The notes beneath the pieces were generated by a model. The model saw only the letters and a program-made list of their open reading frames with translations, did not search any database and was not told the origin of the DNA. A stretch of 64,000 bases of DNA from an uncultured Planctomycetota bacterium. GTDB lineage: Bacteria > Planctomycetota > Planctomycetia > Isosphaerales > Isosphaeraceae. Positions 1 through 64,000 of this stretch are shown one piece after another. Each line of letters opens with the position of its first letter. Position 1 is the first letter of the stretch. The stretch spans positions 13,040 to 77,039 of the forward strand of contig CAWFXY010000047.1 of the NCBI GenBank assembly GCA_963819805.1, given 5' to 3'. Made by a program: the position numbers and the translations under genes.

Positions 1-687
1 GCCCGTTCCAGTCGGCCCATCCGCCGTGGTTCTGCATGTAGAGCCGGCCGGGCGCGTCCGGGTGGCCGCGCGATCTTGTGCACGCACTGACCGAACTCGG
101 GATACGGATCGGGCGCGAAGCCGGCGCCGACGCCCTGGTTGGACGCCATGAACGTTTCGCCGCCGTCCTCGCTCAGATAGTGGCCGCCGGTCGAGATGCC
201 GAGATGCACGCGATTGCCGTCGCGCATGATCGTGTGCATGCAGAGCCCGCCGTTGCCGGGCTGCCACTTGCGCGCGTGCTCGTGGTTGCTGATGCCCGGA
301 ACCATCTCCCAGGAATCGCCGCCGTCGCGGCTCCGGAAGAGCGACGCCGGCTCGACGCCGCACCAGAGGTCCTTCTTGCCGGTCCCCGGCTTCGAGCGAC
401 CAGATGTTGGCGAGCGCGCGCCCGTCATCCTTCGGGAAGGCCGGCGCCGACTTCGTCTCCTTGAACTTCTTGCCGAGATCGGTCGAGCGCAGGACCTTCA
501 TGCCGAAGAAGGGATTGCAGCTCGAGGCGTAGAGGCGCGGCGTGCCGCGCGTGTCGATCAGCGTGGAGTACACGGCCACGCCGGTTCCGAACGGCCCGCG
601 CAGCGCGAAGCTGCGCCGCGTCTTCGCCGCCTCGGCGACGAACAGGCCCTTCTTGGTCCCGATGGTGAGAATGACTCGTTCCGGCAT
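1..687 (-). pseudogene. BNR/sialidase-like beta-propeller protein, N-terminal part (runs off window start); two 1-nt frame breaks as assembled
   Basis: ATG at 687-685 opens MPERVILTIGTKKGLFVAEA...ANIWSLEAG. The conserved sequence then continues in another frame after a break at ~381-392: GKKDLWCGVEPASLFRSRDGGDSWEMVPG...GGLCMHTIMRDGNRVHLGISTGGHYLSEDGGETF...YPEFGQCVHKIA. A second break at ~60-74 leads to HPDAPGRLYMQNHGGWADWNG. Not in the ORF track because there is no in-window stop. Confidence 0.6.
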
Positions 688-770
688 GTTGAGACTCCGA
701 AAAGGACGGGCAGAATCGCGGCGACATACGCGACGAGCTCTGGTGATGACCCCGGCCGCTTCCCCCGACA

Positions 771-1058
771 TCAACCTCCCGAGACCGCGGGCAGGATGAT
801 GATCTCGTCCCCTGGCACCAGTATTGTGTCGAGCCCGTCACGATCGCGCACGTGGTCCGCGTTCACGAACAAGTTCACGTGTCGCCTCACCGCGCCCGTC
901 TCATCGCAGATGCCACCGTACAACGAAGGATGTCGCTTCTCCAGTTCATCGAGGACAGCGCGCACGCTTGGGGCCGATAGCATGAGCTCAGAGGCGCCCT
1001 CGCAGTAGGAGCGCAACGCACGCGGAACGTGGATCGTGATGTTCTTCGATCGTGCCAT
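771..1058 (-). CDS. MoaD/ThiS-family ubiquitin-like small protein (C-terminal Gly-Gly)
   Basis: 95-aa ORF ending ...GDEIIILPAVSGG with a beta-grasp-like pattern. It lies 83 nt upstream of the propeller gene and is co-oriented with it. Confidence 0.75.
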   Translation of the reverse strand: MARSKNITIHVPRALRSYCEGASELMLSAPSVRAVLDELEKRHPSLYGGICDETGAVRRHVNLFVNADHVRDRDGLDTILVPGDEIIILPAVSGG

Positions 1059-1246
1059 CGCATACCAACCCGTGAGCGCAGGGAGCCAAGTCTTTTTGCG
1101 GGTTCAGACAACTTGCCCTGCAGGTCCATCCGAGCTGATCAGGATGAAGGTGTCGCCGTCCGATTGTCGCGGCCAGCACTCCCCGTCGTTCGGGCGCCGT
1201 TGCGGGACGGAGGATCGCGATGGCGTGGTGTGACATCCCCCAGGCA

Positions 1247-1458
1247 TCACCCCTCAGCGCGGCCAAACCACGGGAGAATAGCCCGCATCGACGGTGAAAT
1301 CCACGCTGCTACCCGAGAGATCTGAGAGGCCGTGACGCGGGCCGCCGCGATTTCGTTCGGCAGGAACAAGACATAGCCATCAGCGAAGGCGGACTGGTAC
1401 GACGGGTCCAGGTCAAGCGCAACGCAATCCTCTTGCGCTCGCGGCCTAGGTCCGCCAT
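1247..1458 (-). pseudogene. possible ~70-aa hypothetical protein with one frame break
   Basis: MADLGRERKRIALRL (frame of ORF 1309..1491, ATG 1458-1456) continues protein-like in the adjacent frame. That frame reads DLDPSYQSAFADGYVLFLPNEIAAARVTASQISRVAAWISPSMRAILPWFGRAEG* with the stop at 1249-1247. The break is near 1410-1420. Confidence 0.25.
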
Positions 1459-1487
1459 GCTGATGTCGCCCTTGCCCCCGCCCCGGT

Positions 1488-2744
1488 TCAAAACGCGCGT
1501 CGCAATTCTCTGTTCACTCTGTCAGCCGAGAATCTCTCGGGGTCGAACCTGCCGCCGATCCATTCTTTCAAGTCCCCGTGGTCCGGGTGCTTCCTGTCGT
1601 TGATCGCTCCCAGGAAGGCGACGTAGCCCCAGGCACCGCCGCAGTCCTCGGGCGGGCATGCCCTGCCTCCCTCGACGCACCGGGGATACTTGACCTTGGG
1701 TTCTGGGTCCAGTTTCTTCTCAAGACGCACCTCGTGCCGCCAGGAGTCGCCGAAGTCGTACTCGTATACAATCCGGGACTTCTTCCTGCCGCTGAAGATC
1801 TGGCCGAGCCGGATGCTCTCCTCGTCCTTCATGTCGAGATCGCTCGTGGCGTGGCCGTAGCAGGTCCCGTTCAGGACGAACTGGTGCATGTGGCTGTTCT
1901 CCCAGCCCATGACGACCTGGATCACCTCGTGCAATTCGCCGAGTGAGCAGTCGGGAACCTCGACCAGACGCCAGACCGGCGGCTCGACGTCCGCCAGGGT
2001 GATCCTGAGCCGATAGATCGATTCGGTTGATCGGGCCGCCGCCATGGGCTCCATCGCTCCGGTCACCTCGGACTCAAGGCAGTCCATGAGGCTCTTGGCG
2101 CTCAGGATCAGGGCGAAGCCCTGCGAGGGTGGGGCGTCGAGCATTGCGTCGGCAACCGCCATCAGCAGCACGCCAACTTCTCCAACGGTGAACTTCGGGT
2201 TCTTGGCGGCGAGCTTCCTCTGGATCTTCTCGTCGATGGTCGGGGGCATCAGGAGCAGCACCCCTTCCACCCCGAGAAGTGGGAACCGGTCGACCGTCTT
2301 CGCCTTGATCCCGAGCTGTTCGGCACCGATCAGGACCTGCGCCGCCCACTCGGTGAGTCGAACCACGTGTTCCGTCAGTTGCTTCTCCGGCCGAGCGTCA
2401 TCGATCTTCAAAGGTCGGGGCGGCTCCTCGTCCGAGTGCGCTTCGAGCACGTCCTGGATCCTGGCGAAGAGGGCGTCGAGCTTCTTGCGGAGCGCCTTGT
2501 CCGTGGTGTGGTTGGCTTCGGCGGCGACATGGCCGGCGAGATCCTCCCAGTCGTCGAGCGTGAGCATGACCGGCGCGGTGGTCGCGGCGCCGCGGATGGG
2601 CTCGGCAAACTCCTCGTGGATGGAGATCGGGGCGTTCAGGAGAAGCTTGCGCTGGGGCGTGGACAGCTTGATCCCGACCTCGCCTTTCGTCCCCCTGGTC
2701 TTCTTCATCGCCATGACTCTCCTCCCACGACCGGGTCGACCCAC
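1488..2744 (-). CDS. pRiA4b ORF-3-like (PF07929-type) domain protein
   Basis: 418-aa intact ORF. The C-terminal half, IYRLRITLADVEPPVWRLVEVPDCSLGELHEVIQVVMGWENSHMHQF...YEYDFGDSWRHEV, matches the family signature. The true start may be the internal MAMKKTRG (~2714). Confidence 0.85.
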   Translation of the reverse strand: MGRPGRGRRVMAMKKTRGTKGEVGIKLSTPQRKLLLNAPISIHEEFAEPIRGAATTAPVMLTLDDWEDLAGHVAAEANHTTDKALRKKLDALFARIQDVLEAHSDEEPPRPLKIDDARPEKQLTEHVVRLTEWAAQVLIGAEQLGIKAKTVDRFPLLGVEGVLLLMPPTIDEKIQRKLAAKNPKFTVGEVGVLLMAVADAMLDAPPSQGFALILSAKSLMDCLESEVTGAMEPMAAARSTESIYRLRITLADVEPPVWRLVEVPDCSLGELHEVIQVVMGWENSHMHQFVLNGTCYGHATSDLDMKDEESIRLGQIFSGRKKSRIVYEYDFGDSWRHEVRLEKKLDPEPKVKYPRCVEGGRACPPEDCGGAWGYVAFLGAINDRKHPDHGDLKEWIGGRFDPERFSADRVNRELRRAF

Positions 2745-3011
2745 GCCACACGTTCAGGGTGACTTCCATGTCGCGCTGGTTGCTGCCTTCAGGTCAGACT
2801 CGCCAAAGGTTCCTCGATCCTGGCGATCGTCCCCTGCCGGCTAGCAAAGCATCTTAACCGGCATTGTCGCCAAGACTTCGCTCCACTTCGAAAGGAATTC
2901 GCGAACGCCACGGACGACTTAAGTTCGATCGTTGGATGTGGGTTTGAGTGTTTCAATCAGCGATGACCCGCTCGTTGAAAGAGCGCGCGGGCCACTTTCG
3001 CGAGGGGCCAA

Positions 3012-4061
3012 GTGATGTCGACGACCTTCAAGTCGGCGGCGGAGAGCTACGCCCGCGCCAAGGGCCTGTCCCGCGGGACCCGCAACGAGTACACCTCGAC
3101 CATCAGGAAGTGGGAGCGGTGGGGCGGCGGGGGGCCGATCGAGCAGCTCAGGCGCAAGGACGTCCGCGAGTTCCTCGACTGGGTCCACGAGCAGGCCGTC
3201 AAGGACGAGGGGACCAACCCGGGTCGCACCGCCAACAAGGCCCGCGAGCACCTCCGGGCCGTCCTGTCCTGGGCCTGGGAGCAGGAGCTGATCGAGGCGC
3301 CGCCCCGGTTCCCCGGGCCGAGGGACCAGCGCGACGTCGCCGGCCGCCACTACCTGACCAAGGCGGAGATCAACGCCCTCTACTTCGCCACTCACGCGAT
3401 GGGCCGGCCCCGCGGCTGGGACGCTCCCCTGCCGATCGGCCGGTACTGGCGCGCCGCCCTGGTCGTGTTCTTCAACTACGGCGTTGACACCGGGACCGTC
3501 TGGGAATCGACGCCGGCCCACGAGCCCATGCTCTGGCGGCACGTCTCGTGGGACCGGCATTCGCCCGACCGCGAGGTCAAGGAGCGGTCGCCGTGGGGCT
3601 GGCTGTTCTACCGGCGGGTGAAGACGGGCAAGGCGTTCCACCGGCCGATGAACCGGGTGGTGCACGCCCACCTCCGCGACATCATGCCGGCCGACCCGCG
3701 GCCCGACGCCCCGGTCTTCCTCGGCGGCGGGGCCCGGCCGAACGCCCGGTTCCAGGCGCTCTGCTCGCTCGCCGGCATCAAGCCCAGGCTGGACATCGAG
3801 ACCGGCCGGGAGGAGCCGTGGGAGCTGAAGGACCTGCGCAAGACCTGCGCGACGTACCACGACGAGCACGTGCCCGAGTCGTCGGTGGAGATCCTGGGCC
3901 ACTCGATCGGCGGGATCACCTACCGCCACTACGCCCACCGGGCCCCGCTGGCGTTCCGGGCGATCATGACGCTGCCGCAGCCGACGGCGTTCCAGGCGTT
4001 GGTGAAGGGAAGCGGTAGCGAGTGCCCTTGCTGCCGCCGAAGATACGCGGATGCCGGTTGA
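3012..4061 (+). CDS. tyrosine recombinase / phage-type integrase
   Basis: 349-aa intact ORF. Catalytic-region pattern is LKDLRKTCATY ... HVPESSVEILGHSIGGITYRHYAHR (H-x-x-R ... Y). GTG 3012 or ATG 3015 could be the start. Confidence 0.85.
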   Translation: MMSTTFKSAAESYARAKGLSRGTRNEYTSTIRKWERWGGGGPIEQLRRKDVREFLDWVHEQAVKDEGTNPGRTANKAREHLRAVLSWAWEQELIEAPPRFPGPRDQRDVAGRHYLTKAEINALYFATHAMGRPRGWDAPLPIGRYWRAALVVFFNYGVDTGTVWESTPAHEPMLWRHVSWDRHSPDREVKERSPWGWLFYRRVKTGKAFHRPMNRVVHAHLRDIMPADPRPDAPVFLGGGARPNARFQALCSLAGIKPRLDIETGREEPWELKDLRKTCATYHDEHVPESSVEILGHSIGGITYRHYAHRAPLAFRAIMTLPQPTAFQALVKGSGSECPCCRRRYADAG

Positions 4062-4083
4062 ATCGGGCGACTATACCGAAGCG
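3861..4083 (+). repeat. copy A of integrase 3'-end direct repeat (about 85% identical to 56841..57063), ending in 16-nt motif CGACTATACCGAAGCG (4068-4083)
   Basis: By-eye alignment runs from gacgagcacgtgccc...gcgttccaggcgttggtga... through the stop codon (4059-4061) and 22 nt beyond. Confidence 0.8.
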
Positions 4084-4324
4084 TCGTAGATGTCGGCGGT
4101 GTAGAACGCACGGCATCCGGTCGCCGTGGGCAGGGAGAGCCGATTGCAACCGCGGACGGCGGGGGCCGGAGGGCTGCGATGCCGACGAAACCGGTGCAGC
4201 CATGTAAGCGGCTGCGAGACGAGCCGTTCGCCCACCTGCGGGATGTGCTCCAGCTCGCAAGGCGATTGGGTTCTCGGCCGAGCCCGGGAGGACCAGCGGA
4301 TACGGGAAGGTTATACTCAGGGTG

Positions 4325-4444
4325 ATGCACGGCCTGTCCCGGGCAGGAAGCCAGGACGATTGGGAGTTCGCCAAGGCGCGCGAGACCGACGAGATAGACG
4401 CGGCCGATCTCGAGCAGAACTACTTTGATCGCATGGGGGGCTGA
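4325..4444 (+). CDS. 39-aa hypothetical peptide, translationally coupled to the next gene
   Basis: The ORF reads MHGLSRAGSQDDWEFAKARETDEIDAADLEQNYFDRMGG. Its TGA (4442-4444) overlaps the ATG (4444-4446) of the 305-aa ORF as TGATG. An in-frame stop lies immediately upstream of its ATG. Confidence 0.35.
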   Translation: MHGLSRAGSQDDWEFAKARETDEIDAADLEQNYFDRMGG

Positions 4445-5361
4445 TGGGGCATCGGAATGTGACGGCGGAGCTGGCGTCGCTCGACGAGAGGATCAACGCC
4501 CTCGTGCCGCCGCGGTACCAGCATTGCTACTCGGACGTGTCCCCGACCTCGATGGGCTCGGCCGGAGTCAAGTACGCCCATGACGGCAAGGTCGCCTGGG
4601 ACCAGATCTGGACGTCGTTCTGCGACCTGGCCCTGGCCGGCGGCCCTCCCCACCGGGGCATCCTCCTGGAGCCGGTGTCCGAGGCGGAAGCGAAGGCCGA
4701 TTCGGAGCGTTACCGGGAGGTCGTCGCGGAGATCGGCCGGGCCATCGGGATGACGACGGCCCTGGCTGTCGACGATGAAATCACGCCGGGCTGGATCGGC
4801 GTGCGGTGCGGGTCCTTGCAGGAGGCCGCCTGGCTTCAGTTCGCCGTGACCGCGGAGAATGTGTCCGCCCGGCGGAAAGGGTCCGTGCTCCAGCTCCCGG
4901 CCGGGCCGGCCTTCCGCGTCGAGAAGGAGATGAAGAACGTCGTCGTGGCGCTGGCCAAGTCGTCGCACTACTTCGACGGCCACCTGAGCTACACCCAGCA
5001 GTCCCTGGCCGGGGACGGCCTCTGGGAGCCGGCCGCCCCGAGCGAGGTCTCGGCCGATCCGGCCGCGTACCAGGCGGCTCTGTCCCGGGTACTGGCCGGC
5101 CTGTCCGAATCCGGTCTGCCGACCATCCCGCACCGCTATGTCGGATGGGTCGGCGTCGAGATACCCGGCGAGGAGGACGCCGTCTGGCTGCTCCGCGCTG
5201 TCCTGGCCGGGCGGGTGCTCGCGCGTCGGGAAGCGAACGTCCTCTTCCTCCCGGTCGGGGCGGCGCCCGACGCGGATCAGGCGGCCCGGATCACCTGGAC
5301 CTTCGACCAGGCCTGGGACCTCCGCAAGGCATCCTCGCCGCGCCGATTCTCTCGGCGCTAA
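4444..5361 (+). CDS. hypothetical protein (305 aa), family not recognised
   Basis: Intact ORF with a protein-like, non-GC-artefact composition: PPRYQHCYSDVSPTSMGSAGVKYAHDGKVAWDQIWTSFCDLALAGGPPHRG... Confidence 0.7.
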   Translation: MGHRNVTAELASLDERINALVPPRYQHCYSDVSPTSMGSAGVKYAHDGKVAWDQIWTSFCDLALAGGPPHRGILLEPVSEAEAKADSERYREVVAEIGRAIGMTTALAVDDEITPGWIGVRCGSLQEAAWLQFAVTAENVSARRKGSVLQLPAGPAFRVEKEMKNVVVALAKSSHYFDGHLSYTQQSLAGDGLWEPAAPSEVSADPAAYQAALSRVLAGLSESGLPTIPHRYVGWVGVEIPGEEDAVWLLRAVLAGRVLARREANVLFLPVGAAPDADQAARITWTFDQAWDLRKASSPRRFSRR

Positions 5362-5362
5362 G

Positions 5363-5396
5363 CCTCTCGGAGTCCGGGGCGTGTAGCTCCGAGGGG
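5363..5396. terminator. GC-rich hairpin between convergent genes (possible bidirectional terminator)
   Basis: cctctcggag (5363-5372) pairs with ctccgagggg (5387-5396), leaving a 14-nt loop. It starts 2 nt after the stop of 4444..5361 and ends 11 nt before the stop of 5407..5637. No U-tract. Confidence 0.25.
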
Positions 5397-5406
5397 AGCC
5401 AGTTGC

Positions 5407-5637
5407 TCAGGAGCGGGTCTCCGCTACCTCCGCCGCCACCACGCCCTCCACTTTCGCCACGTCGGCCGATAGCCGCTTCAGCCACGCCAGCGAGCGCCTG
5501 GCCGCCTCCTGATCGCCCTCACGACCTTTCAGCGCCCGCCGAAGCTTCTCGCGGACGGCATCGATCCTGGCGCGGGCTTCCTCGAGGTCGAGGCCGATCG
5601 TGTCGTCGGGATCGATCATCAGCCGGGCTCCTTGCAA
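5407..5637 (-). CDS. small hypothetical coiled-coil-like protein
   Basis: 76-aa ORF. The likely start is MIDPDDTIGLDLEEARARIDAVREKLRRALK (5619). Confidence 0.45.
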   Translation of the reverse strand: MQGARLMIDPDDTIGLDLEEARARIDAVREKLRRALKGREGDQEAARRSLAWLKRLSADVAKVEGVVAAEVAETRS

Positions 5638-5723
5638 GGGGTCCGGGTCAATGATAGGTTGGCGAAACCGAAGTCGTTAGATGGGCAGGCGTTTACCGTC
5701 CTCGACCGACAGGCGTCGGCCCG

Positions 5724-6596
5724 ATGGAGAAGCCGTCGATGCACCGAACGATCCGCTGCCACCTGGCCGCCCTCACTCTCGTTTGGACCTCGGCGGCCTT
5801 CGCCCAGTCGCCTACCGCGCAGCCGACGGAGATCCCGCTCTACCCGGGCGTAGCCCCGGGCTCGGAGAAATGGGACTGGCAGGAGAAGTCCGTCACCAGG
5901 CCGAACGGCCTGCCGATCGTGACCGACGTCGTGCGGCCCGTGCTGCTCCATTACCCGGCCGAGAAGGGCAAGGCCGTCGGCACGGCCATGGTCGTCGCGC
6001 CGGGCGGCGGGTTCCGGGCCCTGATGATGAGCTACGAGGGGGCGGACATCGCCAGGCGGCTCAACGCGATGGGCGTCGACGCCTTCGTCCTGAAATACCG
6101 GCTCATCCACGAATGGCCCGGTGCCCCGGCCAGGGAAGACGTCGTCAAGCTGGCGGCCGAGGACGGCCGGCAGGCCGTGCGGCTCGTGCGCGAGAAGGCC
6201 GGCGAGTTCGGCTACCGGCCCGACCGGGTCGGCATGATCGGGTTCTCGGCCGGCGGCATGGTCACGTCGGACGCGCTCTTCGGGCCGGCGGAGACGCGGC
6301 CGGATTTCGCGGCGATCATCTACGGGGCCCGCGAGGTCAAGGAGATCCCGAGCCCCGCCCCGCCGCTGTTCCTGGCGGTCGCCGCCGACGACGCCGGCTC
6401 GGTCGGCCGGACGGTCGACCTGTTCACGGCCTACCGCAAGGCGAAGGGCCCGGCCGAGCTGCACGTCTTCCAGATGGGCGCGCACGGCTTCGTGAACAAG
6501 GGAGGCGGCGCCGACCACTTCATGGACCGCCTCGAGGAGTGGCTTCGGGCCAACAAGCTGCTGACGAAGGCGGAAGCCGGGTCCCCGGCGTCGTGA
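5724..6596 (+). CDS. secreted alpha/beta-hydrolase (esterase/lipase-type)
   Basis: 290-aa intact ORF. Signal peptide is LAALTLVWTSAAFAQS, nucleophile elbow is GFSAGG, and an HGF motif lies near the C-terminus. Confidence 0.8.
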   Translation: MEKPSMHRTIRCHLAALTLVWTSAAFAQSPTAQPTEIPLYPGVAPGSEKWDWQEKSVTRPNGLPIVTDVVRPVLLHYPAEKGKAVGTAMVVAPGGGFRALMMSYEGADIARRLNAMGVDAFVLKYRLIHEWPGAPAREDVVKLAAEDGRQAVRLVREKAGEFGYRPDRVGMIGFSAGGMVTSDALFGPAETRPDFAAIIYGAREVKEIPSPAPPLFLAVAADDAGSVGRTVDLFTAYRKAKGPAELHVFQMGAHGFVNKGGGADHFMDRLEEWLRANKLLTKAEAGSPAS

Positions 6597-6629
6597 GTTA
6601 CGTGACTTCGGGAGTCGATCGGTCGTGGG

Positions 6630-6902
6630 TCATTCGTCGCCTCTCGCGGCGATCTCCCACGACTCCCGAGCCGTCCGCTCGTCCGGGTCGACGCCCCGGC
6701 CCGCCGCCATGGCCTCGATGCGTTCGATGTGATCGGACGTGTAGGCGAGCCGCCACGACCCTTTGTCCCGATCGGACAGCCAGTCCGACGCGTCCTGCGG
6801 GATGTCGTCCTGACCGTTTCGCCGGCGATCCAGCGTGATCGGGGACCCTATGGCCTTGCCCTACCTGCGCTCGTAAGTACGCAGCGACCGAGCTGCCGCC
6901 AT
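6630..6902 (-). pseudogene. small ORF interrupted by an in-frame TAG
   Basis: ATG at 6902-6900 opens MAAARSLRTYERR, followed by TAG at 6863-6861. The same frame then continues GKAIGSPITLDRRRNGQDDIPQDASDWLSDRDKGSWRLAYTSDHIERIEAMAAGRGVDPDERTARESWEIAARGDE* with the stop at 6632-6630. Confidence 0.25.
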
Positions 6903-6962
6903 GAACGACCGTATTCGATGATCGATCAATCAGTCGTCGGCTCTCTGATCGCCGCGTTCGGT

Positions 6963-7901
6963 TCATTCGGTCGACAGCGGCAGCCGGAGCTGGTGACCGA
7001 CGCCGTGCTCCTGCTCGGTATCGAATGAGGAGAGGGTCACGCCGAGCAGCCGGATGCCCTTGGTGACGGGGAAGAGGGGCTCCAGGAGCGTGGACGACGA
7101 TCTCCTCGAGCACGGCCCGCGAAGCGACCGGAGCGTCGAGCGTCCGGCTGCGGGTGATCTGCTGGAAGTCGGCGTATTTGGCCTTGAGCGTCGCCGTCCG
7201 GCCCCGGATCGTCGAGCTCTCGCAGTAGGACCACACCTTGGCGATGAGCGGCTCCAGGGCGGCACGGGCCTCCTCGGCCGTGAAGAGGTCGGCGCCGAAC
7301 GTCGTCTCGGCGCCGACCGACTTGCGGACGCGATCGGCGCAGACGGGCCGCTCGTCGATGCCCCGGGCGAGCGCAGAAGTAATAGGGCCCCGCCTTGCCG
7401 AAGTGCTCCCGGAGGAACTCCAGCGTCTGGCCCTTCAGGTCGCCGCCGTCGTGGATCCCGAGGCTTTCCATCTTCGCCGCAGTGACGGGGCCGATCCCGT
7501 GGAACTTGCCCACCGGCAGGGCCTCGACGAACGCCGGCCCCATCCTCGGCGTGATGACGAACAGGCCGTCGGGCTTGCGCTCGTCGGAGGCCATCTTCGC
7601 CAGGAACTTGTTGTAGGAGACGCCTGCGGATGCGGTCAGACTCGTCTCGGCGCGGATCCTCGCCCGGATCTCCTCGGCGATCTCGGTGGCCGAGGACATG
7701 GCCTTCAGGTTCTCGGTGACGTCGAGATAGGCCTCGTCGAGCGAGAGCGGCTCGATGAGCGGTGTGTATTCGGCGAAGATGGCGCGAATCTGGTGCGACA
7801 CCGCCCGATAGACGTCGAACCGCGGCTTCACGAAGATCAGCTCCGGGCACTTCCGCTTGGCGGTGACCGAGGGCATGGCGGAGCGAACGCCGAACTCGCG
7901 C
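6963..7901 (-). pseudogene. dinB: DNA polymerase IV (Y-family), 3' portion downstream of the IS insertion; two additional frame breaks
   Basis: The sequence resumes exactly after the IS: EFGVRSAMPSVTAKRKCPELIFVKPRFDVY...SLDEAYLDVT...GVSYNKFLAKMASD...GKFHGIGPVT...GKAGPYYFCA. A break at ~7357-7372 leads to RGIDERPVCADRVRKSVGAETTF...TLKAKYADFQQITRSRT...LEEIVV. A break at ~7086-7100 leads to LLEPLFPVTKGIRLLGVTLSSF...* with the stop at 6965-6963. Confidence 0.85.
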
Positions 7902-7910
7902 TGTAGCGTT

Positions 7911-8987
7911 TCAACCGTGGTGGCACAAACCAGCCTCGGTCGGAAGTAACGGCCTCCCCCCCTCCAGTGGCAAGGTCCCCTGTCGCAGTTGCAGGTTTCG
8001 CTCCCGGCGGCGATGCCTGGCCTGGGACAGCTTGATCCGCCGCTCCTCGAACCGCCGCGACGGCTCGCCCCGGTAGAACTCCCACGGCGGCAGGTAGCCC
8101 AACGCGCTGTGCAATCGCTCCTCGTTGTACCGCCGCACCAGCCGGGCCAGCACGCGCCCGGCCGTCAACAGGTCGGTCAGCTCCTCCCCGTCCAGGGCCT
8201 CGCGGAGCGTCCGGTTGGCACGCTCGATCAGCCCGTTCTCCTCCGGGCAATGCGGCCGGATCCGGTGATGCCCCAGGCCGTTCTCCCGGAGCACCGCGCG
8301 GAACTCCTTCGCGATGTAACAGCTCCCGTTGTCCGAGCGGATCAAGGGCGTCACCGCCGGCTTGCTGTCAGGCCCCTTGGGCAACGTCTCGATCGCCTTC
8401 TGCGCCGCCAGACTCACCGTCAGACCGTCCATCCCCGAGAGCAGCTCGTGGTGCACGATATACCGCGAGTACTCGTCGAGGAACGCCACGACGTAGTAGA
8501 CCCGGCCGGCGACCTGTACGTGCATCAGGTCGGTGCTCCACCGCTGATCGGGCCGGCTCGCCTTCTCGTCCTGGGCCTTCTTCCGCCTGGCCCGCCGCCG
8601 CCACGGGCAGACCAGGTCCGCCGCCTTCAGGATGCGGTAGACCGTCGAGGGGCTGAGGTACGCCACGTCCTCGTCGACCATCCTCCAGGCCAGTTCCCGA
8701 TGCCGCAGCTCGGGGCGCTTGCGGGCGAAGGCGAGCACGGCCTGCTTCTCCTCGGAGAGCGCCTCGTACGGCGAGACCGGCGGCGACGGCTCGGCCGGCC
8801 GATCCCCGGTCCACGCCTCCTCCTTGAGCCAGCGGTAGTAGCTCCGCGCCGCGACGCCCAGGGCCGCCAGCGTCTTCTTCGCCGGCCAGCCGCTGCGACG
8901 CCTGGTCTGTTCGACCTCCTCGTGGACGCGCCGCTGAAGCTCGGGCGGCAGTTGGCCGTGGTCCTCTAGCCCGAGCGCCCCTTTTTT
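7911..8987 (-). CDS. IS3-family transposase OrfB (DDE/integrase core), expressed as OrfAB fusion by -1 frameshifting
   Basis: The long ORF 7911..9290 is in the -1 frame relative to OrfA. DDE context is RWSTDLMHVQV, IRSDNGSCYIAKEF and PEENGLIERANRTLRE. No unprogrammed breaks. Confidence 0.85.
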   Translation of the reverse strand, partial: KKGALGLEDHGQLPPELQRRVHEEVEQTRRRSGWPAKKTLAALGVAARSYYRWLKEEAWTGDRPAEPSPPVSPYEALSEEKQAVLAFARKRPELRHRELAWRMVDEDVAYLSPSTVYRILKAADLVCPWRRRARRKKAQDEKASRPDQRWSTDLMHVQVAGRVYYVVAFLDEYSRYIVHHELLSGMDGLTVSLAAQKAIETLPKGPDSKPAVTPLIRSDNGSCYIAKEFRAVLRENGLGHHRIRPHCPEENGLIERANRTLREALDGEELTDLLTAGRVLARLVRRYNEERLHSALGYLPPWEFYRGEPSRRFEERRIKLSQARHRRRERNLQLRQGTLPLEGGRPLLPTEAGLCHHG

Positions 8988-9265
8988 AGGTCGAGGTTCT
9001 CGGCGGTGATCTCGGCGATCACGTTCTTGAGCCGCTGGAGCTCGGCCTCGCGCGTCTGCTCCTTGGCGTCGGGCCGGCCCCTCTTGTCCTCGAACACGCG
9101 GGCCGCCGAGCCGAGCAGTTGCTTCTTCCAGGCGTAGAACTGGACCGGGTTGAGCCCCTCGCGGCGGCAGAGGTCGGAGACCTCGACGTCGGGCTCCATG
9201 CCGGCCAGGACGATCCGGAGCTTCTCGGTGGCGCTCCACGTCCGCCGCTTCCCGTTCGTGCCCAT
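8966..9265 (-). CDS. IS3-family transposase OrfA (HTH)
   Basis: 99-aa ORF reading MGTNGKRRTWSATEKLRIVLAGMEPDVEVSDLCRREGLNPVQFYAWKKQLL... This is a typical OrfA helix-turn-helix plus leucine-zipper-like tail. Confidence 0.85.
   Translation of the reverse strand: MGTNGKRRTWSATEKLRIVLAGMEPDVEVSDLCRREGLNPVQFYAWKKQLLGSAARVFEDKRGRPDAKEQTREAELQRLKNVIAEITAENLDLKKGRSG
8981..8987 (-). other. programmed -1 ribosomal frameshift heptamer A-AAA-AAG
   Basis: The minus strand reads ...gac cta aaa aag ggg..., so the A6G run is in phase X-XXY-YYZ with OrfA. It lies 5 codons before the OrfA stop, and the OrfB frame is open from here. Confidence 0.75.
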
Positions 9266-9353
9266 CGCTTATCCTCCAGGTCGTCATCATCGTACCCCTG
9301 GAGGAGGCTGATCTCTAACCAAGGCTCTGTGCCATTTGGGCTGACACACTACA

Positions 9354-9575
9354 GCGCGCCTCGTAGCTCGCGGCCGCGACGACGCCCCGCTCGCGTGAGC
9401 CGCCGACCGCGACGGGCTTGCCGCGGAGCCCGGGATCGTCCCGCTGTTCGACGGAGGCGTAGAACGCGTCCATATCGACGTGGATGATCTTGCGCTGCCG
9501 CGCAGGCCCGACCTCGCCCCCTTGGTTGGGCGTGGCGACCGCCGGAGCCAATCGCTCGATTTCCGCGACCGGCAT
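9354..9575 (-). pseudogene. dinB: DNA polymerase IV, 5' portion upstream of the IS insertion
   Basis: MPVAEIERL...[47 protein letters not shown], after which the IS3 end begins. Confidence 0.85.
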
Positions 9576-10008
9576 CGGAATCGAGGCCGCGAGGGCCCCC
9601 CTCGTTCTCCCTCTCGTCTTCGGCGACGGCGACGCGGGGGGCGATCCGCGTCCCTGGACCGCCCGCGCTCCCCACCGGTCGCGGATGCGACTCCCACATG
9701 CTCTACCAGATGGCTGTCCACGAGTGTACAGACGCCACCTGAATGGGAGCCAGGACGGTGTGCGAGCATGCCGGTCCCTGCACGGCGCGACATGGCCTCT
9801 CCCGATGCCGGCCGGCGCTCGACGTCATTGAGGGCCCGGCCCGTACCCGCCGGCGAGTAGGACGAGGCTGCTTTGTTAACCCGCCGTCCATACGCCTTCG
9901 GCCGACGACACCGAAGCAGGTTGCGGTTAATTAAAGGTTCTCAAATGAGTCGGTCGCCGACGAGTGAGCAGTCCGGTTGCACGTTGGACATCCGGGTAAG
10001 AATTGGGG

Positions 10009-10418
10009 TGGCGGGGCGGCGGGACTTGCACCCGCGTCCCTGTTTGCGTAACTGTTTTCCCTAGATGTTGTTACGACAAGTCATTTGGTGGTCGGCCGGA
10101 AATGGACAGGGACGGCCGAGGCACTCCCTGAGTTGGTCGCAAGCTGGCACTGCCTGACGCCTTCCGTCAGGGCCGTGATCATCGATCTGATTCGGTGAGG
10201 GTGACAGTTGGCACCGAGGTCAACCGTCAAACTACCGCGGAGCTCTCCTTTGCCGATCCTCATTGGCGCGAGCGTGCGATTTGAATGTCGTCCGCGTTCA
10301 CGTGGCAAAATATCGCATCCGTGCTTCCGTCGCCTCCGGATCTTGTAGCCCGACTCTGATCGGGACTTCGCTACCATCCCGAATACAACTGAGCGATTGA
10401 AAATCAGAGGCCGACCCC
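10009..10418 (-). ncRNA. tmRNA-like (ssrA-like) RNA candidate, non-canonical
   Basis: The 3' end GGGACGCGGG-UGCAAGU-CCCGCC resembles the conserved tmRNA end GGACGCGGGUUCxAxUCCCGCC. The T-arm is 10035-10019, followed by CGCCCC, then G, then CCA (10011-10009). The 5' GGGGUCGG (10418-10411) can pair with that post-T-arm strand. CUGAUUUUC (10407-10399) pairs with GGAAAACAG (10060-10052) as a P2-like helix. CUCUGAU and AUCAGAG (10409-10403 / 10360-10354) give a pseudoknot option. An A/U-rich GAUAUUUU followed by GCC (10306-10304) lies 112 nt from the 5' end, where a resume codon is expected. Caveats: there is no G3:U70 pair, the acceptor 3' strand is only 6 nt, the T-loop has G at position 55, and no clean tag ORF is present (GCC ACG UGA). 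Confidence 0.45.
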
Positions 10419-10727
10419 GCGAATCCCAGCGCGCCGATCCTAGCCTGCGGCTGCGGATCGCGCAGGTTGCCAGGGGCAGGACTGGGTCTATTCTTGGCTG
10501 CGCGCGCGGCTGCTGCTGTCGTCCTGCGTGTATCCGGGAAGCGCTTCAGCCGGTGCAGACGGTCCTCGTGCGCCGGGCGGTACCCCGGCCGACGCTCCGC
10601 CAGGCGGTCGGCCACCTGCGCCGCAGCGCGCAACTCCGCGCCGGATTGCTCGTGGAGCCGCGCGCTTCAGTATGCCTTGTCCGCCGGGGACCAGGCCTCG
10701 GTCAGACGGACGCGGTAGATGGGAGCG

Positions 10728-13090
<2,363 letters not shown>

Positions 13091-13094
<4 letters not shown>

Positions 13095-13714
13095 GGCAAC
13101 GCACCGTTTCCAACGGACATGGGAGACTCAGCCTGCCCTTCCTCTTCCAGCAGCCGGCGGACCCGGTCGCGCGCCTTGTACACGCCCGAGAGCGTCATGC
13201 CGAGGTCGCGGGCCACCTCGCGGACCTCCTGACCCTGGAGGAATGTCCGGGTGAAGGCCTCCCAGGTGTGCGGTTGCACGCGGCCGCGGACGCGGGCACA
13301 GACCTGCTCGGTGCGCTCGCAGTCGGCCCGGAATTCCTCGTCGAGCTCGCCGGCCAGCTCGTCAACGCTGACGGGGTCGGGCCAGCACTTCAGGACGTCG
13401 CCGGCCGGCTGGCCGGGGCGCTGCAGTCGGGCAAAGTCCACGACCTCGTTGCCGACGACCCGGCGAAGCCAGCCGCGGAAGCTGCCGGGGGCGTTCCGAC
13501 GGTATACCCCGCGGGCCAGCCCGACGACGAGCTTGTGCAGCACGCGCGAAGCGACCTCCTCGGCATCGTCCGCTTGGAGCCGGCGGCACCAGCGGAGAAT
13601 GCGCGGCCGGTAGCGTACGACGAAGACCCGCCACGCCTCCTCGTTGCCGCCGACCGCCAGGTGGGGCAACAGCAGCGAGGTCGCCAGTTCCGCGGGGTCG
13701 GGGGCCTCATTCAT
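13091..13714 (-). CDS. ECF-type RNA polymerase sigma-70 family factor
   Basis: 207-aa intact ORF. Region 2-like segments are EEVASRVLHKLV and FRGWLRRVVGNEVVDFAR. The region 4 HTH is EVARDLGMTLSGVYKARDRVRRLL. The stop overlaps the kinase start (ATGA, 13094-13091). Confidence 0.8.
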
Positions 13715-13861
13715 CGATCGCCCGCCTTCGCAGCTGCGCCATAAGTACGCAGCGCATCGAAGGCTAACACACAGTCTGTCGGCGCGTCCAACGGTTTCGT
13801 TCTGTATGTGGCGGACCCGCGCGGGCCGAACAACCTATCGCTCCCATTAGGCGAGGCAGCC

Positions 13862-14926
13862 ATGATCAAGCCACAGCGACGTTGCCGGGGCTTCACGCTG
13901 ATCGAATTGCTCGTCGTCATCGCGATCATCGCCGTTCTGATTGCGCTGCTCTTGCCCGCGGTCCAGGCCGCTCGCGAGGCGGCGCGGCGCATCAAGTGCG
14001 TCAACAATCTGAAGCAAATCGGGCTGGGCCTGCTCAACTACCATGACGCGCTCGGGGGCTTCCCGATCGGGTCATCGGCGAACGTGACGCAATTGCCCAG
14101 GACCTATGCGGGGCCTCACGGTCTCAGTGCCCAGGCCCAGATGCTCGGGTTCCTGGAGCTGACGACGCTCTACAACTCGATCAACTTCAACTTCGGCGTG
14201 GCTGCGCAAGATCCCACCATCGGCCCCATCCAAATAACCGCCTGCACGACCAAGGTGGCGGTATTCATGTGCCCGTCCGATCCCAACGTGGGCGTCGCGG
14301 TGAGCCCCGGGGGCGAGGTGCTCCTGAACAGCTACTTCGCCTCCTTCGGCACGACCACGACCCCATCCACCGTTCAGGTCACGACCGGCAGTACGGGGCT
14401 GTTCACCTGGTGGAGATCCTACGGCATCCAGAACTGCATCGACGGCACGTCGAATACGATCGCCTTCTCGGAGAATAGGGTCGGCGACGGCACGACCGCC
14501 AACGTGAACCGGGGCACGGGTGTGTTTGCCGTCGCTCTCCCGGCCGCGGCCGAAGTTTACGACGCCTCGGCGAACTGGCCCGCGGTCCAGGCTGGAATGC
14601 AGCTCTGCAACGCAGCCATTACCTCGGGGGCCAATATCAGCAACGTCAGCGGCAACTACTGGATGCGCGGCGGGGCGGCCGACACGTTGTTCAACACCGT
14701 GGCGACGCCGAACTCCCAGGTGAATCCCTGGTCCTGGTGCGCCGATGCGCCGAGCCAGAACAACGAGTGCGAGTTCTCCAAGGCGCAGAGCTCCCACCCC
14801 GGCGGCGTGAACGTACTCATGGCCGACGGCAGCGTCCGGTTTGTCAAGGATTCGATCAACCAGGCCACGTGGTGGGCCCTCGGCACCAAGGCCAATGGCG
14901 AGGTCGTCAGCGCGGACAGCTACTAG
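13862..14926 (+). CDS. DUF1559 protein with type IV pilin-like N-terminal methylation motif and H-X9-DG C-terminal motif
   Basis: [43 protein letters not shown]... and C-terminal [19 protein letters not shown]. The ORF track extends upstream to 13808. Confidence 0.9.
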
Positions 14927-14946
14927 GCACTGACATGCCCCCGGCC

Positions 14947-16448
14947 GTGACTCCGATGATGTCCTGGCCGTAGTGGAAGGTTGATCGAAGAAATCGGTGG
15001 CGGCTCCCAGCTCGAGGGACATATCCTCCGGTTGCCAAACCTTCACAGGAGCCACCACCGATGACCCGACGCTACCAGATCGTCGACCGACCCGACAGCA
15101 GATCCACGCTCGACCCCGCCAAGCTCGCCACACTCCTCGCCAAGGACGGCCAACTCCTGCTGCCCCTGCTCGACCTCATCGAGAATGCGGAGTCCGCCGT
15201 CGACGACCTGATCGACGTCATGGGCCGCGCCACCATCGAGGCCGTCCTGCTCATGAGCGCCGCCGCCGTGGCCGGCCCCAAGCAGCAGGGCAAGAAGGCC
15301 GACCGCGACATCGTCTACCACGGCAGCCAGACCGGCCGGGTCGCCCTGAAGGAGCGGCAACTCCGCGTGACCAAGCCCAGGCTCCGCAGGAAGGCCTCCC
15401 GGCCCGGAGAGGCCGGCGAGGTCGAGATCCCGGCCTATGAGGCGATGCGCAAGGACGGGCGTCTCGCCGACCGCATGCTCGAGATCCTCATCGACGGCGT
15501 CTCGACCCGCCGCTACGAGGGCGTGCTCCCGGAGATGGCCGAGACCGTCGGCGTGTCCAAGAGCCAGGTCTCGCGCGAGACGATCGAGGCCGGCGAACGG
15601 CTCCTGAAAGAGATGGCCGAGCGCGACTTCTGAAGGGGCTGGAGCTGCTGGCCATCTGGATCGACGGCCTCCAGCTCGGCGGGCACCATGTGATCTGCGC
15701 CGTGGGCGTCGATGCCGAGGGGTACAAGCACGTCCTGGGCTTGCGCGAGGGGGCGACCGAGAACGCGGCGGTCGCCACGGCGCTGCTGGAGGACCTGGTC
15801 CGCCGCGGCCTCGATCCGGCCCGGCCGCGACTGTTCGTCATCGACGGCTCGAAGGCCCTGCGGTCGGCCGTCGGCGCGGTGTTCGGGGCCGATCAACCGG
15901 TCCAGCGCTGCCGCAACCACAAGCCGAGGAACGTGACGTCGCACCTGCCCAAGGATCAGCACGAGCAGGCCATCGCGACGATGCGGGCGGCGTTCAAGCT
16001 GGAGGCGGCCGAAGGCGACGGCCAAGCTCGAGCAGTACGCCTCCTGGCTGGAGCGGGAGTGGCCCGGGGCGGCGGCCTCGCTCCGCGAGGGCCTGGAGGA
16101 GCTGTTCACGGTGAATCGGCTCGGGCTGACGAGCTCGCTCCGCCGCTGCCTGGGCACGACGAACCTGATCGACAACGGGCACTCCGCGGCGCGGGATCGG
16201 ATGCGTCGGGTGAAGCACTGGCAGAGCGGCGAGATGGCCCTGCGTTGGACGGCGGCTTCGTTCGAGGCGGCCTCGAAGGGCTTCCGGCGGATCATGGGCT
16301 ACAAGGACATCTGGATGCTCAAGGCGATCCTGGACGAACGAGACCGCGACAGGCGGCTTGCCCGTCAGGCTGTTGCCGGATAGGGTCAGATCGCACACCC
16401 GAGCCGCCGCCACTTCCAACTACCGGCAGGACATCTTCGTGAGTCCAC
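14947..16448 (+). mobile_element. IS256-like (Mutator-type) insertion sequence, about 1.5 kb
   Basis: Imperfect terminal inverted repeats of about 35 bp. The left repeat is GTGACTCCGATGATGTCCTGGCCGTAGTGGAAG (from 14947). The right repeat, as the reverse complement of ..16448, is GTGGACTCACGAAGATGTCCTGCCGGTAGTTGGAAG. I could not identify a target duplication. Confidence 0.65.
15061..16383 (+). pseudogene. IS256-family transposase, two frame breaks
   Basis: ORF 15061..15633 ends ...LKEMAERDF, stopping at 15631-15633. The next frame continues KGLELLAIWIDGLQLGGHHVICAVGVDAEGYKHVLGLREGATENAAV...RCRNHKPRNV...AFKLEAAEG. A break at ~16015-16025 leads to AKLEQYASWLEREWPGAAASLREGLEELFTVNRLGL...GYKDIWMLKAILD*. 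Confidence 0.85.
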
Positions 16449-16627
16449 CTGTTATGTTACTGCCGCGACCGCTCCGGCCATAGCCGCCGGACCCAGGAGC
16501 CGCGCCCGAGCGCGTGCGTCCACGGCACGATCGCCTCGGGCGCCGGCGGCCGATGCCCGACTGGCATCCCGCCGGTCCGTGGATTAGAGTGACCACCTGC
16601 GGTGAAAGCAACCCTGGCAGAGCCGCC

Positions 16628-19600
16628 ATGGCCGAAGATCCGTCTCACACCGCCGGACCTCTCGCAGTCGCCACCGCCGAGCCGGCCGTCGCCCCTCCTG
16701 CTAGCCCGCCGGGCTACGAATTGTGCGAGGAGATCGGCCACGGCGGCATGGGCGTCGTTTATCGCGCGCTCGACACCGCGCTCGATCGCCATGTCGCCAT
16801 CAAGCTGCTCGCCGAGCGTTACCCGATCGACTCATCGGGCGCCCAGCGCTTCCTTATCGAGGCGCGCATCACCGGTCAGCTGCAGCATCCGGGCATCCCG
16901 GCGGTCCACCAGGTCGGCACGCTCGCCGATGGCCGGCCCTTCCTGGCGATGAAGCTCATCAAGGGCAGCACTTTCGAAGCCATCCTGAGACGGCCGACCG
17001 ACCCGGCGGCGGAGCGCGGCCGGCTGCTGGCCATCTTCGAGGCCGTGTGCCAGGCGGTCGGCTACGCCCACGCCCACCGGGTGATCCACCGCGATCTGAA
17101 GCCGGCCAACGTGATGGTGGGCGCCTTCGGCGAGGTCCAGGTCATGGACTGGGGCCTGGCCAAGGTCCTCGGCGAGGAGCGGCCCGCCGACCTGCCGCTC
17201 GGGGCGGAGCAGACCCAGGTCTGGACGCGGATCAGCTCGACCCCCGACTCGTCGTCTAATACCGCGGCCGGGAGCATGGTGGGCACGCCCGCGTACATGC
17301 CGCCGGAGCAGGCGGTCGGCCAGATCGAACGGGTCAACGCGCGCTCCGACGTGTTCGGGCTCGGCGCCTTGTTGGCGGTGGTCCTGACGGGCAAGCCGCC
17401 GTACGTGGGAGAGACACACGATTCGGTGCGCGTGATGGCGGTGCGCGGCACGTTGGAGGACTGCTTCGCCCGGCTGGATGCCTCGGGTGCCGAGCCGGAG
17501 CTCGTGGCGCTCTGCAAGAGATGCCTGGCGTTCGAGCCGGCGGATCGGCCGGCGGACGCAGGGGCCGTGGCGCAGGCCGTCGCCGATCTGAGGGCGGAGG
17601 CCGACGAGCGGGCGCGCTGCGCGGAGTTGGAGCGGGTTCGGATCGAGGGGGAGCAGGCGACGGCCCTGGCGCGGGCGGCCGAGCGGCGCAAGAGGCGGCG
17701 GCTCGTGCTTGGAGCGGCGGCGCTGCTGGCGCTGGCGGCCATCAGCGGGATGTCGGCGGTGCTCGCCGTGCAGCGCCGGGCCAACTCCGACCTGGCCGAC
17801 AAGAACACCGCACTCGCCGCCGAGCACGCCAGGGCGACCCACGCCCAGAAGGTCGCCCAGGCGGAACGACAGCAGGCGGTGACCAACCTGTATCACGCCC
17901 GCGTCGAGGAGGCGGGCGCGCTGCGCCGCGCACGGTCCATGGGCTACCGGGGGCAGGTCTTCAACCTTCTCCGGGAGGCGCTCCAGCTCGATACACCCGA
18001 CAAGGACAGCGACAGGCTTCGCCAGGAAGCCGTGAACTGCCTGGGCGATTTCGTCGGCCTGGAACCGATCACCTGGGAGGATTTCCCGTCGACGATCCGG
18101 GACATTGCCCTCACGCCCGACGGGGAAAACCTGGCCGTCGCGCTGGACAACGACACGATCGAGCTCCGCAGCGTCCGCACGGGCGGCGTGGCCGCGCGGA
18201 TGGCCGAATCCGCGATCGGCCTGGGCATCGACGCGGAGAAACGCTGGCTGATCACCATCGGGCCCAAGGGGACGATCAAGGCCTGGCCCGATCTCGGGAT
18301 GAAGGCTGCGCCTGCCGTGCATGCCAGTGAGATGGGTGCCAATCTCGCGGGGATGTCGAACAACGGGAGGTTCGCGACCGTCTATTCGGCGCGGAAGGAG
18401 GGTTCGGCGCTCGCCCTCTGGGACGTCGCCCGCCACGAGGTCAAGGCACAGCTCGAGGTCCCCTCCGAGCTGTTCCTGGGGGGGTTCCAGGTGAGCGACG
18501 ATGGCCGGCGCGTGGCCCAGTGTGTCCGGGGAGAACAGAAGCTCCACGCACTCGTATGGGATTTGCCGGCCGCCGCGCCGAAGAAGGTCTTCTTCGCGAA
18601 CACGAGCCAGAACACGCGCGCGCTGACGATCAGCCCCGACGGGAGGTTCCTGGCGTGCTTCCACGGGGATGACGGGCTCGTCCTGCTCGATCTGCAGGAA
18701 TCGCTGCCCAGGCCGCTTCTCCGCTCCGACTCGGTGTTGGGCGCCGGCTTCAGCGGGGACGGCCGCTTGCTGGTGTACCGCACGATCACCGGCGTCATCA
18801 AACTCTGGAGCGTGTCCCGCCACCAGGAAGTGGCGACCCTCTACCACCCCGGGGATGTCGGGACGGCGGACTCTTCGCTGGTGAGTTTCAGCACGGACGG
18901 CGGCACGTTCGCCACGGCGGGCGCCCGTTCCATCCGCATCTGGAAGCTGTCCGGTTCCGGCGAGAAGCCGCCGCTGTCCGGGCACGAGGGCGGCGTGACC
19001 AGCGTCGCCTTCGGCCCGGGGGGGAAGATGCTGGCATCGGGGAGCAAGGACCGATTGGTCAAGCTCTGGGACGCCGAGACGGGGCGGCTCCTGCGCACCC
19101 TGCCGCCCTTCGAAACGCCGATCCAATCCGTCGCCTTCAGCCCGGACGGCCGCCTGCTGGCCACGGGCCAGTTCCCGCCGAAATTGCAGCCCGTGAGGGT
19201 CTGGGACGTGGCGACCCTGAAAGAGACCGCCCCGCCCGATGACGAGCTGGGTGGCTTTGCCATGGCCGTGGCCTTCAGCCCGGACGGCAAGACCCTGGCC
19301 GCCTGCGGCCAGGGCTTGACGGTCTGGCGCGTGGCGAACGATGAAAAGGGAGCGGGAGCGACTTCAGTCCCATCGTTCCGACGAGTCGTCCATCTGCCTG
19401 GGCAACGATCGTTGTACATTCGCATCAGCCCCGACGGCAAGCTACTGGCGTGGGTGGATGATGCCTTTCTGGTCTGCCTCTGGGACCTGGAAAACAACCG
19501 AGAGATCCCGTTCCCGGGGCCGCCGCTGATGCTGGGCTGGCACAACCTCGCGTTCTATCCGGATAGCGATCACGTCACGTTCGTCACCGGGAAGGGAATG

Positions 19601-20808
19601 GTCGAGACGTGGGACGCACGCGCCGCGCGGAGGGTGTCCAGCTTCGGTCGCGAGGGGCATTATATCGCCGCCAGCCCGGACGGCCGGTGGTTGACGACCG
19701 TGAAGGATTCGTCGACGGTCAACCTGTGGAGCTCCCGATCGGGCTCGCCTGCCTTCACGCTGCCGCAGGAAAGCGGCCCGATCTGGTCGCTGGCCTGGAG
19801 CCCGGACGGCGAGCGCCTGGGCGTCGGCCTGGCGGACGGCGGGCTGGAGATCTGGAACGTCCCCGGTATCCAGGCCGAGCTCGGCCGGATCGGCCTCGCA
19901 TGGCACCCGGGGACCGGTCCGCCGCGGGAGCAGGAGCCGCAGCCTTCCCAGCCCGCGACGCCCCTGGAGCGCGTGGCCCGGATCACGAATTACTACAACC
20001 TCGCCAAGCGCCTCGCGTCGGTCGGACGGGTTCAGGACGCGGACGAGGCGAATCGCGAGGGGCTGAAAACCCTCGATGATTCCGATATGTCTCTCAATAT
20101 GGCCCAGGTCCTGCTGCTCAGGACTGCGGCGCTGCAAGCCTGGCTCGCCCGCGATAAGGAGCTCGCCGCCACTCGCGAGCGGGCGCTCAAGATCGGCCAG
20201 CAAACCAAAGACCCGACGTTCGCCGAGCGTGTGTCCAAGATCTGCAACCTGAGTCCATCCGACGCCCGGACGCACGCCGCCGCGCTGCGCTCGCCCGGCG
20301 CTCGGTCGAGCTGGGGGCCGGTTATCCCAACCTGGCCTACTTCCAGATGGCCCTGGGCATTGCCGAATACCGCAACCGCAATTACAAGGCGGCGGACACT
20401 GCGCTTCGCGCCGCAGAGAAGCTCGGAAGCAACGACTATAGAGTCTCTGTCACGGCGGCGTTGTACCGTGCGATGAGCCTGTTTCGGCAGGGCGACGGGA
20501 CCGAGGCTCGCAAGGTGGCGACCGAGGCCGCCGCTCGAATGAAGCCGCTTCCCGCCGACGAGAAGAACCCGCTCGGCGGCAACGGCGACCACGACGACAT
20601 CATCCTCTGGCTCGCCTACAAGGAAGCAAAGGCCATGATCGGTCCCGCCGACCCCCCGCCGCCCCCGCGCAGCCCGCCGGGCGATGATCGCGCCGCCGGG
20701 CTGCGGCCCGCTCCCCCCGAGTCGGGTCGTGTTCGCCGCCCGATGAGCAGACGGACCGCGGCCGGGTGGCGACTCCGACAGGGGGCGACTCCGGTCCGCT
20801 CGCGATGA
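16628..20808 (+). pseudogene. Ser/Thr kinase - TM - WD40-repeat - TPR-like tail protein (about 1390 aa), one frame break near the 3' end
   Basis: Hanks motifs are GHGGMGVVYRA, HRDLKPANVMV, DWGLAK and PAYMPPE. Multiple WD40 units are present, for example GHEGGVTSVAFGPGGKMLASGSKDRLVKLWD. A break at ~20285-20292 joins ORF 16514..20476 (...DARTHAAALR) to the frame of ORF 20347..20808 (LARRSVELGAGYPNLAYFQMALGIAEYRN...DIILWLAYKEAKAMIG). The likely start is ATG 16628. Confidence 0.85.
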
Positions 20809-20849
20809 CCCCATGCCGCGCGGCGGTAGACGTCCCGTCCTGAGTCATA

Positions 20850-21990
20850 CGGATCCAGAATAATTTCGGCGTCCAGTGGCCTTTCCTCGGTCGTGTTGGC
20901 ATGATGGGCCTTCGTCACGGAGGATGCCCATCATGCACATCGAAGCCCGTCATGACCTCAAGTCACTCCAAGCCCTGACCCGTCAACAGGAAGGGCGGAG
21001 AGCCTGGAAGCGGCACCAGGCCGTCGTCCTCGCCAAGCAGGACAAGACCGCCGAGGAGATCGCGAAGGCGCTGGACTGCGGCGCCCGCACGGTCCAGACC
21101 TGGGTCAAGAACTACAACGCCGGGGGCGTCGAGGCGCTGGCCGAGCGGCCCCGCTCCGGCCGGCCCACCACGCTGCCGCGCGACCAGGAGGACCGACTCC
21201 GACGGCGGCTCGACGCGCCGCCGAGGTCCGGGGACGGCACCTGCGCCCTGCATGGGCCGGACGTCCGACGCATCCTCGAGCGCGAGTTCGGCGTCATGTA
21301 CACGCTCCAGGGCGTCTACGACCTGCTCCATCGCCTCGGCTATAGCAGCCTGATGCCCCGGCCCCGGCACAAGGACGCCGACCCGAGGCGCAGGAGGCCT
21401 TCAAAAAGGGGCTCCCGGGCGGATCGCCGAGGTCGCCGCGGCCCACCCCGACAAGCGGGTCGAGGTCTGGTTCGAGGACGAGGCGCGATTCGGGCAGCAG
21501 GGGACGCTGACGCGGGTCTGGGCCCGGACCGGGTCGCGGCCCCGCGCGGTCAAGCAGACGCAGTACGACTGGACCTACGTCTTCACGGCGGTCTGTCCCG
21601 AGACGGGCGCGGCGGCCGGATTGATCCTGCCGCACGCCGACACCGGCGCGGCCAACCTGATGCTCGCCGAGCTGTCGAAGCGGCTCGCGCCCGACGTGCA
21701 TGCGGTGCTGATCTGGGACGGCGCCGGCTACCACACGAGCCGTGAGCCGATCGTGCCGACGAACATCACCCTGCTGCCGCTGCCGCCGTACGCGCCGGAG
21801 CTCAACCCGGTGGAGAACCTGTGGCATTACCTGCGGAGCCACCGCTGGTCGAACCGGGTGTACCGCGACTACAAGGCGTTGCTGAGGGCGGCGACGGCGG
21901 GCTGGCGGGCCGTCTGTCTGGGGCCGGAGACGATCAAGTCGGTCTGCGCGGCTCCGTACCTGGCAGAGCGCCGGAATTATTCGTGATCGG
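20850..21990 (+). mobile_element. IS630/Tc1-mariner-type insertion sequence (1141 bp) with TA target duplication
   Basis: The terminal inverted repeats are CGGATCCAGAATAATTTCGGCG (20850-20871) and the reverse complement of 21969-21990, CCGATCACGAATAATTCCGGCG (18/22 identical). The element is flanked by TA at 20848-20849 and 21991-21992. Confidence 0.85.
20924..21986 (+). pseudogene. IS630-family transposase, two frame breaks
   Basis: GGAGG precedes ATG 20924, which opens MPIMHIEARHDL...VQTWVKNYNAGGVEALAERPRSGRP...LMPRPRHKDADP. A break at ~21381-21390 leads to EAQEAFKKGLPG. A break at ~21414-21425 leads to RIAEVAAAHPDKRVEVWFEDEARFGQQGTLTRVWA...LIWDGAGYHTS...LPPYAPELNPVENLW. Both shifts look like single-base deletions and neither sits on a slippery heptamer. 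Confidence 0.85.
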
Positions 21991-22541
21991 TATCACGGCT
22001 TTCGCCCGGCGTTCCTCGGAGAGCACGGTCGTTCGACATGGTCCTTGTCTGCTTCGGTCCGCCTACGCCGCGGGCGACCGCACAGAAGATCGCTGCGCGA
22101 GTAATGAGGATCGCTTGTATTCGCCAATCAAGCACCCTCCGTTGGTGTGGCCAAGCAACGTAACAGGGATGCCAGTTCGGCGAGCCTTCGAACTCGGTCC
22201 AACGGCCATCGATCGGCCGCAGCCAACGGCCCTCCAAGCGCGTCCCTCGGACAATCCAGGGTCGACGGTTGACCGGCGAGGCATAACTCATGCCGCATCA
22301 ATTACCAGACCCGGTTGACCCTCGGGTCGACCATGGCTCCGAATGGTCGCTCGCGGCCGACCTTCGTCGATCAACCCCGCCACGGCGCGCCTTCGCCTCG
22401 ACTGCAGAGCCCACGCGCGTCCGATTGGTTTGGGGCAGGCCAGGACCGATGGTCCGAGGTATCGAGCTCACCTCGCGAGCGTCCTTCGCCTCTGTCAGCC
22501 CGGATCGACCTCGTCCGAGCTCTTCGGTGGAACCGCGTCGT

Positions 22542-24533
22542 TCACGCCTTGACCTCGGCGATAACGCTCCGATGCGCGGCGAGCACCCGCACCAGGCGGT
22601 CCCAGTCGACTGGCTTACCGAGGTGATCGTCGCAGCCGAAGCGCAGGGATTCCTCGCGATTCTCCGCGGTCGCATAGGCCGTCAAGGCGATAATCGGCCG
22701 TCGATAGTCGCGGTCGCGGAGTTCTCGGGTCGCCGCGTAGCCGTCAAGGACCGGCATCTGCACATCCATCAGGATCCAGTCGAATGGCCGACCCGCCTCC
22801 TGGGCAGCCATGGCCAGATCGACAGCCTGCCGACCGTTGGAGGCGACGGCGACTTCCGTCCCACGCTGCTCAAGCCGAAGGGCCACGAGATGCCGGATTG
22901 CCTCGTTGTCCTCGGCGAGCAAGATTCGGCCGCCGATGGCCAATTGGGGAGGAAGCGAGCAGACGCCGGAGTCGGACCCGGCGGGAGGCGCCCCTCCCGA
23001 TGATGAGGGATTAGGCGGTCCCATCGGCCCGATAGGGAGGGTCAGTGTGAACGTGCTCCCCTCACCGGGTCGGCTCCGGACGTCGATCTTGCCTCCTATC
23101 AAATCGGCCAATCGTCGGCTGATGGCGAGCCCCAGCCCGGCTCCGGATTCAGTCGTGGTACCGGCATCGGAGCTGTAGAACGGCTCGAAGAGCCGGCCGA
23201 CGTCGGTCTCCGACATCCCGATGCCGGTGTCGATCACCGTGAATTGAAGGGTCGGGGCCGCTTCGGACCCTCGATCGGGGCGGATCTGGAGTCGAACACC
23301 GCCCGAGTCGGTGAACTTGATCGCGTTGCTCAAGAGGTTGATGAGTATCTGGCGGAGACGGACTGCGTCCGTCTGAATCGTCGTGGGCACGTCGGGGTTG
23401 GACTCGAGGGCCAGCGTCAGACCCTTGGCATCGGCCCTGGGACACATCGACGCCAGGACGTCTCCGGCGATTCTTGCGGGCGAGCAGGGCTCGCAGTCGA
23501 TGCGCAGCCGCCCAGCTTCAATCTTCGTGAGGTCCAGGATGTCATTGATAAGGTTAAGCAGGTGGTTGCCGCTCTGCCTGATGGTCTGGAGTCCGTGTAG
23601 CAGGTGATCAGGGAGAGCGCAAACCCGGTCGTCCTCCAGCAGGACGTCGGTGAAGCCGAGGATCGCCGTCATCGGGGTGCGGATCTCGTGGCTGATGTGG
23701 CCAAGGAACTCGCCCTTGGCCCGGTCGGCGGTCTCGGCCGCCTCCTTGGCACGCCGCATCTCCTCGGCACGCTGCATGGCCTCCTCTGCCCGCTTGCGCT
23801 CGGTGACGTCGCGGGCGATCCCCGAGACGACCGCCCGGTCGGCGTGGCATTGGCGGGCGGCGGACAGGACCTCGATTATCACGTATTCCCCGCCCGCCGA
23901 TCGGACGCGGAGTTCGAAGGGCGTCAGGGACTCCCCCTGCAGGGCACGGACGAATGATTTGTTGGCGACCGACAGATCCTCCGACCAGATCAACTCGGCG
24001 AAGGGCCGGCCGATCCAGTCCGCGCAGGCCGAACCGGTGATCGCCTCAAAGGCGGGATTCAGTGACTCGATCCGTCCCTCGGCGGAGACCGACCAGATGA
24101 TGACCTTGGCCGACTCGACCAGGCCGCGATAGCGGTCCTCCGACTCGCGTATCGCCTCCTGAGCACGGACCCGCTCCGTAATGTCCCGCGCGACGACAAG
24201 GCCCAGCGGTTCGGGGGTCGTGTGGATCCGGCTGACGCTCACGTTGACCGGGATCGGCTCGCCGGATTGCCGGCTCAGATAGTAGCCTTCCCGCGAGTGG
24301 TAGAAGCCAGTCCGACGGTAGGCGTCGACCAGGCGGCCGAGGCTACCGGGCTCGGCCCCGGCGAAAAGGTCGTGCAATCGCAGGGCACAAGCGGCCTCCT
24401 TATCGAAGCCGGTCAGGCGCATCGCGGCGGGATTGACGTCGAGGACGCTGTGGTCCTTCGAATCGAAGATGAACAGGGCGTCGTTGGACTCCCGGAATAG
24501 GCAGAGGGCGATCTCTTGAAGACGGGTGTCCAT
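22542..24533 (-). CDS. hybrid sensor histidine kinase / response regulator with PAS domains
   Basis: Intact ORF, with the track extending to 24596. Two PAS-like segments are present. The H-box is FLGHISHEIRTPMTAILG and the ATPase boxes are LLSNAIKFT, DTGIGM and GAGLGLAI. The C-terminal receiver is ILLAEDNE...DWILMDVQMPVLDG...ALTAYA. The likely start is MDTRLQEIAL. Confidence 0.9.
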   Translation of the reverse strand: MDTRLQEIALCLFRESNDALFIFDSKDHSVLDVNPAAMRLTGFDKEAACALRLHDLFAGAEPGSLGRLVDAYRRTGFYHSREGYYLSRQSGEPIPVNVSVSRIHTTPEPLGLVVARDITERVRAQEAIRESEDRYRGLVESAKVIIWSVSAEGRIESLNPAFEAITGSACADWIGRPFAELIWSEDLSVANKSFVRALQGESLTPFELRVRSAGGEYVIIEVLSAARQCHADRAVVSGIARDVTERKRAEEAMQRAEEMRRAKEAAETADRAKGEFLGHISHEIRTPMTAILGFTDVLLEDDRVCALPDHLLHGLQTIRQSGNHLLNLINDILDLTKIEAGRLRIDCEPCSPARIAGDVLASMCPRADAKGLTLALESNPDVPTTIQTDAVRLRQILINLLSNAIKFTDSGGVRLQIRPDRGSEAAPTLQFTVIDTGIGMSETDVGRLFEPFYSSDAGTTTESGAGLGLAISRRLADLIGGKIDVRSRPGEGSTFTLTLPIGPMGPPNPSSSGGAPPAGSDSGVCSLPPQLAIGGRILLAEDNEAIRHLVALRLEQRGTEVAVASNGRQAVDLAMAAQEAGRPFDWILMDVQMPVLDGYAATRELRDRDYRRPIIALTAYATAENREESLRFGCDDHLGKPVDWDRLVRVLAAHRSVIAEVKA

Positions 24534-24847
24534 CGTCCTGCCTCCGCCACCCGTACAGAAAACGGAACTCGACCGCACCGCAGGACATTCGAGCAAGAGA
24601 GCGGATCGGACAGTCTTGGACAGTCATCGCCGGGAGGTGTCCCGGAAGCAGGCCTGGAGCAGGCCTCCCGGACGACGGGCTTATACCGCGTGAGGGAAAG
24701 CACTCAAGGTTATCGAGCGATGCAAGACGTGGTCAGTGCCTCGGATAATCGCCGTACCCGCCCGATCCATCTCCTCGCCTGCTTCCGCATGCCCCCGAGG
24801 CCACTATCGGGCCGCGCGCGACCCGGGGTGATGCCGGTTCGATGCCC

Positions 24848-26284
24848 TTACTTGGTCGTGGGGTTGGGAAGGGCCTTCCCAGCCAGTTTCTCGTAGAGCC
24901 GACGCTCGGCCTCTTGCCAGATCTCGTCCTTGACGGCCTCGCCGGCCGGCCCGGTCGGGCTCCCCCGCGACTCCCAGATTGCGTAAGCGAGCTCTTTGAG
25001 CTCCTGCTCGACGCTCCGCGTCGCCTCGTGCCAGATCTCGTCCTTGACGGCCTCGCCGGCCGGCCCGGTCGGGCTCCCCCGCGACTCCCAAATCTTCCTG
25101 GCCCGCAACTCCTTCAGCTTCTCCGACAGCGAAACGAGCACCTTCGGGGCCGTGTCGCCACCGCGGGAGGCCGACCCTGCACGCGAGGTGTCCGCTTGCT
25201 GAGGGACCGTTTGAAGGCCTCGGGGCGGCGCGGTGACATGCACCGAGGGCCACACAGTGTACGCAGAGATCGCCCCTGCGAAGATGAGCAGGCCCAGCCC
25301 CGCCCAGGCGAGCCTTCGCGAGCCCAATCGCTCCGAGCTGCGCGTCGAAGCAAGAGATCGATCGAGCGCGGCGGTGAATTCCCGGATCGTCGCGAAGCGA
25401 TTCTTCGGACTCTCCTCGAGGGATCGAAGGATCACCGCGTCGACCTCGGGGCCCAGCCGCGGGTTCAGTTGCGAAGGGGGCTTAAAGACGCCCAACGGCA
25501 GATGCCCGGTCAGCATCTCGTACGCTAGGGCTGCCAGCGAATATTGGTCGGCGCGCTCGTCCACCTTCAGGCTGTATTGCTGCTCCGGGGCGACGTACCC
25601 CAGCGTCCCCAGGCCGCAGCCGCTCCGAGTTAGCGAGCCGGCACCAGCCCTCAGGACGGCGATCCCAAAGTCAGCAACGCGGGGGTGTTCGTCGTCTTGT
25701 AAGAGGATGTTCTCCGGCTTCAAGTCTCGATGGATGATCTCCTGTCGGTGCAGGTATGCGAGGGCCTCCCCCACGGGCAGGATGATGCGGCGGACTTCAT
25801 CGATGGGCATGGCATGCCCGGCGGGCATGCGGCGCCGCAGGTCGCCCCCTTTGATGTATTCCATGACCAGGTAAGGGCGGCCGTCGGCCTCGCCGAAGTC
25901 ATGGACCGGAATGACATTCGGATGGGAGATCTTGGCCATCAGCTCCGCCTCGCGGCGGAAGCGGGCCAGGTCGTGCTCAGGATCGGCCGCACCCTCCGGC
26001 ATGAGGAATTTGATCGCGACGAGCCGGCCTAGGGCCAATTGTCGGGCGAGGAAGACCTCCCCCATGCTCCCCTTGCCGAGCCGCTCCAGGAGCTGATAGC
26101 CGCGGATCTGGAACATCGGGGAGCTCGGCCCGTGCTCCGGTGCCATCGCGTCCTCCTGCCTGACGTTTCCCGACATCAACCCGTCGCCTTCGTCCCGTCG
26201 CTCGGATCGCTCCCTACGCCCGCGGCACGTAACCGGAGACAACCCGGCCCATCCCAAGCTAAAGGGGCAAAGCCTCGGCTGCAA
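24848..26284 (-). CDS. Ser/Thr protein kinase - TM - two DUF2934-like C-terminal repeats
   Basis: Intact ORF. Hanks motifs are GKGSMGEVFLA, HRDLKPENILL, DFGIA and GYVAPE. The TM segment is LAWAGLGLLIFAGAISAY. The C-terminus has two copies of IWESRGSPTGPAGEAVKDEIW. The start is more likely ATG 26176 (MSGNVRQED) or further downstream. Confidence 0.85.
   Translation of the reverse strand: MQPRLCPFSLGWAGLSPVTCRGRRERSERRDEGDGLMSGNVRQEDAMAPEHGPSSPMFQIRGYQLLERLGKGSMGEVFLARQLALGRLVAIKFLMPEGAADPEHDLARFRREAELMAKISHPNVIPVHDFGEADGRPYLVMEYIKGGDLRRRMPAGHAMPIDEVRRIILPVGEALAYLHRQEIIHRDLKPENILLQDDEHPRVADFGIAVLRAGAGSLTRSGCGLGTLGYVAPEQQYSLKVDERADQYSLAALAYEMLTGHLPLGVFKPPSQLNPRLGPEVDAVILRSLEESPKNRFATIREFTAALDRSLASTRSSERLGSRRLAWAGLGLLIFAGAISAYTVWPSVHVTAPPRGLQTVPQQADTSRAGSASRGGDTAPKVLVSLSEKLKELRARKIWESRGSPTGPAGEAVKDEIWHEATRSVEQELKELAYAIWESRGSPTGPAGEAVKDEIWQEAERRLYEKLAGKALPNPTTK
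24916..25090. repeat. 61-bp perfect direct repeat, 114-bp period, inside the kinase C-terminus
   Basis: gccagatctcgtccttgacggcctcgccggccggcccggtcgggctcccccgcgactccca occurs at 24916-24976 and again at 25030-25090. The spacer and flanks are diverged. Confidence 0.9.
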
Positions 26285-26738
26285 GGATGATACGGACGGT
26301 CAGGGCAGGGAGGGGCACTGCAACGGCACAGCCGACTCACCACACACGAATCCCGCGACGAAATCTCACGTGCTCTGGTTCACAAGCCCGAGGTCGACGA
26401 CTCCGACGCGCGCAACAGCGACACCCATTTTCGAGGCCGGCCGGCGGTCCCTCCGAGACGCGGGGAACGAGGTTCTTTCGCGATTCTTCGCCCTCCGGGG
26501 CGGTCGCGCATTCGCCGTCTCATACGCGTCGGATCGGCAGGGCATCGGCTGTCGCCGTGGGATGTGGACCGGCGCAGGCCGATGCCGCGCAGCCCGCCGC
26601 GTGGCCTTGGTCCCCGTCGAAGACGCGGCGGTCGGGTCGCCCGGCGCTCGGGCCGTGGCCGTCGTCTCGCCCGCGGGTGAGACGATCGGTGTCGCCCGCC
26701 AGTGCCGTGCGGCGGGCCCCCGAGGCGGCCCGGGATCG

Positions 26739-28057
26739 CTACACCTCCAGCCCCCGCATGGTGCCGGTGCTGGCGGCGAAGCGGTCGGCCTCGAGCCCGA
26801 GGCGCTGGAGCATCGAGACGAACAGGTTGGGCAGCGGGTAGTTCCGCTCGCGGTCGAAGGCCAGGTGCTGGCCGTGGCGGAAGCCGCCGCCGGCGAGGAG
26901 GACCGGGAGGTTGGTCGTGACGTGGGTGTTGGCGTTGCCCAGATTGCTGCCGTAGAGGACCATCGTCCGGTCGAGCAGCGTCTCGCCGCCCTCGCGGAAC
27001 CCCTTCAGCCCGGTGAAGAGCTCGCCGAGGAGCTTCATGTGCCAGCGGTCGATCGCCTTGAGCTGGTCGAGCTTGGCGGCCGACTTGCCGTGGTGCGACA
27101 GGTTGTGATAGCCGTCGGTCGTGTCCTTGCCGTCGACCTCGATGGCCGGGGAGTTGACGCTGTCGAGCATTAGGGTGACGAACCGGGTCGAGTCGGTCTC
27201 GAACGCGAGCCGGGCCATGTCGTACATCAGCCTGACCTTCTCCATGTACTCGCGCGGGTCGGACGGGTCGCTCGGCGGCTCGGCGGCGACCTTCGGCTTC
27301 GGCCGGTATTCCCATTCGCGGGCGGCGACGAGCCGCTTCTCCAGGTCGCGGACGCCGGTGAGGTACTGGTCGAGCCGGTCGCGGTCGGTCGCGCCGAGGC
27401 CCCGGCGCAGGTCGCCGAGCTGGCCGGCGACGGCGTCCATGATGCTCTGGCCCCGGTCGAGCCGGCGGACCTGCTCGCGGATCTCCGCCGGGCTGCCCTG
27501 GAGGAACAGCTTGCGGAAGACTTCCGAGGCCTTCTCGTCGCACGGGATCAGGGCGCCGGTGCCGGTCCAGGAGAGGCTCCGCTGCCCCCGGGCCACGTTC
27601 ACGCCCAGGGTGAGCGACGGGAACCGCGTGAGGTGCCCGATCCGCTCGGCGGCGTACTGGTCGAGCGAGATCGTGTTGCGGAACCCGCCGTTGCCCGGAT
27701 GCGGCGCAGCGGTCAGGAAGCAGTTGTCGGCCGGGTGGCCGCCGTCGACGTCGGGGTGCCACACGCCGCTGAAGACGGTGAAGTCGTCCCGGTGATCCTT
27801 CAGCACCTCCAGGTACGGCGAGAGCTTGTAATCGCGCCCGGCCGACGTCGAGGCCGGGAAGAACTCGTCGGGGAGGAGGCCGAGGTTGTTGCAGATCGCC
27901 GAAGCATCGCCGCGGCGCCTTCGCCGGGTCCGGCCTCGCGGGCGAACGCGGGACGCATGACGTCGAGCATCGGCAGCGACAGGGCCACGCCCGCCCCGCG
28001 GAGGAACGCGCGTCGGGAAACGGGGCGACGGTTCGAGGCGAAGGCGGGCGTGGTCAT
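26739..28057 (-). pseudogene. DUF1552 domain protein, one frame break
   Basis: ORF 27800..28057 carries the twin-arginine-type leader: [29 protein letters not shown]... A break at ~27893-27900 leads into the frame of ORF 26739..27806 ([44 protein letters not shown]...GYHNLSHHG...). The gene sits directly downstream of its usual DUF1592-family partner. Confidence 0.8.
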
Positions 28058-28072
28058 GGCGTGGCTCGTTCG

Positions 28073-30634
28073 CTACTTGGACCGGAACAGATCGCTCTGG
28101 ACGATCGCGTGGACGAGGGAGCGGGTGCCGAACCCGCGCTTGGCCGTACTGTCGACGATGCGCTCGACCTCGGCCCGGTCGCCGAAGCGGACGGGCGTCC
28201 CGGTGGCGTACGTGACGAGCTGGCCGACGAGGTTGCGGGCGATCTGCCGCTCGTCGGCCAGCAGGAGCCGCTTCAATTCGCGGACGTCGTGGAACGTCCG
28301 GCCGTCGGGCAGCGTGGCCGAAGGGTCGACGGCCGGCCCCATCCGGAACTTGAACGGCTGGCCGTTCTTACCGAAGCCCGGCACGAGGTCGGTCTCGCTC
28401 TGGGCGCGATACTTCTCGCGGAGCCCGCCGAAGACGTCGAAGCTCTCCAGCGCAAAGCCGGCGGGTCGATCTTAGCGTGGCAGACGGCGCATGACGTCAC
28501 AGACCGATGCTTCTCCAACTGCGCGGATCGTGGTCGCCCCGCGGGTGTCCGGCTCGACGGCCGGCACGCCGGGCGGCGGCGGGGGGAGCGGCTTGCCGAC
28601 GATCCGCTCCATCACCCAGGCGCCCCGCAGGACGGGCGACGTGGTGGTCCCGTTGGCCGTCACCTTGAGCACGCTGGCCTGCGTCAGGAGCCCGCCGCGG
28701 GGCGAATCGGCCGACAGCGTCGTGCGGCGGAGAGCCGAGCCACCAACGGTCGGCAACCCGTAGTGCTCGGCGAGCCTGTCGTTGAGGAAGGTGAAATCCG
28801 ACGCCACGGCCGCCCGCGCCGGCAGGTCGACCCGGAGCATCTCGGCGAAGTACAGGCGCGATCTCCTCGACAGCCGAGTCGGCGAGCAGGTCGTCGAGGT
28901 AATAGTCAGGATACAGCATCTCGTCCGGCGAAGTCGCGGCGATCTTGCGGAGGTCGAGCCAGTAGTCGAGGAAGGCGTCGACGAACCGGCGGCACTTCGG
29001 GTCGTCCAGCAATCGATCGACCTGCCGGCGGAGGGTCTCCGGATCGCGGAGCGCCCGGCGATCGGCCAGCCGGCGGAGCTTCGTCGTCGGGCGGCGAGTT
29101 CCACAGGAAGTACGACAGGCGGGCGGCCAGGGCGTGGTCGTCGAGCGGTCCCAAGGACTCGGTCAGACCAATGAATTCCGGCGAGCATAGCACGGCCGAG
29201 TAGCCGGCATACATCGCGTCGGCGAACGACGCCCCGGAGGCCAGTTCGTCCTTGATGACCGGCAGGAACCGGACCTCCTCGGCATCGGGCACCGGCCGTC
29301 GATACACTTTGCGGACGAACGCCCGGAGCAGCCGCTCGGCGTCTTCATCGGGCCGGTCGGAAGCGACCGTCGCGGCCCCACCAGACGCCGGCTTCAGCGG
29401 CAGGTCGCCGAAGAGGAGCGCATGCCCGGCGGGGGGCCATTGGTCCTGGATCGGTCCCTCCACCTCCATCCAGCGGACGGCGACCCCCGGGCACCCTTCG
29501 CGGGTGGCGAGAGGGTTATGCCAGTTAGGCGGCCGAGACCGGAACAGCCGCGCCGCGTCGAACCCGATCGTCTCCCCCTTGAGCAGCCAGACCTCGATCT
29601 CGTGGACCCCGGGCTCGGGGTTCACGTCGAACCGGCCGAGGGTCCGCGTCTGGCGGGGCGGGATCTCCGACCAGATGACCATCGGCTCGGTCGTCCGCCC
29701 CTTCGAGGCGTCGGTCCGGTCGGGAATCCACCACTTCGGCCCCTTCCCCGGCCCGGCCCAGAATGAATAGGCCGAGAACCGCAGCTTGTACCGGCCGGCC
29801 GACGGGGCACGAAATCGCGTGAACTTGGGCTCGATCGGCTCGTAGCTGCTGGCCACCACGCCGAACGCTTCCTGCTCCCGGACCATCGGGTCGGCGTCGC
29901 CGACAGTCGCGGGGACCTTCTCTTCCAGGACGTCCTGCTGGACCTTGGCGCCGAGGAGCGGGAAAGTAGACCGCTCGGGACTGCGGTTGAACGGGCCGAA
30001 CTTCATCAATCGCACGAGGTTCGGCTGGTCTCGGGCGTAGTACCGCACGGCCTTCGATTCCGGACGCTCGGTCCGGTTGACCGTCACCTCGCGGAGGGCA
30101 TATTCGGCGGCCCCGAGGTATCGGGCCATTTGGACGTGCGATACGTCGAGCGCCGTCGCCCGACTTGTTGAACCGATGGGCCTCGCCGTCCTCGGGGAGC
30201 ATGTCGCGGAGCTGGAGCCAGGGGGCGTCCAGGAGGTCGCGGAGGGAATTCTCGTATTCGTACCGGTTGAGCCTCCGCCAGACGGCCCGGCCGGCGGCCT
30301 CGGCGTGGTCACGGTCGGCCGCCGCCAGACGATCTGAGAGCCCGTCCACGAACGTACGCCGGTCGGCCGGCTCGGGCTGGCCCGCCGATCGCGGAGGCAT
30401 CTCCCCGTCGCGGACGCGGTCGTGGACCGTGACCCACCCGGCATAGATCGCCGGGTCAGTCGGGTCGAGCCGGAGGGCGGTGAGGTCGAGCCCGCCCTTC
30501 CGGACGGTCGCGTCGTGGCAGCCGAAGCAATGGTCCTCCAGGAACTCCCGCTCCGGGCGCGGCAGGTCGGCCGCGTGGCTCGCGCCGGCGAGGGACAGGA
30601 GGATGAGGGCGATCGTTGCAGGCGGAAGCTTCAT
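28073..30634 (-). pseudogene. DUF1592/DUF1588/DUF1585-family (planctomycete PSD/PSCyt) cytochrome-domain protein, at least 5 frame breaks
   Basis: ATG 30634 opens [21 protein letters not shown] with CxxCH (EDHCFGCHD), continuing through ...[13 protein letters not shown]...HRFNKSGD. A break at ~30150-30156 leads to [23 protein letters not shown]...[14 protein letters not shown] break at ~29083-29087 leads to [41 protein letters not shown]...AVEE. A break at ~28858-28866 leads to LYFAEML...[13 protein letters not shown]...[13 protein letters not shown]...TTIR. A break at ~28517-28527 leads to [23 protein letters not shown] break at ~28453-28464 leads to [11 protein letters not shown]...QLVTYATG...VQSDLFRSK*. 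Confidence 0.8.
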
Positions 30635-31177
30635 GGCGAATGTCAGCGGGCGCCCGGTTGGGCGGGGCTGTCGGGGACCCCCACGTCGCGCGGCCCGCGA
30701 GGCGAGCCGCGGACCCGCGGGCGAGACGGACTTACGACAGTTTAATCGGAAGTCGATCGGGGGGTCCAAACGATTCGCCGTCGCGGACATCGATGGGCGT
30801 TGCCTTCGGCCGGTTAATCGGACAGACCCGTCGTGTCGGAGCCGGCACAGCGAACGGGCCCCTCGATGGGTGGAAAGCGTGCGCATTGTGCGCCTTCTTC
30901 AAGGCGATCGTGACCCTCCTGCAGGCGGCCGCGTTCTCGGTCTCGTGCGAGGGAGCGACATCGAGTATCCGCGCTTCCGGAGGCAGATCGCCGACGTCGG
31001 GTGATGCGGCCGACGACCCCTACGCTTCTCAGATCGCGCGCATCGTCACGACGATGATGCCACGGAAGGATGCGTCCGACCGAGATGGGCTGAACACACA
31101 GGCGCTGGCAGGCCGGGATGTGACGCTGTAAACTCCCATCTGGCGCCGATCATTCCGGTTTCATCGAGATCGAAGCG

Positions 31178-32296
31178 ATGGCTCGTGCGTCCTTGTTGGT
31201 CGGGCTTCTTCTGGGGCTTTGCCTCTCCCGACCGGGCCTGGCTGGGGAGCCGACCTCCGTTCCGCGCGCGACACCGCCCCAAGTCAACCAGGCGGTCGAT
31301 CGCGCCATTGTGTATCTGCAAACCGAAAGCGCTGCCTGGCTGAACACGCGCAAGTGCGCCGCCTGCCACCACGTGGCCATGCCGCTCTGGGCGCTGGGCG
31401 ACGCCGAACGGCAGGGCTACGCGATCGACAAGAAACTCGTTGCGGATGCGGCCGAGTCTCTGTTGGGCAGCAGGGACAAGCTGATGGCCTCGAAGATCTT
31501 CCCCAACCCGGCCGACCCGGCCGACCCGCGACCGCAGGGTCGGGGCCTCAACATGGGGCTCCCGTTCCTGGCTATCGCCGCTCGGTCGTTGCCGAAACTT
31601 GGAAAGGGACAAGAACAGAGCCTGAAGCTGATCGCGGAGGAGATCGCCAGGAAGCAGCAACCAAACGGTTCGTGGGAGTTCTTCGCCTCCCTCCGGCGGC
31701 CGCCGATCAACGAGAGCCAGGCCGCCGACGCCGTCTGGATCATCTTGGCCTTGCAAGGGGAGTCGGGGCCCGACGCGCCGGAATCGCGGTGCGCGGCACT
31801 GGCGAAGGCGATCGCGTGGCTCGACGCCGCAACGCCCTCCGCCCTTCATCAGGAGAAGGTCCTGAGGCTGCTGTTGGCGATCCGCTCCGGAAGGCCACGC
31901 GACCAATCGCAGTCCGCGGTCGACGAGTTGCTCGCCCTGCAACGCGCCGACGGCGGCTGGAGCCAAACCGTTCCCGAGTTGAAGAGCGACGCCTTCGCCA
32001 CCGGCCAGACCCTGTACGTCCTGTCACTCGCCGGTTACACGGCCGAACGGCCCGAGATCAGGCGTGGGATCGACTTCCTCGTCGCCACGCAGAAGCCGAA
32101 CGGCAGTTGGCCAATGATCTCTCGATCGACCCCCGATGGCTCGCCCGGGGGCGCGAACCTCTTGACGCCAATCACCTGCGCTGCCAGCTCCTGGGCCACG
32201 CTCGGCCTGGCGAGACTTGTGCCGAGCAGTAGAGCCGCGTCGAACGCGGGCGCTGCTCGCGACGTTCCGAAGGCTCCCCAGTTCCCGAGGTCATGA
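31178..32296 (+). CDS. secreted prenyltransferase/terpene-cyclase-like (QW-type repeat) protein with N-terminal CxxCH
   Basis: 372-aa intact ORF. The signal peptide is LLVGLLLGLCLSRPGLAG and the CxxCH is CAACHH. Repeated Q-x-x-x-G-x-W units are QQPNGSWEF, QRADGGWSQ and QKPNGSWPM. Confidence 0.65.
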   Translation: MARASLLVGLLLGLCLSRPGLAGEPTSVPRATPPQVNQAVDRAIVYLQTESAAWLNTRKCAACHHVAMPLWALGDAERQGYAIDKKLVADAAESLLGSRDKLMASKIFPNPADPADPRPQGRGLNMGLPFLAIAARSLPKLGKGQEQSLKLIAEEIARKQQPNGSWEFFASLRRPPINESQAADAVWIILALQGESGPDAPESRCAALAKAIAWLDAATPSALHQEKVLRLLLAIRSGRPRDQSQSAVDELLALQRADGGWSQTVPELKSDAFATGQTLYVLSLAGYTAERPEIRRGIDFLVATQKPNGSWPMISRSTPDGSPGGANLLTPITCAASSWATLGLARLVPSSRAASNAGAARDVPKAPQFPRS

Positions 32297-32458
32297 CAGG
32301 CCAGAGCTGTACGAGTCGGCGGCTCTGTTGAAGCGCCAGCTCGCCGCTTGATTATCCGGGACTTTGCGCGCGTCGGTCCGCGATGCCGAATGGCACTTAG
32401 ATTGTTGCTAGCTCGTTTGCAGCGATCTGGAGTCTGATCTCTGCGTCCGGGGCGAGGC

Positions 32459-33950
32459 CTACGTCAGGCTATGATACGCGCAGGGCCACGTCTGGCCAGG
32501 AGTTGCTCGAGACCGAATCGGGCCGCTCGGCGACCGGTGGCAATGCGATCGCCTCGGCGCCAGATGCCGTACAGCGCCGCACGGTGAGCCGCGCTGCGGT
32601 CGGCCCGAGAAGCGATCACCGGCCGGAACGCCTCCATGACCTGGAGCGCAGCCTTGAAGCTGATCGACCGCGGCGGATACGCCCTCGACTCGGGCCGCGC
32701 GTGCGTACATCACGGTCGACGGATCGAGGTAGTAGCCCGCCAGGCACGGGTGCGCCGCAAGATCGTGCGTCCGGCACCGGCTCCGGCGTCGTGCACCGCA
32801 GCCGGTCCATCTGCAGCGTAGACCTTGATCGCTCCTGGAAGATACAGCTCGTTGTTCCACCTGGCCCGCGTAGATGCGAGGCGCAGCGCCGCCGGGCTCG
32901 CATGCCCGGGTCGAGTCAGGGTAGTCACGTACCACGATCGCGGCGCGTGCCCTCCAGGATCGCGGACGTGGATCCAGCGGACCGGGATCGCACCGTCGCG
33001 GACCGTGTACCGAGTCGGGCAGCGCGTTGTATGTCGCCCGGTCACCGACCGGATCGACGTCGGCTTCCTCCAGACGTACCAGGCCGGTCGTCCTTGCCGA
33101 GCCGCGACGCCGTTGCGGAAGTCGGCCTGGCGGTGCGCCGTCGACGCGGCTGAGCCGTGTCGAGCCGCCGCTTGACCAGGTGCATGCCGACCGATGCCGC
33201 GACATCAGGCGGTCGCCCAGCAGGACGTCGCCGGGCGCGGAGCACGCTCCCAGAGCCGTCGCACGAGTGCGGTGGACGACTCCGGCTGACCCGTGCCGGC
33301 GTAGCGGCAGATGCGCCAGGTCGAGGATCAGGCGTCGGCACGGGCAGCGAGATGATCGCGCCGATCCGCACGGGGCGAGCTCGTCAACCGGGACCTGGTT
33401 GTAGGCCAGCGGGTACTCGCGGCGGTTCCCGATCGTCCGTGCTCGGGCATCGAGTACAGGTCGAGCCAGTCGACGAGGCAGGCCCAGGGCGGGTCGCCCA
33501 GAGCCAGCCGCCGATCGACGCACGCGTCGAGGTTACGACCCGAGCGAGTGCCGGGCTTCGCAGGCGGCGTAAGAACGCGACGCGCGGGCAGGGTCGCGGT
33601 GCCTCGCCTGGCCGTAGACGCGCCGTCTCGGGGCTGGCACGGCTCGAGCCGCTGTCGTCGCGCGACGAGCGACCAGCCGGGCTACCGTCGCGGCAGGGCC
33701 GGTCGGCGATGAGGGCCTGGCCGAGCGAAGACCCAGAGGGCTCGATCAGGGGGGTGAAGATCGGTCACTTCCAGCTGGTAGTCGGACCTCGCGGAGTGCC
33801 TCCTCGAGCGCAGCGGCGCCGAGAGGTACGTCAGCGAAGTGAGCGACGGCCGTGCCGGCCTGGGGTGAGGACTCGCTGGCGGCAGCGGCAGGGTCGAAGC
33901 GCTGGAAGGTCGGGCGAGTCAGGGCGTCCGTGCCAGCGTGGCGATGCATC
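32459..33950 (-). pseudogene. degenerate DDE transposase remnant (IS701/IS4-like), many frame breaks
   Basis: Fragments of one protein are scattered over three frames. These include TRPTFQRFDP..., RRVYGQARHRDPARAS, GMHLVKRRLDTAQ...RRRTARP, YTVRDGAIPVRWIHVRDPGG...WYVTTL and RARWNNELY / FQERSRSTLQMDRL. I could not define inverted repeats. Confidence 0.5.
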
Positions 33951-34260
33951 GGCTCTGGCTCGGGTGGTAGCGATCATGGCGGGTACGTCCCCATCAGAGC
34001 CGGAATCGCCGAGGATCTTCCGTATCCTGCTCTCGATGCAGCCGCCGCGGAAATCTAAGTGCCATTCGTCCGCGATGCCGAAGTCGATTGTCCCTAAGCA
34101 ACTCCGCCAGGCCCTGATCCGCCGGCCCGCCGATGAGTTCGTTGGGTAGCTCGACAGGGCTGCGCAGGCGGCAGTCGCGCCTCCGTCCGGGTGTAATGCG
34201 GAATCACAACGATCCCGGCGTCTATTGGTGTCTCGGTCGCCGTGCCGGCAGTCCCGGGGC

Positions 34261-35369
34261 TCATCGCCCGGGAAAGCCGAGGTCGTCCCCCTCGTGGATC
34301 GCCATGCCGATCTGCTCGACCGAGCCGCGTCGGCCGTTGTACCAGAGCCGCCAGCGGCCGTCGCCGGGGATAGCGAACGGCTTGTAGATGGCGTCGGCGT
34401 CCCACTTCCCGGCGCCGGGGCGGAGGATCGGGTTGGAGGGGTGGCGCTCCCAGCCGGAGATCCCGTCCCTCGAGCGGGCCAGGCCGATCTGTGCGTGGTC
34501 GATGTCACGGAAGCCGATGTAGAACATCACGTACCAGCCGCCGTGGCGGACGACCTGGCAGGCCGTCACCTTGTGCCGCTCCCAGGCCCGGGCCGATTCG
34601 GCGCGGAAGATAGGGTTGTCGGCGTGCTTGGTCCAGGATAGGCCGTCGACGCTCGTGGCGACGCCGATGGCATCCGGCTCGTACTGCTCGCCCCCCGAGT
34701 ACCACAGCCGGTACCGCCTCGTCTCCTCGTCCCAGAGGACGTGCGGGCACATCACCGCGGCCTTCTCCCAGGGAGCCTCGGGGGCGAGCACGGGCCGGGT
34801 CCCGGTGCGAGTCCAGGTCTTGCCGTCGGGGCTGGCCGCGTGCCCGATCCACGAATGCCCGCGCGCCTGGCCGGTATACCACATGTGGTAGCCGTCGGGA
34901 CGCCTGACCACGACCGGGCGGTTGACGTCCTCCTCCCAGTCCGTCCGAGGGTTCGGCCCGAGCACGATGACCGGCGGCCCCCAGTGGACGCCGTCGACCC
35001 CCTCGACCAGCGCGACCGCTTTCTTCGGCCGCCACGAGAACCACATGCGATCGGTGTGTCCCTCGCGCGAGAGCGACACGTCGAAGCACGTCCCGAGGTT
35101 GCCCCCCAGGACCGGGTTGTCGGCGAACTTGCGCCAGCCGGCGGCCCCTTCCTCCCCGCCGTCGGCCGTCGGCCGCTCCTGCCTCGCCTCGGGGACAGCC
35201 GGCGCCTCGGCGCCCCGACCGCCGGGAGTTTCCCCGTCAGGCGGCCCAGCCGGCCCGCCGCGGCGACCTCCGCGCCATCGACCGGCGTCCGCGCCCCCGG
35301 GCCGGCCGCGGCGGTCCATGAGACTCCGAGCCATCCCAGGAGCCATGCGAAGAGGGCCGATGTCCTCAA
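34261..35369 (-). pseudogene. secreted five-bladed beta-propeller glycosidase-like protein (GH43/GH130-like fold), probable frame break in the leader region
   Basis: Repeated ...DG..W... / YHMWYTG, YRLWYSGG, WYVMFYIG, WRLWYNG blade motifs occur in ORF 34261..35346. A signal-peptide-like LRTSALFAWLLGWLGVSWTAAAG is only found in the neighbouring frame, from TTG 35369. The join is inferred near 35240-35290. Confidence 0.55.
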
Positions 35370-35705
35370 GGTGGATTCTCCGGATCAGATCCCACGTGAT
35401 CGTTCGCAGGCCGCCGATTGGCCGGGACCCTTCACTTCACCCGAGTCGGTGCCGGTTTCCAAGGGGCCTGTGCGTGTGGGGCAGCCGGCCCGGGCCGCCG
35501 GCAGCCCCGCGTGCCAACCGGTGGCTGTACTCGTGAGTCGGCCCGACCCTCGTGGCATCGTCCCGATCTGCCGGCCACCTCGAGCACGCCAGACACGCCC
35601 AGCGTCCGACGGCCACGATCCCCGCTGCCGGGGGGCGGCAGACGGCTGGGCTAGAGACGCGGGAGAGCGTTTTGGTAAGCTGATGGCCAGACGGGCCCGG
35701 GCTGG

Positions 35706-37362
35706 TTGCCCGGCGGCGGGCAGTGGCGGCTAACACCATTCATCGAGCACATACGGCGGCCACGAACATGGCCATTGTCTGTATCGGCGGACGTCTCTCT
35801 CAAGGTGGCAACTCGGACCGACCGGTGCATTCGCTCTTTGATCTTTCGCTCCTCGTCCCCTCTCCGAAACGGAGAGGGAACGCATCGGCCCCCGACGGGA
35901 CTGGCCATCTTCTTGCTGGCCTGTGCCTGGGCCGATGCGGGAGAGCCAGGCGGTCCGGCCCCGCCCGCGAAGAGCAAGGCACCCGCCGCGTCGGAAAAAC
36001 CGAAATACCTCCTCTTCTGGAGTTCCCCCGAGAAAGCAGGGGAACTGGCCGAGCGGGTCGGCATGAAGGGCGACGGCAAGACCCGGCTTCTGGGCTTCGG
36101 CCTCCCCACTCCGACCTTTGAACTCGAGGAGCAATTGCCCGACCGCATTCGGAGTGCATTCGCCGCGGCGCGCGAGCACGACATGGCGGTGATGCTGCAT
36201 TTCGATTTCCATCTCGCCTGGAAGCACCGCCCGGACCTCTGGAACTGGTTCGATCCGAACAAGCCGGGTTACGACCCGAACAACAAGTACAACGTCGAGT
36301 GGCACGGCTGGGACGGACCGCCGAACAAGGTGCACTACCTGAACCACGGCGTGCTCGAACGCCTGCCGCCGAACATGTGCTTCACGAGCAAGAGGACGCG
36401 AGCCGAGGTCACGCGGATCGTCTCGAAGGTCATCGGGCCGGTCCTCCGCGAGGAGATCGCGAAACTCAAGGCGGAAGGCAAGGAAGCCCTCTTCGCGGGA
36501 GTGCTGGTGGGCTCGGAGCCAAGCATCGACGACTACTCAAAACCGAATCCCGAGCTCGCGAAGATGATGAAGGAAGACGGCGTGCCCGCGGGACCGCTCG
36601 GCTACCGGGCGCTCCTGGATCGTGGCTTCAGCGCGGACCATCCGCCGGACGATTTCCGAAAGGCCCTCGCGAAGATCGTTCAGGAGACCATCGCCTTCTG
36701 GTGCGAGCAGTTCGTCGATGCGGGTATCCCCGCGGAGAAGCTCTACCCCCACGTCGCCGCACCCGCGCCCATCGAGATGATGAACGCTCCCATCTGGACG
36801 GCCTTCAACAAGTATTCCCGGCCCGGCTGGACCACCTATGCGGTCGAGGTCCTCGGGGAGGGCTTCAAGCCCATCTATGACGAGCTGGAGAAGCACGGGA
36901 ATCCCCCCTGGGCGGGCGTGGAGGCGAACGCGGGCATTCCCGGATCCGTCGTGGATTGGGAGACCTACCTCGCCTGGCACTACAACCACGGCTGCGTCCT
37001 CGTGGGCGTGAATATGGGCGCCACGGGCGAGGATCTCCCCAGGCGCCTCTGGGACAGCGCCTTCAGTCAAGGAAGCCATCGCGGCCTATCACAAGTTCCT
37101 GACGGGACAACCGCTGGTGGAGAAGCCCGTCTCCATGGATCACCCGGAGCTCCGCATTCAGGCGAAGATGAAGCGGGTGCGCGCGGGGATCGAGCGTTGG
37201 CACCGCAGCGGCAAGGACCCCTCGGCGGTGGGCAAGCTCATGGAAGGCGCCCAGCCGCTGGCGAACGCCGGAAAGCTCGACGAGCTGGAAAAACTCGTGG
37301 ACCAGGCGCTCGAGATGCTGGGCGAGACCGAGAAAGTGCCCGACGTGTATCGTAAGAAGTGA
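35706..37362 (+). pseudogene. hypothetical secreted protein, one frame break near the 3' end; true start uncertain
   Basis: ORF 35706..37355 is protein-like from about 35880 (GLAIFLLACAWADA...) through to ...LPRRLWDSAFS. A break at ~37065-37070 leads to KEAIAAYHKFLTGQPLVEKPVSMDHPELRIQAKMKRVRAGIERW...VPDVYRKK* in the frame of ORF 37117..37362. Confidence 0.6.
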
Positions 37363-37681
37363 GACACGGAAGGATTCCTTGAAGGATCTGGAGCCGCTTG
37401 ATCTCGCGGTCGTGGAAGCCGCGCGGGTAGGTCTCAGGACGAGTGTGGATTGGGTCAGCGGAATCAACTCCGGCGCGCTTCGGTCCGCCGTGCCGACGCT
37501 CTCTCGGGCAGTTTTATCGCGGACTGCGCCGGTGTTCGCCGTCCGCGACTGGGCGACGTCTCCCCAAACCACGCCCCGATCCGCGCCCGCGGGGATGGGA
37601 CCCGCCGAACTCAACCTCAGCGACGGCCCCGTCCGGACGCGCACGTCCTCGGCGTCGCCGCGGCGCGACCGCGTCGGGCCG

Positions 37682-39178
37682 TCATCGGGCGACCGCCTCC
37701 AGGAGCCCGATCGCCGCGTCGCGGATCTTCGGCTCGGCCCCGACCTCCAGGCAGCTCGTGCGCGCACGCCAGGTCGTGTAGCCGCCGAGGGCGTGCTGCC
37801 CCGGCGGCGGGATGTAGCCCATGGCGCCGTTGGCCAGCTCGATCACGAACGTCGGCCGCAGCGGGCTCCGCCGCTTGATCTCCAGCCCCGTCTCGGCGTA
37901 GACCTCGTTGGGGATCGCACCGATCCCCAGGCCGCCCACCCGCAGTGCCTGCAGCACCAACTCGGCGCCGCGCGGCCTTTCGCCCAGGAGCACCGTCTCG
38001 CGGGCGTAGATCTCCTCCAGCCCCCTCAGCGGCCGCCCTTTCGCTCGTGCCAGCACCTCCCGCGCCCGGGCGACCTCGGCGGCGTCGGGCAGCCGGAGGT
38101 CGACCCGGAGCCGGCGCTCCGCCATCCTGAGGGGCACCCGCTCGCGGAACTCGATCGTCCTGTACGTGTCCAGCGCGACCCTCGCCACGCTGTCGGAGAC
38201 GGTCTCGATCGTGACCTCCTTCCGCGGCTTGCCGTAGTCGTAGCAGTGGGTCTCGGCGCACGGCCCGTTCGACAGGATGGCGACGAACGGGGCACCGCCC
38301 GCGTCGGCACCCACCGCCGCCTCGACCTTCGCGGCGAACCGGCCGAAGTAGTCGGCCGACGCCGTGCCGGGCGGGATGCCGTAGCCGGCGTAGTGCATCC
38401 CGTAGTTCGCCAATAGCGCGATCGGCCGGCCGTCGACCGCCCGGACCGCCAGCAGCGAGAGGTCGGGGTCGACCGGGCCGGTGGGGGCGATGGCGTTCGG
38501 GTTCTGGTAGCCGGGGTGCATCTGCGCCCGGTCGTCGCGCGTGCCGCCGAATGGGTTGGTCTGGGCCGTGCCCGGCCTCATGAGCCAGCGGCGGCAGAAC
38601 ACCTGCGAGGGGTCGCGCCCGACCGCCCAGCCGACTTGCGCCGCCCTCCGCCCGGCGTGGGCCATCGTTACGGACTCGGCGATCTTCCCCGCGAGGAACC
38701 GCGCGTAGTCCGCGTCGGGCTCGGTCTGGAAGACCCCCATGACCGCCGGGGCGGTGTGCGTGTGCGTGGCCGACATCATCATCCGCTCGGCGGGGATCCC
38801 GGTCGCCTCGGCCGCCCGCGCCTTGGCCTCGTCGAAGAGCGCCCTGGGGATCATGCAGCTGTCGTCGACGACGATCGCGACCTCCGTGTCGCCGTCGTCG
38901 AGCACGAGGCATCGCGCGTGCAGCCGATCGAAGGCCGAGCGTGCGACCTGATCGGCCATCTGGCCGTTCATCGAGATCGGGAACCGCGGCGGCGTGACGT
39001 CGACGGCGGCCGCCCCTGCGCGGAAGGCCTTCGCCGGCCCGTCGACCAGCAGGGGCGAGGCCGCGACCAGGCACGAGCCGAGCAGGGCCCACGCGAGGAC
39101 GGGCCGGCGGTCGGCGGGGCGGTCGGGCACGGGTCTGACTCCCGCGGGCTCGGGGCTGTGGGGCCGGGGCGCCATCAT
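37682..39178 (-). CDS. neutral/alkaline ceramidase-N-terminal-like superfamily hydrolase (tentative family call)
   Basis: 498-aa intact ORF with a signal/TM segment, LAWALLGSCLVAASPL. AAAVDVTPP...MNG and MMSATHTHTAP resemble the ceramidase-like N-terminal domain. Confidence 0.55.
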   Translation of the reverse strand: MMAPRPHSPEPAGVRPVPDRPADRRPVLAWALLGSCLVAASPLLVDGPAKAFRAGAAAVDVTPPRFPISMNGQMADQVARSAFDRLHARCLVLDDGDTEVAIVVDDSCMIPRALFDEAKARAAEATGIPAERMMMSATHTHTAPAVMGVFQTEPDADYARFLAGKIAESVTMAHAGRRAAQVGWAVGRDPSQVFCRRWLMRPGTAQTNPFGGTRDDRAQMHPGYQNPNAIAPTGPVDPDLSLLAVRAVDGRPIALLANYGMHYAGYGIPPGTASADYFGRFAAKVEAAVGADAGGAPFVAILSNGPCAETHCYDYGKPRKEVTIETVSDSVARVALDTYRTIEFRERVPLRMAERRLRVDLRLPDAAEVARAREVLARAKGRPLRGLEEIYARETVLLGERPRGAELVLQALRVGGLGIGAIPNEVYAETGLEIKRRSPLRPTFVIELANGAMGYIPPPGQHALGGYTTWRARTSCLEVGAEPKIRDAAIGLLEAVAR

Positions 39179-39346
39179 GGCGAGCGTCCGGCGGCGGATC
39201 AGGCGCGGAGGGACGGCGAACCTCGTCGATCGTCGTCGGGCACGGGCCCTCTCGCGGACGTGCGCTTCGTTCTCAGGCCCGATCGGCCTGCCGGGTCGGG
39301 AGCTCGTCGATGATCAGGCGGCTTCGGCGCGTCCCTCGACCGGCAG

Positions 39347-39592
39347 CTACCCGAGGTTAGCCGACCCGCTCGGATCGAGCCAGACGTGTACCGCGACCGT
39401 CGAGCCCCCTCCGACCACGGCCAGCGTCGATCTCACCCTCGCCGCCGGCCGCGACCTGAGCCAGGCGATGAGCGTCCGATTGATCAGCCCGGGGAGCCGC
39501 TCCAGCTCGACTTCCCTGCGGAACTCGGAGAGGGCCGGACGGATCATCACCCAGTCCTTCGCGATCTCCTCGACAACGGCCTCCACGTCCAT
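39347..39592 (-). CDS. small hypothetical protein (81 aa)
   Basis: The ORF reads MDVEAVVEEIAKDWVMIRPALSEFRREVELERLPGLINRTLIAWL... and lies just downstream of repeat copy 1. Confidence 0.4.
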   Translation of the reverse strand: MDVEAVVEEIAKDWVMIRPALSEFRREVELERLPGLINRTLIAWLRSRPAARVRSTLAVVGGGSTVAVHVWLDPSGSANLG

Positions 39593-39667
39593 CTTGAGAG
39601 CCCTCGAAACCTAGGACCCCGTCCCGGTTCATCCCCGCGCCGGCCTCGGCCCCGGTCGCGTCGCCGA

Positions 39668-39760
39668 GCGAATCTCCTCGCCCGGTAGAACACGACGCCG
39701 CGCCCGCCGCCTGTCCGCGAGGCTCGGGCGGAGTGACGGCTCGTCCCACGGCGAGGTCGA
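39668..39760. repeat. dispersed repeat copy 1 (about 80% identity over about 95 bp; 33-bp identical core at 39721-39753)
   Basis: The core ggctcgggcggagtgacggctcgtcccacggcg is identical to 43749-43781. On the minus strand both copies encode ...PWDEPSLRPS.A..RR.RRR.L.GEE.R... Confidence 0.8.
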
Positions 39761-39909
39761 GCGGTTCGCCGATTCCTCGTCCTTCCGGCCCCGTGACCAT
39801 GCCTCGGTCATCGTGAAGGTCCACAGGCAGACGTGGGCCGCCCTGATCTTCACCCATACGAACCGAAGGTGAACGCGACCGAGAGCGTGCGGGTCCCGAG
39901 GACATCGCG

Positions 39910-42107
39910 TTAAGCGGGCCCGGGGCCGGTCCGGCGTCCTGACGCCTCGCGCCCGGGGATGATCTCGAACCCGGCGACGTTGATGTAGCGATCGCGCGAG
40001 GGGGCGTCCTTCCGCTCGAGCACCCTCAGCTTGATGGTGTGGCGGCCCGGCCCGAGGCCCTTGCGAGACCATTCGAACGGGAGGTCCCGCCCCGGGCCGT
40101 ACTGGCTGACCTCAGCCACCGCCACGCCGTCGATGGCCACCTCGGCCCGGCCCGCGTCGTCGTAGCGGAACCCGAACCAGCGGATTCCCGCACCTTCGAA
40201 CGCGGCCTCCGCCGTCGCGCCGACCTCGTTCGTGAAGCGGAACTGCGCCGCCTCGTTCCACTTCCCCCCGAAGGTCACGGACCGGAACGGGATGTGCCAG
40301 ATCGCCGCCGGGTCGGCGTAGAGATAGTAGGGATCCCCCTCCTTGTAGGCGGCGAAGGGCCGCACCCGCAGGCGGGATCGGCGTTCAGCCGCCACGTCAG
40401 CAGCTCGCCTTCGGACCGCGTCAGCGCGCGATCGAGGTGCGTCAGGTCGAGCTTCGCGACGAAGCGTGCATCGGGGGCCTGAGCCGCCAGGGCCACGGGC
40501 CCATACAGGAGCGCCGTCGGGTACGTGCTCCCGGCCACCAGCGGGCTGCTCCACAGCCGCATCGGCAGCGTCAACGACACCCGATCGCCGTTGCTCCATC
40601 GCCGGCGCAGCGTCATCCAGTGGGACGGCTCGCGCTCGAACGTCGCAGGCTCGCCGTTGAGCCTCGTCGTCGGCGATCCGGCCAGCCACGACGGGACGCG
40701 GATCTTGAGCCCGAACTCGACCGGCCGGTCGGTCTCGACCGCCAATTCCACGGTCTCATCCTCGGGGAACCGCGTCGCCTGGCGCAGGACGACGGTGGCC
40801 CCCCCGTGCGACCACTTCACATGAGAGGGGACGAACAGGTTGACGCGGAGGCTCTCCGCGTCATGGAAGTAGACGAGGTCGCAGACGTCGGCCACCGCCT
40901 GCGGCCGCGTCCCCGTGCAGCACGACCATCCGAAGTCGATGTTCCGCTTCTGGCCCCCGTGGGCGTTGTAATCCGAGTAGTACATCACCCGGCCCTCGGC
41001 CGTCATCGGGATGCTCGCGCCGATCGCGTTGATCAGCAGCCGCTCGACCCAGTCGCCGTACCGCGCGTCCCCGTCAGCGTCAGGAGGTGCTTCGCCATCT
41101 TGAACGCCCGCCCACGTGCCGCACTGGGTCTCGAACGTGTTGGCGGTCGTCCCCAGGTGTGCCAGCACCCGATCGCGGGGCAGGAGCCGCTCGTCCGGGC
41201 CGTAGCCGCCGGTGGCGAAGCACTGGTGATCCTGCAGATAATCATAGGCATTGCGGAGGATGTCGAGGTAGCGCGGCGCGCCGGCGACGAGGAAGGCGGC
41301 GCCGGCGCCCCCGAGCGTGTTGACGTGGCTGTAGGCGTGGTACGAGTCGTTGCGCCGGCCGCCGGGGCGCGGGGCGAAGGGGTCGGCCCGCCGCGCGTAG
41401 ATATCCCAGTACTCGGGATACTCCCACTCCGCCGCGAAGTCGCGGTACCGCGCGTCGCCGGTCGCCAGGTAGGCCCGGTAGAGGTTCTCGCTCAGCGTGT
41501 ACCACTCGGTGCTCGTGTCGTCGACGCGGCGGGAGCGCTCGAGGTTCCGCTCGGCCCACGCGGTGATCCGGCCCAGCGACTCGAGTGCGTCGCGGTCGTC
41601 GCAGTAGAGATAGGCGTCGACGAGCCCGCCGACCATCTTGTCGTAGATGTAATGGTGCGCGTAGGGCGTCGCCGAGGCGTAGAAGTAGCCGTCCGCGGCG
41701 ATGCATCGGGCCCACCCTGCCAGCAGGGCCTCGACCTTCCGACGACAGGCCGGGTCCCCCGTCGCGGCGTGGAGCCGCGCCAGGCCGGAGACGATCTGGC
41801 CGAAGACGTGGAACTTGTCGGCGGTGTACCAGCCGCCCAGGTCGCGCCCCGGGGCGGGACGGCCCGCGCGGAGGCGGAAGCCCCTGAGCAGGTCGTCGTC
41901 GGGGATCCGCAGGTAATATTCCTTGACCTCGTCGAGCATCGCCCCCGTCCGGCCGCCGTCGAGCGTCACCCCCCGGTAATCGAACGCCTCGATCTGCCGC
42001 CGCCCCTTGACTTGCGGGGGCTCGGCCCCCCGGGCGTGGCCGCCGGCCCTGAGCGCGAGCACGACCGCGAGGGCGGGAGCACGCACGGCGAATCGGAGCA
42101 TCGTCAT
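39910..42107 (-). pseudogene. glycoside hydrolase family 127-like (DUF1680, beta-L-arabinofuranosidase-type), at least 3 frame breaks
   Basis: ATG 42107 opens MTMLRFAVRAPALAVVLAL...GWYTADKFHVFGQIVSGLARL...YSHVNTLGGAGAAF...TFETQCGTWA. Two compensating breaks at 41069-41116 give FKMAKHLLTLTG in another frame and then return to DARYGDWVERLLINA...GWSCCTGT...LTWRLNADP. A break at ~40365-40380 leads to LRVRPFAAYKEGDPYYLY...GFEIIPG...* with the stop at 39910. Confidence 0.75.
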
Positions 42108-42174
42108 CACTCGGTCCTCCCGCTCGAGACACGAGGCGCCTTCAACCCGAGGTGGCGCCCGGCGCGCCCCGGCC

Positions 42175-43449
42175 TCATCGCGCGCCGGGCGGTTTCGACT
42201 CACCCGCTTCGGGCGCGATCTCGAAGCAATCGATGCCCGCGTTGGTCTCGGTCGAGGCCCGGTCCTTGCCGGTGATCTCGATCGCGAGGGCATGCCGGCC
42301 GGCCCGGAGGGTCCGCGTGCCCAGCTCGACGCGGCCGCAGGTGATCACCCGGGGCGCGTAGAGGTCGATCGGTCCGCCCAGGGGCTCGCCATCGAGCCGG
42401 GGCTGGATCCGGCCGTAATCCGGAGCCATCGTCAGGTAGGCGCCCAGCCGATAACGGCCCGAATTCTCGACGGGGAGGACGAACGTCAGGCGGCCCCCCG
42501 GCCCTCCCTTGACATAGACCTGGGTGCCGCCGCTCCAGTTGCCGGCCCCGAACCCGTCCATGGCCTGCACATTGGCCTGGACAGCGCGCCGCTCGGCGAT
42601 CTCCAGGGCCTCGGCCTCCAGCGGGTGTCGCGCCTCGCGGTTCGTCGGCAGCAGCATCCCGGATTGCAGACGCCGATGGGCGAACCATCGCACGATCTCG
42701 GCCTGCTGCGGCGTGATGGTCACGCGGGGGTGGCCCCAGTATCCCATGACGTTCGTCCGGTCGAACGCGACCCTCCTGCCCTGGAGAACGACGCTCACTT
42801 CCGACCGGCACTGGATGGCCTGGATGAACGGGTCGGGCAGGGTATCCGCCAGGCCGTCGCCGTCGAAGCAGGACGGGTCGCCCTTGTGGTCCTTGAGCCA
42901 GGCGTCGGCCTCGGCGACGGTCGCGAACTCGCGCGTGAAGACGTGGCTCAGCCCCAGATAATGGCCGATCTCGTGGGCGAGCGAGCCGATGTTCTGCCTC
43001 CCGCAGACGTGTGACACGTCGAACCCACCCATCACGACGAAGTCGTAATCGATCCATGAGAACCCGTGCCCGGTGGGGTTCGGGCCCGGCCCGTGGCGGA
43101 AGAGCACCGTCAGCTTCCCGGGGTGCTCGGCCGCCACCCGGTTGCCCGCCCGCTTGGACTCGAGCCAGTCGCGGTCGCCCGTGCCGTCGATGGTGTTCAG
43201 GAGCGTGCTCTTCCGCTCAGCCAGCCCGTCGGCGACCTCGTAGCGGAAGTGGACGCCCGAGTGCGCATAGACGGCGTTGGCGTAATCGACCCAGCGCTTC
43301 ACCTGGTGCGCGGAGATTGCGGCCGCGCGCCCTCCGTCGTCGTCGGAGATCCTCACCGCCTGGATCGGGACCTCCACCCGGTTCGGCGCCCCCTCGGGGG
43401 CCGCCTGGGCCAGGACCGTCGCGATGACGACGCCCGTCAGTAGCGTCAT
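42175..43449 (-). CDS. secreted zinc metalloprotease (HExxHxxGxxH; M43/pappalysin-like)
   Basis: 424-aa intact ORF. The signal peptide is MTLLTGVVIATVLAQAAP and the active-site motif is SLAHEIGHYLGLSHV. Confidence 0.8.
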   Translation of the reverse strand: MTLLTGVVIATVLAQAAPEGAPNRVEVPIQAVRISDDDGGRAAAISAHQVKRWVDYANAVYAHSGVHFRYEVADGLAERKSTLLNTIDGTGDRDWLESKRAGNRVAAEHPGKLTVLFRHGPGPNPTGHGFSWIDYDFVVMGGFDVSHVCGRQNIGSLAHEIGHYLGLSHVFTREFATVAEADAWLKDHKGDPSCFDGDGLADTLPDPFIQAIQCRSEVSVVLQGRRVAFDRTNVMGYWGHPRVTITPQQAEIVRWFAHRRLQSGMLLPTNREARHPLEAEALEIAERRAVQANVQAMDGFGAGNWSGGTQVYVKGGPGGRLTFVLPVENSGRYRLGAYLTMAPDYGRIQPRLDGEPLGGPIDLYAPRVITCGRVELGTRTLRAGRHALAIEITGKDRASTETNAGIDCFEIAPEAGESKPPGAR

Positions 43450-43695
43450 GACCAGCCTCGGTCGGGAAGCCCCGCCCCCTCCCGTTGCACCGGCACCGCG
43501 CGATGTTTCCGGGGTCCGGACCGCCGAGTGATTATATCCCAGCCACGAACGCGAGACATCCCGAGGCCAGGCTGCTCTCGGCGGTTGCGCACGGACTGTA
43601 CCTTCCGGACCTGATGCATTTCACGCGGCGCAGCTCTCGAACCTTTCGGCGACCGCCTGGATTTCCGCCTGCGTCACCCCAGGCCGCATCACTGC

Positions 43696-43788
43696 GCGAG
43701 TCTCCTCGCCCAGCAACGAACGACGCCGGTCTCGACGCTTCTCAGCACGGCTCGGGCGGAGTGACGGCTCGTCCCACGGCGGGGTCGA
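43696..43788. repeat. dispersed repeat copy 2 (core 43749-43781)
   Basis: See copy 1. This copy abuts the truncation point of the RND gene stub. Confidence 0.8.
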
Positions 43789-43859
43789 CCAGTCCACCAA
43801 CTCCCCCCTCGTCCCGACGCCACGCCCAAGCTTGATGGCTCGAGAATCGATGCGGATCA

Positions 43860-43965
43860 TAGCGGATGACATCCGGGCGATGGCCACGAAGCTGGCGAGG
43901 GCGACGGCGGCGACCATGACCATCACCGTCAGCGGCCGCCGCATGGCGAAGACGATCGGGTTCAT
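43860..43965 (-). pseudogene. RND efflux permease, N-terminal stub only (about 35 codons)
   Basis: ATG 43965 opens MNPIVFAMRRPLTVMVMVAAVALASFVAIARM, the canonical AcrB-family N-terminus. Homology is then lost around 43850 and the frame runs into repeat copy 2. Confidence 0.6.
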
Positions 43966-44027
43966 TGGGCCGGTCCCTCGGGTCACGCCCGGAGCTGAGA
44001 GCGATACGTCAGGGCGAACGCGGAAAG

Positions 44028-44579
44028 TCAGAGCGGCCAGTTGGCCTTGGGGTCGAAGTTCATGACGCGGGTCGCGGGCTCGGCCGGCACCTGCGGCCTG
44101 AGATACGGCTTGTCCGCCGTCTTGTGGCACGAGTAGCAGACCGTGAGGCTGTCCTTGTAGAGCCGCTCGAAGCCGGCCCGGTCCTTGCCGTCGATGACCT
44201 GCTTGAGCTGTGCGAGCTGGCTGTTCTCGAAGGCTCCGAGGATGTTCGTGAGGTTGATCTCGCGGCCCTGGTTGTCCTTGCGGATCGGTATGCGTCGGAC
44301 CGCCCAATGGAGGTGCGACTTGGTCTCCCCCAGGTAGAAGTCGGCGAGCGGCCAGTTCTCGGCCCGACCGGCGAACCAGAGGTTCGTGAAGTGCTCGCCG
44401 ACGTCGGCCATGATGTGCGCCTGGTCCGGGATGAGCCCCTCCAGCGCCTTGATGCGTGCCTCCATCTCTTCCCGGCCGGTCTGCGACGGGCCGGCGGCGG
44501 GGGCCACCCGGTCACATCCGGCGGAGGCGGCCGTGAGGAAGGAAATACTCATGATCATCACTGCATGTCGTCGCGTCAT
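44028..44579 (-). CDS. lipoprotein with C-terminal CxxCH (class II / four-helix-bundle cytochrome c-like, tentative)
   Basis: 183-aa intact ORF. The lipobox is LTAASAGC and a single heme motif, CYSCH, lies near the C-terminus. The start overlaps the PadR stop. Confidence 0.6.
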   Translation of the reverse strand: MTRRHAVMIMSISFLTAASAGCDRVAPAAGPSQTGREEMEARIKALEGLIPDQAHIMADVGEHFTNLWFAGRAENWPLADFYLGETKSHLHWAVRRIPIRKDNQGREINLTNILGAFENSQLAQLKQVIDGKDRAGFERLYKDSLTVCYSCHKTADKPYLRPQVPAEPATRVMNFDPKANWPL

Positions 44580-44950
44580 CGTGGTCCCCTTGAGCGGGTT
44601 TTCTTCTCCCAGTCGTCCGGGTCCTCGCCGCGGGATTCGGACCGGATCGAAGACGTCGGCGGGTCGTCGTGGAGCACTTCCTTGATCAGCTCGCGGAGCT
44701 TCGCCTTGGCCTGCTCCAACGCACGGCCCCCTTCGACGGTGGCCCGGTAATACTTCCGTTGCTTCCCGCCCACGACCACGGTGTGGGACGTGAGGTAGCC
44801 CGCCTCTTCGAGCCTCTGGAGCATCGGGTAGAGGGTGCCAGGCCCGACGTCGTAGCCGTGCCGGCGGAGTTCCACCATCATCTCGACGCCGAAGACGTCC
44901 TCGCTGGTCGCGTGATAGAGGATGTGCATCCGCACAAACCCGCCGTTCAC
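44576..44950 (-). CDS. PadR-family transcriptional regulator
   Basis: 124-aa ORF with the winged-helix signature GPGTLYPMLQRLEEAGYLTS...KRKYYRAT. Confidence 0.85.
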   Translation of the reverse strand: MNGGFVRMHILYHATSEDVFGVEMMVELRRHGYDVGPGTLYPMLQRLEEAGYLTSHTVVVGGKQRKYYRATVEGGRALEQAKAKLRELIKEVLHDDPPTSSIRSESRGEDPDDWEKKTRSRGPR

Positions 44951-44963
44951 ACTCCGGACAGTC

Positions 44964-47900
44964 TCATCGCGGCGGCGCCGATCGCTGGCCCGTCCGGACC
45001 CAGATCGGGCTCGCCCAGGCGAGCTGGCCGTCGTCCTGGACGGCGCGGACGTAGTACCAGCTCAGGCCCGCGGGCGCGCGTCTCGTTGTCGGTCCACGCG
45101 AAGGCGACGCGGGGCGTGTTCGGCTCGGTCGAGTAGACGTAGACGAAGTCCTTGATGACGTCGACCCGCGCGATCGGCCGCGGTGCCGTGGACCATGACC
45201 TTGAGCGTGACCGGGCCCGTCGGCGGCGAACTCGTCGCCCATCAGGTGGTCGCCGCTGCGGACGTCCAGGACGATGTTGTCGGTCGCGCCGTAGCAGTGG
45301 CGGCGTCGGAAGGCGTCGAGGATCGCGCTCGCGGGTGCGCCTCCTCGGCGAGGGCGACGGCGTAGCTGATGTGCGTCGAGATGTGGTCGCTCGACGCCTG
45401 GAAGCCCAGCCGGTACTGCATCGCCAGTGCGTTCCAGACCATCCCGAGCGGCTTCCAGCCGCCGATCGCCTCGCCGGGCCGCCGCGCGACTCGCGGCGCG
45501 CCGAGGTGCTCGTAGGAGTTGCGGTGCCCCTGGTAGATCTCGACGATCGGCTCGTACGTCGGGTTCGACGTCGCGCCAGTCGGTCCCCATGCCGGTGGCC
45601 GAGGTGTGCGAGGCGCAGATGCCGCCGAGCTCCTTCAGGTAGTCGTAGAGCATCGGCGTGTCGGCGTCGACGACGCCCGTCCTTGTCCGACCAGGCGCGG
45701 CAGGGTCCGGACGCCGCGCTTCGGGAACATCACGTTGCGGTGCCCGTGCGGGATAGCTCGACGCTCCGCTCGTAGGTGAACATGGGTGACGAAGCGCGGG
45801 GGCTGTGGTAGAGGTCGGTGGTCTTCTGGACGAGCCACCAGGTGTATTCCTTGCCGCCGCCGTTGTCGTGGTCGCCGTTGCCCATCCAGTCGAAGCCGGC
45901 GGCGTCGATGGCGTAGCGCCACATGTCCTCGAGCGCGCCGTCGCTGCCGCCGTCCATGGAGATCTCGGTGTGCCGGTGGAAGTCGCCCCGGAGGAGTCGG
46001 TAGGTCTTGCCGCCCGCCGTCGACGCGGTAGGCCCGCATCCGGGCGACGTCGGCCGGCTCGTCGGATGGACCGGCGGGGCCGCGGCCTCGGCCCGCGTCG
46101 GCGCCTCCCGCGCCTCGGCCGCACCGGCGTCGGTCCCCGCGGGGACGGGTACTGCGGCGAGGAAGAGGTCGTTGTTGGACAACGCCCGGCGGCGTCCCCG
46201 CCTGCGGTTGATATCGGGCCTGGAGCTCGGGCGTCAGGTCGACCTCGCGGTGCATCCGGCCGTCGGACGAGTAGGCGACGAGCAGCGGCCCGTCGCCGCG
46301 CGGCGACCAGGGCCGGGCGGTTGTCGAGCAGGCCGTCGCTCCGGGGCAGCGGCGTCGGCGGCCCCCAGCGTCGGGCCGGCGAGCGACGGTGACGAATTCG
46401 ACCCAGACCCCACCCACGACCTGCACGGACTTGTTGCCCCAGACGGCCTCCTGGCGGTGGCGGAACGCCAGCCAGACGCGCCCGCGGCGGATCGACCGCG
46501 ATCCGAGGGAAGCTGTTCATGGCCCGGAGCGGCGTTGGTGCGGCTGCCACAGGGTCGGGGGCGTCGAGCACCGACGTCCGTCGACGCACTGCACGCGCAC
46601 GGCGGCTTGCCGGTAGAGGGTCGAGCCCTTGCCGTCGACGAGGTTCTCGGCGTCCTTGCCCCAGTTCTCGGTCCGCTCCTCGTAGGCGACCCACGCCCGC
46701 CCGCGCGGGTCGATCGCCAGGCTCGGACGGGCCTCGTAGCGGGGCGAGCTCGCCACGAGCACCGCCGGACCGGCGCGCCGCCGGCGCCGCAACGCCGCAG
46801 CGACGACGTCGTAGTTCCCGGCGCGGTACGTGTCGAAAGCGACGACGAACCCGCCCCGCGGGTCGACGGCGAGCGACGGCGACCAGTCGTTGACGTCCGG
46901 CTCGCTGACGACCTGGCTGCCGGCGCCGGCCTCGGCCTTGCCGAGCCGGATGTCGGCCTTGCCGTCGGTCCACGACTGCCAGGCCATCCAGACGGCGCCA
47001 TCGCGGTCGACTGCCAGAGACGAGTCGGTGTCGGCGCCGGGGTCGGTCGGTGAGCCGGGCCTCGTCCGACCACGACCCGTCGGCGCCGTCGCAGCGGCGG
47101 GCGTAGAGGTCGAAGTTGCCGCCGCGGTTCTCCGACCAGACGACCACGGCACGCCCCCGGCCGTCGAGCGGCGACGGCCGGACGCCAGACGTCACGCCCT
47201 CCGCCGGTCACGTCGAGCGGCTCGCCGCGCCGTGCCGTCGACAACGCGAACGAGCTTGACCTGGTCGCCCCCGCCCGTCGGGGCGAACTCGGCGAAGTCC
47301 TTCGGCCGGGCGTCGAGCGCGGCGGTGTGCTCTCCGCCCAGCGGCGTGTGAACGACGTAGGCCACCCATGCCCCACCGTTCCCGTCCCCGACGGCGGCCG
47401 GGAAGTCCTCCTGCTCGGGCCCGGCGACGAGCGGAACGGCCGTCGCGACCCGCTGCGCCGAGGCGCGGCCGTCGAGGTACGGACGCACCTCGCCCCGCGC
47501 CAGGTCGGCGAGCCGGACCGAGAAGTTGCCCCGCTCGGTCTCGACGTCCAGGGTCGCGTCGTCGGGGGCCCTGAGCGAGACGACAACGCCGTTAGGCGTG
47601 ACGATCGCCCCGGTCGACGTCGGCCCGGTCGCCTTCTTCTGCGCGGCGGCGCCGGCCGCCTTCTTGGCCGCCGCCTTGCGGATCGTGTGGCTCGTCGCCT
47701 CCCACGAGTCGCGCCCCGTGGTCATGTCGCCCTTGCGGAACCGCCAGCCCTCGACGCCGACGACTTCACCTCTGTCGACCTTGACCCGCCCGTTCCATCG
47801 CCGCGGCGCCTCGTCGCCGACGCCGAGCAGGATCCGGACGGACGTGACCGACGGGTCGAGCGCGGGCCCCGCCGCACCCTTCCTTTCCCCGCCGTCATTC

Positions 47901-47965
47901 TGGCTGACGACGGCCGATGCCCCGATCAGTCCCACGAGCGTCACAAGGGCGACGAGCGATCGCAT
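44964..47965 (-). pseudogene. large secreted beta-propeller + PHP-like metal-hydrolase-domain protein, paralog 1; about 14 frame breaks
   Basis: The signal peptide is MRSLVALVTLVGLIGASA (ORF 47192..47965). Conserved pieces then alternate among all three frames: GRDVWRPAVAA, AVVVWSENRGGNFDLYAR, AVWMAWQSWTDGKADI, FVVAFDTYRAGNYDV, RAWVAYEERTENWGKDAEN, LRGDFHRHTEISMDGGSDGALEDMWRYAIDAAGFDWMGNGDHDNG, GICASHTSATGMGTDW, MVWNALA...QASSDHISTH, CYGATDNIVLDVRSGDHLMG and SWYYVRAVQDDGQLAWASPIWV*. Every piece has a counterpart in paralog 2. Confidence 0.75.
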
Positions 47966-48029
47966 GGCAAGGCTCCTCGACGGGGCATCTCTCTTCGAAC
48001 AGGGAGGGGTCGGGACGACCGGCTCGGGC

Positions 48030-48602
48030 TCATGGCACGTCGGGGTCGTCGCCGGTCTCGACCGTCAGGCCGACCGCCGGCGGCGGCACCTGGACCGGCA
48101 CCCCCTCGGGCGCGATGTAACTGGCCGGGGCCCCGAACCTCGCCGCCGGCTGAAGGCTCATGACCGTCGCAACGTCGGCGACGCGCCAGCCGTCGGCCGT
48201 CTTCTCGACGCGGTACGTCTGGCGCTCGTTGCGGTCGGGGTAGACGGTCTCGACCGCGACCCGCGCGGCGGCATCGCCGTCGGGCTCGGCGGCGAAGATG
48301 GCGTGGCTCTTGCGGGCCGCGGCCGCGCGCTTCAGGTCGTCGGCGAACGTCGACCGCCCCCGCCCTTCGACCTCGCGCTCGAGCCTCGCCATCAAGGGGC
48401 CGGTGAACGCCGCCAGGTAGGCCGCCACGTCCCCCTCCTGGCCGCTTCGAAGCAGACTCCGCACCGTCTCCTCCGCCGGGCTCGCCCCGATCTCGGTGCC
48501 TTGCGGTGCGGGCGTATCGATCTTGACGCCGGTCCGCGACCCCATGACGAGCATCGCCACCAGGATCAGCGCCGTCAGGATGCCCGCGACTATCGGTCTC
48601 AT
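48030..48602 (-). CDS. membrane-anchored hypothetical protein (190 aa)
   Basis: Intact ORF with an N-terminal TM segment, MRPIVAGILTALILVAMLVMG, and a protein-like remainder. Confidence 0.65.
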   Translation of the reverse strand: MRPIVAGILTALILVAMLVMGSRTGVKIDTPAPQGTEIGASPAEETVRSLLRSGQEGDVAAYLAAFTGPLMARLEREVEGRGRSTFADDLKRAAAARKSHAIFAAEPDGDAAARVAVETVYPDRNERQTYRVEKTADGWRVADVATVMSLQPAARFGAPASYIAPEGVPVQVPPPAVGLTVETGDDPDVP

Positions 48603-48652
48603 CGTTCCGACTCACACCGCCGATGGATGCCCCACGAAAGGGCCGCGCCGGC

Positions 48653-49567
48653 TCACTTCTCCCCGATGACGCTCAGGTCGACATCCCGCCCCGGCGCGAC
48701 GACGACCTTGCGCGAGAACTTCGGCAGGAGCTCGGCGACCGCCTCGAGGTAGAGGCGTTGCCGGGCCGCGTAAGGGTTCTTGCGCGACCTCGGCGGCGAG
48801 CCTGGCGAAGCGGTCGGCCTCGCCCCGGGCCGTCTGCACGAGGAGTTCGTGGCGGGCCGCGGCGCGGTCGGCGGTCTCGCGGGCGAGGCCGCGGGCGTCG
48901 GCCAGGGCGCGGTCGTGGTACTCCTCGGCACGGGTCACGGCCTGTCGGCGGTCGCTCCGGGCCCGGGCCACGTCGGCGAACGCCGGCGCCACCAGGGCCG
49001 GCGGCGCGACCCGGACCAGGCGAACGGCCCGCACGGAGATGCCCAGGCCCTGTGCGTCGGCCCCCGCCTGGATCTCGCGCCGTATCCGCTCGGCGACCTC
49101 GGCGCGGCCCGCGGTCAACGCGTCGTCGATCGCCCGGCCCGCCAGGGCCGACGCCAGCGCCGACTCGCCCAGCGCCTCGATCGCCGCGTCGGCCGAGCGG
49201 GACGCGAACAGGTAATCGACCGGGCGGACCACACGGAACTGGATCTGCGCCTGCGCGGCCACCAGGTTCAGGTCGCCCGTGAGGAAGTCGTCGGCGACCG
49301 GGTCGGGCGACCGGCTGAGCGGAGCGGCGTCCGGACCCGCGCACGCCGACGGTCACCGTCCGCGCCTGCTCGCGGGCCACGCGGTCGACCCGGTCGAGGC
49401 CCCGGGGCAAGCCCCAGTGCAGCCCCGGCGCCCAGGGCTCGCCGACGACCGCGCCGAACCGGCGGACGACCCCGACCTCGTCCTGCTGGATCACCGTGAG
49501 TCCCGTGGCTAGGTAGCCGGCCAGCCCCGACCGCGACGACCGCCCACACGACGCGACGGACGCTCAT
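48653..49567 (-). pseudogene. SPFH/band-7 (HflK-like) protein 3, about 3 frame breaks
   Basis: ATG 49567 opens MSVRRVVWAVVAVGAG, continuing as VIQQDEVGVVRRFGAVVGEPWAPGLHWGLP, then LNLVAAQAQIQFRVVRPVDYLF...ISVRAVRLVRVAPP...AFADVARA...RGEADRFARLAAEVA, then KNPYAARQRLYLEAVAELLPKFSRKVVV...*. Confidence 0.7.
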
Positions 49568-50555
49568 GGTCGTCCCCCTTCGACCGGCGACGCGCTGACG
49601 CGCGACCCGACGCCCGACCGGGACGCGGGCGAGCCGGAAGGCGCGGCCACCGGCGAGCCGGCCGGGGGCGTTGATTCGGGGACGCCCTGCGGTAAGCAGC
49701 CTCAGGAACGGGCTGTCGGCCGAGAGGACGAGGGTTGTCCTGGCGTCGAGCGCGGCGCGGTAGGTCTCGAGCGTCTTGAGGAACTGGTAGAAGGCGGGGT
49801 CGGCGGCGTGCGCGTCGTTGGCGATCCGTGCGGCCTGGGCCTCGCCCTCGCCGACGAGCCGGGCGGCGTCGGCCTCGGCTTCGGCGAGGGTCCGGGCCCG
49901 CTCAAGGTCGGCGGCGCTGCGGATCGTCCGCGCCTGGCTCTCGCCCTCGGCCCGCGTCGCCGCCGCCACGCGCCTCCGCTCGCTGCGGATCTGCTCGAAG
50001 ACGGCCGAGCGGACCTCCTCCGGGTAATTCAGCCGCCGCAGCCGGACGTCGACGACCTCCAGGCCGTATTCCTTGCTCGCCTGGTCGGCGATCCGGCCGG
50101 TGGCGCCCGTCATCATCGCGTCGAGCGCCGAGGCGTCGCCCACGCGGATCAGGTCCGTCAGGTCGTGCGCCGACCAGCTCCGCCGCGAGCACCGAGGCGG
50201 CCATGTCCTCGAGCCGGGCCGAGGCGTCGGGCAGGGTGCGGACGGAGCGGAGGAACCGCTCGACATCGGCGATCTTCCAGCTCACGTACCAGGCGACCTC
50301 CAGGTTCTTCTTGTCCTTCGTGAGCATCTCCCGCGGCGGCGGCGCGTCGAGCTGGAGCCGGCGGTCGAACCCACGCCGCGCTCTGCTAGGGCCACTTCCA
50401 GTGCAGCCCGGGCTCCTCGATCAGCCGGACCGGCCGGCCGAACTCGGTGACGTAGACCGTCTCCGTCTGGTCGACACGCGACGGCCGAGCAGCGCGACGG
50501 CCAGCGCGGCGAACAGGCCAACGGATGCGAGGGCGAGGCGGATTCGTTTTCTCAT
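49564..50555 (-). pseudogene. SPFH/band-7 (HflC-like) protein 2, several frame breaks
   Basis: ATG 50555 opens MRKRIRLALASVGLFAALAVALLG, continuing as VDQTETVYVTEFGRPVRLIEEPGLHWKWP, then MLTKDKKNLEVAWYVSWKIAD, then EYGLEVVDVRLRRLNYPEEVRSAVFEQIRSERRRVA...AFYQFLKTLETY. The inferred stop overlaps the next ATG (ATGA at 49567-49564). Confidence 0.7.
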
Positions 50556-50571
50556 GAGATGTCCCGGCCCT

Positions 50572-51637
50572 TCAATCATCGGGCTCCATCAGGGCACGCG
50601 CGGGCATCGCCGGCGCCCCGGGCTTCGCTGGCCCGAGGCCCTCGACGTCGCCCAGCCAGACATGCCGCCGGCCGCCGGCCTTCGGGTCGAGGATGAGCTT
50701 GGGGCGGCCGGCGTAGGCGGCGGCGAAGGTGTCCCAAAGCAGGCGGAATTCGGTCAGGTCGGCCCGCGCGGCGTGGGCCGAGGCGCGGGCGAGGAAGGCG
50801 CGGCGGTCTCCCTCGGCGCGGCTCGCGAGCGGTGTGCCCGCGTGCTGTGGCGGCATCGCGCCTGGCCTGCGCCTCGGACCAGCCCGACCAGTGTTGTTCG
50901 GCGGAGTACGCCTCGGCCTCGTTGCGGTAGCGGGCCGCATCGGAGACGGCCGCGGAGACGTCGCGGTAGGCCGGCACGACCTCGCGCGGCGGGTGGGCGT
51001 CGGTCACACGGACCCGATCGACGGCGACGCCCAGCCCAGTCTCCGCCAGCCGTCGGCGGAGCCTCGCCTCGACGTCGGTCTCGAACCGACGCCGGCCCGC
51101 CGCCAGGATGTCTTCGAGCGGCGTCCGGCCGACCGCCTCGCGGAACGCCCCTTCGGCCGCCGCCCCGACCGACGCATCGACCGACGCCACCCCGAAGACG
51201 AGCGCCGCCGCCCCCTCCTCGGTCAGCCGGTACTCGACCACGCCGGCCAGCTCGACGAGGTTCTCGTCGCCGGTGAAGAACAGCGCCGACTCGTCGCGCG
51301 CGGCCCCATGCGTCGCGCTCCAGGCCACCGGCCCCCGCCCGCCGGCCGTCGGTGACGGCCCGACCCGCGCGAGGCGGACCGCGTCGGGCTCGACCTTCGT
51401 CACCCTCTCCACCGGCGCCGGCCATCGGACGTGAAGCCCCGGCCCCAACCGGGTCGGCACGAGACGGCCGAAACGCTGGAGCAGGCCGATCTCGCCCGGC
51501 CCGACGAGGGTGATGCCGGACGCCGCGTAGAGACCGACCGACGCCACCACCAACGTCCGCGTCAGGCCCCGCCAGTGGTTCCACGCCCAGTCGAACCCGG
51601 CCGACGGGCGGCACGAGCGGCAATACGTGAGCGACAC
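50572..51637 (-). pseudogene. SPFH/band-7 (HflK-like) protein 1, one frame break
   Basis: ORF 50576..51637 carries the TM segment LTRTLVVASVGLYAASGI, GLLQRFGRLV...GLHVRWPAPVERV and VRVTDAHPPREVVPAYRDVSAA...RNEAEAY. A break at ~50860-50880 leads into the frame of ORF 50572..50940 (...DRRAFLARASAHAARADLTEFRLLWDTFAAAY...*). Confidence 0.7.
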
Positions 51638-53698
51638 GCCCCGAGGCGCGGACGACGCCCAACTGCCCCCATCGCTCGAATCCGAGCAGGCGGATCGCGT
51701 TGAGCAGGACGAGCAGCGAGCCGACCTGGTGCATGATCGCCGCGGCGACCGGGCCGAGGACTCGCAGGCCGGCCAGGACGACGGCCAGCCCGTTCAGCCC
51801 GAAGGCGAAGAGGAGGATGTTCTGGCGGATCACGCGCACCGTCTGCCGCGCCAGGCGGATCGCCTCGGGCAGCGGTTCGAGCGGGTCGCCCATCAGGACG
51901 ACCGAGCCGGCCTCGGCGGCGATGTCGACGCCGACGCCGCCGAGCGCCAGGCCGACGTCGGCCGTCGCCAGCGCCGGGGCGTCGTTGATGCCGTCGCCGA
52001 TCATCGCGACGACGCGCCCCTCGGCCTGCCGCCGCGCGATCCACTCGGCCTTCCCGGCCGGGGTCAGCTCGGCCTCGACCTGCTTGATGTGGACCTTCTT
52101 CGCCACGGCCCGCGCCGGGGCGGGGCGGTCGCCGGTCAGGATCGTCAGGTCCTTGAGGCCGAGATGTTTCAGGTCGTGGATGACGTCGTGCGCCTCGGCG
52201 CGGACCCGGTCGCGCGCCCCGATCGCCCCGACGATGCGCTCCGTCCATCGGCGACGAGCAGGGCCGTCTGGCCCGAGTCGTCGAGCGCCCTGCAGAGCCG
52301 ACTCGACCTCGGCCGCGACCTCCAGCCCCTGCTCGCGGACGAGCCGCAGGTTGCCGACGAGGACACGGACGGCCGCCGCCGTCGCGGAGCATGGCCCGGA
52401 CCCCCGCGCCGGGCTGGGCCTGGAAGTCGTCGACGTCGGCGAGCGTCGAGCCCGCGCGACCGCGCCTCGGCCACGAGCAGCGGCGCCAGGGGGTGCTCGC
52501 TCGGCTCGCTCGGCCGACGGCGGCGAGCCAGAGGACGCTCGTCGGCGTCCGCGCCGTCGAACGCGAGGACGTCGCCGATCTCGGGCCGCCCCTCGGTCAG
52601 CGTCCCGGTCTTGTCGAAGGCGAGCGCGTCGACCCGCGCCAGCCGCTCGAGCGCCGCCCCTCCCTTGACCAGGACCCCGCGCCGGGCCAGCCGCGCCGTC
52701 GCGGCGAGCACGGCCGCGGGCGTCGCCAGGATCAGGGCGCACGGGCAGGCGACCACCAGCACGGCCAGGGTCGGCATCAGGTCGATCGCCGGCGCCACGC
52801 CCGTCGCGACACCAGGCCACAGAGCCGGGCCGCGTTGGTGCCGAGGAAGACGACGGCCGCGGCCGTCGAGGACGGCCGGCAGGAACATCCGCGCGTAGCG
52901 GTCGGCCGTCCGCTCCAGCGGCGACTTGTTCCGCTGCGCCTCGGCCAGCAGGCGGATCACCTGGCCCAGCGTCGTCTCCGTCCCGACCTTCTCGGCCCGG
53001 ACCTCCAGCCGGCCGAACTGGTTGACCGTGCCGGTGAAGACCGGGTCGCCCTCGCCCTTGTCGACCGGCAGGCCCTCGCCGGTCAGCACGCTCTGGTCGA
53101 CGGCCGACCGCCCGGCGACGACCGTCCCGTCGGCCGCGATCCGCTCGCCGGGCCGGACGACCAGGCGGTCGCCCGACGCGCGAGCGCATCGGCCGCGATC
53201 TCGACCTCCTCGTCGCCCCGGATCACCCGCGCCGTTCTCGGCCGGTACTCCAGGAGCCCTCTGGATCGACCGCTGCGCCCGCTCGAAGGTGAACGCCTCC
53301 AGGCACTCGCCGACCAGCGCGATGAAGACGACCTCGGCCGCGACGAAGTACTCGCCCATCAGGCCAGCCGCGATGCACGCGACGGCCAGCGCGATGTCGG
53401 CGCCGACCCGTCCCTCGAGCAGAGCCGCCAGCGCCAGGTAGACCACCCGCCCGCCGCCGATCACCGCCGCGATCAGCGAGAGCGAGACGCCGAACGGCCT
53501 CCGGTACGCCTCGATCCCCGCGAGGCCCAGCGCCAGGTCGAGACCGAGCAACAGCCCCACGACCACCGTCGTCGCCACGAGCGCCCGCAGCTCGGCCGCG
53601 TGGTCGTGATCGCGATGGCGGTCGTGGTGGTGATCGTGGTGGTGATGGTCGTAGGTGTAGCCCGCGGCCATCAACCCCGGCTGGAATTCCCGGTGCAC
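51638..53698 (-). pseudogene. heavy-metal P1B-type ATPase with His-rich N-terminus, at least 6 frame breaks; 3' end not resolved
   Basis: ATG 53698 is followed by YDHHHHDHHHDRHRDHDH. Family motifs are TGEGLPV, the CPC motif VVACPCALILATP, DKTGTLT, MIGDGINDAPALA and VRVIRQNILLFAFGLN. Two pairs of compensating breaks lie at ~53180-53260 and ~52810-52870, with further breaks between 52500 and 52170. Confidence 0.8.
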
Positions 53699-53711
53699 GT
53701 CGGGGCGTCCC

Positions 53712-56688
53712 TCACTCCTCGTACGTCACCCAGATCGGCGAACCCCACGCGAGGTTGCCGTCGGTCTGCTCGACGCGGACGTAATAGTAGTGCGACTCGC
53801 CCGGCTTCGCGTCGTCGTCGGTGTAGCGGAAGGTCACGTCGCGGGCGTTCGGCTCGGTGGAAAGGACGTACTTGTTGTCGCGGATGACGTGGAGCCTCGC
53901 CACCGGGGCGGTCCCCTTGACGACGACCTCGAAGGCCGGGCCTCTCCTGTCGTGGCGAACGCGTCGCCCATGAGGTGGTCGCCCGAGCGGACGTCGAGCA
54001 GGATGTTGTCGGTCGCCGCGTAGCAATGACGCTTCTTGAAGGCGTCGATCAGGGCCGGGCGCGAGGTGTCCTCGGCGTAGAGGATCGCGTAGCTCAGGTG
54101 GGTGCTGACGTGGTCGCTGCTGCTCTCGAACCCGAGATGGTAGCCCTTCTCGAGCGCGTTCCAGACGAAGCCCGTCGGGCTGGTAGCCGCCGATCTGCGT
54201 CGCCTCGGTGGCGGACCTCGGGGCGCCCGAGGTGCTCGTAGTTGTGGCGGTGCCCCTGGTAGATCTCCACCACGGGCTCGACCTCCGGGTCGTTGTCGCG
54301 CCAGTCGGTCCCCATGTCGGTGGCCGAGGTGTGCGAGGCGCAGATCCCGCCGAAGTGCTTCAGGTAGGCGTAGAGCAGCTTCGTGTCGGGCGTGCCCGCC
54401 CTCGAGCGTTCCCGGCAGGCCGCCGCGCGGCAGCGGCCGGATGCCGCGCCTCGGCATCATCACGTTGCGGTGGCCGTTGGGATACACAACGCTCCGCTCG
54501 TAGGTCTGCGCCGCGACGAACCTGGGCGGGTTGAGGTGCAAGTCGGTCATTCTTCTGGATGATCCACCACATGTACTCGAATCCGAACCCGTTGTCGTGG
54601 TCGCCGTTGCCCATCCAGTCGTGGTCCGCGGCGTCGAGCGCGTACCGCCAGGTGTCCTCGAGCAGACCGTCCTGGTCGCTGTGCGAGCTGATCTCGGTGT
54701 GGCGGTGGAACTCCCCGCGCAGGGGCCGCAGGGTCTTCCCGCCGATCGCGACACGGTAGTCGCGGATCGTCCTGATGTCGGACGCTTCCTCCGGGTGGAC
54801 TGCGGCGAGCGTCGGCGCGGGGGCGGGCGGGTCGTCGGCGAGCCTCGGGGTGGTCGACGCGGCCGACGTCGCCGCGAGCCGCACGGCGTAGAGGTCGTCC
54901 TCGACGCGCGTGTTGGCGTTCTGCCGGTGGTCGGTGCTGTAGACGGCCAGCAGGTCGTCGCCGACGGCTGCAAGGGCGGGCCGGTTGTCGATGAGGTTCG
55001 CCGAGCTGGCGAGCGTCTGCGGCGCCGACCAGGACTCGCCGTCTGAATGCCAGGGCCGACCCGACCCAGACCTCGCCCTGACCGCCGGGTAGGGGGTGGT
55101 GCCGCACGAGCATCCAGAGCGTCCCGTCGCCGCCGGATGCGAGCCGGGGGACGCTCTTGTTCCGGTCGGCAATCGCGCCGAACCTCGGCTCGGCGCCCGG
55201 CGCGGCGGCGAGCAGCCGGCCGCCGTCGAGGCACTTCAGCCGGACCGTCCGGTTGACGTAGAGGGCGAACCCCGAGTTCTTCGCCAAGCCGACGTTCTTG
55301 ACGCTGCCCGCGTGAGCGTAATCCTTGCCCCACTGCTCGTCGCCCTCCTCGTAGGCCACCCAGACCCGGTTCCCCCTGTCGACCGCGAGGCTCGGCCGCG
55401 CCTCGAAACGGGACGACGAGGCGACGGCGACCGGCGGCCCCGCGCGGGCGACGTCGCGGATCATCACGTCGAAGTTCCCCTTGTCGTACGTGTCCCAGGC
55501 GACGAACACGCCCCCGTGGCCGTCGGCGGCGATGGCGGGGCCCCAGTCGTCGGCCGGGCTGGCGGAGACGACCGACGCCCCGGGATGAGGCAGCTCCGGC
55601 CGCTCGGGGAGCGCGAGCGCGAGGACCTCGTAGTTGTCGCGGCGGAACGCCTGCCAGGCCAGCCAGACGCGGCCCTTCGCGTCCGTCGTGGCGACGACGT
55701 GGAAGTCCGAACCCTTCTCGGCGGTGACTTGCTTCGGTTCAGACCACGACCCCGAGGCCGCGCCGGGGCCGAGTGGGGTGTAGACCCGATGGAAGATCTC
55801 CCAGTCGCCGTCGACCTGCTGCGCCCAGGCGACCCAAACCCTTCCCGCGCCGTCGACCGCGACGGCCGGCCGCCAGACGTCGAGCCCGGTCTCCGTCACG
55901 TCCACGCCGGGTGACCAGGTGGTCCCGTCGAAGGCACGGAGCCGAATGCGATCGCCGTGCTTCGTGGGGACGAGCGAGTCGAACTCCTTCCTCGACCCGG
56001 CCTTGGTCAGGTGGGGGACCTCGGGCGTGTACTCGACGTAGGCGAGCCAGACGGTGCCGTCCGGCGCGCGGGCGGCGGACGGGAAGTCGTCCTCGGTCCC
56101 GCGGCCGGTCAGGCGGACGGCGGCCTCCTCGCGCTCGGCGGCCGCCCGGCCGTCGAGGAACATGGTCCGCTCGCCCCGCGTCAGGTCCGCCGGCCTGAAG
56201 GAGAAGGTTCCCTCCCCCGTGCGGACGGTGACCGTGGCCGTCTCGGGGGCGTCGAGGTTGGCGCGGACCACGGACGGGGCCGGCGCGGCATTGGCCTTCT
56301 GCTGCGCTTTCTTCTTGTTGGCCGCGGCTTTCTTCTTGTTGGTCGCGGCCTGCTTCTTGGCCTCGACGCGGAACCGGCCGCCCTCGATCGCGGCGTCGAC
56401 GGCGGCAGGCGCGACCTCGAGGCCGAGCACGCGCCCCTCGGAGACGGTGACCTCGCCGTCCCAGGCGGTCCGCCGCGCGTCCCCCAGGCCGAGCGTGATC
56501 GCCAGGCCGATCAGCCCGCGCGGCATCGCGACCGAAGCACCTCGCGCAGGACCCGACCCGACCCCGACCGTCGCGGGGGCGGCCTGGTCCTGCTCGTGCG
56601 ATGCGCTCGACACGACCTCTACCACCGCCAGCCCCAGCGCCGCCGCGAGGGCTGTCGCGGCCCGGGCACTCCGCGACCGGATAGCCAT
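53712..56688 (-). pseudogene. large secreted beta-propeller + PHP-like metal-hydrolase-domain protein, paralog 2; 6 frame breaks
   Basis: ORF 54547..56688 is coherent down to ...GEVWVGSALAF. Breaks follow at ~55043-55047 (DGESWSAPQTL...LRGEFHRHTEISSHSDQDGLLEDTWRYALDAADHDWMGNGDHDNG...WWIIQK) and ~54545-54555 (TDLHLNPPRF...NGHRNVMMP). Further breaks lie at ~54395 (TKLLYAYLKHFGGICASHTSATDMGTDW...EIYQGHRHNYEHLG), ~54240, ~54180 (FVWNALEKGYHLGFESSSDHVSTH...CYAATDNILLDVRSGDHLMG) and ~53945 (FEVVVKGTAPVARLHVIRDN...HYYYVRVEQTDGNLAWGSPIWVTYEE*). Confidence 0.8.
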
Positions 56689-56840
56689 GATCGAGACCCC
56701 TTCGTCATGACTCGACCCGTCATCACCTGTGCGAATAACGGGTCACAATAACCGGCCCTCGCGGCCGGAGCAAACTTCTTATCGGCAGCCGGGGCTGGTA
56801 GTCTCTCGGAGTGCGCAGGCCCGGCCCCGACGGGAGCGCG

Positions 56841-57063
56841 GACGAGCACGTGCCCCGAGTCGTCGGTGGAGATCGTCGGCCACTCGGTCGGCGGGATCAC
56901 CTACCGGCACTACGCCCGCAGAGCGCCCCTGGCGTTCAGGGTGATCATGACGCTACCGCAGCCGACGGCGTTCCAGGCGTTGGTGAGGGGCAGCGGCAGC
57001 GCGTGCCCGTGCTACCGGCGTCGATTCGCCGACGCCGGCTGAACCGGTCGACCATACCGAAGC
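56841..57063 (+). pseudogene. 3' relic of a second tyrosine integrase gene (copy B of the direct repeat), with one extra base
   Basis: About 85% identical to 3861-4083. It encodes ...ESSVEIVGHSVGGITYRHYARRAPLAFRVIMTLPQPTAFQALVRGSGSACPCYRRRFADAG* once the extra C in gtgcccc (56851-56857) is ignored. The motif variant CGACCATACCGAAGC is at 57049-57063. No upstream integrase coding sequence remains. Confidence 0.75.
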
Positions 57064-57380
57064 TAGTTACGTCCACGCAGAGGTCGTGAGGTTGCGCGAG
57101 AAAGGGCTTGGGCCACGGCCGACCTGTCGCGAGGGTCCTGGATTGCCTGAGCCGATCGCGAAGATACGGAGCGCCTTCGTCGATGGACGGCCCGATTAAA
57201 ACGGCGCAGTGCGGGGATCCCGCCGAACTGACGACGCATGAGCCGAGGCCGCCATCGTGACAACGATCGCATTCGCTCTTTCCCGATGATGAAGGATGAA
57301 TCGACTCCGGGTATCCTTGGAAAGGCTCCCCCCCCCGTCGACGCGCCGGTTGCATCGACGGATCGGGAGTTATCGTAGAA

Positions 57381-57974
57381 TTGCGATCGCCCTATCGGCG
57401 GACCCGCTTGCACACGACGCCCGTCAGCCTGCTGGAGCAGTTGCGCCGACCCGGGGATCAGGCCTCTTGGGTGCGGTTCGTCCGCCTCTATTACCCGCTG
57501 ATCTACGACTGGGCGCGGCGTGCGGGGGCCCGTCCGGAGGACGCGGCCGACCTCGTCCAGGACGTGCTGACGGTCCTCATCCGCAAGACTGCCGGAGTTC
57601 GAGTACGACTCGTCGAAGACCTTCCGCGGCTGGCTGCGCACGGTCACGCTCAACGCCTGGCGGCGGCAGCGCCGCACGCCGCGCCTTCCCGATCGAGGCG
57701 ATCGACCTCAGGTGAGGTCGACGGGGAGGACGACCCGCCGGGCCGCTGGTTCGAGGAGGACGAGTACCGGCGGTTGCTGGCCTTCCGCGCCCTCCAGGTG
57801 ATGAAGGCCGATTTCCAGCCGGCCACCTGGCGCGCCTGCTGGGAGAACGTCGTCGAAGGCCGGCCGGCCGCCGAGGTCGCGTGCGAGCTGGGTATCACCG
57901 TCAACGCGGTCTACCTGGCCAAGTCGCGGGTCCTCCGCCGCCTCCACCAGGAGCTGGACGGGTTCCTGGACTGA
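57381..57974 (+). pseudogene. ECF-type sigma-70 family factor, two compensating frame breaks
   Basis: The gene opens LLEQLRRPGDQASWVRFVRLYYPLIYDWARRAG..PEDAADLVQDVLTVLIRK. A break at ~57595-57600 leads to LPEFEYDSSKTFRGWLRTVTLNAWRRQRR. A break at ~57680-57700 returns to the original frame: ...EDEYRRLLAFRALQVMKADF...ELGITVNAVYLAKSRVLRRLHQEL*. Confidence 0.75.
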
Positions 57975-58171
57975 CGACCGCCGTCGGGATTCGCGGATTT
58001 TCGCGACAGGTCGGCCGGCCCGCGCGCCTAATACCTCCTTCGAGGCGACGGGAGATCGTGCCACGATGGCCGCCCCCCCTCCATCGTCAGATCCCTGGGA
58101 TCGGGACGCGGACCGGCGCGAGGATCGGCGCCGGGGCCGACACACCCTGTCGATCGAAGGAGACCGCAGCG

Positions 58172-59313
58172 ATGAGGAAGCAGCACGTTCGATGGGCGAC
58201 CTCTGAGACGTCCCCCGGTAACGCCCGCCGGGGTCGGCGGTGGTCGCAGTGGGCTGGCCTGGCGCTGGCCTGGGCCTTGTCGGTCACGTGGTCCGGCGAC
58301 GCCCGCGCCGGATTTCTCGTCTCCAACATCGCCGACCTTAGCAACGGTACGGTGAGCCAGGTAGGCGACGGCGGCGGCACGGCGACCCCGTTCGCCACAC
58401 GGGTTCAGCAACCCGTTCGGCCTGGCGCTGGACACCGCCGGCAACCTCTACGTCAGCAACCAGGGCAACAACACGATCAGCGTTGTGGGGCCCGGCGGCG
58501 GCGGCGGCGACTCTGTTCGCCACCGGGTTCAGCAACCCATCCGGCCTGGCGTTCGACCACGCCGGCAACCTTTACGTCGCCAACTCCAACACCAACTCGG
58601 TGATCGAGGTGACGCCCGGCGGCGTGGAGACCACGTTCGCCACCGGGTTCTGCGCCCCGCAGGGCATCGTGTTCGACTCGGCCGGCAACCTCTACGCCGC
58701 CAACGGCCTTGGTGGCACGATCAGCAAGGTGGGGCCCGGCGGCGGCGTGGCGACCACGTTCGCCACCGGGTTCTACTCCGCCCTGTTCGGCCTGGCGATC
58801 GACGGCGCCGGCAACCTCTACGCCCGCGACGGCACCTTCACGATAGGCAAGGTGGGTCCCGGCGGCGGCGTGGCGACCACGTTCGCCTCCGGGTTCAGCG
58901 CCCCGGATGGCCTGACGTTCGACTCGGCCGGCAACCTCTACGTCGTCAACGCCGGCGACACCACGGTGAAAATGGTGGGTCCCGGCGGCGGCGTGGCGAC
59001 CACGTTCGCCACCGGGTTACGACGCCCCGAGGGCCATCCTCTTCGTCCCCGATCGTCGGCGGTCCCCGAGCCGACGTCGGCGGCGCTGATGGGCGTCGGC
59101 ATCGCGGTCGCCGCGGGCGCGGCATGGCGGAGGCGCCGGGCGGGCCCGAGGCGCCGAGGGATGACAGACGGGGGCGGCCGCCCCGCCGTCGGTGACGCCC
59201 GACGATCGCCAGGGCTCCCGAATCGAGAGCGATGCGGTCCCGTCACCCCCGGCCGGCGGGGCGGGGGTGATTTCCGAGCCCGGTCGGATCGATTAGATTG
59301 GATCGCAGGCTAG
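58172..59313 (+). pseudogene. NHL-type beta-propeller repeat protein with PEP-CTERM sorting signal, 2-3 frame breaks
   Basis: GAAGGAG precedes ATG 58172, with the signal peptide WAGLALAWALSVTWSGDARA. Six units of (A/S)TGFSxPxGLAFDxAGNLYVxN are spread over three frames, with breaks at ~58395-58400 and ~58495-58505. The C-terminal sorting signal is VPEPTSAALMGVGIAVAAGAAWRRRRA. Confidence 0.75.
58480..59020. repeat. tandem coding repeats (period about 120-126 bp) of the NHL units
   Basis: ggtgggKcccggcggcggcgtggcgaccacgttcgccWccgggtt recurs starting near 58727, 58851 and 58971, with more diverged units upstream. Confidence 0.8.
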
Positions 59314-59342
59314 CTCGGGAGGATCTGCGGGAGAGGACGATC

Positions 59343-62300
59343 ATGGTCGCCACGGCCCGATGTCCCGATCGCTCGCAACTGGAGCGATTCCTCCGCGCCG
59401 ACCTCCCCGACGAGGACGCCTCGGGGATCGAATCCCACCTGGAGTCGTGCGACTCCTGTGCCTCGTCGATCCACGAGATTTCGTCCGAAGATCCCTTGAT
59501 GAAGGGCCTCCGGGGCGGGCCGCCCGGACCGACCGAGCGGCAGGTCGACACCCTGGCGGAGCGATTCTGCCGGGGCCTGCCGGGGCTGCTCGCCCCGGGG
59601 CGGGCACTCGAGACGACGGATCTCGATCCGGATCCCGCCGACCCGGACGGCCCCGGGGCGGGGATGACCGAGGAGGTCTTCGACTTCCTCGCCCCGGCCG
59701 AGGGGCCCGGGGAGATCGGGCGGCTCGGGCCGTATCGCGTCACGGGGCCGATCGGCGCGGGGGGGATGGGGATCGTCTTCCGGGCCGAGGACCCGCTCCT
59801 GAGGAGGCCGGTCGCCCTGAAGGTGATGAAGCGGTCGCTCTCGGCCGGAGCGGAGGCGCGGCGGCGGTTCCTCCGCGAGGCCCAGGCCGTCGCCGCGCTC
59901 GACCACGACCACGTCGTCGCGATCTATCAGGCGGGCGAGGATCGCGGGGTCCTCTTCCTGGCGATGCCGCTGCTCCGGGGCGAGACCCTCGCCGACCGGC
60001 TCCGCCGCGAAGGGAGCACTGCCCCTGGCCGAGGCCCTCCGGGTCGCCCGCGAGGTCGCCGAGGGGCTGGACGTCGCGCATCGCCGCGGGCTGGTCCACC
60101 GCGACATCAAGCCGGCGAACCTCTGGCTCGAAGGAGACCGCGGCCGGGTGAAGATCCTCGACTTCGGCCTGTCGAGGAGCCTGGAGCCGGAGGCCGACCG
60201 GAGCCAGTCGGGCCAGATCGCCGGCACGCCGCACTACATGAGCCCCGAGCAGGCAAGGGGCGGCCCGATCACGCCGCTCTGCGACCTCTTCAGCCTCGGT
60301 TGCGTCCTCTATCACATGACCACGGGACGAGTTCCCTTCGACGGCCCCGACACGCTCGCGGTCCTCACGGCGCTGGCCGTGGCGACGCCCGAGCCGCCCG
60401 ATCGGCTCAACCCGGGGCTGCCACCGGTCGCCTCCGCGCTCATCACGATCGCTGCTGGCCCGCGACCCCTCGGCGTCGTCCCGGTTCGGCCCGCGCCGTG
60501 GTCGAGGCGATCGAGGCCATCGAGCGGTCGCCGAGCCCGGCCCCCGCGCCGCGACGGCGACTGACCCCGATCGGCCTGGCCCTCCTGGTCGTCCTGGGGC
60601 TCGCCGGGGCGGGTGCCGCCTTCGGCCCGCAGGTCGTCCGCATCCTCACCGATCAGGGGCAGCTCGTCATCGAGACGTCCGACCCCGAGGTCCGAGTCGA
60701 GGTCAAGCGCGGCGGGCGGTTGGTGACGAATCGTCGACCCCGCCTCGGGCCGCCAGGTCGACCTCCATGCCGGGGAATACGACCTCGAACTCTCCGAGGG
60801 GAAGGACGGCCTCCGGCTCTCGACCCGCCGATTCGTACTGGCGAGGGGGGGCGAGAGGTCGTCCGCGTGACGATGGAGCCGATCGCCCGCCGCGCCTCCC
60901 GCGAAGGAAACGCACGCCGCGCCGCCCGTCGCCGCCGCTCGACCCGCCGGAGATCGACCGCCTGACGGCCCGACTCCTCGACCGGCCGGACGACCCGGCC
61001 GCCCTCCAGGCGAGGGCCGTCGCCTACGCGAAGGCCGGCGACACGGACCGCGCCATCGCCGACTGGGACCGCGCGATCTCCATCGAGCCGACCGGGTCCC
61101 GGCTCCAGGCCCGGGGCTGGGCCCATTTCCAGAGGCGCGACACCGACCGGGCCCTGGCCGACTTCTGCGAGGCGATCCGGCTCGACCCGCGATCGGCCGG
61201 GGCGTACCGAGGCCGCGGTCGGGTCTTCCTCGACCGCCGCGAGTTCGACCGCGCCCGGGCCGACTTCGACGAGGCGATCCGCCTCGATCCGGGAGATGCC
61301 GCCGCGTACGAAGGTCCGGGCCCACACCCGGCAGGCGACCGGCGACCATCTCGGCGCGATCCCGACTGCGATTCCGCCCTCCGGCTCGACCCCGCACCTG
61401 ACGGATGCCTACTCCATCCGCGGCGCGGCCCTCACCTCGCTGGGCGAGTGGGACCGGGGCCGCGTCGACCTGGACGAGTTCATCCGCCGCGTCCCGCGCG
61501 AGCCCTGGTCCCATTTCCATCGCGCCTCGAGCCGCCAGATCCTCGGGCGATCTCGACGGGGCGGTGGCCGACTTCGACCTGGCGATCGAGCTCGACCCGG
61601 GAAACGTCCCTCTTCTACGGCCAGCGTGGGCTGGCCCTGGCGTTCGGCACGACCCCGGGCGGGCCCTGGCGGATGTCGAGCGGGCCCTCCGGTCCAGTCC
61701 CGACGACAAGGAGTATCCTCCGCCTCCGGGGCTGGATCCGGGCCCAACTGGGCGACTATGACGGGTCGTTGGCCGACTACCATCGGGCCTTCGAAGGTCG
61801 ACCCCTGGACGCGATCAAGCTGGCCGACCGGGCGTCCGTCGCGGCAATGGCGGGCCATCACAAGGATGCGGAGACGGACTTCGAAGCGGCCCTGCGACTG
61901 GACCCGTCGAGCCCCTGGATCCGCGCCCGGCGTGCCCGGTACCTCCACGCCGCGCGGGGCGATCACCAGCGGGCGGTCGCCGACTGCGACGAGGCGCTCC
62001 GGCTCAAGCCGGGGCACGCCGAAGCGTCCCTGTATCGGGGCCTCTCGTCGGTGGCCCTGGACGACTTCCGCGGCGCCGTCGCCGACTTCGACCGGGCCCT
62101 AGACCCGCACCAGGCCCGCGCGATCACGTTCCTCGGCCCGATCTCCTCCCACTACCCCGAGCTGTACCGCGCCCGGTCCGAGGCCCATCGACGGCTCGGC
62201 GACCTCGACGGTGCCTGGCCGACCTCGACGCGGCTCTCGGGCTCAACCCGGACGACGCCGAGGCCCGGGTCCGCCGCGGGCGCGTTCACGCCGCCCGGCG

Positions 62301-62422
62301 CGACTTCGCCCGAGCGATCGCCGACTTCGACCGGGCGATCGCCCTCGGTCGCCGCGATCCCGGACCTCTACCGGAACCGCGGCGACGCTGTTGGCCGACT
62401 CTCCGAGCCCGCCGGGAGGTGA
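59343..62422 (+). pseudogene. Ser/Thr kinase with N-terminal H-x3-C-x2-C motif - TM - TPR-repeat region; at least 8 frame breaks
   Basis: ATG 59343 opens MVATARCPDRSQLERFLRADLPDEDASGIESHLESCDSC. Kinase motifs are GAGGMGIVFRA and VALKVM, followed by a break at ~60005-60015 and then HRDIKPANLWL, KILDFGLSR and PHYMSPE. A later break returns to ...AVVEAIEAIE...TM LTPIGLALLVVLGLAGAGAAF. Many TPR units (AIADWDRAISIEP, ALADFCEAIRLDP, ARADFDEAIRLDP, AVADFDLAIELDP, AVADCDEALRLKP, AIADFDRAIAL) are distributed over three frames up to the stop at 62422. Confidence 0.75.
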
Positions 62423-62525
62423 ATCCCCAGCCCTGTCCCGTCCACCACGACCGGGATGGATTGTCATATCCCATATTCCCAGTTCAATCGACGTGGTTCG
62501 ATTAGCTGCCAATGACGCGCCCTGT

Positions 62526-62960
62526 CTATCCCTCAAGAAGGGCGAGACCCCCACCAACTCCGAGAGGTCGCAGCCTGTCCCCCGGCCGGCGACGTACTTC
62601 CCGGCCAGGTCGTCGAGGTTGCTCGCCTAGAGCATCCCGAAGCCGTCGCGGAGCCTGCGGAGCGGGTACGATCGGGCGGAACCGGCCCTGCGCGTCAGAG
62701 GTCGCGAGTGCATCGGCGTCCCGGCGCAGGCCCGGCGGCGTAAAACCGGAGACCCACACCTCGGCCCGCGCGACGCGCTGTCGCTTCGCGTCGACTACTC
62801 GCCCCGCGACCGCCAAAGGCCCTGTGGCCGCGGCCCGCGGAAGCATCGCGAGCGGCCACGGCGCAAGACGCATCGGTCGGGCTTCGTCTTCTGACAGTAC
62901 AGGACGCCATTGCAATCTGACGTTCGTCCGAATCATCGCCGGGAGGGGCCGCCGAGTCAT
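62526..62960 (-). pseudogene. possible fragment of a secreted protein with a carboxypeptidase-regulatory-like (CarboxypepD_reg) unit
   Basis: Only one segment is recognisable: LAVAGRVVDAKRQRVARAEVWVSGF...TSDAQGRFR. The rest of the ORF looks like GC-driven open frame. Confidence 0.2.
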
Positions 62961-63014
62961 GCGGCTTTTCGGATGGGCTTGCGCGCGCCGGTCCGCTGCT
63001 GGAGCAACTTCGGC

Positions 63015-63030
63015 CGACTATACCGAAGCG
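63015..63030 (+). repeat. third copy of the 16-nt motif CGACTATACCGAAGCG
   Basis: Identical to 4068-4083 and in the same orientation. There is weak extra similarity for about 10 nt upstream and no integrase coding similarity. Confidence 0.7.
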
Positions 63031-63582
63031 CGCATGGCTCGTATGCCGGGCTCCAGCCGACCTTGGCGCGGGGCGTGAAAGTTCCTCGGAGTCCACCCTG
63101 GACAGTCCGATGAACCGATCACTTCAGCGACCGACGCGGACCTCGAATGCGCAGAGGCGACGCCTTGGCGGCCGAAGTGATCGCGGACCGCGGGCGCCTG
63201 CCTGTCGCGCCGGCGAGGGGGCCGGGCGTGATCTCCATGAAGCACGCGTCGGCGTTCATCGCGGCGGAAGCGGGGAGGCCTCATCGCGCAACAGGTGGAG
63301 GTGACGTCGGGGGGTTCGGATTGCCGGCATGGATGGGATCACTGACGCAGCCGGTGCGCAGCGATCCACGACGGAGGCTGGTTGCCATCGGCCGGTGGGA
63401 CCCCGAATTCCGTGCCGCGACGCTAGTCTCGGGTGAAATGAACCGGCCACGCGATTTTTTTCGCAACTTGTTCCGCCGGATTGCGTGGTTCGGAGTAGGC
63501 GAGGAGATATTCTCGCCCTCATCCCGGACCGCGGCCCTCGCCCCGAGGGGGACCGGTCCCTCACACTCGGCGGGAGGCTGCA

Positions 63583-64000
63583 ATGAGGGCCATAGTAAGG
63601 CGATTCGGACCCACCATGACGCTCCTGGGGATCATGGTTCTCGGGGTGGCGCGGGCCGAGGCGGGGTTCCTCGGCCTGACCGTCCACGGCGAGTACCTCT
63701 TCCCGGACGGCGCGACGGTATATCAGGATCTCGGGAACCAGATCATCACCCCCGGCTTCACGTTCGACTTCAGCGCCGCGGCCGTCCTGGTGCACGTGGA
63801 TGACGATTCGATCGTGACCGATTACGGCGGGACCGCCTTCTCTGCGGCCTACAACGGCGTCCGCCTGACGGTCGTCGGCCCCGATCCCGGGATTACCGCG
63901 GTCAACATCGACCCGACGAGCATCGCCGGTTTCGACCCGTCCCGCCTGTCGTTCACCAGCAATTCGGTCGCGGAAAACTACCAGGGCCTGTTCGGTACGG
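63583..64000 (+). CDS. secreted hypothetical protein, 5' part (runs off window end)
   Basis: GGGAGG precedes ATG 63583, which opens MRAIVRRFGPTMTLLGIMVLGVARAEA (signal peptide) followed by GFLGLTVHGEYLFPDGATVYQDLGNQIITPGFTFDF... The frame is open to position 64000. Not in the ORF track because there is no in-window stop. Confidence 0.6.
   Translation, partial: MRAIVRRFGPTMTLLGIMVLGVARAEAGFLGLTVHGEYLFPDGATVYQDLGNQIITPGFTFDFSAAAVLVHVDDDSIVTDYGGTAFSAAYNGVRLTVVGPDPGITAVNIDPTSIAGFDPSRLSFTSNSVAENYQGLFGT

Follow-up and report, generated by a model that had tools for sequence, protein, structure and literature searches.

HflK and HflC of Escherichia coli (PDB 7vhp, 7wi3, 9cz1/9cz2), both single-pass SPFH subunits but of different kinds, form cages around a membrane client, the protease FtsH, whose action on membrane substrates they inhibit as well as promote (PMC13220708). 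A scaffold of another kind is described in Mycobacterium tuberculosis, where PacL1 and CtpC constitute "metal efflux platforms" or "effluxosomes": according to two sources (PMC9374683, PMC13043812), the scaffold clusters the pump and stabilises it in membrane foci, and PacL, a small cytoplasmic Glu/Ala-repeat protein and not an SPFH protein, works independently of flotillin. Finally, conserved operons in which an SPFH gene comes with a membrane partner of its own are known from stomatin-NfeD and other SPFH systems of prokaryotes, the partner being the NfeD protease or an OB-fold protein in stomatin-NfeD systems; the words "ATPase", "transporter" and "fused" were not found in the survey of prokaryotic SPFH systems (PMC2636767).

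The window studied here, a stretch of 64,000 nucleotides from an uncultured Planctomycetota bacterium, carries a cluster combining a P1B-type ATPase with SPFH proteins, which we compared with 169 fetched loci, one of which (L169) comes from the finished genome of Singulisphaera acidiphila. All named genes of the cluster, and therefore all coordinates given below, are on the minus strand. In the first-pass annotation, the ATPase and the first SPFH protein were separate abutting genes; they form one fused, conserved gene (50572..53698), with a GTG start and about nine frame changes, recognised by tblastn, by profiles and by intact orthologues. The 1,021-aa fusion of L001 is collinear with the window from 53671 to 50575 by tblastn, without any stop separating the two parts, and the GTG start opens a conserved N-terminus, MHREF, which is kept as MHRE(F/Y/I) also in distant fusions. 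Intact fusion proteins of 1,021-1,031 aa, carrying E1-E2_ATPase, Hydrolase and Band_7 domains, are encoded in L001, L002, L003 and L169. Among the best 150 representatives at 50% identity, 28 clusters carry the full-length fusion and 42 a partial one, and Pfam confirmed the fusion in all eight cases tested.

Once repaired, the ATPase part (about 51640-53698) shows the motifs LTGEG, ACPCAL, DKTGT, SEHPLA and GDGINDAP that identify it as P1B-type, scores 532.7 bits against TIGR01525 (cut-off 346.25) and is matched by both Pfam E1-E2_ATPase and Hydrolase. Its best PDB match, in an alignment of residues 13-655 that takes in the His-rich N-terminus, is sCoaT (7qbz, E 1.5e-107), with a score nearly tied with that of CopA (364 vs 360 bits). 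We take sCoaT to be a P1B-4 ATPase exporting Co, Zn and Cd; the P1B-4 subgroup of Co/Zn/Cd/Fe exporters (sCoaT, CzcP, PfeT) has SPC in TM4 and HEGxT in TM6. The window ATPase departs from both motifs, having CPC where sCoaT has SPC and HQxGS instead of HEGxT, although the TM6 sequences are similar (H-E-G-S-T in sCoaT, H-Q-V-G-S in the window); CPC in TM4 and H-Q-x-(G/A/S)-S in TM6 are found in the window and in nearly all fusions. A further difference is that sCoaT has no C-terminal SPFH extension. In the fused protein, the ATPase is followed by a cytoplasmic linker with a CxxC and then by one TM helix, and the predicted topology, with eight ATPase helices plus this extra one, puts the SPFH domain on the periplasmic side, like that of HflK. 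The HflK-like SPFH domain and its coiled coil (about 50572-51530) match the Band_7 and HflK profiles, the latter (TIGR01933) with 131.8 bits, under the cut-off of 159.4, and the SPFH part of the L169 fusion has E. coli HflK as its best PDB match.

Two further SPFH proteins, each with an N-terminal TM helix, are encoded next to the fusion. The first (49564..50555, about 330 aa, a single TM helix at residues 13-31) is HflC-like: it scores 172.5 bits against TIGR01932 hflC, above the cut-off of 134.4, is 89% identical to its orthologue in L001, and its S. acidiphila orthologue finds E. coli HflC as best PDB match (E 1.5e-34). The second (48653..49567, about 303 aa), 88% identical to its counterpart in L001, reaches 157.7 bits against TIGR01933 hflK, near but under the cut-off of 159.4, and its S. 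acidiphila orthologue matches E. coli HflK best (E 1.7e-29). These two PDB matches and that of the fused SPFH part span nearly the whole length of the S. acidiphila sequences. Since the fused and the free copy both stay under the TIGR01933 cut-off and the S. acidiphila orthologues of both have E. coli HflK as best PDB match, we name them HflK-like and not HflK.

For each of the three SPFH parts (S. acidiphila orthologues), the top PDB match is hence an E. coli HflK/HflC structure, and the two systems have in common a periplasmic SPFH domain, a coiled coil and C-terminal cap elements. They differ in the number of subunit types, three in the module (the fusion, Kf; the HflC-like protein, C; the free HflK-like protein, K2) against two in E. 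coli; in the presumed client, a metal exporter instead of the FtsH protease; and in the covalent fusion of this client to one HflK-type subunit. The concept they would share is a ring or cage around a polytopic membrane client. The PacL scaffold of M. tuberculosis belongs to the DUF1490 family. As in PacL1-CtpC, a gene for a P1B-type metal-exporting ATPase adjoins a gene for a membrane scaffold, but PacL1-CtpC lacks the fusion and the periplasmic dome and belongs to a different phylum (PMC9374683, PMC13043812). The module also resembles the stomatin-NfeD operons in its conserved pairing of SPFH genes with a dedicated membrane partner, which is here a transporter.

None of the large genes of the cluster is intact in the window, as seen from a GC3 phase plot, a frame-tracing Viterbi procedure and tblastn. 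If the frameshifts were genuine, the genes would be pseudogenes of a decaying locus and the window's own copy of the module would be non-functional. Such decay would agree with the density of the breaks, which reaches about 3-4 per kb in 44964-56688 and stays at roughly 0.5 per kb in the rest of the window, and with the public record, which encodes a shortened 713-aa ORF (P0058). However, the DNA alignment of the window with L001 (85% identity, 11.7 kb) contains 47 one-base insertions and only 3 one-base deletions, and no gene shows an internal stop once its translation is frame-traced, whereas natural decay of bacterial genes is deletion-biased and also yields stops. The repaired proteins align with those of L001 over their full length with 79-89% identity, the small genes of the same stretch are intact, and breaks are present elsewhere in the window as well as, in these same genes, in other long-read assemblies (L005, L006, L010). 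In S. acidiphila, the draft assembly is fragmented at the locus and the finished assembly is intact. Because of the excess of insertions, the lack of internal stops and the breaks in other long-read assemblies, the frame breaks look like sequencing or assembly errors, and we regard decay of the locus as very improbable.

Judged by comparison of loci, the conserved unit is a set of three genes, Kf, C and K2. The pump with its HflK/HflC/HflK set occurs across PVC bacteria (Planctomycetota, Verrucomicrobiales), at identities from 100% down to about 37%. The Kf-C-K2 order is retained in the distant ATPase modules of L006, L012 and L167, as found by tblastn and gene calls, and the correspondence to Kf, C and K2 was checked by reciprocal best match in L167 and in L166, whose CDF-type module comes from an organism of 42% GC. 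Verrucomicrobiales and another lineage of Planctomycetota have the same four components as separate adjacent genes, in the order K-C-K-ATPase. The Kf clade is also fused to CDF metal exporters (23 clusters) and to ArsP_1 (ArsP-type) permeases (about 7 clusters), so that it appears to be a dedicated scaffold for exporters of metals or metalloids. The first-pass annotation had suggested a functional coupling of the metal pump with the SPFH proteins; the covalent fusion, the PVC-wide conservation and the presence of the same clade on two other exporter families support this coupling more strongly than had been thought. The pump-scaffold combination is, on these gene comparisons, conserved across planctomycete-type bacteria, and we found no description of a pump-HflK-type fusion accompanied by two scaffold genes in the literature searched. 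None of the seven proteins tested matched the PADLOC models of anti-phage defence.

Given the fusion, the identities of the subunits, the predicted topology and the conservation, we propose, with about even chances of being right, that the module forms an HflK/C-type ring or cage carrying tethered metal exporters. The P1B-type ATPase, presumably exporting divalent metal, is connected from its last cytoplasmic segment through the short linker and the extra TM helix to the periplasmic HflK-like domain, and Kf, C and K2 would co-assemble into an alternating ring or vault of the HflK/HflC type on the periplasmic face of the inner membrane. A pump would be tethered covalently at some of the HflK positions and free K2 would fill the others, because twelve pumps per ring would, by geometric reasoning, be sterically crowded. 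The outcome may be a membrane patch, segregated laterally, in which the metal exporters are held, stabilised or regulated, with metal released beneath or beside the periplasmic dome.

The relationship with HflK and HflC also lends itself to a reading in terms of proteolytic control, in which the fused HflK-like part and its partners would recruit or gate FtsH, the exporter being degraded or protected according to metal status. The P-type ATPase MgtA is degraded by FtsH. Among solved structures, all three SPFH proteins come closest to the FtsH modulators HflK and HflC, with their dual effect on the handling of membrane substrates (PMC13220708). Against this, ftsH was not found in the gene tables of any module locus examined, and tying the transporter covalently to a protease adaptor would be an unusual mode of regulation for three different families of transporters, which makes us consider proteolytic control unlikely.

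In the window, the module is accompanied by a 190-aa membrane-anchored protein (48030..48602, an intact ORF), with a single TM helix at its N-terminus and a domain in the periplasm, whose gene is kept 3' of the HflK-like gene in L001, L002, L003, L005, L010, L109 and L169. It has 281 homologues; among the 120 listed, none has a functional name and the named organisms are Isosphaeraceae, Singulisphaera or Planctomycetia. Its profile matches are weak (Rv0361 C-terminus, E 0.003; MlaC, E 0.23).

Two long paralogs, 42% identical and of the same architecture, bracket these genes: paralog 2 (53712..56688, about 990 aa after repair of six frame changes) and paralog 1 (44964..47965, about 991 aa after repair of 16). 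Both consist of a Sec-type signal peptide, an N-terminal beta-sandwich with a Lys/Ala-rich loop, a sialidase-like beta-propeller, a DUF3604-type metallohydrolase domain and a C-terminal Ig-like domain. Repaired paralog 2 is 55-83% identical, with coverage up to 100%, to intact proteins of 970-1,000 aa from Isosphaeraceae and Gemmataceae, and an orthologue of paralog 1 occupies the corresponding place in L001 (79% identity) and in S. acidiphila (61%). The propeller shows repeated D-x-x-G-x-V-W-(V/L)-A-W motifs, sialidase propellers were top-ranked by Foldseek (1kit, 8gn6 and others, E about 1e-10; the AF2 model of the homologue P0004 has a pLDDT of 79.7), and a few homologues carry a precomputed BNR_2 (PF13088) match.

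The "PHP-type" nature of the C-terminal domain, claimed in the first-pass annotation, is supported only indirectly, by profile matches. DUF3604 (PF12228), which we take to be a member of the PHP/amidohydrolase clan, matches 12 of 13 members of the paralog family (best E 5e-10), and CehA/McbA (NF038032) matches over its whole 315-position profile with E 2e-9, although with 37 bits against a cut-off of 80. The Pfam PHP model itself gave no match at E<=1, no PHP-type structure was present among the 50 Foldseek matches listed for the C-terminal fragment, and no sequence relative of the domain was found among solved structures. Invariant His/Asp/Glu positions lie at strand ends and, like the alternation of strands and helices in the AF2 model, are compatible with a fold of the PHP/amidohydrolase type. 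By profile match the domain is thus like the DUF3604 and CehA/McbA metallohydrolases, from which it differs in being preceded by a sialidase-like propeller.

That these enzymes are loaded by the pump had also been suggested: divalent metal exported to the periplasm, possibly under the SPFH dome, would be taken up by the Sec-exported propeller/DUF3604 metallohydrolases. The module has a paralog on each side in the window, L001, L003 and L109, a single one adjoins it in L002, L005, L010, L087 and L169, and the linkage recurs at about 40% identity in L118 and L124, with tandem paralogs upstream of the module. The signal peptides are non-twin-arginine, which implies folding and metal uptake outside the cytoplasm, the C-terminal domain keeps the invariant His/Asp/Glu set, and some P1B ATPases serve the metallation of exported enzymes. 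But the linkage is found mainly in Isosphaeraceae: only 2 of 18 paralog-family loci with flanks of about 10 kb (~10%) contain the module, and no paralog was found at the modules of L006, L012, L167 and L166 or at the Gemmatales and Verrucomicrobiales loci. Metallation would, moreover, leave the SPFH trio in general unexplained, and it seems to us a doubtful purpose for the module. In our reading, the module acquired the 190-aa protein and one or two propeller/DUF3604 metallohydrolases in Isosphaeraceae.

The first-pass annotation had described a single co-oriented cluster extending beyond paralog 1. Its motifs were all found again (His-rich N-terminus, CPC, DKTGT, GDGINDAP, GxFHRHTE, ASHTSAT, SSDH(V/I)STH), and the relatives L001, L003 and L109 retain the succession of paralog, pump, SPFH genes, TM protein and second paralog, the conservation that the first-pass annotation had set as its test. 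Each junction distance was reproduced from the sequence: 13 nt between the stop of paralog 2 (53712) and the GTG of the ATPase (53698), 16 nt between the stop of the fused gene (50572) and the HflC-like ATG (50555), an ATGA overlap of the HflC-like and HflK-like genes at 49564-49567, 50 nt between the HflK-like stop (48653) and the ATG of the TM protein (48602), 64 nt between the TM protein gene and paralog 1, 13 nt between paralog 1 and the PadR gene, 4 nt shared by the PadR and CxxCH genes, and 62 nt between the latter and the "MNPIVF" ORF.

Besides the division of the fused gene, what does not stand is the status of the last three genes as conserved neighbours. The PadR-family regulator (44576..44950) passes the gathering score of PF03551 with 61.8 bits (cut-off 27), and the lipoprotein (44028..44579), an intact ORF of 183 aa with a lipobox and a C-terminal CxxCH (CYSCH), had no Pfam or NCBIfam match. 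A single ten-gene operon under PadR control, including the lipoprotein and an RND remnant, would be in line with the shared orientation, the short or overlapping junctions and the fact that no terminator-like site was found within the gene run. Nevertheless, no homologue of PadR or of the CxxCH protein was found in the 169 loci, closest relative included, in which neither occurs in the 600 nt that follow paralog 1; in S. acidiphila and L005 the gene beyond paralog 1 is on the opposite strand; and the RND fragment lacks profile support. We therefore find such an operon hardly credible. As to this fragment itself, an RND efflux permease, a protein of about 1,000 aa with 12 TM helices, was considered and rejected, since no RND-family Pfam model matched even at E<=10; about 32 residues of the short N-terminal fragment MNPIVFAMRRPLTVMVMVAAVALASFVAIARM (43870..43965) resemble the start of an RND permease, and the gene downstream starts at 43449, which leaves room for at most about 170 codons.

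The heavy-metal ATPase and the first SPFH protein of the minus-strand cluster, which the first-pass annotation had described as two genes, form a single gene, the window being collinear here with intact fusions. In three related loci, including the closest one (L001, metagenomic) together with L002 and L003, the counterpart of paralog 2 is followed by a gene for one uninterrupted protein of 1,021-1,030 aa, and the corresponding gene of the finished Singulisphaera acidiphila genome (L169), which has no paralog upstream, encodes 1,031 aa; E1-E2_ATPase, Hydrolase and Band_7 domains occur together in 4/4 of these intact fusions. At the junction in the window the two parts are separated by one frame break and by no stop. 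Translation of the fusion probably begins at the GTG at 53698, giving MHREF, since MHRE(F/Y/I) opens many distant fusions as well as the S. acidiphila gene. In public genomes, fragments of the module genes are named "Cu+-exporting ATPase", "HAD-IC family P-type ATPase" or "HflK", and a homologue search with the junction region returned mostly truncated gene calls among the matches listed.

The coding signal of the cluster (43965-56688) lies wholly on the minus strand, in a window of about 70% GC whose nearest protein matches are from Isosphaeraceae (Planctomycetota), and the GC3 phase switches repeatedly within presumed single genes. Because a Pfam search of the raw ORFs gave fragmentary results, the proteins were rebuilt by a codon-usage Viterbi procedure permitting ±1 shifts and checked against homologues, which yielded complete proteins that align end to end with intact ones from L001 (79-89% identity) and from S. 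acidiphila (57-80% identity). Every junction distance proposed earlier for the cluster was reproduced from the sequence. Exact-sequence queries with the proteins of the window itself matched no database record. A DNA alignment of the window with the L001 cluster (85% identity) contains 47 one-base insertions and 3 one-base deletions in the window, no cluster gene is interrupted by a stop once the frame is traced, and frame breaks number 3-4 per kb in the cluster versus roughly 0.5 per kb elsewhere in the window. In the draft of S. acidiphila (L168) the fusion, the second SPFH gene and carB are in pieces, whereas all are intact in the finished genome. Given the excess of insertions, the lack of stops and this contrast between draft and finished genome, we infer that the frame breaks come from assembly and do not reflect decay of the genes. 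The same genes are likewise frame-broken in other long-read-style assemblies (L005, L006 and L010). Homopolymer errors were tested as the source of the breaks and rejected, most breaks lying outside homopolymer runs. The excess of single-base insertions looks like an error made systematically when the deposited contig was assembled or polished, and the two S. acidiphila assemblies provide an independent case of assembly error in this GC-rich region. Frame changes were also seen in the window at 59300-62400, 28500-30650, 15070-16340 and 6970-9270.

The ATPase part is a P1B heavy-metal pump (TIGR01525, 532.7 bits) in which the TGE, CPC, DKTGT, HP and GDGINDAP motifs were all found. Among solved structures it is matched best by the P1B-4 pump sCoaT (7qbz), in an alignment that takes in the His-rich N-terminus, and the TM6 motifs are alike (HQVGS in the window, HEGST in sCoaT). 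TM4 carries CPC where sCoaT has SPC, and the score for CopA is nearly equal; a divalent transition metal is the most likely candidate substrate. The hydropathy profile of the S. acidiphila fusion has eight pump helices, a cytoplasmic linker of about 45 residues and a ninth helix, and this arrangement places the SPFH domain, by prediction, in the periplasm, like that of HflK. The cytoplasmic linker that joins the pump to the HflK-type helix carries a CxxC motif (YCRSCRPS; window about 51590-51625, columns about 545-560 of alignment A1). This motif, which may bind metal or have a regulatory role, occurs in 7/8 aligned Isosphaeraceae-type sequences; the window and S. acidiphila have it too, and every more distant fusion is without it. 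In the fused SPFH domain, a W-x3-H motif located in a loop is invariant in 22/22 aligned fusions ("VAWSATHG" in the window; W196 and H200 in the first sequence of A1).

The fused SPFH domain (hereafter Kf) is HflK-like, its S. acidiphila orthologue matching HflK with an E-value of 4e-21. The second SPFH protein (C) is HflC-like, with a TIGR01932 score above the cut-off, and its S. acidiphila orthologue has E. coli HflC as best PDB match (E 1.5e-34). The third, free protein (K2) is HflK-like, falling 1.7 bits short of the TIGR01933 cut-off, and the best match of its S. acidiphila orthologue is HflK (E 1.7e-29). The order Kf-C-K2, with one-to-one orthology, is kept in distant ATPase modules (L006, L012 and L167) and also in L166, a locus from a 42%-GC organism in which the fused transporter is a CDF exporter. 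A contig scan with the fusion alignment was dominated by the generic P-ATPase motif G[IV]NDAPALA; it gave five true fusions (L007-L010 and L012) and four unfused SPFH-ATPase clusters. In the latter, from Verrucomicrobiales (L011, L014 and L023) and from another Planctomycetota lineage (L080), each of the four components has its own gene, and the arrangement is K-C-K-ATPase. The first HflK-like ORF of the L011 cluster (9104-10990) is 628 aa long; its N-terminal 300 aa or so are not matched by any Pfam model and contain about five hydrophobic segments.

Using the SPFH part of the window fusion as query, an exhaustive HMMER search of 1.84 billion cluster representatives returned 4,336 matches, and the best 150 of these comprise 70 ATPase::SPFH fusions (28 full length), 23 fusions to a Cation_efflux (CDF) domain and about seven to an ArsP_1 permease. 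The CDF fusions include P0281, P0349 and 21 others; at locus L166 (801-4415) the HflC-like and HflK-like genes come next after the CDF fusion, as in the ATPase modules. In the ArsP_1 fusions, the permease domain (PF03773, "predicted permease") is joined N-terminally to the HflK-like clade (P0378, P0285, P0323, P0325 and P0331, with P0343 and P0347 partial). Joined to one SPFH clade, these three exporter families, for metals or metalloids and unrelated to one another, argue for a tie between the clade and an activity, metal export, rather than one protein family.

The fusion, the identities of the subunits, the predicted periplasmic orientation of the SPFH domain and the conservation of the Kf-C-K2 trio with exporters can be considered as established. 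HflK/C cages surround FtsH (PMC13220708) and, by analogy, Kf, C and K2 would form an alternating ring or dome in which the tethered exporter would stand on some HflK positions and free K2 would take the remaining ones. Several purposes are candidates for such a cage. It may stabilise or cluster the exporters, in a manner resembling the mycobacterial PacL platforms (PMC9374683); it may serve to place exporter turnover under the control of FtsH; or it may enclose a confined periplasmic space for released metal, including for metallation of the Sec-exported paralogs. A joint reading, which we put forward as possible and rather doubtful, is that the PVC group holds an unrecognised SPFH class, a Kf-C-K2 cage of HflK/HflC type dedicated to metal and metalloid exporters (the attribution covering the Planctomycetota and Verrucomicrobiales modules, with the CDF and ArsP fusions not assigned to lineages). 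P1B ATPases, CDF proteins and ArsP-type permeases would then be covalently tethered and pump metal into a confined periplasmic chamber; this chamber would act as a protected space for efflux or, in Isosphaeraceae, as the place where exported DUF3604 hydrolases are metallated.

The module bears on the roles that bacterial SPFH cages play besides FtsH gating and on how they choose their clients. A natural fusion of a client to an HflK-type protein offers a defined scaffold-client pair amenable to purification and imaging, a pairing that is backed by the two further types of metal-exporter fusion and by the unfused gene cluster of Verrucomicrobiales, and a cultured type strain, S. acidiphila DSM 18658 (CP003364.1, about 8.975-8.984 Mb), carries an intact copy of the module. 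Full-text literature searches, and a term search of the main prokaryotic SPFH survey (PMC2636767), turned up no report of a fusion between a transporter and an SPFH protein, nor of the Kf-C-K2 module. We regard the module as an SPFH scaffold whose clients, hard-wired to it, belong to a new class; the genes themselves are already in public genomes. If true, it would widen the scaffolded-pump idea of the mycobacterial "efflux platforms" to another scaffold family and phylum.

The two proteins of about 990 aa on either side of the module, paralog 1 (44964-47965) and paralog 2 (53712-56688), share 42% identity and have separate orthologues. The AF2 model of a homologue (P0004, pLDDT 79.7) shows in order a signal helix, a beta-sandwich with a Lys/Ala-rich loop, a beta-propeller, a strand-helix domain and an Ig-like sandwich, and Foldseek groups the propeller with sialidases. 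The strand-helix domain had been called PHP-like. It matches DUF3604 in 12/13 members, has an invariant His/Asp/Glu set and matches CehA/McbA metallohydrolases weakly over the full profile length; a PHP fold is putative, since a profile search gave no PDB sequence match for the C-terminal domain and Foldseek, with an AF2 model of the C-terminal 595 aa, returned partial-propeller or Ig-like matches and no PHP-type structure among the 50 matches listed. The family has 371 matches at E<=1e-5 among the candidates scored, and every named one among the 120 best matches listed is called hypothetical. It is mostly unlinked to the module, which is present in 5/79 metagenomic loci found with the paralog and in 2/18 paralog loci of at least 20 kb. 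Linkage is nevertheless recurrent, in the window, L001, L002, L003, L005, L010, L087, L109 and L169, and also, at about 40% identity and with tandem paralogs, in L118 and L124. The module gives a first functional lead for this large family of secreted propeller/DUF3604 proteins of about 1,000 aa.

Downstream of paralog 1, the first-pass annotation had extended the cluster to three more genes. The PadR gene is genuine, but no homologue of it or of the CxxCH lipoprotein occurs in the 169 fetched loci, so that neither stands as a conserved neighbour, and the RND stub has no profile support; S. acidiphila and L005 have different genes at this place. PADLOC gave no match for the seven proteins submitted to it, Rfam searches covering the window region and six related loci detected no metal riboswitch, and promoter and terminator scans of the region gave no excess over chance. 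Upstream of paralog 2 and divergent from it are genes for an ECF sigma factor (57381-57974, plus strand) and a Ser/Thr kinase with TPR repeats (59298-62422, plus strand, frameshifted); in L001 ECF sigma and kinase-TPR genes are also upstream of the cluster, farther off and past several unrelated genes. At 56752-56768 (minus strand), about 65 nt upstream of the start of paralog 2, there is a GC-rich hairpin with a T-rich tail after it, such sites being no commoner in the region than chance would give. Conservation within the Isosphaeraceae version of the cluster extends to the 190-aa membrane-anchored protein. Between its gene and the HflK-like gene, L001 has about 690 extra bases (17820-18560) that are absent from the window and may be an insertion; the 211-aa ORF called there looks spurious.
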